From Halogeometricum borinquense DSM 11551 (GTDB lineage: Archaea > Halobacteriota > Halobacteria > Halobacteriales > Haloferacaceae), in contig NC_014731.1 of NCBI RefSeq assembly GCF_000172995.2, forward strand, positions 270,001 to 302,000: a stretch of DNA of 32,000 nt, written 5' to 3'. Positions 1 to 32,000 of this stretch are shown here, one piece after another. A program made the position numbers and the translations under genes. The notes under the pieces were generated by a model, which worked only from the letters and a program-made list of their open reading frames with translations, did no database searches and was not told the DNA's origin. The number at the start of each line of letters is the position of its first letter. Within the stretch, counting starts at the first letter, position 1.

Positions 1-333
1 ATTCTCGCCGAACTCCCCGAGCAGGAACTGTCCGAGTACATCGAACAGGTCGAGTTCGAGCAACTAACTGAGAACACGATTACCGATCCTGCGGTACTGC
101 GTGACGAGTTAGCAGAGATACGCGAGCGAGGGTACGGCTTTAACAGACAGGAGACGGTCCGTGGGACGCATGCGGTCGGTGTCGCTGTGACGGCCCCCGA
201 AGGCGGAGCAATTGGTGGACTCAGTGTCACCGGACCATCTCACCGTTTGAAGGGTGACCAGTTCGAAAACGTTCTTCCAAACCTGCTTTTGGGCGCTGCA
301 AACGAACTCGAACTAAACATCGCGTTCTCTTGA
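1..333 (+). CDS. IclR-family transcriptional regulator, C-terminal effector-binding part (5'-truncated by the window edge)
   Basis: Frame 1 is open from base 1 to the TGA at 331-333. The translation ILAELPEQELSEYIEQVEFEQLTENTITDPAVLRDELAEIRERGYGFNRQETVRGTHAVGVAV...GGLSVTGPSHRL matches the typical IclR C-terminal domain pattern (T.NTIT, L..EL..IR..GYA.., E...G..AVA.P, a.s..GP..R). Confidence 0.8.
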   Translation: MLAELPEQELSEYIEQVEFEQLTENTITDPAVLRDELAEIRERGYGFNRQETVRGTHAVGVAVTAPEGGAIGGLSVTGPSHRLKGDQFENVLPNLLLGAANELELNIAFS

Positions 334-894
334 GGAACTGAACGGGTACGACCCAGCCCTCGCTGTTCCGTGTTTCACCGTCTTTACTTGAGATGTCCGA
401 TGGTATCGGACACGATTAGTTCTCCGTCGTCGCTGAACTAGCTGAGTGTGCTGTGAGAACTGACTCCTGTCGTCGTAGACCGACGGTGTCGCTGAGTCGT
501 GGACGCTCACAACTGTCGCTCACGTCTCGTAGATTACATCCGTATGAATGTAATGCTATTACTCAAAGCCCACCTTCGAGACGGGCGGTGATAGTGGTGA
601 TGACAGACGCAACAGCAGGTGGCGATCTGTGGGCAAAAACAGACTGTACAGATTTGATCTATCTGGCTCGCTATCTGAATATAATCTGGCGGATTTTGGT
701 CACTTATCCGGCTCTTGAGTTTGATTCACCGAACTAGCTGAGGATATACTGACATATTATCTCTACTTACTCACGTATCGGATATCGTTATATCTGTTTT
801 ACACATAGACTTCGTTGATATCCTGTCAATTCGAACATATATCCGCTCATTCTACGTTCGATTTCCTGATTCTCTAATAGAATCCCGTCGGTGA

Positions 895-2145
895 TCAGGT
901 CCAGAGACGTTTGTCAAACGCTTGGTCTACGGAGCTATTTGCGGCCGCTGCGCCGACCTCGCTTGTAAAGACAGCAGGATCGCCGCCACCGCGTTTGATG
1001 GTGTTTAGCGCGGAGGTGAGGTCGGGACTCCCACGCTCGAATACGAACGATCCGACTGCGATCCGTCCGGGAAGGTCCTTCTGAAATAGAGGTGGTCCGA
1101 TGTCCGACGTTTGCTCGTGAGCGAGGACAGTCCGAGCGACAGTCGCATTCCCGTATTCGACGTACGTGAAGTACGTCGTGAAGTTCGCGGACGGAGTCAG
1201 GCCTCCTGCATCGACGTTGCTATCGGTAAGTTGGACGACGAAGAGGCTACCTGAGACCGAGCGGATTGTCTCGTGCTGTTCGACTGTTGCACCGCGCTCG
1301 TTGAATTTTGTCACCAGTTGATCGGAGAGCGCCTCTCGAACGTCCGGGTTTCCGCCTTTGACGACGACGTGAACCGTTTCGTCAGAAACGTCGGGAACAC
1401 CGGCGTTTGCTTCGGAACCTGTTGTTTCTGCTGGTGTTGTCGAGGTGTAGTACTCACCGGAAACAGCGGGACTGTACGCCAGAGCGACTGGTGTTGCACA
1501 CACTCCTGTCAGGAGTACGATTGTCGTTAGCAGTGTCTTCCTCGTCATTGGGTCGAGGACGGGGCTTGTATCCCGCGAATTGGGGGACTGTGAATCGTCG
1601 TTTGAGACGTACGATACGACGAGCGTCGTGATTGCCCCAGCAAACGCCACAAGTGAATTCGGGCTGCTTGCTACCTGTCCTTCTGGTATTTGCTGGACCG
1701 CTTCGAGTACGCTCGTCGTTGCTTGCAGTACGACGCCGATAAGTGCGATAACGCCGATAGCTCCCAGAAATCGCTTGAACATCGAAAAGAGACCGTCTTT
1801 CCGATCGTCAGTTCCGATGAAGACGACGGCGGCGTTCTCGCTCGGCGCGTATATCTGCATCTCCTTCCCACGAGACGAATACTGGGTGTCCACAACTCGA
1901 GCGAGGTCGGTCTCTTCGAGTTTCTCCAGATGGTACATCGCGTTCTGGATGGACGTCTCGGTCTGGTCGGCGAGTTCTGTCGGCGTACTCGGACTGCGGT
2001 GGAGTTCTGCGAGAATCATGCGCGTTGTCTTCGAAGAAAGCGCATCGAACACCGCATCGGCCTCATCATCGTCCACGTCGAGAATCCGAAGTGGTCCCTC
2101 TTGGGACGACTCGGGTTCCGAACGCAAGGAGGACAAAAGCGACAT
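895..2145 (-). CDS. Membrane-tethered ArsR-like winged-helix regulator: cytoplasmic wHTH, 3 predicted TM segments, and an extracytoplasmic domain of about 190 aa
   Basis: ORF 895..2157 opens with TTG; the first ATG is at 2145 (MSLLSSLRSEPE...). The N-terminus DAVFDALSSKTTRMILAELHRSPSTPTELADQTETSIQNAMYHLEKLEETDLARVV is a typical ArsR/wHTH. Hydrophobic stretches are FLGAIGVIALIGVVLQATTSVL, SLVAFAGAITTLVVSYV and TLLTTIVLLTGVCATPVALA. The C-terminal domain is Thr/Ser-rich and has no motif I recognise. Confidence 0.7.
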   Translation of the reverse strand: MSLLSSLRSEPESSQEGPLRILDVDDDEADAVFDALSSKTTRMILAELHRSPSTPTELADQTETSIQNAMYHLEKLEETDLARVVDTQYSSRGKEMQIYAPSENAAVVFIGTDDRKDGLFSMFKRFLGAIGVIALIGVVLQATTSVLEAVQQIPEGQVASSPNSLVAFAGAITTLVVSYVSNDDSQSPNSRDTSPVLDPMTRKTLLTTIVLLTGVCATPVALAYSPAVSGEYYTSTTPAETTGSEANAGVPDVSDETVHVVVKGGNPDVREALSDQLVTKFNERGATVEQHETIRSVSGSLFVVQLTDSNVDAGGLTPSANFTTYFTYVEYGNATVARTVLAHEQTSDIGPPLFQKDLPGRIAVGSFVFERGSPDLTSALNTIKRGGGDPAVFTSEVGAAAANSSVDQAFDKRLWT

Positions 2146-2312
2146 ACTCGTCAACAACTCCGAGAAGCAATTAACGTTTATCAGTTACTCAGCCTTCAAC
2201 GAGCATTGAACTGAAAACGTATGCAATCGTGGGTATTCCGGATCTCCCCGAAGTTCGTTGCACTCTCTGCTGTGTTGGCCGTGCATAGACACTTCCATCC
2301 GGGAGCTGTTCG

Positions 2313-3044
2313 TTATGACTCGTTAGCAACGGTTGAGTTGTGAGTCTCTAGAGTGTCTGTCGTCGTTGTCGGTTGCTGTCGAATCTTGTCCCAGTCTGTA
2401 ATATCGGTCACAGTCCCGTTCGCTAGGTCAATATCGATTGAATATTTGAGCTCCTGCAATTCGGGCTCATTCGGTTGCCGAACTCGGACGACTGCTCGAT
2501 CTTTAACGTACGAGGACTCACGTTGGATGACAACGCTGCTTTCGTTCTCAACGGACATGCTTCCGATCTGTACTGTCAACTCAGAACCCGTCTCGGTATC
2601 GGATCCGTTTATTTGAGAGATCGTTCCACTAATTTCCGATGCTGAACTCGCATTTATCTTCTGAACCGGATCGACAGCGAGCGTATATTCATCCATCTGG
2701 TCGAGATGCCGCCGGACTGTTTCGTTGTTCCGTGCAACTCCGATTGCACGGTCGCGTTCGGCCGCTGTGAAGGGCTGTTCTTTTTCTGTATGCACCTCGA
2801 ACTGCCCAGACTTGACTTGCGTAATCTGCACCTTCTCGACTTCGGACATGTTCTGGGCTAACGTCACACTCTCTCCAGCACTCGAAAACGTCATATTCTC
2901 TTGATTGACGACGAACTTGGCGTTGTCATCGGTGTTCGTGAGCGGGGACGTTACCCCGAGGGTAGTTCCCATGACGGCCAACGAAACGCCGAGAACGGAG
3001 AGGCCAACGAGAATGAAGAGTCGGGAACGAATCTCACTAGTCAT
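2313..3044 (-). CDS. Secreted or membrane-anchored hypothetical protein (N-terminal signal/anchor; possible PepSY-like core with an insertion)
   Basis: ATG at 3044, TAA at 2313-2315. The N-terminus is MTSEIRSRLFILVGLSVLGVSLAVMGTTLG. The protein is acidic with many N-x-S/T sequons. The motif AAERDRAIGVARNNETVRRHL ... KYSIDIDLANGTVTDITDW resembles a PepSY helix plus terminal strand. Confidence 0.65.
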   Translation of the reverse strand: MTSEIRSRLFILVGLSVLGVSLAVMGTTLGVTSPLTNTDDNAKFVVNQENMTFSSAGESVTLAQNMSEVEKVQITQVKSGQFEVHTEKEQPFTAAERDRAIGVARNNETVRRHLDQMDEYTLAVDPVQKINASSASEISGTISQINGSDTETGSELTVQIGSMSVENESSVVIQRESSYVKDRAVVRVRQPNEPELQELKYSIDIDLANGTVTDITDWDKIRQQPTTTTDTLETHNSTVANES

Positions 3045-3082
3045 ACGTCTCGTGTTGGCTGAAAGACTATATCAGCCCTGGG

Positions 3083-3119
3083 GTGAAACGCGTTTGGAAG
3101 CGTTGGAAACGCGTTTCAC
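3083..3119. promoter_or_regulatory. Candidate operator: two copies of the self-complementary decamer AAACGCGTTT, forming a 13-bp perfect inverted repeat GTGAAACGCGTTT-N11-AAACGCGTTTCAC
   Basis: Read directly: 3083-3095 is gtgaaacgcgttt and 3107-3119 is aaacgcgtttcac. The decamers at 3086-3095 and 3107-3116 are 21 bp apart centre to centre. The site lies in the divergent intergenic region between the genes starting at 3044 (-) and 3188 (+), upstream of TATA-like elements (ctatatc at 3068-3074; attaaa at 3159-3164). Confidence 0.45.
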
Positions 3120-3187
3120 ACGTGTTTTACGGGGGTTTTAGCCCAGAAAACGACAATCATTAAACCTCGTCGCTAGGAGTTGCCAGT

Positions 3188-3766
3188 ATGAATTTCCGCG
3201 CCCTCCAGAACACACACCTCGTGGCGGCGGTACTATTCGTTGCCTCCGTCCTCGTCCTTGCTATGCAGCTAATCACTCCCTCTCCGATCATGGTCTCGAT
3301 GGGTGACAGTAGCGCACAGGCGACTCAGCTCGGTGAATACTTCACGTATAGTGACGTTGCCGTCGTCGTTGTCGCGGCCGTTTTGTGTGGTGCCAGTGGA
3401 ACGTACCTCGTTCTCCACGACCGCGCCCAGCAACTTGTCCAGCCGAAACACGACCGCCCTGACGCACGCTCGCAACCGGCAGTAAACGGCGGCGTCGAAC
3501 CGAGCAATGGCGTGTCAGATTCGGATTCAGGTACTTGGGAGTCGCACCACGAGCGGTGGGAAGCGACGGCTGAACGCCTACAGAATAACGAAGAAGTCGT
3601 TTACACAGCACTCATTGAGGCCGATGGCGAACTCCCACAACGAAAGCTCGTTGAGGAGACTGATCTCTCGAAGGCAACTGTCAGTCGGACGCTCGACAAA
3701 CTCGAACACCGGGAACTCGTCGAGCGCGAACGGGTCGGTATCGGGAATACGGTTCGACTCCAGTAA
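3188..3766 (+). CDS. Membrane-tethered MarR/TrmB-like winged-helix regulator (2 N-terminal TM segments, cytoplasmic C-terminal wHTH)
   Basis: ATG at 3188. TM segments are LVAAVLFVASVLVLAMQLI and VAVVVVAAVLCGASGTYLVL. The C-terminus EEVVYTALIEADGELPQRKLVEETDLSKATVSRTLDKLEHRELVERERVGIGNTVRLQ is a typical wHTH. A TATA-like ATTAAA lies about 29 nt upstream, which fits a leaderless mRNA. Confidence 0.75.
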   Translation: MNFRALQNTHLVAAVLFVASVLVLAMQLITPSPIMVSMGDSSAQATQLGEYFTYSDVAVVVVAAVLCGASGTYLVLHDRAQQLVQPKHDRPDARSQPAVNGGVEPSNGVSDSDSGTWESHHERWEATAERLQNNEEVVYTALIEADGELPQRKLVEETDLSKATVSRTLDKLEHRELVERERVGIGNTVRLQ

Positions 3767-3995
3767 CCACAACGATACTAGTGGAACGGGCGTGGAACGG
3801 GATCGAAGCAGATGTGAACGGGCGCAAAACGCGTTCGCAACGGCTTCCGAATGGGTTTCCAATCAATGCCTATGAGGTCTTTCATACAACTGGTTACTGA
3901 GGCGAATCGGGATCACGATAGCACAGGTTCCCGCTGATCGAGATGCGTAACGTGGTCCTCCATTCCCGGTTCGCCGCTCACATAGGATACGCAAT

Positions 3996-4628
3996 ATGCA
4001 ACACAGAGCACTCACACTCGTGGTTGCGGCACTACTCGCCTTCGGAGCAAGTGGTGTCGTTGCTGCAACGACGACTGTAAGTCCGTCACCGGTGACCGCC
4101 GATGCGTCGCCTACGGACGGTGTATCGCCCGCTGATCATACTGTCAAAGTCATCGATCCCGACGACCGACTGAGCGAGCAGGATATCGAGAACGCGTGGC
4201 AACTCGCGTGGTCGAACGAGACCGTCAAACGCTCCTTCGAGAACGCTGATTCCCCTCACTTCCAGGTCGAAGCGGTCAGCGATGAGCTTCAAGTTTACGT
4301 GGCAACGGACGAGACCGCGCGGCCGCAGGTCGTCGCTGACGTTGATCTCGATTCCGAGTCGGTAACTGCTGTCGAACCGATACATGATGTCTTGATAGCT
4401 GGCGAAGTGGGGTCGATGCAGTTGGTCCCCACAAACACGACGACGAAACCTGATGTTGAGGAAACACTGCATGCGACAGTCGTAGAGGGCAACGAAACGT
4501 TGGCTCCCGGTATGTCGTTTACAGTGACCTGCGCGAGCGAGCAGTCCAAAACGACGACGAACAACACGGCAACAAACAATTTCACATCGGGCACGGTCTA
4601 CTACGTCTTCAACGCAACTGAGGAGTAA
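3996..4628 (+). CDS. Secreted hypothetical protein (Sec-type signal peptide, PepSY-like motif)
   Basis: ATG at 3996. The signal is MQHRALTLVVAALLAFGASGVVAATT. The protein is acidic. The motif SEQDIENAWQLAWSNETVKRSF ... VVADVDLDSESVTAVEPI parallels the one in the 2313..3044 product. The C-terminus is Thr/Asn-rich with N-x-S/T sequons. Confidence 0.65.
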   Translation: MQHRALTLVVAALLAFGASGVVAATTTVSPSPVTADASPTDGVSPADHTVKVIDPDDRLSEQDIENAWQLAWSNETVKRSFENADSPHFQVEAVSDELQVYVATDETARPQVVADVDLDSESVTAVEPIHDVLIAGEVGSMQLVPTNTTTKPDVEETLHATVVEGNETLAPGMSFTVTCASEQSKTTTNNTATNNFTSGTVYYVFNATEE

Positions 4629-4891
4629 CTTCCCTCGACTCGATGAAATCCGACTCTCAAACCTTCTGCGGGTGAGTCTCCTCGCTTGATTTTTGACTTT
4701 TCTTCTTCCACTATCCGTTGTTTTGCTCTGCTGTGGTGTGTCGGTTGATGCAGTCTCTTGAAATGTACGGACTGCATCTCCGCATTATGTTTGTATTAAC
4801 GAACAAAAGTAATACGCTGATAATAAATTCCGTCGTTAGGGATATATAGTAAATATCTTACAGAAGTAGGTTATCCCCAGTGAAGTTAAGT

Positions 4892-4903
4892 CGGAACGTT
4901 CCG
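4892..4903. promoter_or_regulatory. Perfect 12-bp palindrome CGGAACGTTCCG, 14 nt upstream of the fadB-like start codon
   Basis: Read directly at 4892-4903. It is downstream of a TATA-like gatatatag (4841-4849). It could be an operator or 5'-leader element. Confidence 0.3.
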
Positions 4904-4917
4904 AAACAGATTGATGT

Positions 4918-6882
4918 ATGACAGATACTAACATCGGTCAGGTGTCCGTACTCGGAGCGGGAAACATGGGTCACGGAATCACGGAAGTCGCCGCTATCGC
5001 CGGATACGACGTCACGATGCGCGACGTCGAGGAGGATCTCGTCGCGGACGGATACGAAGATATCAAATGGAGTTTGGAGAAACTGGCTGAAAAGGACCAT
5101 CTCGACGAGTCCGTCGATGAGGTTCTCGGCCGTATCGACACTGCGGTCGAACTGGAACCCGCAGTCGCCGACGCCGACCTCGTCATCGAGGCCGCCCCGG
5201 AGCGGATGGACCTCAAGAAGGACATCTTCGGTGATCTCGACGCGTTTGCGCCGGACGACGCACTGCTCGCGTCGAACACGTCCAGCCTCAGCATCACGGA
5301 AATGGCAACCGCGACCTCCCGACCCGAGGACGTGGTGGGGATGCACTTTTTCAACCCGCCGGTGAAGATGAACTTGGTCGAAGTTATTTACGGCGAGGAA
5401 ACTAGCGACGAAACCGCCGAGGCCGCCTACGAGTTCGTCGAATCGCTCGACAAAACGCCGATTTACGTCCGGAAGGACGTCCACGGATTCGTCGTCAACA
5501 CGGTTCTCGGGCCGTTCATCGACGAACCCGCGTGGATGGTCTCGAACGAGGAGGCGACGATACGCGAGGCAGACGCTGCTATGGTACATCGACGCGGCTA
5601 CCCGATGGGGCCGTTCGAACTCGTAGACCTCTCTGGTATCGACGTGGGGTATCACGTCCGAACGGAGGCTGGGCGGCCGATACCGCCGATCATGAAGGAG
5701 AAGGTTGAAGCCGACGAACTCGGCCGTAAGACGGGTCGAGGGTACTACGACTACGAAAACGGCGATGGAGTCGATTACGAACCCAGTGACGGCGAGAACT
5801 TCGACACGCTGCGCGTGGAGGCTCGAATGGTCAACGAGGCCGCACGACTAGTCGGTGACGACGTGGCGACGCCCGAGGAGATAGATACCGGGGTCCGCCT
5901 CGGCCTCGGCTTCCCGGAGGGTATCTGCAGGCGCGGTGACGAAATCGGACTCGATGTCGTTCTCGATAAACTCCGGAGCCTCCACGAGAAGACAGAGCAG
6001 GACCGGTTCGAACCTGACGACTACCTCGTCGAACTCGTTGAGCAGGGTCGGACAGGCGAGGACGCAGGTGCGGGGTTCCATGACTACGGTTCTGACGGCG
6101 ATGCGGGACCGGGCGAGTACCGACTGTTGAACTATGAGTTGTCCGAGAACGGACTGCTCGAAGTGGAACTCGACCGCCCGGAGCGCATGAACGCCCTCTC
6201 GATGAGCCTCCTCGGCGAAATCGATGCACTGCTGTCGTCGGTGAACTCCGACGATGTTCGGTGCGTTACGTTCGAAGGTGCAGGCGACCGCGCCTTCAGT
6301 GCCGGGGCAGATATTGGCGGCTTCGCGGATCTCACCCCGACCGACGCCATGGACGTGACACCGGCGTTCGAGACCGTCAACGACTTCGAGCGGCCCACTA
6401 TCGCCAAGATAGACGGCTACTGCCTCGGCGCGGGGCTGGAACTGGCACTCGCCTGCGACCTCAGAGTGGCGACCGCAAACGCGAAGTTCGGATCACCCGA
6501 AATCGGGCTCGGTCTGATTCCGGGCGGAGGCGGTACACAGCGACTCCTCCGAGTGCTGGGGGAGACGCGGGCCAAGGAACTGGTGTTCCGGGGGAACCGC
6601 ATTGACGCCGAGCGCGCCGAGGAGTGGGGGCTGATCAACCGTGCTGTCCCGGCCAAGGAGTTCGACGACACTGTCTCTGATTTCGTGGACGACATCGTCG
6701 AAGGGCCGCCCATCGGTCTGAAAGTGGCAAAGAAGGTTCTGAACCAGGGGGCCGACGCGAGCCTCGAAGCGGCGCTGACGATGGAGAGTCAGGGCTTCGG
6801 CCTGCTCATGGGAACCGAAGATGTGCGCGAGGGAACCACCGCGTTCCGCGATGACCGCGACCCCGAATTCCGCGGTGAATAA
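4918..6882 (+). CDS. Bifunctional 3-hydroxyacyl-CoA dehydrogenase / enoyl-CoA hydratase (FadB-like fusion with the dehydrogenase N-terminal)
   Basis: 654 aa. The N-terminus has the Rossmann motif VSVLGAGNMGHGIT, plus HFFNPP and the PMGPFEL..L.G.D motifs of 3-hydroxyacyl-CoA dehydrogenases. The C-terminal half has crotonase motifs (FSAGADIGGF, IDGYCLGAGLELALACDLRVA, PEIGLGLIPGGGGTQRL). Confidence 0.92.
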   Translation: MTDTNIGQVSVLGAGNMGHGITEVAAIAGYDVTMRDVEEDLVADGYEDIKWSLEKLAEKDHLDESVDEVLGRIDTAVELEPAVADADLVIEAAPERMDLKKDIFGDLDAFAPDDALLASNTSSLSITEMATATSRPEDVVGMHFFNPPVKMNLVEVIYGEETSDETAEAAYEFVESLDKTPIYVRKDVHGFVVNTVLGPFIDEPAWMVSNEEATIREADAAMVHRRGYPMGPFELVDLSGIDVGYHVRTEAGRPIPPIMKEKVEADELGRKTGRGYYDYENGDGVDYEPSDGENFDTLRVEARMVNEAARLVGDDVATPEEIDTGVRLGLGFPEGICRRGDEIGLDVVLDKLRSLHEKTEQDRFEPDDYLVELVEQGRTGEDAGAGFHDYGSDGDAGPGEYRLLNYELSENGLLEVELDRPERMNALSMSLLGEIDALLSSVNSDDVRCVTFEGAGDRAFSAGADIGGFADLTPTDAMDVTPAFETVNDFERPTIAKIDGYCLGAGLELALACDLRVATANAKFGSPEIGLGLIPGGGGTQRLLRVLGETRAKELVFRGNRIDAERAEEWGLINRAVPAKEFDDTVSDFVDDIVEGPPIGLKVAKKVLNQGADASLEAALTMESQGFGLLMGTEDVREGTTAFRDDRDPEFRGE

Positions 6883-7103
6883 TCCGGTGGTGGACGGCTA
6901 ACCGACTAAACGAACGACCTACGAGCTTTCGTGGACTGGCACGGTATATCTCGTGGCTCAAACTGATGGCTCCCGTAGCCGGTTGACCGGAGACCGCGGA
7001 AGCAATGGAGGCCGTGAGAGCTTATACTGTTGGATATGACTGTTTTTGAGGTATTTGACATCTCGGAATAGCGAAACTCGTTACAGATTTACAGTCAACA
7101 GTA

Positions 7104-7535
7104 TCAGTAATCGAACTCGACGTCAACCTCGCCCGCACATTCCGTCATCGTGACCGCGGCCTGACTGTACTGCATCACCTTCTGCATGTCTCCGTCGAGA
7201 TCGAACGTGCCGTCCATCATTCCCTCAACCGGGTCGATATCGCCCTGCATGAGTTGTTTCCAGTCCTCGTACTCGCCACGGTATGCGAATCCCCAGTCCT
7301 CTTTATCAGGGTCGTCCACGACGTACGACTCGGTGCAGTCTCCGTCCTCAAGACCAACGAAGAAGTGTATTGGATCGCCCTCGTAGGTCTCGTCCGGTTG
7401 GAGTTCGAAGAGAAAGTCCCCGTTGAATCCGACTCCCCACCCTTCGCCGGTGTCCGAGTACTCTTTGGAGGCGTTGATCGTCTGTTTGTACTCCTCAATG
7501 TATGCTTCCGGCTCGCTCGGTAGTCGTACTGTCAC
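7104..7535 (-). CDS. Stand-alone SCP2 (sterol carrier protein 2-like) lipid-binding domain protein
   Basis: 143 aa with a GTG start at 7535. LPSEPEAYIEEYKQTINASKEYSDTGEGWGVGFNGDFLFELQPDE ... MQGDIDPVEGMMDGTFDLDGDMQKVMQYSQA follows the SCP2 pattern (P.eEw...y....N.s.ey...a.gW.g...f.i; G.l.p..a.m.G.l...Gdm....). Confidence 0.8.
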   Translation of the reverse strand: MTVRLPSEPEAYIEEYKQTINASKEYSDTGEGWGVGFNGDFLFELQPDETYEGDPIHFFVGLEDGDCTESYVVDDPDKEDWGFAYRGEYEDWKQLMQGDIDPVEGMMDGTFDLDGDMQKVMQYSQAAVTMTECAGEVDVEFDY

Positions 7536-7693
7536 ACCTTCTACTTGCTAGGACAGACTATTGTGATTGTTCCTGTTATAGCTGGGTGTTTTATATGCAT
7601 ACCGACGGCGCAGTGACTCGGCTGACTCCGACGAACTGAACAGTACAGGGTTGCCGAACGGGGTGTGGTTTCGAAATCGTGGTGCGACGAGCG

Positions 7694-8761
7694 TTAGAAT
7701 TCGGTGCAGACGGGGATTCCCATCGTGTCGTACTCGCCCAGCCGCTCCATCACGCTCGGAATGTCCCCCAACGAACAGGTTTCTGAGACGATCTTCCCAG
7801 GGTCGATCTTCCCGCTCGACATCATACGGAAGATGTCGTCATACTCGTGGGGTGGCATCCCGTAGGTGCCGTAGAACTCGCGCTCGTCCTGCACCATGAA
7901 GTCAATCGGTAGCGAGACCTCGCCGCCCTCCTCGGAGGTGGTCAGTCCGACCTGGAGGTGCTGTCCGCCGGGGGCAAGACAGTTCACGGAGTCCTTGATC
8001 GTCTGTGAGATGCCGAGCGCCTCGACGGAGACGCTGACGCCACGGCCCCCGTCTGTGATTGATTTCACCGCCTGTGGGATGTCGTCCACCTCCGTGGAAT
8101 TAATTGTCTCGACGGCCCCGAGGTCCCGCGCGAACTCCAGTTTTTCCTCGACGATGTCGATCGCAATGACGTTCCCGCCGAGAGCGGTCGCAGTGTGGAC
8201 TGCAGAGAGACCGACACCACCACACCCATGCACCGCGACCCAGTCGCCCGCCTTGATATCGACGCGCTGACTGACGCCATGGAACGCGGTGGCGAACCGG
8301 CAGCCGAGGCCTGCGATTTCGCGGGCCGGAACGTCTTCGGGGACCTTGATGAGGTTCTGGTCGGCGTTCCGGACCGAATACTCCTCCGCGAAAGCGCCCT
8401 TTTGGAAGTGGACGAATCCCATCGGGATCGACGACTCGCAGATGTTGCCCCGGCCCGCACGGCAGTACGGACAAGTCCCGTCGCTCAAGTTGAATGGGTT
8501 CGTCACCATCTCTCCCTCGCTGAAACGGGTGACGTTCTCTCCCACCTCGACGATCCTGCCGACCGGCTCGTGGCCGAAGATCAGTCCTGGTTGTGGAATA
8601 ATGCCGAGCCATTCCCAGTCTCCTTGCCACGCGTGCCAATCGCTTCGACAGATTCCGCAGGCTTCTGTCTCGACGACTACTCCGTTGGCATCGCAATCCG
8701 GTCGGTCGACTGATCTGAGTTCGAGTGGTTCGTCCACACCCTGGAACACGACTGCATCCAT
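7694..8761 (-). CDS. Zinc-dependent (MDR family) alcohol dehydrogenase
   Basis: The ORF runs to 8788, but the first ATG is at 8761 (MDAVVFQGVDEPLEL). The catalytic Zn motif is CGICRSDWHAWQG, the structural Zn cluster is DGTCPYCRAGRGNIC, and the Rossmann motif is VHGCGGVGLSAV. Confidence 0.9.
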   Translation of the reverse strand: MDAVVFQGVDEPLELRSVDRPDCDANGVVVETEACGICRSDWHAWQGDWEWLGIIPQPGLIFGHEPVGRIVEVGENVTRFSEGEMVTNPFNLSDGTCPYCRAGRGNICESSIPMGFVHFQKGAFAEEYSVRNADQNLIKVPEDVPAREIAGLGCRFATAFHGVSQRVDIKAGDWVAVHGCGGVGLSAVHTATALGGNVIAIDIVEEKLEFARDLGAVETINSTEVDDIPQAVKSITDGGRGVSVSVEALGISQTIKDSVNCLAPGGQHLQVGLTTSEEGGEVSLPIDFMVQDEREFYGTYGMPPHEYDDIFRMMSSGKIDPGKIVSETCSLGDIPSVMERLGEYDTMGIPVCTEF

Positions 8762-8877
8762 GCCAACCACAACGTACACCACCCACAAAAAAATACCTAA
8801 GAATTATGATAGTTATGCCCAGTCCTGCCGCTACTGACCCAACCGAGCGTCGAAGCGACTGCGAGATTGATGACGGC

Positions 8878-10446
8878 TCAGCCGATCTTCAGCACCTCAC
8901 CAAAGTTCATTTTCACCGATTTGACGCGCGAGTAGTCGTCCAGCGCCTCCTCGGCAAGTTCACGGCCGAGACCGCTCTCTTTGAAACCGCCGTGGGGTGC
9001 GGGATCAAGGAGGTCGTCGTACGTGTTGACCCAGACGGTGCCTGCTTCGAGTTCGTCGGCGACTGTGTGGGCGGTTTCGAGATCCTGCGTCCAGACACCC
9101 GCGGCGAGTCCGAAGCGCGTGTCGTTTGCGCGTTTGACGACTTCCTCGCGCTCGCTCCACTCGAACACGGTGAGTACCGGTCCGAACACCTCATCGCACG
9201 CAACTTCCGCAGAGTCGTCGACATCGGTGAGGACGGTAGGCTGCACGAAAGGTGCGCCCGCCGTCTCGCTCGCTGGCTCGCCCGCGTCGGTCTCGTCACT
9301 GTCGTCGCCAACGAGAGATCTCGCGCCGTCTTCGATGGCCCGGGAGATATACCCCTTCACCTCCCGGGCGTGTTCGTGGTCGATCATCGGCCCGATGTCG
9401 GTCTGTGGTGAGAGCGGATCACCGACGACCAACTCGTCGATCCGTTCGCGCAGCCTGTCGAGGAATTCGTCTCTGATGTCCTCGTGGAGGAACAGCCGCG
9501 AACCGGCGGTACACTGCTGGCCGGAGTTGAAGAAGATGCTCACGATTGTGCCCTCAATCGCCTGTTCGAGGTCGGCGTCTGGGAAGACGATATTCGGGCT
9601 CTTGCCTCCCAGTTCGAGCGATACCGGGGTGATCGTGTCCGCGGCTCCCTCCAACGTTGCTACCCCCGCGGCTTTCGACCCGGTCAGGGTGACCTTGTCG
9701 ATACCGTCGTGCTGAGAGATGGCGTCTCCGACGACGCTGCCGGAGCCAGTCACAACGTTGACCGTCCCTGTCGGAAGGACAGTGTCACAGATATCGGCGA
9801 TCTCGAGTGTGGCGAGAACTGCCTTCGAGGACGGTTTGAACACGACCGAGTTGCCCGCCGCGAGTGCCGGTCCCAGTTTCCAAGAGACGAACATCGCGGG
9901 GAAATTCCACGCCGATATCGCCCCAACGACGCCGTATGGCTCCCGCTTCGTCACGACGTGTTTCTCGTCGTCCGTAGGAACAACCCGTCCTGTGTCCGCT
10001 GTACGGGCAACAGCGGCGAAGTGGCGGAACTGTTCGACGAGGATTTCGATGTCGACGAATCGCGAATGCAAGTTCGGCTTGCCAGCTTCGAGCGTCTCGA
10101 TCTTTGCAAGCTCTGCTTTCTTTTCTTCGAGTCGGTCTGCGATCTCGTCGAGTTTCTCGCCGCGTTGTCTGGGGGAGTGTTGTCCCCAGGCCTCCTCGAA
10201 AGCGTCGCGCGCCGCCTTGACGGCGCGGTCAACGTCTGCGGTGGTTCCGACTTGGAAGGTTGCGAGCGACTCCCCGGTCGTCGGATCGATAGCGACACCC
10301 TCCCCGCCGCCCTCGGAGTCTACCCACTTACTCCCGATCAGGAGCCCGTACTCGTCGCGCTTGAGTGCGGACTCTGCGGCCGTTCTGTGTCGTTCGAGTA
10401 CAGCGTCGTCGATGTCGAATGTGTTGTCGAAGTACGTGTCTTGCAT
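8878..10446 (-). CDS. NAD(P)-dependent aldehyde dehydrogenase
   Basis: 522 aa, ATG at 10446. Contains ALDH signatures: WNFP, FKPS, SLELGGKSP (catalytic Glu) and FFNSGQQCTAGSR (catalytic Cys). An unusual acidic insertion (VGDDSDETDAGEPASETAGAP) is typical of haloarchaeal proteins. Confidence 0.93.
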   Translation of the reverse strand: MQDTYFDNTFDIDDAVLERHRTAAESALKRDEYGLLIGSKWVDSEGGGEGVAIDPTTGESLATFQVGTTADVDRAVKAARDAFEEAWGQHSPRQRGEKLDEIADRLEEKKAELAKIETLEAGKPNLHSRFVDIEILVEQFRHFAAVARTADTGRVVPTDDEKHVVTKREPYGVVGAISAWNFPAMFVSWKLGPALAAGNSVVFKPSSKAVLATLEIADICDTVLPTGTVNVVTGSGSVVGDAISQHDGIDKVTLTGSKAAGVATLEGAADTITPVSLELGGKSPNIVFPDADLEQAIEGTIVSIFFNSGQQCTAGSRLFLHEDIRDEFLDRLRERIDELVVGDPLSPQTDIGPMIDHEHAREVKGYISRAIEDGARSLVGDDSDETDAGEPASETAGAPFVQPTVLTDVDDSAEVACDEVFGPVLTVFEWSEREEVVKRANDTRFGLAAGVWTQDLETAHTVADELEAGTVWVNTYDDLLDPAPHGGFKESGLGRELAEEALDDYSRVKSVKMNFGEVLKIG

Positions 10447-10821
10447 TGGTCACACTGTGTCGTGATTCAGATTGGTCCGTTCGCTACGTCGGAGACGTTC
10501 CCGGAACCCGGCGTGGACCGTGGTCCAACCCGGTGCGGCGGCAACTTCCCGTCGCGGCCGTGACTACTCCGGCAGCGGGCACACAGTTGCAAGATTCGCT
10601 TGGTATGAGTGGTTGTTTATCATGGGATACCGAGTTTTGGGGCCGGCGTCGAGAACTGGCGGGGCGCGAGTACTGTTCCAAAGGACCACCTTCGACGAGT
10701 TCACGGAATCCATCATCCCGGGAGTACTGACTGGCAGACTGACGGGTCCATTGAGACGTATTTAACCGGAGTTGGTATACAAAGGGTCACTTATACAGGC
10801 GTCTCCAGACCGTGTCACTCT

Positions 10822-12096
10822 ATGGCACATGTGAACCAGTCCGAGGGGGGTGTCCGCTATCGATGGGTTGTGCTCCTCGTTGCGTTCCTCGTACACATGA
10901 CCAGTGTCACGCTCGTCTGGCAGGCCCTGTCTCCACTTAAGAAGCAAATGGCGGTGGATCTTGGAGTCCCCTGGCAGGACATTGCCGTCGTCTACGCCGC
11001 GATCAGCTTCGGCCTTGTTTTCACGCAGTTGCCGGGCGGCGCACTTGGTGATAAGTATTCCGTCCGGTACGCCGTCGGTCTCGGTGCCGTGTTGACAGGC
11101 GTCGCCACTGCCGTCCGGTTCGCGTTCCCGACTCTCACTGGTCAGATCGCGGTCAGTCTCCTAGCCACCGTCGGTATCGGCATCGTCAACCCGAACCTCA
11201 TCAAAGTCGTCACCGAATGGTTCCCCTCTAGTCAGTTGGGTCTCGGTCAGGGGGTGCTTATGACCGGTAACACCCTCGGGATCGGTCTCGCACTCTCGCT
11301 GTCGGCGGGATTCCTTCTGACCACGATCGGAAGCTGGCAGAACGTGTTCGCACTCTACGGCGGTATCACGGCCGTGGTCGGCATCTTCTGGCTTCTGTTC
11401 GTCCGTTCGCCTCGCAAGGACGAGCGGCCGACGAACGTCGAGACAGGATTGCCGTTCACTTCGAGTGAGGGGGTTCCGTTTCGAGACTCGCTCCCGGCGG
11501 TACTGCGGTCGCCCTCGACGCCGTGGGCGATTTCTTTCGCTGCGCTCGCGTACTGGTCCGTGTTCGGGTCGCTTGCGGTCCTCCCTGAGTACGCCGACGC
11601 CCATGCATTCGCCGTCCCGGAATACGTACTGGGGGTGTCGCCGTTCGCCGGCACGGCGGGTGCGCTCTTGCTTCCCTTGCTGTCGGACCGATATACCCGA
11701 AGGCTCGGGCTGAATCTCGGCATCGTCGGCCTCGCGGCCGGAATCATCCTCACCGGGGTCGCACCGTCATTTCCGGTCTTCATTCTCGCGATGCTCGTCT
11801 CGGGGTCCTCCGGTGGCGGACTGGCGGCGATGTTCTACATCCTCCCGGGCGAACTCGCGGATATCGACCCTAATCACGTCGGCACTATGTCTGGCGTTCT
11901 CCTCTCGCTGGCGCAACTCGGAGCGGTCGTGGGTAGTATCATCGGCGCACAGGCGCTCTCGTCGTACGGGGTTGAGGTGTCCGTGATCGTGGTGGCCGGA
12001 CCGTGTCTCCTCGGCTTGCTGATGATCCCGCGGCTCCACCTTGACGGGCGCGGGGAGGACCAACCGACGGCCACCGCGGTCGGTACCGACGACTGA
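10822..12096 (+). CDS. MFS transporter (about 12 TM segments)
   Basis: The ORF is open from 10609, but the first ATG that gives a sensible N-terminus is 10822 (MAHVNQSEGGVRYRWVVLLVAFLVHM). Hydrophobic segments are spaced throughout, with an MFS-like loop GGALGDKYSVRY. The start coordinate is uncertain. Confidence 0.82.
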   Translation: MAHVNQSEGGVRYRWVVLLVAFLVHMTSVTLVWQALSPLKKQMAVDLGVPWQDIAVVYAAISFGLVFTQLPGGALGDKYSVRYAVGLGAVLTGVATAVRFAFPTLTGQIAVSLLATVGIGIVNPNLIKVVTEWFPSSQLGLGQGVLMTGNTLGIGLALSLSAGFLLTTIGSWQNVFALYGGITAVVGIFWLLFVRSPRKDERPTNVETGLPFTSSEGVPFRDSLPAVLRSPSTPWAISFAALAYWSVFGSLAVLPEYADAHAFAVPEYVLGVSPFAGTAGALLLPLLSDRYTRRLGLNLGIVGLAAGIILTGVAPSFPVFILAMLVSGSSGGGLAAMFYILPGELADIDPNHVGTMSGVLLSLAQLGAVVGSIIGAQALSSYGVEVSVIVVAGPCLLGLLMIPRLHLDGRGEDQPTATAVGTDD

Positions 12097-12220
12097 CGGG
12101 AGAATCGTCGAACACTACTCACATCTTCCGGGTCGGGGTTGCCGCAGGTAGTAAGACTCTGTGTCGTCGCCGTAGAACCGCCGTTCGGAAACGAAGGGCC
12201 GCTCCTTATTCACTATTCAG

Positions 12221-13483
12221 TCAGCGGAAGGGACGACCCTCATTCGCGTACTTCACTGACGATGCGAAGATGTTGGCTGACATCATGTCCTCTGTCGCCT
12301 CTGCGCGTGCTTCGTAGACATTCGCCACGGCTGTCTGGACGGCCTCGTTCTCGGGGTCGGCCTCCAGCGCGTAGTCGGCGAGGTGACAGGCGAGGCGTTC
12401 GTCGCCTTCGTCGATGAGAGCTTCCGCCCGTTCAGCGAGCGTTTCGGCGTCGCCCGCGAGGTCGGCGATCTCCTCGGCGACGGCGCCGCGGCCGGCGGGT
12501 TTGAGTTCGCTTGGGCGACCGGTCCACCAGCCGCCGTAGTAGCGGATGACGTTCCGCGCGATAAATTCGCCACAGTCGTACTCCGACTGGAGCCAGGATT
12601 CCTCGGGGTCGGGGAGATCGATCTCGCGGACGATGTCGACATGCGGCGGGGCACCGTCGTTGAGTCTTTCGATGGTCTGATCCACGATGGTGTCGAGGTA
12701 CTCCGCATAGCGGAGCAACCGGTGTTCGGTCTTCTCGGGGTCGTTGACGATGGGTTCGCCGTGCCCCGGAAGAAGGGTCCCGGCGTTGAGGGCGGCCATC
12801 TCACGGAGTGCGTCCGCCCAATCCCACGGATAGCGCTGAACTTTTTGGGGGTTCCCCGCATTCGGCGCTGCTGCGGTGACGAGATCACCGGAACACAGTA
12901 CATCTCGGTCGGGACAGTAGAGCCACGTGTGGTCGTCGGTCTCACCGCGGGCGTGGTGGATCTCGAAGGTGGTGTCGCCGACCGTGATCGTGATGTCGTC
13001 GCTGTACCACGTTGTTGGTGGGTAGTTCGGCCAGCAGAACATGTCGTCCTCCCAGAGGCTGTGATACTCCGCGGCCGCCGGGTCGGCGGAGAGCTGACGT
13101 CCATTGATGATCTTGTTGTACTCCTCTGTCCGCGCGTAGCGGTCGAACCGTCCGGCCATCGCTTCGTGCGCGATCACGTTCGGAGGCTCTTGTCCCTCGA
13201 TAAGGAACTCATCAAGACCAAAGGCGTGGTCGGTGTGGCCGTGGGTGTAGATCGCCGTGTGGACCGGCGAATCAGTGTGTTCTCTGAGTGCCGTCGCCAG
13301 TTGTTGTGAGAGTTTGGAAAGCCCGGTATCGACCAGTACCAGTCCCTTTGCCGTATCGAATGCCGTCACGTTTGCGAACGACGTACACTGATAAGTGTCC
13401 TCAGCTACCTCGGTGATGTCGATCCCGCTGTCGAAGTTCTTGATGTCGAAAATACCGACCGCGTTCTCGGATTTCTGCGACAT
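12221..13483 (-). CDS. Type-III alkyl/aryl-sulfatase-like metallo-beta-lactamase fold hydrolase (MBL domain plus alkyl-sulfatase dimerisation domain, no C-terminal SCP2 domain)
   Basis: Contains the HxHxDH motif (IYTHGHTDHAFG). The C-terminal region IRYYGGWWTGRPSELKP...GDERLACHLADYALEADPENEAVQTAVANVYEARAEATEDMMSANIF parallels the SdsA1/YjcS dimerisation domain (RYLGWYDGNP...GDYRW...L..V.fADP.N..A..L.A.aYEQLGYQAE....RN.Y). The ORF is open up to a GTG at 13699, but that upstream part includes a duplicated gene-end remnant. The first ATG is 13483 (MSQKSENAVGIF). The start is uncertain. Confidence 0.8.
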   Translation of the reverse strand: MSQKSENAVGIFDIKNFDSGIDITEVAEDTYQCTSFANVTAFDTAKGLVLVDTGLSKLSQQLATALREHTDSPVHTAIYTHGHTDHAFGLDEFLIEGQEPPNVIAHEAMAGRFDRYARTEEYNKIINGRQLSADPAAAEYHSLWEDDMFCWPNYPPTTWYSDDITITVGDTTFEIHHARGETDDHTWLYCPDRDVLCSGDLVTAAAPNAGNPQKVQRYPWDWADALREMAALNAGTLLPGHGEPIVNDPEKTEHRLLRYAEYLDTIVDQTIERLNDGAPPHVDIVREIDLPDPEESWLQSEYDCGEFIARNVIRYYGGWWTGRPSELKPAGRGAVAEEIADLAGDAETLAERAEALIDEGDERLACHLADYALEADPENEAVQTAVANVYEARAEATEDMMSANIFASSVKYANEGRPFR

Positions 13484-13668
13484 GCTACCGCCGTACGTGC
13501 GTGGGTCAATAGCACCTTCTGCTTGGTATGATGGGGTAGTATATAAGTCGTGGCCGGGCCGGCGGAGGTAGGCAGGGGATGGGTAGGGTTCAACACGCCC
13601 GTCCGGTCCCACCCATTCTTCGGAGTGCGTCTTCGCTTTGCTTCGAACCGGCGGGTCAAACCGTTCCG

Positions 13669-13729
13669 TTAGCGGAAGGGAATCCTCGTTCGCGTACACG
13701 GTTGCCGACGAGAAGATGTTGTACGCTGG
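13669..13729 (-). pseudogene. Remnant of the last ~19 codons of a paralogous alkyl-sulfatase-like gene, with its stop codon frame-shifted out
   Basis: The minus-strand translation PAYNIFSSATVYANED/-PFR* aligns with the true C-terminus SANIFASSVKYANEGRPFR* encoded at 12221-12283. DNA identity is about 75%, with a 2-nt deletion relative to the intact copy. An in-frame TAG lies immediately upstream, at 13730-13732. Confidence 0.45.
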
Positions 13730-13776
13730 CTACGCCGGATGCGGGGGGGAGTCAGTGCTGACGCGTCCCGAACGGG

Positions 13777-14472
13777 TCATTTCCAGATTGACTGGGTAGG
13801 GTGAGTTTCTGTATCCCCGGAAGCCGTGAATAGGTCCGAAATCAGGTTGTTCTCGATCCGCTGGAGAATTTCCTGGACGTTCGCCTGACTACACTCGAAT
13901 TCCGCCGCAACGTCGTCGAGGGTGGCCTCCCGAGGTCGTCGGTAGTACCCGAGTTCGTAGGCTCTCCGAAGCACCTCTCGCTGGCGGTCGCTCAGTTTGC
14001 TGAGGCTGTCCTTTCTGCCCGGGTTGTGGGTTCCTACCCGCCCGACGGTCGTGTGGACGGAATCGGGGATTTGCTCGAACCCAGCGCTGATGTTCTCCTG
14101 AGGACCGATGATCGTAACTTCTACCCCTCCGTCCTCGTGCAGCAGTATTGGACTGTCGACGACGTAGCCGTACTCCTCCGGGAGTTGGAGTAGCCGCCTT
14201 GTGTCGCTCGACGGCTCAAAGTGGATGTACGCGGAGACGGATCCGTTGATCTTCGTCACCTCATGATCGGTCGCGGTCTTGTTGGCAGACAGGATCGCTC
14301 GAATCGCGTCGGCGTCACCTTTGAACTCGTACAGCATGACGGCCGTTCCGTCACGGAGGAGTTTCGCGGAGTGTATCATGACTGGCACTACTTCATCGTG
14401 GGCATGACACGTGTCTCCCAGTGATTGAAACCATCCATCTGAGTGCTTCAATCGGATGGTTGCGCACCACAT
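13777..14472 (-). CDS. Bat-type (HTH_10 / bacterio-opsin-activator-like) transcriptional regulator
   Basis: The C-terminus LSDRQREVLRRAYELGYYRRPREATLDDVAAEFECSQANVQEILQRIENNLISDLF is the canonical haloarchaeal HTH_10 domain. The ORF begins with TTG at 14493; the first ATG is at 14472 (MWCATIRLKHSDGW). Confidence 0.82.
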   Translation of the reverse strand: MWCATIRLKHSDGWFQSLGDTCHAHDEVVPVMIHSAKLLRDGTAVMLYEFKGDADAIRAILSANKTATDHEVTKINGSVSAYIHFEPSSDTRRLLQLPEEYGYVVDSPILLHEDGGVEVTIIGPQENISAGFEQIPDSVHTTVGRVGTHNPGRKDSLSKLSDRQREVLRRAYELGYYRRPREATLDDVAAEFECSQANVQEILQRIENNLISDLFTASGDTETHPTQSIWK

Positions 14473-14540
14473 GTGACTACAGAGGGGAAACAACCTCTTA
14501 AATCATGATTGTCCTTCGACAGTTGCCCTTGTGAGCGTTT

Positions 14541-14978
14541 TTAGTTTCCGAGAGCAACCTTCCACGTGAGCAGGCTCTCGAAAATATAGTTGAACACGAA
14601 GCCAACGCCGATTCCGGCCACGTTCGCAAAGAGATACCAGAGGCCGAATTCCTGGGTAAGAACCGCAAGCACTGCGATACCAACGCTAGCGCCGACTGCA
14701 CGGACCAGATTCGAGCAGATAAACCGCCGGAGGATACTCCACCACCTTCCGGCGGTTGCCCCCGAGAAGGTCCACCGTTCGTTCAGCAGGAACATCGTCG
14801 TGATCGATGCTTCCTTGGCTATGACTGCGCCCATCACTGGTCCAAGCAGGCCGAACTCGACCAGGGCGGCGAGCGTCACGTTGTCGATAACAGCCCCGAG
14901 CGCTCCTACCGAGAGGAACCGCCAGAAATACTTGGGCGACAGTAATGTCCCGAGATCAATCTGTGGGAGCAGTTTCAT
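14541..14978 (-). CDS. GtrA-family membrane protein
   Basis: 145 aa with 4 TM segments. The N-terminus YFWRFLSVGALGAVIDNVTLAALVE and the central ERWTF motif are typical of GtrA-like proteins. Its start overlaps the stop of the upstream gene (ATGA at 14975-14978). Confidence 0.85.
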   Translation of the reverse strand: MKLLPQIDLGTLLSPKYFWRFLSVGALGAVIDNVTLAALVEFGLLGPVMGAVIAKEASITTMFLLNERWTFSGATAGRWWSILRRFICSNLVRAVGASVGIAVLAVLTQEFGLWYLFANVAGIGVGFVFNYIFESLLTWKVALGN

Positions 14979-16912
14979 TCGCTGTCTCCATCAGTTTTCA
15001 CCGGGCTCGCCTGCCCTGAGAACAGCTCAGCGCGGGGAGGTGCCTTCGAACGCTCGATGAAGGCGTACACGACGCGGTTGCTGTTCTGATCCAGCGGTAG
15101 TTTCACTCCGACGTACCCTTCGAGTTGGGCGGCCAGTGTGTCACTGTGGCGCTTCGTGGTTATTACGACGGGCGCGTTCGGTGAACGGTCCTCGGGATTA
15201 ACCAAGTTCTCTGTTTCTACACCATACTGTTCAGTGTACCACGGAAGCGGATTTCGGGCGAACCACCCTGCCGGTCCCGGCGGAGATTGTGCCTCGGATT
15301 CGTTCATACTGAGCCTCGATCCGACAAACACCACGTCGGTACCATCTCCGTTTGAGACTCGTCCTATCGTCGCCAACAGCGACGCCAGCGATTGTGGTGG
15401 CTGGCTCTGGTAGACGAGATGGCTACCGCCGCCGGGTGAGACATCCCCGTTGGTCGGGGATACGTAGTTGGTCTGGTAGTCGATGGCCGCGGCGTGGAGT
15501 CCGACAGACAGGAGGAGTAGAGCGGCCGCGACAACCGGGAACACAGCCTTGTTGCTGGAACTGAGCCGATTCGGAAGTGCCCGAATGCGAGGGAGGAACG
15601 CCGCTGCAAGGAGTAGTCCTCCCCCGAGTACGAGGGCGCCTTTCACTACGCTCGTGAGGGAACCAGATGCTGTGGCTGTTTGCAGAATCCCGCCGATAGC
15701 GATACCGAGTAGTCCGGCGATTACTCGCTGCTTCGACCCGAGGTCGGCGGCGGCCGCTCGGCCCCACCGGTAGGTTACCCCGACACCGATGGCCGCTGGC
15801 AGCGCCAGTGGCACGACGGCGTGGATTGTTGACCACGGGACCGGGAAGTTGTTGGCAAGTGGGTAGCCGACGATTGCCGAGATACCGACATAGAAGTTGA
15901 ATGCGACGAGATCTGAGGGGCGGTCAGTGACGTACCGGTCGTAGAGGAATCCGACAACGCTGAACGAAACGATACCGGGCGCACCCTCGGCAAGAGTTCG
16001 AAGCGTATCCGTCAGATACGGGAGGTAGGCGTGATCCTGCATCCCGCCGCCCCAGAGTTCGATTGCACTGTTGAACGATCCGACAGTCGCCTCGCTGATT
16101 ACGTCGGGCCAAAGGAGCGGATTTCGAAGGGCATCGTAGAACCCGACGCTACCTGCACCGGGCGCTCTGGGTGCATAGAAGAAGACGAACACAGCGAGCC
16201 AGAGAGCGCCAGCACCGATCAGATGGACTCCCCAGTGTCTGATGCTGTTCTGTAGCGTTTGCCATTGAGACTGAATCACACCTCGCCAGTCACTGCCGAT
16301 GTCGCGGGCTCGGAGGAACCGATAATCAAGGAGAAGCACAGCTGCGCCGAGCCAGCTAGCGAGATAGAGTAACACGCTCTCTTTGGTTGTGAAAGCGAGC
16401 GCGCCGGTCACCGCGGCCGCGTAGGCGTATCGACGCTGGCCGGTATCGTACGCACGGACGATAAACCCGAGTGTGAAGAGGCTGAATGCGGCGAGCGGCA
16501 GATCGTACCGCATGAACCGCGAATAGTAGAGCAAGATTGGGTTCGCTGTAAGCAGAAGTGCGAACGCCAGCACTGTTGAATCGCGCAGATGGCGTCGAAA
16601 GAGCAGGGCGGCGATTGGGAGTATTCCGCCGAGCAACGCTACGACGAGGCGGGCGGAGAAGTCAGAGACTCCAATCGCGCCAAAGATTGCAGAGTTCACA
16701 CGTATAAAGAACGGTCCGTGGACGATGGGCCGATACTGCCAGACGCCAGTCTCCATAAACTGGAGTATCCAGTACCCGACCCATCCCTCGTCGTACTGAA
16801 ACACCCGAGTACCGAGACCGACTAACCGGAGTGCTGTTCCAACAAGGGCGATACCAACGACAGCTAGGGTAATAGCATCTACTCGGTCGAGGAGGGACCT
16901 GTTTTTTGACAT
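14975..16912 (-). CDS. Polytopic PMT/ArnT-like (GT39/GT83-like, archaeal TIGR03663-type) glycosyltransferase
   Basis: 645 aa, ATG at 16912. The N-terminal two thirds have more than 10 TM segments with a first loop RVFQYDEGWVGYW...HGPFF, which resembles the DE-loop of dolichyl/undecaprenyl-phosphate-sugar-dependent GT-C enzymes. The C-terminal domain is soluble. The gene is translationally coupled to GtrA. Confidence 0.78.
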   Translation of the reverse strand: MSKNRSLLDRVDAITLAVVGIALVGTALRLVGLGTRVFQYDEGWVGYWILQFMETGVWQYRPIVHGPFFIRVNSAIFGAIGVSDFSARLVVALLGGILPIAALLFRRHLRDSTVLAFALLLTANPILLYYSRFMRYDLPLAAFSLFTLGFIVRAYDTGQRRYAYAAAVTGALAFTTKESVLLYLASWLGAAVLLLDYRFLRARDIGSDWRGVIQSQWQTLQNSIRHWGVHLIGAGALWLAVFVFFYAPRAPGAGSVGFYDALRNPLLWPDVISEATVGSFNSAIELWGGGMQDHAYLPYLTDTLRTLAEGAPGIVSFSVVGFLYDRYVTDRPSDLVAFNFYVGISAIVGYPLANNFPVPWSTIHAVVPLALPAAIGVGVTYRWGRAAAADLGSKQRVIAGLLGIAIGGILQTATASGSLTSVVKGALVLGGGLLLAAAFLPRIRALPNRLSSSNKAVFPVVAAALLLLSVGLHAAAIDYQTNYVSPTNGDVSPGGGSHLVYQSQPPQSLASLLATIGRVSNGDGTDVVFVGSRLSMNESEAQSPPGPAGWFARNPLPWYTEQYGVETENLVNPEDRSPNAPVVITTKRHSDTLAAQLEGYVGVKLPLDQNSNRVVYAFIERSKAPPRAELFSGQASPVKTDGDSE

Positions 16913-17077
16913 GGTGGAGGGCGATAGCGAGATGTATTCGTTTCAGATATGTCTGGATAGTAATCGTATAAATGCTTTCTCCTAGAGCATTCCAGCGCAC
17001 TGCGCAAGAATCTACTAACGTAGCACGACGATTCGATAGTCACGCTGTCGTACTCTCAGTGAGACTTCTCCGGAAAC

Positions 17078-17395
17078 TCACCAGTGAAACGGGAAATCGA
17101 TCATGGCTCCCACAGCGAAACCAATTCCCAGCGAAGGCGTCGAGGTGAGGGCTTGTTTGTTCGTCGCCCGAAAAACACCAGAGAGCAGTATCCCGACTGA
17201 GCAACCGAATAGAAGCCCGTGAATGACACTGTTTTTAGTTGTTACCGGTTCTGCTGTTGCTGTGACTTCGATGAGGATCAGGCTGGCAACCCCGAGTAGA
17301 AAGAGAGCACTGTCTCGCCGTATATTCCGCTCTTGCTTCTCAATCACACGTTGAACGTCGCAGAATGCTCGAATCAATTTTTCGTCTCCACACAA
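17078..17395 (-). CDS. Possible small membrane protein (hypothetical)
   Basis: 105 aa with only a GTG start. Three hydrophobic stretches are present. GC content is lower than in neighbouring genes and I see no recognisable motif. Weak call. Confidence 0.3.
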   Translation of the reverse strand: MCGDEKLIRAFCDVQRVIEKQERNIRRDSALFLLGVASLILIEVTATAEPVTTKNSVIHGLLFGCSVGILLSGVFRATNKQALTSTPSLGIGFAVGAMIDFPFHW

Positions 17396-18545
17396 CCGTT
17401 GATCCCTCTTTGACTGTCCTTCCTACACATTCTCTGTGTAGCATATTTTCTCGAAAATATTAGACTGGCTGTGGAATTCGGAGAACTGTATTCATAATGG
17501 GCCATCTCAACCACAAAAGTACTGATATATCTACAAATTCAGGGATGGGGGTGTAATTAGGTTACTGTATTTCATATATCAAGATATGTCTGTGTAATAT
17601 GCTAATATAAAATGGAATGTGGGTTGGACGATGACCAACTTGATCACTGGGGCTTGATTACTGTGGATTATCGCAATCGTGGCGTATACGTCGAAAATGA
17701 GAGTCGACTGTTTCCACAATTTATGGGTGAACGGTCAGGTGTGCGCTCGGTGGTGACTCGTAATCCACTACCTCCATGTAGCAGAACTCACTGTCAAGCA
17801 TTACAATAATATTGCTGTCACAGTATAAAATTCCAGTATAGATTCAAAATTACACTCGAGTTGGATTCGCCCCTGCAACGCTCTCGTTAGTTCGTCCCAC
17901 TCGCTTTTAGGTTTTGTTTGGACGCACGTCTCTCTATCTCACCGTGTACAGCGCCGGGAAAGGGGATCTAAAGTTGCTCTCGGGGTGTGTTGTAGACTGG
18001 CCGTTCGGCGGTTGATGGTTCATCGCGGCTAGTGCTGACTGTACTTCATGAACCGGAGATCGGACAGGCGTCTGGGCCATTACACAGGTATGATTGTAAT
18101 ATGGTACCTCTTGACGAGCCTGATCGTTCTCTGAGAGTAAGACAACCGGAACTTCTCTTTGATTTCGTAATACGAACGAATTGCTGCCAGTTCAGTAGTT
18201 ATCAGTTGGATCCACACTGTTTTGCCAAGACTGTTTCTGACACTCAAAATCGGGGATATCTGGAAGTATATCGCTTTTATCTCGCGTTTTAGGTTTTGCT
18301 GTCGTGACAAACAGCGATACCAATCTGTTACTATTACGAAATCCGCTATGGGCTGGGACGAGTCAGATGTTCATATCAACCAAGCCGTAGCTGATTCCAC
18401 GAGGTGAATTCAGGACACTATAGATATATGATATATAATATATTTGGCCATAGGATTATTATGCCATGTATGACAATGGCACTACAGGATACGTTCGGCA
18501 ATACTGCACACACGAGTGCAGTCGTCGAAAACGGTCCGATCAAGC

Positions 18546-20168
18546 ATGAAACAGAGTAGACGAGACTACCTACGGAACACGTCGGCCCTGTTTGCACTCC
18601 TCGGTGGTGCGGGCACGGCCGCAGCAGCAGAGACTCTCCCTAAATGGGACCCCGAAGCAACCTACACCGGCGGCGACCGCGTCACCCACGACGGCTATAT
18701 TTGGGAGGCCAAGTGGTGGACGAGAGGGACCGAACCGACCACCGACGCGAGCGTCTGGAAGCAGATCAAGCCGGTTGACGACGGTGGAGACGGTCCGAAA
18801 GCGTCGTTCACCGTGAGTGACCTCGTGATCAACCCCGGTGAAACAGTCGAATTCGATGCGAGTGGGTCCGGAGATACCGCTACCCAGTTCGATTGGGATT
18901 TCGGTGACGGAACGACTGGCTCCGGCGAAGTTGTCTCCCATACATACGAATCAGCGGGCGAGTACACGGTCACGCTGACTGTCACGGACGACTCCGGTGC
19001 GACCGGTTCGACGACGAAAGTCGTCACTGCGAGTGACGGCGGCATGCCGACGGACAAGCGCGTCGTCGGCTACTACATGCAGTGGGCACAGTGGGATCGC
19101 GAGTACACCCCCGGTGACATCCCGCTGGACAAGGTTACACACGTCAACTACGCGTTCCTGACCGTAAAGCAAGACGGGTCAGTTGCGTACATCAACGAGA
19201 ACGCGGCGATGCGGGTCCTCAAGCCCGAATCGTGGCACGACCACAAAGGATTCAACGAACTCGTTGACGACCCGACGACCAAGTTCCTGTTCTCCATCGG
19301 CGGTTGGAACGACTCGAAATACTTCTCGAACGCGGCCGAAACCGAAGCAAGCCGACAGCGCTTTGCGAAGACTGCCGTCGAGATCATGCGAGAACACAAC
19401 TTCGACGGCCTCGACATCGACTGGGAGTATCCCGGCGGTGGCGGAAAATCCGGGAACATCGTCCGCGACGGCGACAAAAAGCGCTACTCCGACCTGCTGG
19501 CTGCGGTTCGGGCCGAACTCGATGCTGCTGAAGAAGAGGACGGGCAGGAGTACCTGCTGACGACTGCGCTGTCTGCCGACCCGAAGAAAAACGAAGGCCT
19601 TGATCACCAGCGTAACACTGGTCTGCTCGACTTCGTGAACGTCATGACGTACGACTTCCACGGAGCGTTCGACGACTACACGAACCACCAGAGTCCGCTG
19701 TACTTCAAGGAGAACGATCCGTCCCCGCGGGCGGAAGACTTCAATGTCGATGCCGCGATGACCTACTGGGCGAACACCGCATTCGACAGCTCACAGCTCT
19801 CGATGGGGCTTCCGTTCTACGGTCGGAGCTTCGGGAACGTCGCCAGTAGTGATAACGGTGGCCTGTACCAGTCCTTCGAGGGGTCGCCCGACGGGACGTG
19901 GGGCCAGGACAACGGTATCATGGAGTTCTGGGATATCAACCAGAACCTCGAACCAAGCTCCGAGTACGAGTACTACTGGGACGATACGGCCAAAGTGCCG
20001 TGGATATACTCGGACAGCTCCGACGTACTCGTCAGCTACGACAATCCGAAGTCTATCGGCCTCAAAACGGACTACGCTGTCGATAACGACATCGGCGGGA
20101 TGATGTTTTGGGCGTTCTCGGGCGATAAAAACGAAGTGCTACTCGACACGCTCCTCGAACATCTCTGA
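18546..20168 (+). CDS. Secreted GH18 chitinase 1: Tat signal, CBM5/12 chitin-binding domain, PKD domain, classical GH18 catalytic domain
   Basis: The Tat motif is MKQSRRDYLRNTSALFALLGGAGTAAAA (the ORF opens at GTG 18516; ATG at 18546). The CBM5/12 signature is WDPEATYTGGDRVTHDGYIWEAKWWTRGTEP. The PKD signature is FDWDFGDGTTGSGEVVSHTYESAGEYTVTLTVTDDSG. The GH18 catalytic motif is FDGLDIDWEYP, with MTYDFHG and GGMMFWAFSGD. Confidence 0.93.
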   Translation: MKQSRRDYLRNTSALFALLGGAGTAAAAETLPKWDPEATYTGGDRVTHDGYIWEAKWWTRGTEPTTDASVWKQIKPVDDGGDGPKASFTVSDLVINPGETVEFDASGSGDTATQFDWDFGDGTTGSGEVVSHTYESAGEYTVTLTVTDDSGATGSTTKVVTASDGGMPTDKRVVGYYMQWAQWDREYTPGDIPLDKVTHVNYAFLTVKQDGSVAYINENAAMRVLKPESWHDHKGFNELVDDPTTKFLFSIGGWNDSKYFSNAAETEASRQRFAKTAVEIMREHNFDGLDIDWEYPGGGGKSGNIVRDGDKKRYSDLLAAVRAELDAAEEEDGQEYLLTTALSADPKKNEGLDHQRNTGLLDFVNVMTYDFHGAFDDYTNHQSPLYFKENDPSPRAEDFNVDAAMTYWANTAFDSSQLSMGLPFYGRSFGNVASSDNGGLYQSFEGSPDGTWGQDNGIMEFWDINQNLEPSSEYEYYWDDTAKVPWIYSDSSDVLVSYDNPKSIGLKTDYAVDNDIGGMMFWAFSGDKNEVLLDTLLEHL

Positions 20169-20227
20169 GGCACGCAGAAAAACAGCGAATACGCGGAGAG
20201 AGACTCGCAAACCCCCGCACAAACTGT

Positions 20228-20251
20228 GGCGCTCCCGTGGGATGGAGCGCC
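20228..20251 (+). terminator. Hairpin GGCGCTCC-N8-GGAGCGCC downstream of chitinase 1, followed by a T-rich tract
   Basis: Read directly: an 8-bp perfect stem at 20228-20235 and 20244-20251. The sequence ttaaattcttttaaaat begins about 15 nt downstream. It separates chitinase 1 from the promoter region of chitinase 2. Confidence 0.35.
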
Positions 20252-20454
20252 GAATAGCGGCTGTTAAATTCTTTTAAAATAAACTAAAACTTATCTGCCA
20301 CAATATTTAATAATAACTGGTAAGTACAGACTCCGTCGCCAGCAAGTCGGTGAGGATGTGCAAATCGGGGGAGGCCACAGGGTTTCCGAGCAGCGCTCTC
20401 AAAAGAGAGCGATTTCGACCGAAGCACGACTCACTGACGAGGGCGGCAACACCC

Positions 20455-22167
20455 ATGAGACAGAGCAGACGAAGCTACCTACGGAATACGTCAGCCCTGC
20501 TCGCACTCCTTTCGGGGGCGAGCGCAACCGCATCGGCAGCAGAAACACCGCCAGCGTGGGAACCCGACGTTGCGTACACGGGTGGAGACCGGGTCACTCA
20601 CGACGGTTATATTTGGGAGGCCAAGTGGTGGACGAAAGGCGACGAACCAACCACCGACGCCAACATGTGGAAGCAAATCGGAGAGGCCGGCGGTGGAGGC
20701 GGCCTCAAGGCGTCGTTCACTGTGAGCGACTCCTACGTCGAGCCGGGTGTCGAGGTCGCGTTCGACGCAAGCGGGTCCAGTGGAAGCCCAACGAGTTACC
20801 AGTGGGACTTCGGCGACGGAACGACCGGCTCCGGAAAAACCACGTCGCATACCTACGAGTCGGAACAGGAGTATACGGTCACGCTCACCGTCGAAAACGA
20901 GGACGGAAGTGACACGACATCGAGACAACTCACCGTCTCGCAGAATGCGCCGTCGGACGAGTTTAGCGTCGTCGGTTACTATCCGAGTTGGAAGGGCAAC
21001 GAGGACTATCAGTACTATCCTGAGGACATACCCTTCGATAAGGTAACAGACGTACTGTACGCGTTCCTCAACGTCAAGTCGGACGGCAGTGTGGTTATTC
21101 CGGACAGCAATGTCGATCACGAGGGCCTGCTCCAGTCGTTTGCCGACCTCAAGCAGGGTCCAGCGTCGGATACGACGCTCAAACTCTCCATCGGTGGCTG
21201 GGCACTTTCACCCGGCTTCGAAGACGCCGCTGCGACCGAGGAGAACCGGACGAGATTCGCGGAGACCGCAGTCGCGCTCATGCAGAAGTACGACTTCGAC
21301 GGCATTGACATCGACTGGGAGCACCCCGGTCCGAACAGGGGGATCTGCGAGTGCGGAAGTCAGAAAGGCCCGGCGCACCACGTCAAACTCCTCAAAGCTG
21401 TTCGGGATAAACTCGACGCTGTCGAGGAAGAAGACGGGCGGACGTACTACCTCTCGGTCGCAAACGGCGGCTCTGATTGGAACGCCGCGCTCGTCAAGCA
21501 CCGCGAGGTCGAACGCGTCGTCGATGAAATCTACATGATGGCGTACGATTTCACCGGCGTCTGGCACCAGACAGCCGGCCTGAACGCGCCCATCTACGGT
21601 ACTCCGAAGGACTACCCGCCGGATGGTGACGCCCAGCAGTACACCGTCGAAACGACGCTCGAAATCTGGAAAGAGCAGGGATACTGGGTCGATTGGATGC
21701 AGTGGGAAGATTACGGAGAACCGGTCGAAGACCCCGCGAGTCTCGTCCTCGGACTCCCGTTCTACGGCCGTGGCTGTAAGGTCGAAAACGGGATTTGGGA
21801 CACCTTCTCGCTAGCCGAGTGGCAACAGGGCGACCCGAAGCATCAAAACGAAGTTATCCCGCCGGGAACGTGGAATCACCTGCTCGGCCCCGACCAAGCC
21901 AATACCGGCGCGTTCGACTACGGCGACCTCGAAGAGAACTACGAGGGTGCAGACGGCTGGGAGAAGAACGTCAACGAGCAGGGTCAGGTACCGTGGCTCT
22001 GGAACGAAGAGAAGGGAATATTCATCAGTTACGACGACCCCGCATCCATCGAAGAGAAGGTCAAACTCGCCCAATCGGAAGGTCTCGGCGGCGTCATGTT
22101 CTGGGAACTATCACAGGACTACAACGGGACGCTTCTCGACGCTATCCACGGGCAGATAAACCAATGA
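20455..22167 (+). CDS. Secreted GH18 chitinase 2: Tat signal, CBM5/12, PKD, classical GH18 catalytic domain
   Basis: The Tat motif is MRQSRRSYLRNTSALLALLSGASATASA (ATG at 20455; the ORF is open from 20350). CBM5/12 is WEPDVAYTGGDRVTHDGYIWEAKWWTKGDEP. PKD is YQWDFGDGTTGSGKTTSHTYESEQEYTVTLTVENEDG. The GH18 motif is FDGIDIDWEHP, with MAYDFTG and GGVMFWELSQD. Confidence 0.93.
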   Translation: MRQSRRSYLRNTSALLALLSGASATASAAETPPAWEPDVAYTGGDRVTHDGYIWEAKWWTKGDEPTTDANMWKQIGEAGGGGGLKASFTVSDSYVEPGVEVAFDASGSSGSPTSYQWDFGDGTTGSGKTTSHTYESEQEYTVTLTVENEDGSDTTSRQLTVSQNAPSDEFSVVGYYPSWKGNEDYQYYPEDIPFDKVTDVLYAFLNVKSDGSVVIPDSNVDHEGLLQSFADLKQGPASDTTLKLSIGGWALSPGFEDAAATEENRTRFAETAVALMQKYDFDGIDIDWEHPGPNRGICECGSQKGPAHHVKLLKAVRDKLDAVEEEDGRTYYLSVANGGSDWNAALVKHREVERVVDEIYMMAYDFTGVWHQTAGLNAPIYGTPKDYPPDGDAQQYTVETTLEIWKEQGYWVDWMQWEDYGEPVEDPASLVLGLPFYGRGCKVENGIWDTFSLAEWQQGDPKHQNEVIPPGTWNHLLGPDQANTGAFDYGDLEENYEGADGWEKNVNEQGQVPWLWNEEKGIFISYDDPASIEEKVKLAQSEGLGGVMFWELSQDYNGTLLDAIHGQINQ

Positions 22168-23603
22168 AGCGGAATCGGCGCTCACTACTCCAGTCTCTGG
22201 CGGGACTCGCCGGAGTTTCCGGTCTTTCAGCGGTCGGCGTCCAGTCTGTGGCGGCCAGCGACCCGCCGCAGTGGGACCCCGATACGGTCTACACCGACGG
22301 CGACCGCGTCGTCCACGACGCCCACATTTGGGAAGCAAAGTGGTGGACGAAAGGCGACGAGCCGACCGCCGACGCCAACATGTGGAAGGGAATCGGACCG
22401 GCGGACGGTATCGGTGATTCACCGACGGCCGCGTTCGATCTGAGCGCCACGTTCGTCCAACCCGGAACTGAAATCACGTGTGACGCCAGCGCGTCAACCG
22501 GTGATCTGAGCAGCTACGAGTGGGATTTCGGTGATGGGACGACAAAGACCGAACTCACCACTTCCCACACGTACGACACGACCGGCGAGTACACTATCTC
22601 GTTGACCGTCACCGACGCCGACGGGAACACCGCCGACGCGACGCAGAAACTTACAGTCGATGCCGACGGTGTCCCATCGGCAAACTCCATTCCGGACAGC
22701 GTCTTTGCTCCGTACACCGATCTGATGCTGGAAGATCAGCGCTCGCTCGCGGCCAACGTCGAGGCGGCCGGAACGAAGTACTTCACGCTCGCGTTCGTCC
22801 TCGCCGATGGGGATAACGAACCTGCGTGGGCCGGAAGCCAGAAGGTCGGTGAACCGAGCAACTGGCTCGATGTCGGTACGCAACTCACCGAACTCAGAAA
22901 CCAACACGGTGGTGAGGTAATCGTCTCCTTCGGCGGTCTCAACGGGACGTACCTCGCGGAAGCCATCACGAGCGCAAGCGAGTTGAAAGACGCCTACGCT
23001 ACGGTGGTCGATACGTACGATCTCACGTTCATCGACTTCGACGAGGAGTCGCTTATCAGCCGCGACGAGGAGGGAATACGTCGCCGGAACGAAGCGCTGG
23101 TCATGTTGCAGGAAGAGTATCCCGACCTACGCGTGTCGTACACACTCCCAGTCATGCCGTCGGGGTTCCCCGATCACTCCTCGAACGACGTGCTGTACGT
23201 CCTCGAGGACGCCGTCTCGAAAGGCGTCGAACTCGAAGCTGTCAACCTTATGGCCATGGACTACGGCGCTGACATCAAGCCGAACGGCGAAAACGCAATC
23301 AGCGCGGCCGAGAACGTCCACACGCAACTCGGTGAGCTCTATCCCGACAAGTCAGCTTCCGAACGCTGGAGTATGATCGGACTCACACCGATGATCGGTG
23401 TCAACGACATCGGCGGGACGTTCTATCAAGAAGCTGCCCAGCAGGTGCGTGAGTTCGCACAGCAAAACGACCTCCGATGGCTATCGTTCTGGGAACTCGT
23501 CCGCGATAACGGTGAGGGAGACAAACTCTACGAGAGTACCCTCATCGAGCAGGAACCGTTCGAATTCTCGTCCATCTTCAATCCATTCACAACCCAACAA
23601 TGA
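22164..23603 (+). CDS. Secreted GH18 chitinase 3: Tat signal, CBM5/12, PKD, compact PF-ChiA-like GH18 catalytic domain
   Basis: The start ATG at 22164 overlaps the stop of chitinase 2 (ATGA). The Tat motif is MKRNRRSLLQSLAGLAGVSGLSAVGVQSVAA. CBM5/12 is WDPDTVYTDGDRVVHDAHIWEAKWWTKGDEP, and the PKD motif is present. The catalytic part has YFTLAFVLADGDNEPAWAG, VIVSFGGLNGTYLAE, the DxDxE motif in LTFIDFDEES, RVSYTLPVMPSGF and VNLMAMDYG. This pattern matches the Pyrococcus/Thermococcus ChiA-like GH18 subgroup. Confidence 0.9.
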   Translation: MKRNRRSLLQSLAGLAGVSGLSAVGVQSVAASDPPQWDPDTVYTDGDRVVHDAHIWEAKWWTKGDEPTADANMWKGIGPADGIGDSPTAAFDLSATFVQPGTEITCDASASTGDLSSYEWDFGDGTTKTELTTSHTYDTTGEYTISLTVTDADGNTADATQKLTVDADGVPSANSIPDSVFAPYTDLMLEDQRSLAANVEAAGTKYFTLAFVLADGDNEPAWAGSQKVGEPSNWLDVGTQLTELRNQHGGEVIVSFGGLNGTYLAEAITSASELKDAYATVVDTYDLTFIDFDEESLISRDEEGIRRRNEALVMLQEEYPDLRVSYTLPVMPSGFPDHSSNDVLYVLEDAVSKGVELEAVNLMAMDYGADIKPNGENAISAAENVHTQLGELYPDKSASERWSMIGLTPMIGVNDIGGTFYQEAAQQVREFAQQNDLRWLSFWELVRDNGEGDKLYESTLIEQEPFEFSSIFNPFTTQQ

Positions 23604-25021
23604 CACAAGACCGTCGAAGCTACCTTCGGAACGTATCAGCACTCATCACGTCGGTTGCTGGCGTGAGCGCAGCATCAACTACGGTATCGGCCGAATCGCC
23701 GCCAAAATGGGACGAAACCACGCTGTATCAGAAAGGCGACCGAGTTACCCACGAGGGCTACATCTGGGAAGCCGATATCGCCTCACGAAACGCCGAACCG
23801 TCCACGGGGTCTGCCTACTGGACGAAAGTCGGTGACGACGGGGGCGGCGGTGGCGAGGACTTGACGGCGGCATTTACTGTCAGTGACTCCACCGTCACGC
23901 CGGGGACGTCAGTCTCGTTCGACGCCAGTGAATCCACTGGAACAATCGAGAGCTACGATTGGTCCTTCAGTGACGGCGCAAGCGCAACTGGCAAAACCGT
24001 CTCACACTCGTTCGCATCGACTGGTTCGTATATGGTCAAACTCACCGTCGCCGGAGCAGACGGTGGGACCGATACGACGGATAAGACCGTCACCGTCGAA
24101 TCAGCGGACGACGGAGGCGAAACTCCAACAGGAAGCCTCCCGTCAAACGTCTTCGCACCGTACGACCACGTCTCGACGAACTCGACGACGGCACCGATAG
24201 ACCACGCCGAAAAGGCGGGAACGAACTACTTCCATCTCGCCTTCGTCCTCGCAGGACCGGATGGGAAACCGGCGTGGGACGGCGATTCGAACCAACTCGT
24301 CGGTGACTCGTCTGTTGACGGCTATATCAACGACATTCACGATGCTGGCGGCGAGGCCATCATCGCCTTCGGTGGGGCGGCAGGTCCGTATCTCGCCGAC
24401 GGAACCGACGACCCGGAAGTTCTTGCCGACCGCTTCGAGACGGTCGTCGATGCATACGATGCGACCCATCTGGACATCGACGAGGAGGCGTTCGCTATGA
24501 GTACAGTCAAGCGTCGAAACAAGGCGCTCGCAACGCTTCAGGAGCGACGCCCCGAGGTCAGCGTCTCATTCACCCTGCCGACATCAACGAAGGGGCTGAC
24601 CGCACAGGGCAAAGACGTGCTTCAGGACGCCATCGACAAGGGAGTCACCATCGATACGGTGAACATCATGACGATGAACTACGGCTGGGTCGAACCGAGC
24701 GGTGACATCGTGACCAAGTCGGCCAGCAACCTTCACGACGATCTTGCCGACCTCTTCCCGGATAAATCGGCTGACGAACGCTGGAGTATGGTCGGAATCA
24801 CACCGATGATTGGTGTGAATAACGTCGGCGGGAAGTTCACGCAATCCGATGCAAAGCAGGTTCTCACCTTCGCGCAGGACAACGACATCGGCCTACTGTC
24901 GTTCTGGTCTATCGACCGAGACAACGGGAACGGATCCGGGGAGGTATCGCCCACGAAGAGCGGCATCGAACAGGAACCGTACGAGTTCTCGTCCATCTTC
25001 AACCCGTTCACGAGCGAGTGA
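23600..25021 (+). CDS. Secreted GH18 chitinase 4: Tat signal, CBM5/12, PKD, compact PF-ChiA-like GH18 catalytic domain
   Basis: The start ATG at 23600 overlaps the stop of chitinase 3 (ATGA). The Tat motif is MTQDRRSYLRNVSALITSVAGVSAAST. CBM5/12 is WDETTLYQKGDRVTHEGYIWEA, and PKD is YDWSFSDGASATGKTVSHSFASTGSYMVKLTV. The catalytic part has YFHLAFVLAGPDGKPAWDG, AIIAFGGAAGPYLAD, HLDIDEEAF, VSFTLPTSTKGL and VNIMTMNYG. The C-terminus IEQEPYEFSSIFNPFT is nearly identical to that of chitinase 3. Confidence 0.9.
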   Translation: MTQDRRSYLRNVSALITSVAGVSAASTTVSAESPPKWDETTLYQKGDRVTHEGYIWEADIASRNAEPSTGSAYWTKVGDDGGGGGEDLTAAFTVSDSTVTPGTSVSFDASESTGTIESYDWSFSDGASATGKTVSHSFASTGSYMVKLTVAGADGGTDTTDKTVTVESADDGGETPTGSLPSNVFAPYDHVSTNSTTAPIDHAEKAGTNYFHLAFVLAGPDGKPAWDGDSNQLVGDSSVDGYINDIHDAGGEAIIAFGGAAGPYLADGTDDPEVLADRFETVVDAYDATHLDIDEEAFAMSTVKRRNKALATLQERRPEVSVSFTLPTSTKGLTAQGKDVLQDAIDKGVTIDTVNIMTMNYGWVEPSGDIVTKSASNLHDDLADLFPDKSADERWSMVGITPMIGVNNVGGKFTQSDAKQVLTFAQDNDIGLLSFWSIDRDNGNGSGEVSPTKSGIEQEPYEFSSIFNPFTSE

Positions 25022-25039
25022 ACTGGCCTGTCGCTAGCC

Positions 25040-25073
25040 GCTGACTCGCCGGAATCGGTTTCCGGCTGTCAGC
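25040..25073. terminator. Long imperfect hairpin between convergent genes (GCTGAC-tc-GCCGGAA-tcggt-TTCCGGC-t-GTCAGC)
   Basis: Read directly. It lies between the stop of chitinase 4 (25021) and the stop of the IclR gene (25115). It may be a bidirectional terminator or RNA-stabilising structure. Confidence 0.4.
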
Positions 25074-25114
25074 CTCTCTCGTGTGGACGAAAACGACTCG
25101 TTCACGGACGTCCT

Positions 25115-25858
25115 TCAGAGCAATTCTTTGGTCCGACGAACTGTCCCGAGCACCATCCCTGGAATGTTTTCTTCGAGCCGTTTGTTACTCAATCGGTCGG
25201 CGTGGCCGACAACGTACACGGCGGCTACCTCGCCGTCGTGTTCGAATGCGACTGCGACTCCGTTTTGGTCCGTGCGTTGTTCTCCTCGCTCAATGGCAAT
25301 GCCGCGCTCGCGGATATTCGACAAGTCGCCTGCGAGCACATCCGCGTCTGTGATCGTGTTGTCCGTGCGCGCGGGAAGGCCGGCAGCGTCGAGAACGTCC
25401 TCAACCTGCTCGTCAGAGAGATGTGCCAGAATCGCTTTTCCCGGCGCAGTACAGTGGAGGTGTTCGTCTATTTCGACTGTCTCAGAGCTGTCACTGGTCG
25501 ATTGGTAGAGGTTGACGCCGTAGGAGCCTTGCTTAACGAAGAGTCCCGCGGTCTCGTTGGTCGTCTCGGCCAGTTGGTCGATCAGTTCGTTCGAGGTGCG
25601 GTACAGCGGAGAGCGTCCCCGGATACGGGTTCCGAACAGGACGAATCGGTACGACAGTGAGTATTCCACGCCAACCTTTCTGACGTATCCGAGTTCGCGC
25701 AGCGTCGCGAGATGCTTATAGGTCGTACTTCGTGTGAAGTCGAGTTCGTCGGCCAGAGCCGAGACACCAACCGGACCGTCACGGTCCGCCATCGCTTCGA
25801 TGAGGGCGAACGTCTTTTTCGGCGCGGAGAGCGTCGGCACCTGACTCCATTCTGTCAT
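25115..25858 (-). CDS. IclR-family transcriptional regulator
   Basis: 247 aa, ATG at 25858. The N-terminal wHTH is KKTFALIEAMADRDGPVGVSALADELDFTRSTTYKHLATLRELGYVRK. The C-terminal IclR effector domain has TDNTITDADVLAGDLSNIRERGIAIERGEQRTDQNGVAVAF. Confidence 0.9.
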   Translation of the reverse strand: MTEWSQVPTLSAPKKTFALIEAMADRDGPVGVSALADELDFTRSTTYKHLATLRELGYVRKVGVEYSLSYRFVLFGTRIRGRSPLYRTSNELIDQLAETTNETAGLFVKQGSYGVNLYQSTSDSSETVEIDEHLHCTAPGKAILAHLSDEQVEDVLDAAGLPARTDNTITDADVLAGDLSNIRERGIAIERGEQRTDQNGVAVAFEHDGEVAAVYVVGHADRLSNKRLEENIPGMVLGTVRRTKELL

Positions 25859-26050
25859 ATCATCACATCGGACAAGAGTGGTTTAACGGTTTCGCGGAAT
25901 TTAGTGGGACCGTCGTCTATCGACCGACCGTGAGTAGGCGTTGCCGGTCATCGCTCGATCAGTGAGCGGGTCGATAAACTAGACAGTCCCGGCCAGTACT
26001 ATCGAGATTCTCGAACAGTATTGAGAATCGATGCCTGTTGTCGTTGCGGA

Positions 26051-26674
26051 TCAGCCGTTGGCGAACTGACCGATCTGGGTGTCTGATTCACCGATAGTCG
26101 TCTCCGCAACGGTACGTCGTACTGTCGTCATGCTACATTTTCCGGGTGCATACCGGCCAAGATCCGCGACCGAACCGGCGTCGTCGATATCGGCGAGGAT
26201 GGTCGCCATCGGGAAGTCGTGTGTGACCACGAGCACTTGCTCGTCTGCGTTCGAACGCTCGCAGAGTCGCTCCCATCGATCAAGTACGCGCGCACGTCCG
26301 TCTGCAAGTGGCTCCCCACCGCGCGGGAGTGGCTGTAGTACATCTACGTCAGTGTCAAGGTCGTCTGTCATGCCATCACCGAGTTCGTCGTATGCGAGGC
26401 CTTGGAACACGCCCGCATCGCGGGGACGCCACGCGGCTTCGAATTGCGGACGCGGTCCGAGGCCGGTCAGACGAACGAGTGCGGCCGTTTCCCGGGCAGC
26501 CATTGTATCTGCGGCGTACATCCGGTCGAAGTCGTACTGTGACGCCAATCGTCGGCCGATGGCCGTCACCGAATCGTATCCCGTCTCTGTCAGCGGAACT
26601 GGTACGTGTCCGTGGAGTCGGTTCTGGCGGTCCCACTCGGTCTGTCCGTGCCGTAGCAAAACGATGTCTGTCAT
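26051..26674 (-). CDS. Histidine phosphatase superfamily protein (phosphoglycerate-mutase-like)
   Basis: The RHG motif sits at the N-terminus when translation starts at ATG 26674 (MTDIVLLRHGQTEWDRQNRLHGH). A second catalytic His region is VLVVTHDFP. The ORF track extends to 26782, but that extension overlaps comA and lacks any motif. Confidence 0.85.
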   Translation of the reverse strand: MTDIVLLRHGQTEWDRQNRLHGHVPVPLTETGYDSVTAIGRRLASQYDFDRMYAADTMAARETAALVRLTGLGPRPQFEAAWRPRDAGVFQGLAYDELGDGMTDDLDTDVDVLQPLPRGGEPLADGRARVLDRWERLCERSNADEQVLVVTHDFPMATILADIDDAGSVADLGRYAPGKCSMTTVRRTVAETTIGESDTQIGQFANG

Positions 26675-26745
26675 ATCTGGTGCTGTAAATCGCTGTCTCG
26701 CTCGTGAGCGGTCTCTCACGAGGCTCTCACGACAGTACTCGGGTG

Positions 26746-27573
26746 TTATTCTGACCGTGTGAAGGTCGTCGTTCGCCCCCAACTCGTCGCTTTACCCCAC
26801 AATCCCGAGCGCATGCATTCGAGTTCGACGATCTGAGAGTTATCGACGAAGAGGTTCACGTTCGGCCCGAAGTTTTTGATGTACCACTCGAACATCTCCG
26901 GACCAGGTGCCTCGAACACGAGGTTCTCCATTCCCAGTTCGTTGGCGAGTTCGTAGACGACATCCGTACGCCACTCGTGGACTTCTTCGGTGATTCCCTC
27001 TGCTTCGACCATCAGAAGATCAGCACCGGCTTCGAGATGACGTTGCCCTTCTCGGATCGCCATCGACGGGTCCTGTTGACCTTCTCGTTCTAACTCGTCT
27101 GGGTCGGATGCACCGCCCGCGCCGAACTGGACGTTGATCTCGGGTTTCGGTTTGAGATTATAGTCGGCAACTAGTTCGGTCAGCGAGACCAGATCGTCAG
27201 TGTCGATAGCCAGAAAGCCACTCGAGATTTCGACGATATCGAATCCAAGCTTCTCGGCTTCGGCGACGTACGCTTCGACTTTGTCGTTATCCCGCACGAG
27301 GACGTTTTCGATGAAGCCTCCTGTCGAAACATCCACGTCGTATTCGTGGCAGATGTCGATTAGCTCGGTGACGGTGGACTGATCCATCAGCGCAAACGAT
27401 CCACCGCTGAATTTGTAGATATCGACGTACCGTCCCATCGTCTCTAGAATATCGCGCAACTCTCGCGGTCCCATGGGGTCGTAGTACGGACCTCGAATCT
27501 CGGTGATTCCCTTTGTTCGTGGTTTCGGCGGCCGGTCGTTGACGTGGAGGAAGTCGAACGCTCTCTCTGACAT
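26746..27573 (-). CDS. comA: (2R)-phospho-3-sulfolactate synthase family protein (ComA)
   Basis: 275 aa, ATG at 27573. The N-terminus FLHVNDRPPKPRTKGITEIRGPYYDPMGPRELRDILETMGRYVDIYKFSGGSFAL and the later FDIVEISSGF follow the conserved ComA (PF02679) pattern (KPR..G.T...D.G.....l.d.L...g.yiD..K...Gt; f...EvSdG). Confidence 0.88.
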   Translation of the reverse strand: MSERAFDFLHVNDRPPKPRTKGITEIRGPYYDPMGPRELRDILETMGRYVDIYKFSGGSFALMDQSTVTELIDICHEYDVDVSTGGFIENVLVRDNDKVEAYVAEAEKLGFDIVEISSGFLAIDTDDLVSLTELVADYNLKPKPEINVQFGAGGASDPDELEREGQQDPSMAIREGQRHLEAGADLLMVEAEGITEEVHEWRTDVVYELANELGMENLVFEAPGPEMFEWYIKNFGPNVNLFVDNSQIVELECMRSGLWGKATSWGRTTTFTRSE

Positions 27574-27607
27574 GTGTATTCGGTGCTACAACCCGCACCT
27601 ATTTCAA

Positions 27608-27625
27608 TTTTAGGGCGACCTAAAA
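27608..27625. promoter_or_regulatory. 18-bp palindrome TTTTAGG-GCGA-CCTAAAA overlapping the comA core promoter
   Basis: Read directly. It lies 35-52 nt upstream of the comA ATG (27573) and abuts the AT-rich TAAAATTGAAATA stretch, which is in the right place for a TATA box. It is one of three copies of the same palindrome in this cluster. Confidence 0.55.
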
Positions 27626-27696
27626 ATTAGAACGGCCAAAGAGTCACCGCTAAAGCGACGATATGAACTGTCAGACCGCGATTGCAGTCTCCCGAC

Positions 27697-29049
27697 TTAG
27701 TTCAGGAGTTCGACCAGTTCGGTGATTTCGTGTTCTTCGAGGTGCTTTACGGTATGGACGATTTCGTCACGACGCTGTTGGTCGTACCGGCCGCTGGTCA
27801 TCGTCTCGAACTTTTCTTCGACTTGTTCCCAATCCATCGGATTGTTCGGGTGGCCTTGGAAGTCGTCCTTTTGAACCTCGTGGGTTGTACCGTCGTCGAG
27901 CGTCACCGTAATGTTCGCGGGCATCTCGCCCGACTCGAAACGCTCGGTTAGTTTCGGGTCTTCCTCGACTGTGACCGTCCTGAGCAGTGATTGAACGTCG
28001 TCGCGCTGGATTCGTTCCGGATCGTAGGCGTCGTTCGTCATCTCGCGGTCGATCAACGCTGCCGCAAGCATGTACGGTAACGAGTGGTCCGCCTGTGCTT
28101 TCGTCTCGACCTCATAGCGTGATCCCTCTCCGCCGCCGATGATCAGTTTCGCTCCGTGGAACGTGTCAAGGTGAATCTCTTCGACCTGTTCGGCCTCGAT
28201 TTTCTCTCTCTCTGCGAGTTCGATGAGACCCTCGACGGCTGACTGGGCGTACGTTTCGGCGACGTAGCGTTTCGTCATCGTATCGAACACGCGCTCGCAG
28301 TTCGGATCGAGTTCGACGTCGAAGTCACCGCTGATGATCTGTTTCCAGCCTTTTTGTCCCTCGAAGAGGTTCTTCGGACCCTCCATCCCGTTGGCGGCTA
28401 ACAGACAGGAGTATACCGCATTGCGTGCGGCGTTGGCGCTGGCGATTCCTTTCCACTCGTTGATTCCGCCAGTTCGAGTTACTCGAAGCGCGTTATGTGC
28501 GGTTCCAGCGATGCCGACGGCGTTACGCAGTTGCTCGTGGTTGAGTCCGAGAATCGAACCGGCGCCTGCGGCGGCCGAGAGCACAGTGTGCGTGACGTGA
28601 TCCCAACCTTTGTCCCGAACCGGCGCATTCCAGGCGAGTTCGCCCTGCAACTCGTAAGCGACGCCGACGGCTTCTATGAGATCCTTCCCCGACGCACCGG
28701 TCTGCTCACCACAGGCGATGATACTGCCGATATTGTCGCTCGGATGGGGTGTCTCTCCCGGTGCGAGAAACGAATCCATATAATCCAGATATCGGGTTAA
28801 TGCCGTGTTGTGCATGGCGGCCTGCGGTGCCGACGCGCTTGCATCCCGACCCCAGAGCGTGCAGGAACCGCTTTCGTCTACCCCGGAAACCGTCTCAAAA
28901 ACGACTTCGACGGGTTCCGCCCCGAGTGCGCCAATGCCAATTCCCACGGAGTCGAGAACGCGCTTTTTGAGTTCCTCGACTACCTTTTCGTCAAAATTGT
29001 CGTAGTTGGCTGCCTCAACAAACTCTGCAATCGACTGTGTCGTTGCCAT
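27697..29049 (-). CDS. MmgE/PrpD-family protein (2-methylcitrate dehydratase-like fold; substrate unknown)
   Basis: 450 aa, ATG at 29049. The N-terminus AEFVEAANYDNFDEKVVEELKKRVLDSVGIGIGAL, the central HPSDNIGSIIACGE, and the overall length and composition are characteristic of MmgE/PrpD proteins. Confidence 0.88.
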   Translation of the reverse strand: MATTQSIAEFVEAANYDNFDEKVVEELKKRVLDSVGIGIGALGAEPVEVVFETVSGVDESGSCTLWGRDASASAPQAAMHNTALTRYLDYMDSFLAPGETPHPSDNIGSIIACGEQTGASGKDLIEAVGVAYELQGELAWNAPVRDKGWDHVTHTVLSAAAGAGSILGLNHEQLRNAVGIAGTAHNALRVTRTGGINEWKGIASANAARNAVYSCLLAANGMEGPKNLFEGQKGWKQIISGDFDVELDPNCERVFDTMTKRYVAETYAQSAVEGLIELAEREKIEAEQVEEIHLDTFHGAKLIIGGGEGSRYEVETKAQADHSLPYMLAAALIDREMTNDAYDPERIQRDDVQSLLRTVTVEEDPKLTERFESGEMPANITVTLDDGTTHEVQKDDFQGHPNNPMDWEQVEEKFETMTSGRYDQQRRDEIVHTVKHLEEHEITELVELLN

Positions 29050-29052
29050 ATG

Positions 29053-29070
29053 TTTTAGGCTCGCCTAAAA
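29053..29070. promoter_or_regulatory. 18-bp palindrome TTTTAGG-CTCG-CCTAAAA between the TATA-like element and the start codon of the PrpD-family gene
   Basis: Read directly. It starts 4 nt upstream of the ATG (29049). On the coding strand, TTTTTAGC (29071-29078) sits at about -29 to -22, which fits a leaderless transcript with the palindrome covering the initiation region. Confidence 0.55.
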
Positions 29071-29263
29071 GCTAAAAATCTTTCTGGCTCAGTAAAGGCC
29101 AACGTCGGAATATCGATAGAAACCATGGATGGCTTCGTTGGCGGCGGAGTCTATCAGTCTCCCGTGTAACAACGCTCGTGAATCACCTCCCATCTTAGTT
29201 GTGTAAATGTATCCTACGCAATAGTTATATTTGTCGGCCAGCTGAGGGTTAGGGAAGTCGTTA

Positions 29264-29281
29264 TTTTAGGCTGGCCTAAAA
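29264..29281. promoter_or_regulatory. 18-bp palindrome TTTTAGG-CTGG-CCTAAAA in the core promoter of the substrate-binding-protein gene
   Basis: Read directly. It ends 8 nt upstream of ATG 29289 (14 nt upstream of the second ATG at 29295). The left half-site occupies the position expected for a TATA box of a leaderless mRNA. Confidence 0.55.
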
Positions 29282-29288
29282 TAGTGCT

Positions 29289-30560
29289 ATGCGTATGCTG
29301 AGAGAAACTTCGACACGAAGAGACGTTCTCAAGGGCGGCAGTGCACTCATTGGGAGTGGATTCCTCGCCGGTTGCACCAGTAGTGGACAGTCTACACCTC
29401 CCTCCGATTCGACATCATCAGACTCCTCGAGGGGGACCTCAACCGATACTGCGACAACTGAGCAGTCCTATTCGGTGTCGCTTGATCCGGTCGGAACGAT
29501 CCCCTTCGAGCAACCACCCGAAACGGTCGTTAGCGGTTGGGGATTTGTCGGTGACGTGTTGATGGCGCTCGGGCAAGCCGACCGTATCGTCGGGATGTCC
29601 CGACCTGGTTTCTGGTTTCAAGGGTTCTACGAACTTCTTCCGGGCGTCTCAATGCGTGATACGACCGCGATCCCCAACACCGTCTCGAAGGGGTACAGTC
29701 TCAACGAGGAGTTGCTCTACGAACTCGACCCGGATCTGCTGGCAACGGATCCCAACCGATTCATCGCATGGTATGGGAGTGATACCGCGACCGTCGAGTC
29801 ACTCGTTGACGACATCGCGCCGTTCTTCGGCAACGAAAGCCGATCGAAACGTCCCTCTGGATGGCCGAACTGGCCGACTGGTGAGGACTACGACTACTAC
29901 GCTATCCCAGAGTTTGTCGAGCGATACGGACAGGTCTTTCAGGAGCAAAAGCGTGCCACGGCGATGGTAGACCTCTACGAAACCACTCTTGACGATATCA
30001 CATCACGTCTCCCACCGCTGGACGAGCGCCCGACCGTTGGTGTACTGAGTGCGTTCACGAATCCGGAGAACAGCGGTCACTTCGGCGTCTCCAACCCGAT
30101 TCCCGCTCTCGATGCGACCCACGAACTCAAACACTACGGGGACTTGGGAGTTGTTGACGCGTTCGCGGAGCAGTACGGGGAGGAAAGAGGCCATTACGAT
30201 CTCACAGTCGGCTTCGAAGGGCTGCTTGCGGTTGACCCGGACGTTCTGATCTTCGATGAGGCGGTGAACGCACTCGGCGGACAGACCGTCTACGGAAACA
30301 CGAAAGCCTACGAGCGGACCCTCGAACTTCTCCGTACCGACGATATCGGCCAGCGACTCACCGCAGTCCAAAACGACCGGTTGTATCCCGGCGGAACGGG
30401 ATCACAGGGGCCGATTATTAATCTCTTCCAGACCGAAATGCTCGCAAAACAGCTGTATCCAGCGGAGTTCGGTCCGTGGCGCGGACTCGGTGAGACGCCT
30501 ACGGACGAGCAACTGTTCGACCGTCAACGGGTTGCAGACATCATCAACGGGGATCTCTGA
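29289..30560 (+). CDS. ABC-transporter substrate-binding lipoprotein (Tat signal plus lipobox; FecB/BtuF-like periplasmic-binding-protein class)
   Basis: MRMLRETSTRRDVLKGGSALIGSGFLAGCTSS contains a twin-arginine motif and an LAGC lipobox, followed by a Ser/Thr-rich linker. The body (LDPDLL..., VDPDVLIFDE, LTAVQNDRLY) resembles cluster-A siderophore/cobalamin-type binding proteins. No permease or ATPase gene is adjacent. The start may be 29295. Confidence 0.82.
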   Translation: MRMLRETSTRRDVLKGGSALIGSGFLAGCTSSGQSTPPSDSTSSDSSRGTSTDTATTEQSYSVSLDPVGTIPFEQPPETVVSGWGFVGDVLMALGQADRIVGMSRPGFWFQGFYELLPGVSMRDTTAIPNTVSKGYSLNEELLYELDPDLLATDPNRFIAWYGSDTATVESLVDDIAPFFGNESRSKRPSGWPNWPTGEDYDYYAIPEFVERYGQVFQEQKRATAMVDLYETTLDDITSRLPPLDERPTVGVLSAFTNPENSGHFGVSNPIPALDATHELKHYGDLGVVDAFAEQYGEERGHYDLTVGFEGLLAVDPDVLIFDEAVNALGGQTVYGNTKAYERTLELLRTDDIGQRLTAVQNDRLYPGGTGSQGPIINLFQTEMLAKQLYPAEFGPWRGLGETPTDEQLFDRQRVADIINGDL

Positions 30561-30579
30561 TCTCGTTCGCACTAACGAA

Positions 30580-31137
30580 TTACTCGAAGCGGTTCGATAT
30601 CGTCTCTTCGTCGGGCGTCCAGCCGATGAACTCGCCACCCTCGAACGGGAGATCGATGGAGGCGATATAGTTGCACAGTCCGACGTAGAAGTCCACGAGG
30701 AGGCCGAGCGCAACAATCTCGGGCGGTGAGTACTGCCGAGTGAGTGCCTCGTGTATCTGGTCGGTGACTGTTCCGGATTCGACGGCCCGAGCGTACTGGA
30801 GCAGGACGTACTCGGTGTCGTCGAACACTGAGAGGTCACCGCCACCGATCGCTTGCATTTCCTCGACTGTAACGCCCTTGTCGCGGGCGATATCGACGTG
30901 TTGGTGCCACTCGTAGCGAGCGCCGCGAGCCCTTGCGACGGTGAGGATCACCAGTTCTTTGCGTCTCTCTCCGAGTTGATCGTACAGCGTGTTCAAATAC
31001 TCCAGCGTCGCTTCGAGAACTTCGGGGTTGTGCGCCCATGCACGGAAGATGTGGCGGTCGCCCAGATAGTCGTCGCTGAACAGGTAGTGGTACTCCTCCG
31101 GGATTTCGTCTAACTCAAGTAGCGGAAGTCGTGACAT
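30580..31137 (-). CDS. Carboxymuconolactone decarboxylase (CMD/AhpD-like) family protein
   Basis: 185 aa, ATG at 31137. RKELVILTVARARGARYEWHQHVDIARDKGVTVEEMQAI matches the CMD-family core (re...l.va...g..yew..H...a...Glt.eei.ai). Confidence 0.82.
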   Translation of the reverse strand: MSRLPLLELDEIPEEYHYLFSDDYLGDRHIFRAWAHNPEVLEATLEYLNTLYDQLGERRKELVILTVARARGARYEWHQHVDIARDKGVTVEEMQAIGGGDLSVFDDTEYVLLQYARAVESGTVTDQIHEALTRQYSPPEIVALGLLVDFYVGLCNYIASIDLPFEGGEFIGWTPDEETISNRFE

Positions 31138-31547
31138 GTCTCTTGGGTTCTCAGTTTACAGCCGATTTCAGCCGTGGGACGGAAACTCGCCATCACAGGG
31201 ACTGTTATCTATCGTTGCGGTGGTACCGCACTCGATGATCATGTCAAATTGTATCATGAACTAGGTTAACAGATGTGAGATGCGTAGTAAACTGCATCGC
31301 GAGCGTTAAACAGTAATGCACACTTGCACAGTCCATTTCTCTTGCTGAGTCCGATGATTTCTCTAATACCGGCTCGAATGATCCGCAAACTAGCCATCCC
31401 CGGAAATGTGCACAACCTCGGAGGATGATTCTGATGCGTGGCTTATTTGCAGTATCGGTAAGGAAGAATCATCTACTCAGTAGCGCCTGCGAATTGATTG
31501 TCGTGTGATTCGTTAAAGATTACACTTGGAAGAACAATACGGTTGAC

Positions 31548-31760
31548 ATGGTCATTTCAACGAAGTCGGTGTGGGACGAAGTTGCGGAGGAACTTTCGGA
31601 CGGAACGGTGATTGAGTACGAGAATGCAACGGTATACGGCGATTTCGAACAAGAACAGATTCTCCACGAAGGTAATCTCAGAATTCTTCCGAACAGTTGG
31701 GTTGCTTTACCAACTGGGCGTCTCCTTTCTCCTGAAGCAGTGCATCATATCGACCCATAA
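31548..31760 (+). CDS. Small acidic hypothetical protein (70 aa)
   Basis: ATG start. The acidic composition is typical of haloarchaeal cytoplasmic proteins (MVISTKSVWDEVAEELSDGTVIEYENATVYGDFEQEQ...). I recognise no motif, and GC content is lower than average. Confidence 0.4.
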   Translation: MVISTKSVWDEVAEELSDGTVIEYENATVYGDFEQEQILHEGNLRILPNSWVALPTGRLLSPEAVHHIDP

Positions 31761-31861
31761 AGATAGTATACCAACCGATTCGTAGCTCACCTGTATTGAG
31801 CGACGACCCTCTATAGATCAATGGTAGTAGCCTTATCTGTGAAGAACGCGGGCATCTAATA

Positions 31862-32000
31862 ATGGCCGACGGGAGTAAGCCCAGTAGTAGTGAACGACTC
31901 GCCGAGGTATTAGGTGAGATAGATGTGGACGAGTTAGAGGAGGCTATCAAAGCCGGGATGGAAACCGTCAAGAAAGCGGACGGTTTCCACGAATCTGTTG
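31862..32000 (+). CDS. 5' end of a hypothetical acidic protein (truncated by the window edge)
   Basis: The ATG at 31862 opens a frame that runs to the end of the window: MADGSKPSSSERLAEVLGEIDVDELEEAIKAGMETVKKADGFHESV. It is not in the ORF track because fewer than 60 codons are visible. The opposite-strand ORF 31678..31971 has an implausible composition. Confidence 0.4.
   Translation, partial: MADGSKPSSSERLAEVLGEIDVDELEEAIKAGMETVKKADGFHESV

Follow-up and report, generated by a model that had tools for sequence, protein, structure and literature searches.

Organization of the locus

The window, i.e. the whole 32,000-nucleotide stretch of DNA analyzed here, had been described in a first-pass annotation as haloarchaeal DNA with a comA-centered operon of three genes, encoding an MmgE/PrpD-family protein, a phosphosulfolactate synthase (ComA), and a histidine phosphatase taken as a possible substitute for ComB. 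The haloarchaeal host premise holds, one window protein being 100% identical to a protein of Halogeometricum borinquense DSM 11551, and the trio and its family assignments are correct: an ORF check over the window confirmed all three reading frames on the minus strand, each with a Pfam match (Table 1). The PrpD-like and ComA-like genes lie 123 nt apart, and the 71 nt given for the spacing between comA and the phosphatase gene is borne out, from the ComA-like stop at 26746 to the phosphatase ATG at 26674. The mechanical phosphatase ORF (26782-26051) begins with a TTG and overlaps comA; a start at the ATG at 26674 yields MTDIVLLRHGQTEW, puts the RHG motif at its usual N-terminal place (residues 8-10, within LLRHGQTEW at residues 6-14), and agrees with the homologues at two related loci, L001 and L002.

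Table 1. Features around the PrpD-like and ComA-like genes, in window coordinates
Feature	Position	Strand	Evidence or remark
MmgE/PrpD-family gene, 450 aa	27697..29049	-	Pfam MmgE_PrpD_N E 7e-77, MmgE_PrpD_C E 9e-48
ComA-like gene, HSA32 type, TIM-barrel, 275 aa	26746..27573	-	Pfam ComA E 9e-77
Histidine phosphatase gene, phosphoglycerate-mutase superfamily, 207 aa from ATG	26051..26674	-	Pfam His_Phos_1 E 2e-30
Putative operator palindrome TTTTAGGCTCGCCTAAAA	29053..29070	.	3 nt between palindrome end and PrpD-like ATG
Putative operator palindrome TTTTAGGGCGACCTAAAA	27608..27625	.	34 nt 5' of ComA-like ATG
Putative operator palindrome TTTTAGGCTGGCCTAAAA	29264..29281	.	7 nt 5' of divergent binding-protein gene
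Substrate-binding protein gene, secreted or lipid-anchored, Peripla_BP_2 type	29289..30560	+	Pfam E 2.5e-11
Stem-loop, 8-bp stem CUCGUGAG/CUCACGAG	26701..26722	-	Between ComA-like and phosphatase genes
IclR-family regulator gene	25115..25858	-	Pfam HTH_IclR and IclR_C; 3' of phosphatase gene

A perfect palindrome, TTTTAGG-N4-CCTAAAA, occurs three times in the 32 kb (0.00 expected), ahead of the PrpD-like gene, the ComA-like gene, and the divergent gene for the binding protein. The occurrence of a separate copy of this operator-like sequence before the PrpD-like gene and before the ComA-like gene argues against the single three-gene operon initially proposed, and in the window these two genes are probably transcribed separately. 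The same sequence is found 5' of the PrpD-like genes of L001, L002, and a third related locus, L098, as well as about 30 nt 5' of the ComA-like gene in L001 and L002, with one copy 5' of the ComA-like gene in L098. In L001, where homologues of the binding protein form a tandem array of five, two copies lie ahead of the first, and the homologues near the cassette there have 34-41% identity to the binding protein of the window. The binding-protein gene is probably co-regulated with the PrpD-like gene through the shared palindrome, a putative operator; no such gene was found adjoining the pair in the other lineages surveyed.

The phosphatase gene has no palindrome copy of its own in the window, and the 71-nt gap before it contains nothing that resembles a terminator; the ComA-like and phosphatase genes probably share a transcript. 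Folded as a 74-nt segment, this gap gives -20.4 kcal/mol (z = -3.2), and its stem-loop is not followed by a T-run and is not kept in sequence in L001, L002, and L098. The IclR-family gene is regarded here as a mere neighbor, for which no membership of the module is claimed: a homologue near the cassette is absent from L001 and L002, a single weak match was obtained among 80 loci, and no IclR-type regulator figures among the annotated products of L098, several of which are simply "hypothetical".

The ComA-like protein belongs by sequence to an HSA32-type clade

The ComA-like protein scores 258 bits on the Pfam ComA profile (PF02679; cutoff 25), over profile positions 1-242 of 243, and matches PDB entry 1qwg with an E value of 1e-15. 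Public records annotate its gene as phosphosulfolactate synthase. With canonical ComAs, identity is 25-28% (52-80 bits, BLASTP), and the score on the NCBIfam equivalog model TIGR03849 (arch_ComA) is 103 bits where 280 are required. Identity is 38-57% with a separate clade that contains the plant protein HEAT-STRESS-ASSOCIATED 32 (HSA32), namely 52-57% with the PrpD-linked homologues of Methylosinus and Salinibacter and 38% (198 bits, BLASTP; 41% with phmmer) with HSA32 from Phoenix dactylifera. In a neighbor-joining tree the protein groups with this HSA32-like clade, apart from canonical ComAs, and the sequence cluster that contains its relatives bears the HSA32 name.

Examination of individual positions, in Methanocaldococcus jannaschii (Mj) numbering and with five verified or context-supported ComAs as the canonical reference set, leads to the same separation. 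K137, R170-E171-S172-G173, K209, Q212, N227, D157, and T76 are invariant in the five and missing in the ComA-like protein, i.e. at least seven positions, three cationic residues among them. K137 is replaced by Gln, K209 by Pro, Q212 by Phe, D157 by His, and R170 by Glu; N227 is absent, and E171-G173 are deleted as part of a six-residue alignment gap. The protein and its clade retain a core made of D40, K43, E79, E103, S105, E133, E168, E205, and R240. To this core the clade adds invariants of its own, K143-P144 (before the strand-5 Glu), a GITE motif, F228, W230, and W259, and a signature consisting of the RESG deletion and an insertion after strand 5, which the window protein displays in the form of a Gly-rich loop. 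Haloarchaeal members have 74-93% identity between genera, and all prokaryotic members of the clade keep the shared acidic, Lys, and Arg positions, substitutions occurring in the plant sequence only.

These comparisons show that the protein falls, at the sequence level, into an HSA32-type clade distinct from the ComAs of coenzyme M and sulfolactate synthesis. The name comA, with its implication of phosphosulfolactate synthase activity, is not supported: the low identity, the score on the equivalog model, and the missing invariant residues all speak against a canonical enzyme.

The PrpD-like enzyme

The PrpD-like protein falls far under the cutoff of every 2-methylcitrate dehydratase equivalog model (197/950, 150/575, and 118/458 bits), so that an identity as PrpD proper was rejected. 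Its best PDB matches are cis-aconitate decarboxylases (E 5e-27), followed by PrpD (1e-23). In an HMMER alignment it keeps D93, H103, H159, K207, and K272 (human CAD numbering), which belong to the family-wide list of catalytic and binding residues of MmgE/PrpD proteins (PMC6789909). Of the residues specific to the CAD pocket, T97 is replaced by Ser and H277 by Glu, and Y318 falls in an alignment gap; an assignment as cis-aconitate decarboxylase (CAD/IRG1) was rejected on this ground. Enzymes of the family protonate or deprotonate C2 of 1,4-dicarboxylate substrates via an enolate (PMC12290011). Orthologues share 58-83% identity within Halobacteria and 42-44% in Salinibacter and Hyphomicrobiales.

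A conserved and widespread gene pair

The association of the PrpD-like and ComA-like genes turned out to be stronger than could be seen from the window. The former lies upstream of the latter on the same strand in 68 of the 80 haloarchaeal loci, an arrangement far beyond chance, and directly upstream in 33 of the 55 metagenome loci (from a set of 80) with enough upstream sequence to judge its position. The same pair is found on Salinibacter plasmid pSR116, on plasmid pOB3b2 of Methylosinus OB3b, where IS elements flank it, in Methylocystis, and in Bradyrhizobium ORS86. Order and strand are constant in Halobacteria, Salinibacter, and Hyphomicrobiales while the surroundings vary, and de novo clustering of the neighbors gave no recurrent one besides the PrpD-like gene. 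On a contig that is probably thaumarchaeal (L096), the two genes adjoin in convergent orientation; on a Bradyrhizobium symbiosis plasmid, a distant third ComA-like gene sits after PrpD and PrpF genes. The divergence of the two partners co-varies, as shown here by their identities to the window proteins (PrpD-like/ComA-like) in Salinibacter (44/57%), Methylosinus (43/52%), and L096 (34/43%).

No PrpD-like gene lies near the ComA-like gene in about 35% of the metagenome loci, at one Mesorhizobium locus, and at the Nitrososphaeraceae loci, and plants possess HSA32 and lack MmgE/PrpD proteins. Because of these PrpD-less loci and of plants, the ComA-like protein can presumably work, or at least persist, alone. 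The literature searched contains no link between ComA or HSA32 and PrpD, in keeping with the original remark that the gene combination matches no described pathway. The conserved unit is a widespread, uncharacterized pair of a PrpD-family enzyme and an HSA32-type protein of ComA fold.

The histidine phosphatase and the absence of ComB

As expected by the first-pass annotation, no ComB-family gene lies nearby: tblastn over the window and 1.9 Mb of related-locus flanks gave no match. His_Phos_1 is the sole Pfam match of the phosphatase, which is thus not a ComB homologue, and no NCBIfam equivalog is reached (top model alpha-ribazole phosphatase, 71/163 bits). Its proposed role as a ComB substitute fares poorly, since the three genes are not conserved together. 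Homologues behind the pair are found, besides the window, at L001, L002, and L098 only, so that the phosphatase-bearing genomes are those of Halogeometricum, two Halorientalis species, and Halovenus, 4 of about 165 surveyed loci; none follows the pair in the other 78 haloarchaeal loci or in the 80 metagenome loci. The phosphatase is a lineage-specific accessory gene and a recent addition in a few haloarchaea. Unrelated phosphoesterase genes stand beside the ComA-like gene in Natrialba and Natronococcus (Metallophos) and in L096 (IMPase family), which brings such neighbors to three families in three lineages. A phosphorylated intermediate must accordingly be kept in mind, given these unrelated enzymes in two other lineages. 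Among the annotated or clustered neighbors of the haloarchaeal survey, ComC, ComDE, and an XcbC-type lyase do not recur.

Proposed function and alternative readings

We somewhat favor the view that the PrpD-like and HSA32-type proteins make up a mobile module whose two enzymes work on a single small anionic acid. The module is horizontally mobile and widespread, with one copy in the window, and in H. borinquense and three close relatives it has, as shown here, gained a downstream phosphatase and a palindromic operator-like site. Since both families work through an enolate beside a carboxylate, the two enzymes would act in succession on the same acid. The PrpD-like enzyme, of dehydratase, decarboxylase, or epimerase type, would make or consume a double bond or a stereocenter on a backbone resembling a 1,4-diacid, and the HSA32-type lyase would then attach a group to the neighboring carbon or remove one from it, in the way that ComA adds sulfite to phosphoenolpyruvate (PEP). 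Its remodeled pocket would suggest that substrate or nucleophile differs from the PEP and sulfite of the canonical enzyme, and the phosphatase, if present, would strip phosphate from substrate or product; because it would do so, a PEP-derived phosphoester may still be in play in this lineage. The conservation and co-variation of the pair, the distinct clade, the intact catalytic set of the PrpD-like protein, the PrpD/PrpF/ComA-like trio of the Bradyrhizobium plasmid, the shared palindrome, and the phosphoesterase neighbors speak for the module. The ComA-like genes that lack a PrpD-like neighbor and the probably separate transcription of the two window genes count against it. Also against it, sulfur-related neighbors in two genomes, i.e. 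DsrE (twice) and an FNT transporter gene in Salinibacter and, in Haloferax mediterranei, cysK, point back to sulfite chemistry; the HSA32-type protein may still use sulfite and PEP.

These neighbors, together with a PEP hydrolase family gene close by in Salinibacter, are in line with the pathway originally suggested, in which a true phosphosulfolactate synthase is followed by the histidine phosphatase in place of ComB and the PrpD-like protein acts on sulfolactate, for example by epimerizing or dehydrating this malate isostere, for sulfite detoxification or synthesis of a sulfonate solute. The strong Pfam ComA match with its acidic core, the probable co-transcription of the phosphatase and ComA-like genes, the unrelated phosphoesterases of Natrialba, Natronococcus, and L096, and the absence of ComB nearby would all suit this pathway, as would the 1,4-diacid substrates of the PrpD family, one of which sulfolactate might mimic. 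It is nonetheless unlikely, as the phosphatase is present in just 4 of about 165 loci, K137, R170-E-S-G, K209, Q212, and N227 are missing, the equivalog model is not reached (103/280 bits), and the haloarchaeal survey turned up no known downstream partner of ComA. We consider quite improbable a scheme in which the PrpD-like enzyme comes first and turns a TCA-cycle acid into an alpha,beta-unsaturated di- or tricarboxylate, such as cis-aconitate, or itaconate by decarboxylation, whose CH2=C(X)-COO- unit is a PEP isostere, for the HSA32-type protein to add sulfite or another nucleophile. The PrpD-like gene does lead the gene order everywhere, cis-aconitate decarboxylases are the nearest structural relatives by sequence, PrpF, whose family isomerizes aconitates, joins PrpD and the ComA-like protein in the Bradyrhizobium plasmid trio, and the loss of three cationic residues might fit a less charged group in place of the PEP phosphate. 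The reasoning, however, is one of pure chemical analogy, the CAD-specific H277, T97, and Y318 are not kept, the phosphatases are left unexplained, and we know of no such sulfonate in nature.

Membership of the HSA32 clade also evokes a non-catalytic stress protein, structural or chaperone-linked, in the manner of plant HSA32 with its stabilization of HSP101, to which the PrpD link would be incidental as regards enzymology. Neighbors encoding Dps in Salinibacter, DJ-1/catalase and Csp in Bradyrhizobium, and, as judged by eye from the sequences, CMD/AhpD-like and DUF488 proteins in metagenome loci would agree with such a role, which is nevertheless hardly credible: prokaryotes keep all shared acidic, Lys, and Arg positions, with 74-93% identity between haloarchaeal genera, substitutions at these positions are confined to the plant sequence, and the tight pairing with an enzyme of intact catalytic set suggests catalysis. 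As a frankly speculative and very improbable extension, the pair could be a self-contained mobile pathway in which sulfite or another small nucleophile is joined to a central carboxylate, such as cis-aconitate by way of itaconate, the PEP isostere, to give a new acid, sulfonated or phosphorylated, that serves as stress protectant or sulfite sink; the part of plant HSA32 in heat-stress memory would then go back to this chemistry or to its loss in plants.

Comparison with known systems

The window protein resembles ComA and XcbB (MJ0255 of M. jannaschii, PDB 1QWG; YitD of B. subtilis, 1U83; Xanthobacter XcbB) in its PF02679 domain, a TIM-barrel by sequence, and in the retained core listed above together with GG74-75. 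Because these family core residues are shared, its chemistry is probably of the metal-assisted enolate type, as in ComA. It differs from them by its separate clade, its 25-28% identity, and its Gly-rich loop after strand 5, and also by its partner, which is PrpD-like in the window, ComB for the Brevibacillus ComA, and fumarase-type lyases for the Xanthobacter XcbB. The first-pass analogy was with the comA-comB (yitD-yitC) sulfolactate genes of Bacillus and Brevibacillus, where a ComA-family gene is likewise directly followed by a phosphatase gene; there, however, a ComB-family phosphatase accompanies a canonical ComA, whereas the window combines a His_Phos_1 protein, found in four genomes only, with an HSA32-type protein.

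HSA32 from P. dactylifera shares 38-43% identity with the window, Salinibacter, and Methylosinus proteins, as against 20-24% with canonical ComAs. The RESG deletion is common to plant HSA32 and the window protein, and the long loop after strand 5 has also been described for HSA32. In contrast to the window protein, HSA32 carries core substitutions (G75 to D, S105 to N, E133 to Q, and E168 to D) and operates in plants, where it stabilizes HSP101, without an MmgE/PrpD partner.

The PrpD-like protein shares two domains and five residues with the characterized MmgE/PrpD enzymes (2-methylcitrate dehydratase, IRG1/CAD, iminodisuccinate epimerase, and methylsuccinate isomerase), but forms an orthologous group of its own that reaches no equivalog and travels with HSA32-type genes. 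The methylcitrate cycle offers a parallel for such a partnership, its PrpD (de)hydratase sharing a pathway with PrpB, a Mg2+-dependent TIM-barrel lyase that works through a carboxylate enolate. The likeness would be one of function only, PrpB belonging to the isocitrate lyase/PEP mutase superfamily with no homology to the ComA family implied.

The conserved unit is a pair of PrpD-like and ComA-like genes

Three consecutive minus-strand ORFs of the families claimed in the first-pass annotation are confirmed by ORF calls and Pfam matches, and the ComA-like protein of the window is 100% identical to a Halogeometricum borinquense DSM 11551 protein. The mechanically called phosphatase ORF begins at a TTG at 26782, within the ComA-like gene. 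Translation from the ATG at 26674 gives MTDIVLLRHGQTEW, in which the RHG motif falls at its normal position, matching the homologues of related loci; this start leaves the 71-nt gap after the ComA-like gene that had been described earlier. The stem-loop in this gap was rejected as a conserved element: it is stable, but no T-run follows, and the three related cassettes do not conserve the sequence.

Features of the cassette and of the associated palindrome
Feature	Position	Strand	Remarks
MmgE/PrpD-family protein, 450 aa	29049-27697	minus	both MmgE/PrpD domains
ComA-like protein, 275 aa	27573-26746	minus	Pfam ComA over the whole length, 258 bits
Histidine phosphatase, branch 1	ATG at 26674	minus	third consecutive ORF, after the ComA-like gene
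Stem-loop	26701-26722	minus	between ComA-like and phosphatase genes; -20.4 kcal/mol, z = -3.2
Palindrome copy	3 nt before the PrpD-like ATG		
Palindrome copy	34 nt before the ComA-like ATG		
Palindrome copy	7 nt before the ATG of the Peripla_BP_2 binding-protein gene		binding-protein gene is divergent

A survey of haloarchaea with one genome per species yielded 80 loci, 79 labelled Halobacteria and one from a MAG labelled Nanohalarchaeota. In 68 of these, a PrpD-like gene (58-83% identity) precedes the ComA-like gene on its strand, in most cases as its direct neighbour; it is the sole general partner returned by de novo clustering of the neighbours of both haloarchaeal (about 1,060 genes, 80 loci) and metagenome loci (1,523 ORFs, 80 loci). 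No further family in this clustering reaches more than 14 haloarchaeal loci. The 41 same-strand genes in immediately flanking position belong to essentially all different Pfam families. The histidine phosphatase recurs across this survey and one additional locus (L098) only in Halorientalis pallida (L001), Halovenus rubra (L002) and Halorientalis litorea (L098), whose ComA-like proteins share 91-93% identity with that of the window. The conserved unit is therefore the PrpD-like and ComA-like pair, to which one sub-lineage has recently added the phosphatase as an accessory. This sub-lineage covers both Haloferacaceae and Haloarculaceae, which suggests that the entire cassette was transferred.

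Abi, restriction and toxin-antitoxin genes lie near the cassette in some genomes; a role in anti-phage defence was discarded, PADLOC having no model that matches any of the three proteins. A fusion of the two genes was likewise dismissed, as the sole long ComA-like protein (cluster representative P0294, 862 aa) carries a fungal transcription-factor domain and not PrpD.

The pair extends to bacteria and other archaea

Bacterial relatives came to light in a tblastn search of plasmid records: the proteins of Salinibacter ruber, Methylosinus trichosporium OB3b and Methylocystis are 52-57% identical, and in every case an 'MmgE/PrpD family protein' is encoded directly upstream; the Methylosinus pair is flanked on either side by IS elements. 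Seeding with the Methylosinus protein revealed a large bacterial group including Methylocystis, Bradyrhizobium, Mesorhizobium and Xanthobacteraceae. The pair is also present in Bradyrhizobium ORS86 and on one metagenome contig, and at one Mesorhizobium locus the ComA-like gene has no PrpD-like gene nearby. Among the 55 metagenome-scan loci with enough upstream sequence, the PrpD-like gene is directly upstream in 33 and within 5 kb in 36, and the histidine phosphatase is found at none of the metagenome-scan loci. On a probably thaumarchaeal contig (L096), the two genes adjoin in convergent orientation. The PrpD-like partners are orthologous across lineages, and their divergence keeps step with that of the ComA-like proteins.

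Several of these neighbourhoods have features of their own. On the Bradyrhizobium guangxiense symbiosis plasmid p53363 (L092, 1-3750), PrpD, PrpF and ComA-like genes overlap. PrpF, of the aconitate-isomerase family, stands between PrpD and the ComA-like gene, which comes last and encodes a third, distant type (23% identity); here the association of PrpD and the ComA fold recurs independently. Around the pair of S. ruber pSR116 (L081, 5225-15280) are two DsrE-family genes, a DUF302 gene, Dps, a long formate/nitrite-transporter-family gene and a gene of the 'phosphoenolpyruvate hydrolase family', surroundings with a sulfur and PEP flavour that no other locus shows. By sequence reading, putative AhpD-like-family genes occur near the ComA-like gene in 9 of 80 bacterial metagenome loci, alongside putative alpha/beta-hydrolase, phosphoribosyltransferase and DUF488 genes, surroundings that may represent a stress-island context.

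The ComA-like protein groups with plant HSA32

Its label notwithstanding, the middle gene is not a canonical comA. The protein scores 103 bits against the archaeal ComA equivalog model, which requires 280, and shares 25-28% identity with ComA of M. jannaschii, YitD of B. subtilis, XcbB of Xanthobacter and ComA of Brevibacillus, a canonical comparison whose gene adjoins comB. An exhaustive search of protein-cluster representatives, combined with name look-up, matched it to plant HSA32 (HEAT-STRESS-ASSOCIATED 32) at 41% identity (E 2e-51), and to Fusarium and Nitrososphaeraceae proteins at 48% and 44%, respectively. By BLASTP, HSA32 shares 38-43% identity with the proteins of the window, Salinibacter and Methylosinus versus 20-24% with canonical ComAs, and a neighbour-joining tree sets the HSA32-like clade apart from the canonical group.

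Five canonical ComAs, compared in M. jannaschii numbering, have in common T76, K137, D157, R170-E-S-G, K209, Q212 and N227. The HSA32-like clade has Gln at 137, Pro at 209 and Phe at 212, has lost the RESG motif by deletion and lacks N227. It retains D40, K43, E79, E103, S105, E133, E168, E205 and R240, and its own invariants include K143-P144, GITE, F228, W230 and W259. We take K137 and R170 to be active-site residues in the M. jannaschii structure 1QWG, as a lead only. In this alignment, the loss of three cationic residues together with the gain of aromatic ones suggests a remodelled pocket rather than a dead enzyme.

HSA32 of Phoenix dactylifera (P0266) departs from its prokaryotic relatives by G75 to D, S105 to N, E133 to Q and E168 to D (M. 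jannaschii numbering), at positions otherwise invariant over the whole ComA fold in the alignment, the altered sequence representing one plant cluster. To judge from these substitutions, plant HSA32 may be a pseudoenzyme or an enzyme with changed chemistry.

The PrpD-like protein scores far under every 2-methylcitrate dehydratase model. Its nearest solved structures are cis-aconitate decarboxylases (CADs), with PrpD and iminodisuccinate epimerase close behind. Residues D93, H103, H159, K207 and K272 (human CAD numbering), common to all characterised family members, are retained, and the CAD-specific T97, H277 and Y318 are missing. Characterised MmgE/PrpD members act on 1,4-dicarboxylate backbones via a C2 enolate, and the family is reported missing from plants (PMC12290011).

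A shared palindrome and other genes of the window

The perfect palindrome TTTTAGG-N4-CCTAAAA has three copies in the 32-kb window, where none is expected by chance, and they lie only at the starts of the PrpD-like, ComA-like and binding-protein genes. In L001, L002 and L098 it stands ahead of the PrpD-like gene, in two copies, and also ahead of the ComA-like gene; L001 has it, too, before the first member of a tandem row of five binding-protein paralogues. It is absent at the other haloarchaeal cassettes. Because each carries its own palindrome, the PrpD-like and ComA-like genes are probably separate transcripts under common control, and the phosphatase gene, devoid of one, probably shares the transcript of the ComA-like gene. 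The five L001 Peripla_BP_2 genes (10743-16693) lie just 3' of the cassette, are 34-41% identical to that of the window and have two palindrome copies ahead of the first.

The adjacent IclR gene was abandoned as palindrome binder because it is not kept with the palindrome in either L001 or L002, and none of the products annotated in L098 points to such a regulator. A NikR-type gene lies near the L001 cassette. In two other haloarchaea the palindrome is located 24-73 nt upstream of a regulator gene read as HTH_10-type (L017, 12987-13741; L026, 4797-5552), within 8 kb of the respective ComA-like gene, and the window encodes, at 13777-14493, a weak homologue that Pfam matches to HTH_10. Members of this family are candidate binders of the palindrome. 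A scan for bacterial-type promoters and terminators, a method ill-suited to archaea, gave counts at the level of shuffled sequence.

Elsewhere in the window, a carboxymuconolactone-decarboxylase (AhpD-like) family gene (30580-31137) adjoins the binding-protein gene. Four tandem secreted proteins with CBM5/12 and PKD modules are encoded at 18516-25021, the first two with GH18 chitinase domains and the last two with mutually alike C-terminal domains without Pfam match. The 7694-14493 region, with an SdsA-type alkyl sulfatase (12221-13699), MFS transporter, aldehyde dehydrogenase, zinc alcohol dehydrogenase and HTH_10 regulator, is possibly an alkyl-sulfate utilisation island; it would free sulfate, not sulfite, and has no link to the cassette in other genomes.

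Discussion

We propose that the pair would form a mobile two-enzyme module performing enolate chemistry on one small anionic acid: the PrpD-like enzyme would create or remove a double bond or stereocentre, and the HSA32-type lyase would add or remove a group on the adjacent carbon. In the window lineage, the pair is accompanied by the accessory phosphatase, the binding protein and a dedicated putative operator.

The canonical reaction of PEP with sulfite is possible for the ComA-like protein, but it is weakened by the changes at canonical residues and by the lack of a known downstream partner. The rival sulfolactate route of the first-pass annotation has the histidine phosphatase replace ComB, of which no homologue was found in the window or in the flanks of related loci. 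The phosphatase itself is not generally conserved; what survives of the idea is a possible phosphorylated intermediate. In Natronococcus and two Natrialba species, the gene right after the ComA-like gene encodes a metallophosphoesterase, and in L096 an IMPase-family gene is its immediate neighbour, so that phosphoesterases of three unrelated families adjoin the ComA-like gene in three lineages, a weak but real support for such an intermediate. Other rivals have PrpD act first and sulfite then added onto an unsaturated acid such as itaconate, or invoke a stress role without catalysis.

Thousands of prokaryotic genes are labelled 'phosphosulfolactate synthase (CoM biosynthesis protein A)' where no coenzyme M is made. 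Our analysis indicates that many of these fall into a clade of their own, in which the active site is remodelled and a dedicated PrpD-family partner is usual, and the annotation is therefore probably wrong in that clade, or at least unproven. Should a new sulfonate be the product or the substrate of the two-enzyme module, the organosulfur cycle of hypersaline and soil habitats would gain a step.

Both the ComA-fold and the PrpD family are established; their dedicated pairing, its wide occurrence and the link to HSA32 appear undescribed, the literature searched containing no paper on haloarchaeal ComA homologues and none tying HSA32 or ComA to PrpD. The plant literature cites just a distant homology of HSA32 to archaeal ComA and calls its function unknown. 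This heat-memory factor, its molecular role an open question since 2006, shares a clade with the prokaryotic ComA-like proteins, which offer a partner enzyme and genetically tractable hosts (Haloferax mediterranei, with the pair HFX_RS16230 and HFX_RS16225, and Methylosinus trichosporium) and thus a direct biochemical way into HSA32 function. The pair brings the HSA32 question within reach of experiment.

Follow-up and report, generated by a model that had tools for sequence, protein, structure and literature searches.

Bacterial DtxR/IdeR operators, TTAGGTTAGCCTAACCTAA, carry arms that lie 9 nt apart and are occupied by two dimers on opposite faces. Archaeal DtxR motifs have reportedly been predicted as well, by Leyn & Rodionov in 2015. 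The closest described system to the one considered here is that of Haloferax volcanii, where the iron-dependent DtxR-family repressor TroR (HVO_0863) recognises the box TTTAGGC-NNN-CCTAAAANAN (TTTAGGC-NNN-CCTAAAA) (Martinez Pastor et al., NAR 2023/24, PMC10783522). The motif was established by combining ChIP-seq, RNA-seq of a troR deletion and reporter fusions; 36 ChIP-seq peaks, HVO_A0557/8 and cbiCE among them, and 206 motif instances were reported genome-wide (PMC10783522). Iron control is lost in the troR deletion, iron repression of the reporter fusions is abolished when both boxes are mutated, and TroR also activates dpsA (PMC10783522). TroR belongs to a family with one to six paralogs in each of 304 haloarchaeal genomes (PMC10783522).

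The window, by which we mean the whole stretch of 32,000 nucleotides of Halogeometricum DNA that was analysed, contains five genes that are relevant here. Their identities had been called correctly in an earlier sequence-only reading of this DNA.

25115-25858, minus strand: IclR-family gene, directly downstream of the phosphatase gene
26051-26674, minus strand: histidine-phosphatase-family gene (Pfam His_Phos_1; 207-aa start from the deposited gene calls)
26746-27573, minus strand: ComA-family (phosphosulfolactate synthase) gene (Pfam ComA, E = 9e-77), a predicted box-controlled target
27697-29049, minus strand: MmgE/PrpD-family (PrpD-like) gene (Pfam MmgE_PrpD_N and MmgE_PrpD_C), a predicted box-controlled target
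29289-30560, plus strand: gene of a Peripla_BP_2 substrate-binding lipoprotein of the siderophore/haem/corrinoid type (Pfam Peripla_BP_2), a predicted box-controlled target

The histidine-phosphatase gene, separated from comA by a gap of 71 nt without a box, is probably co-transcribed with it. The PrpD-like protein is only distantly related to the solved members of its family, and the lipoprotein carries a Tat signal and a lipobox. An exact pattern search of the window for TTTTAGG-N4-CCTAAAA returned three perfect matches, all of them beside these genes.

27608..27625, no strand: iron box 1, TTTTAGGGCGACCTAAAA, exact match, at -52..-35 from the A of the comA start codon
29053..29070, no strand: iron box 2, TTTTAGGCTCGCCTAAAA, exact match, at -21..-4 from the A of the PrpD-like start codon
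29264..29281, no strand: iron box 3, TTTTAGGCTGGCCTAAAA, exact match, at -25..-8 from the A of the binding-protein start codon

None of 100 dinucleotide-preserving shuffles contained any match to the palindrome (mean 0.00), which bears out the three perfect copies described in the sequence-only reading. Its claim that the 32 kb contain no other copy also holds, because relaxing the search to 3 mismatches adds just one AT-rich site, at 20272, with 3 mismatches; at 2 mismatches or fewer no further copy was found in the window. The bare half-site TTTTAGG occurs eight times against 1.07 expected, and six of these occurrences belong to the palindromes. When the 18-mer was tried on viral contigs in public collections, the matches listed were chance ones in unrelated AT-rich DNA. 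The distance of 4-14 nt from the start codon given earlier for two of the sites is approximately right for boxes 2 and 3.

Each of the three promoters in the window carries a single box. Two TATA-like elements were assigned next to them, each with a putative role.

27600..27607, minus strand: putative TATA-like element of the comA promoter, TTGAAATA on the minus strand
29073..29079, minus strand: putative TATA-like element of the PrpD-like promoter, ATTTTTA on the minus strand, at -30..-24

Box 1 directly abuts the comA element on its BRE (upstream) side, box 2 separates the TATA-like element of the PrpD-like gene from its presumed leaderless start, and the left half of box 3 overlaps the TATA-like run TTATTTTA (29261-29268). 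The boxes recur at matching promoter positions in Halorientalis pallida, Halorientalis litorea and Halovenus rubra; counting the genome of the window, the promoter positions are established as conserved in four genomes of three genera while the flanking sequence has diverged, a phylogenetic footprint. The proposal that the sites serve a dimeric regulator as operators and lie on or beside three core promoters was supported in this way, and the sites proved to be kept upstream of orthologous genes. At comA, the box occupies -53..-36 in the loci L124, L125 and L205 while the flanks differ, and TTGAAATA aligns with the ATACAAAT, ATATAAAT and CTACAAAT that immediately follow the box there. In the orthologous PrpD promoters of these three loci, the proximal box ends 2-3 nt before the ATG and a second box is located 34-36 bp further upstream. 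Homologs of the binding protein in L124, L134, L204, L326, L327, L328 and L329 have two to three boxes each, of which the proximal stops 2-5 nt short of the ATG. In both sets of promoters two boxes 34-36 bp apart flank a TATA-like element. The position of this element in the PrpD-like promoter of the window is that of the cTTTTg found at about -31..-26 in most of some 60 box-free haloarchaeal PrpD promoters. Because a separate TATA-like element stands beside or between the boxes in related promoters, the earlier idea that a bound regulator competes with TBP/TFB is plausible as occlusion, whereas the idea that the half-site is itself a TATA box does not hold in general: a half-site overlaps a TATA-like run at the binding-protein promoter only.

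Alternatively, the palindromes might work at the level of RNA or DNA structure, as hairpins, terminators or a generic repeat rather than as protein operators. Box 1 contains T runs and follows the PrpD-like stop codon at a distance of 72 nt, and for the region of box 3 the folding energy is -10.2 kcal/mol (z-score -2.2). However, the folds of boxes 1 and 2 are no more stable than those of shuffled sequence (z-scores of -1.0 and -0.16, respectively), and the presumed transcript starts are downstream of boxes 2 and 3. From genome to genome the half-sites are invariant and the spacer varies freely, which is the pattern expected for a site read by a protein. The RNA hairpin was rejected on account of its weak folds, and a structural role of any of these kinds is exceedingly improbable.

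Comparison with the TroR consensus established sequence identity to the published box. Every specified half-site base is matched by the three window boxes, two of which also carry the C after TTTAGG. The inner half-site bases are GG/CC in all three, that is, of the TroR type and not the GA/TC of SirR, and the boxes lie in promoter regions (-21..-4, -25..-8 and -52..-35), as TroR sites do. As judged from their sequence and conservation, the palindromes are regulatory sites. Because they match the published TroR site, they place the three promoters in the general iron regulon rather than in one that belongs to the adjacent IclR gene alone. The three copies had earlier been taken to define a small regulon; this is not supported, since their sequence is that of the TroR box, with its 206 instances in H. 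volcanii (PMC10783522). The palindromes are very likely operators for an iron-sensing DtxR-family repressor, most likely the ortholog of H. volcanii TroR, with iron-dependent repression as the predicted mechanism.

The sequence-only reading had proposed the product of the IclR-family gene at 25115-25858 as the regulator, which would bind the palindromes and govern a private regulon of three promoters in response to a pathway metabolite. The adjacency of this gene to the phosphatase gene invites such an assignment, and proteins of the IclR family are known to bind palindromes of about this size; the operators of the family, such as the E. coli IclR box, resemble the window sites in being palindromic, in their length and in their proximity to promoters. 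Autoregulation through a site in the regulator's own promoter is common in the family. The region upstream of the IclR gene (25859-26050) contains no box, its best match having 6 mismatches, and carries a different palindrome, GATTCTC-N10-GAGAATC. Further, the 10-20 kb around the same boxed cassette contain no IclR homolog in L124 and L125 (by tblastn) or in L205 (by annotation), and in many genomes the box precedes iron genes with no IclR gene nearby. Unlike IclR-family operators, the window box shows no co-occurrence with IclR genes when genomes are compared. A comparable situation exists in H. volcanii, where the IclR gene xacR adjoins the TroR-controlled siderophore operon, yet regulates pentose genes. 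With no IclR gene near the boxed cassettes elsewhere and no box of its own, the IclR gene is not supported as the regulator, and we consider its involvement very improbable.

The association of the box with iron genes was established in other haloarchaea and in metagenomes, since the same box stands before iron-uptake genes in many haloarchaeal genera. On plasmid pHV3 of H. volcanii, the perfect boxes TTTTAGGCCGGCCTAAAA and TTTTAGGATAGCCTAAAA lie upstream of the validated dat/iuc siderophore operon. A pair of boxes with a separation of 36 bp stops 3 nt short of a Peripla_BP_2 gene whose product is 33% identical to the window's protein. On pHV4, three boxes with 1-3 mismatches are located between the divergent binding-protein genes HVO_RS04330 and HVO_RS04340, adjoining hutH, these genes being the nearest relatives in H. 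volcanii of the binding-protein gene of the window; one protein of this pair is 34% identical to the window's lipoprotein, and the pair is taken to be HVO_A0557/8, a TroR ChIP target. The H. volcanii binding proteins with upstream boxes, HVO_RS04340 included, show 33-34% identity to the lipoprotein of the window. The closest homologs of the latter (44-47% identity) are encoded on three other annotated plasmids, and two boxes immediately precede each of their genes. The core TTAGG-N4-CCTAA was counted 13 times in 1.42 Mb of haloarchaeal DNA, against 0.6 expected. A scan of metagenomes for paired boxes returned at least 120 loci, and in nearly all of the matches listed a TATA-like element lies between the two boxes. 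Ten downstream proteins were tested among these listed matches, and nine of them function in iron transport or iron regulation: two Peripla_BP_2 proteins, FecCD, SBP_bac_6, two DtxR repressors with a FeoA domain, FTR1, a transferrin-like binding protein and FeoB. The low-GC, mostly marine contigs with paired boxes are taken to be archaeal.

The reader of the boxes might instead be a different DtxR-family paralog (Idr-like, with a FeoA/SH3 domain) and not the TroR ortholog, or the boxes might respond to another metal, such as manganese, or to cobalt/corrinoid status. On low-GC, presumably archaeal contigs, paired boxes are found upstream of FeoA-domain DtxR genes, which suggests autoregulation by that paralog, and the window phosphatase resembles the CobC-type alpha-ribazole phosphatase. 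A putative PduO-type adenosyltransferase-like ORF, read from its N-terminus, lies downstream of a box-controlled binding-protein array in L124, and cbiCE is among the TroR peaks (PMC10783522). Against this, in the only haloarchaeon tested the exact box is bound by TroR and iron control is lost in the troR deletion (PMC10783522), the manganese box of SirR differs at the inner half-site bases, and the metagenome genes adjoining the box were overwhelmingly iron transporters (10 tested, among the matches listed). Such a reader or signal in the window is improbable, although in other archaea the box may be recognised by another, FeoA-domain DtxR paralog. Three further genes were considered. The DtxR-family gene of L151, the sole one among the genome loci analysed, precedes TMEM165-type genes, which identifies it as the SirR ortholog rather than TroR. 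A perfect box lies upstream of an HTH_10 regulator gene in L140 and L149; HTH_10 was rejected as the reader because the HTH_10 gene of the window (13777-14493) is only distantly related to that one and none is found beside the boxed cassettes. A putative NikR-like gene of L124 (5469-5900, read from the N-terminus only) is not conserved in other cassettes.

For a DtxR-family iron repressor, we infer a troR ortholog in the genome that contains the window, iron-dependent binding and the sign of regulation at each promoter. When iron is sufficient, a metal-loaded repressor dimer would sit on each 18-bp box, with one helix-turn-helix per TTTAGG half-site and the half-site centres 11 bp apart. The bound box would cover the stretch from the TATA element to the leaderless start at the PrpD-like gene, overlap the TATA/start region at the binding-protein gene and cover the BRE side of the TATA element at comA. 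At each promoter TBP/TFB/RNA polymerase would thereby be kept from assembling or from opening the DNA. When iron becomes scarce, the repressor would leave, and the PrpD-like, comA plus phosphatase and binding-protein units would be released from repression along with the other members of the iron regulon. Because TroR also activates dpsA, the box upstream of the TATA element at comA could in principle mediate activation instead of repression.

The predicted target that fits a function in iron uptake or homeostasis is the Peripla_BP_2 lipoprotein, which has a homolog in the pHV4 pair taken as the TroR target HVO_A0557/8. For the PrpD-like, ComA and histidine-phosphatase genes, we are aware of no function connected with iron. 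They are not mentioned in the main text of the H. volcanii TroR paper (PMC10783522), nor are PrpD or ComA homologs mentioned in the iron-starvation proteome paper. In most haloarchaea, the PrpD-like/ComA pair lies behind box-free promoters, and its only recurrent neighbours, as identified by reading N-terminal sequences without Pfam, are a thiamine-diphosphate enzyme (14 loci) and oxidoreductases (10-12 loci), none of which is present in the boxed cassettes. The gene cluster of the histidine phosphatase was found in four box-bearing loci only, and the ComA of the window is 91-93% identical to that of the other boxed cassettes. A search of a plasmid collection with the window matched comA fragments of other genera only and no Halogeometricum record. 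The PrpD-like/phosphosulfolactate-synthase/histidine-phosphatase cassette, which has been transferred horizontally, is predicted to be under iron control. It is conceivable, if rather unlikely, that the cassette and the adjacent orphan siderophore-type binding protein form a mobile, horizontally acquired iron-starvation module that makes, and perhaps re-imports, a small molecule built from PEP (sulfolactate-like or a carboxylate) for iron acquisition or for sparing iron-dependent enzymes. If true, this would be a new link in haloarchaea between iron status and sulfonate/organic-acid metabolism.

In conclusion, no new regulatory system is described here; the known haloarchaeal DtxR/TroR iron regulon is extended to a new species and to predicted new targets, and the novelty lies in membership only, with the PrpD-like/ComA/histidine-phosphatase cassette under predicted iron control. 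A tempting mis-assignment is corrected, in that a neighbouring IclR gene is not automatically the regulator. The widespread and uncharacterised haloarchaeal PrpD-like/ComA pair gains a testable functional hint, one transferred version with an added phosphatase being apparently tied to iron status, and two boxes flanking the TATA element emerge as a conserved archaeal design for an iron-repressed promoter, from haloarchaea to the presumably archaeal low-GC contigs. With bacterial DtxR/IdeR operators the window boxes share the outer TTAGG...CCTAA arms and metal-dependent promoter repression, the latter predicted for the window, whereas their arms are 4 nt instead of 9 nt apart and the promoter is of the archaeal TATA/BRE type. 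The manganese box of H. volcanii SirR, TTTwGA-N4-TCwAAA (PMC10783522), has the same layout, a palindrome of T-rich half-sites of 6-7 nt with a 4-nt spacer and a DtxR-family reader, and differs in its inner bases, GA/TC as against GG/CC. In the TroR paper the boxes lie about 100 nt upstream of the start codons and often occur as two copies about 30-36 bp apart, as against 4-52 nt and a single box per promoter in the window, and the PrpD-like gene and the comA/phosphatase unit are not among the TroR targets reported for H. volcanii. The TroR box and the window boxes agree in their half-sites (TTTAGG/CCTAAA), in a spacer of 4 nt that preferentially begins with C and in their location in promoters; the TroR targets include Peripla_BP_2 genes homologous to that of the window, and both organisms belong to the Haloferacaceae.

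An exact search of the window returned three TTTTAGG-N4-CCTAAAA palindromes (hereafter boxes), which the sequence-only reading had placed at the same coordinates and whose surrounding genes it had also described correctly.

Boxes found by exact search and neighbouring genes in the window
25115-25858, minus strand: IclR-family regulator
26051-26674, minus strand: histidine phosphatase
26746-27573, minus strand: ComA-family phosphosulfolactate synthase
27608-27625: box 1, -52..-35 from the comA start codon
27697-29049, minus strand: MmgE/PrpD-family protein
29053-29070: box 2, -21..-4 from the PrpD-like start codon
29264-29281: box 3, -25..-8 from the lipoprotein start codon
29289-30560, plus strand: Peripla_BP_2 lipoprotein, divergent

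The palindrome was absent from all 100 dinucleotide-preserving shuffles of the window, and six of the window's eight TTTTAGG half-sites lie inside the three boxes. Allowing up to three mismatches added a single AT-rich site, with three mismatches, at 20272. The window belongs to contig AOHT01000017.1 of the Halogeometricum assembly GCA_000337855.1, and its ComA shares 99% identity with the H. borinquense protein. NCBI annotates the binding protein (361 aa; locus L001 8490-9575) from a start 3′ of a twin-arginine signal, RRDVLK, and a lipobox, LAGC; a 421/423-aa start (window 29289-29297) fits the protein better and places the box at the promoter. The adjoining CMD-family gene (30580-31137; label from sequence reading) has no box of its own. 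Action of the palindromes as RNA hairpins is a weak alternative: for two of the three box regions, the fold was no stronger than that of shuffled sequence.

The haloarchaeal comparison set comprised 80 loci fetched around ComA homologs. The PrpD-like/ComA gene pair was kept in about 64 of them, and in nearly all loci the promoters of both genes were of the leaderless type, with a TATA-like element at about -31..-26 and without the palindrome. Boxes at the cassette were limited to the window and the closest relatives of its cassette, Halorientalis pallida (L124; ComA 93% identical to the window's), Halovenus rubra (L125; 91%) and a plasmid of Halorientalis litorea (L205), where inspection upstream of the orthologous genes, as proposed earlier, found them kept at matching comA and PrpD promoter positions. 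The comA box occupies -52/-53..-35/-36 in each of the four genomes, with a TATA-like octamer immediately after it; the box proximal to PrpD stops 2-3 nt short of the ATG, and the flanking sequences differ. L124, L125 and L205 carry a second PrpD-promoter box 34-36 bp upstream, the two flanking a TATA-like element; this distal copy is absent from the window (best match, six mismatches), which has lost it relative to the three other genomes. The histidine-phosphatase gene was limited to the four box-bearing cassettes, ComA identity was 91-93% in the boxed relatives, which belong to different families, versus 72-84% in the other 78 loci, the H. litorea copy is plasmid-borne, and a transposase adjoins the cassette just past the window end. 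Together, these features suggest that the cassette was transferred horizontally along with its operators. DDE transposase and UvrD-type helicase genes lie at L001 3435-5024, about 5 kb past the window end; on Halomicrobium mukohataei pHmuk01 (L328), too, a UvrD-helicase gene is a neighbour of the binding-protein homolog. In Halovenus rubra the PrpD-like gene (L125 8603-9863) is split over two reading frames and contains an ambiguous assembly base, a frameshift or a sequencing error being possible. The PrpD-like protein is distant kin of cis-aconitate decarboxylase, 2-methylcitrate dehydratase and iminodisuccinate epimerase; across the ComA loci, no conserved neighbour gene explained the PrpD-like/ComA pathway.

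The adjoining IclR-family gene (25115-25858) had been proposed as the nearest candidate for the regulator that binds the palindromes and controls the three units. This is very improbable, as the boxed cassettes of L124, L125 and L205 have no IclR homolog within 10-20 kb, and the region upstream of the IclR gene has no box. Adjacency alone is weak evidence, as illustrated by the IclR-family xacR of Haloferax volcanii, which likewise adjoins a siderophore operon controlled by TroR, the iron-dependent DtxR-family repressor of that species. Upstream of the IclR gene lies instead a different palindrome, GATTCTC-N10-GAGAATC (26006-26029, between the phosphatase stop codon and the IclR start), which was not found in the window's other intergenic regions and could be the gene's own operator or a terminator; it overlaps TCGAGATTCTCGA, the whole stretch spanning 26002-26029. 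The opposite flank of the IclR gene is taken up by a plus-strand chitinase cluster (18516-25021), which encodes a pair of GH18 chitinases carrying PKD and CBM5/12 domains as well as two other PKD/CBM proteins. Lying between the chitinase genes and the iron-box cassette, the IclR gene may functionally belong to the cluster.

The small three-copy regulon of the sequence-only reading proved too narrow, the box being found also at binding-protein and other genes elsewhere. The core TTAGG-N4-CCTAA occurred 13 times in 1.42 Mb of haloarchaeal DNA versus 0.6 expected from base composition, with T at position 2 and A at position 17 in 11 of the 13 and a longer T/A extension in most. Box pairs 36 bp apart, the proximal one 3 nt 5′ of the ATG, precede binding-protein homologs in L124 and Halomicrococcus (L134). 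Haloarcula hispanica pHH400, Halomicrobium mukohataei pHmuk01 and a Halococcus dombrowskii plasmid encode the nearest annotated relatives of the window's binding protein (44-47% identity), and in every case two boxes arranged in this way immediately precede the gene. Perfect single boxes lie at L140 14987-15004 and L149 7535-7552, in homologous positions adjoining an HTH_10 regulator gene; the box separates this Bat-type gene from one of the CMD family in L140 and from a DUF2249-like one in L149, labels again read from sequence. A HEAT-repeat protein is recurrently encoded directly upstream of box-controlled Peripla_BP_2 genes (L124 11681-12682; L134 20404-20640; L205 18734-19132; L329 1712-2713); that of L124 has a C-terminal zinc-ribbon-like CxxC pair, and after its gene come five binding-protein genes in tandem, without a nearby permease or ATPase.

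A metagenome collection scanned for two boxes 17-23 nt apart yielded at least 120 loci. Among the matches listed, 45 contigs were high-GC and haloarchaeal in character and 75 low-GC (31-50% GC), many of the latter from marine samples; because their boxes lie in promoters of the TATA type and lipoprotein signals occur in the proteins encoded downstream, we infer that the low-GC contigs are archaeal. L268 and L314, with TTAGG(G) tandem repeats, are false positives. In nearly all matches listed a TATA-like element lies between the paired boxes. ORFs start a few nt from the proximal box. Centre-to-centre spacing was 36 bp in 29 of 40 high-GC cases among these matches, the low-GC contigs preferring 32-35 bp, not 36, and the first spacer base was C in 59% of the listed high-GC boxes, in agreement with the published TTTAGGC. 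Nine of ten Pfam-tested downstream ORFs from the matches listed were iron transport or iron regulation proteins (two Peripla_BP_2, FecCD, SBP_bac_6, FTR1, FeoB, a transferrin-like binding protein and two DtxR-family repressors with a FeoA domain); the tenth was a haloarchaeal protein of unknown function (DUF7551/7552). On low-GC contigs, box pairs flanking a TATA precede genes for DtxR+FeoA regulators, FTR1, FeoB and transferrin-like lipoproteins.

Across the boxes compared, the half-sites were invariant and the spacer was free to vary, and the boxes thus emerge as conserved, protein-read elements on or beside core promoters. In haloarchaea the TATA is centred near -27, the BRE lies just upstream of it, and most transcripts are leaderless. 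From this general archaeal layout, a dimer bound at -21..-4 (PrpD-like gene) or -25..-8 (binding protein) would block polymerase recruitment or promoter opening, and one at -52..-35 (comA) would occupy the BRE side of the TATA and block TFB. The three units would be repressed when iron is sufficient and derepressed in iron starvation. Of these steps, the sign of regulation at comA is the least secure, given that in Haloferax volcanii TroR activates dpsA (Martinez Pastor et al., PMC10783522).

In that species, TroR bound 36 regions in ChIP-seq (Martinez Pastor et al., PMC10783522), and many targets have several box copies; at the Phvo_B0047 promoter either one of two boxes was enough for iron repression, which was abolished when both were mutated (PMC10783522). 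On pHV3, the perfect boxes TTTTAGGCCGGCCTAAAA and TTTTAGGATAGCCTAAAA lie upstream of the dat/iuc siderophore operon, and a box pair with 36-bp spacing stops 3 nt short of a Peripla_BP_2 gene whose product is 33% identical to the window's. On pHV4, beside hutH, the divergent binding-protein genes HVO_RS04330 and HVO_RS04340 are separated by an interval that contains three boxes with 1-3 mismatches, and one of the two gene products is 34% identical to the window's; from the adjacent 'HVO_A0556 family' gene and hutH we take this pair to be HVO_A0557/8, named as a TroR peak (PMC10783522). The DtxR-family gene at L151 17072-18513, followed by two TMEM165/GDT1-type half-genes, was rejected as a TroR and assigned to SirR, the manganese counterpart, because its arrangement is that of sirR-hvo_0820 in Haloferax volcanii. 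The box is a known kind of element, for which a binding-protein target is expected; what is new is a PrpD-like/ComA/histidine-phosphatase cassette apparently wired to iron status. By sequence, the boxes match that of TroR and travel with iron-uptake genes: those of the window share its exact half-sites and spacing, and carry the GG/CC that separates it from the related but distinct SirR box, TTTwGA-N4-TCwAAA (PMC10783522).
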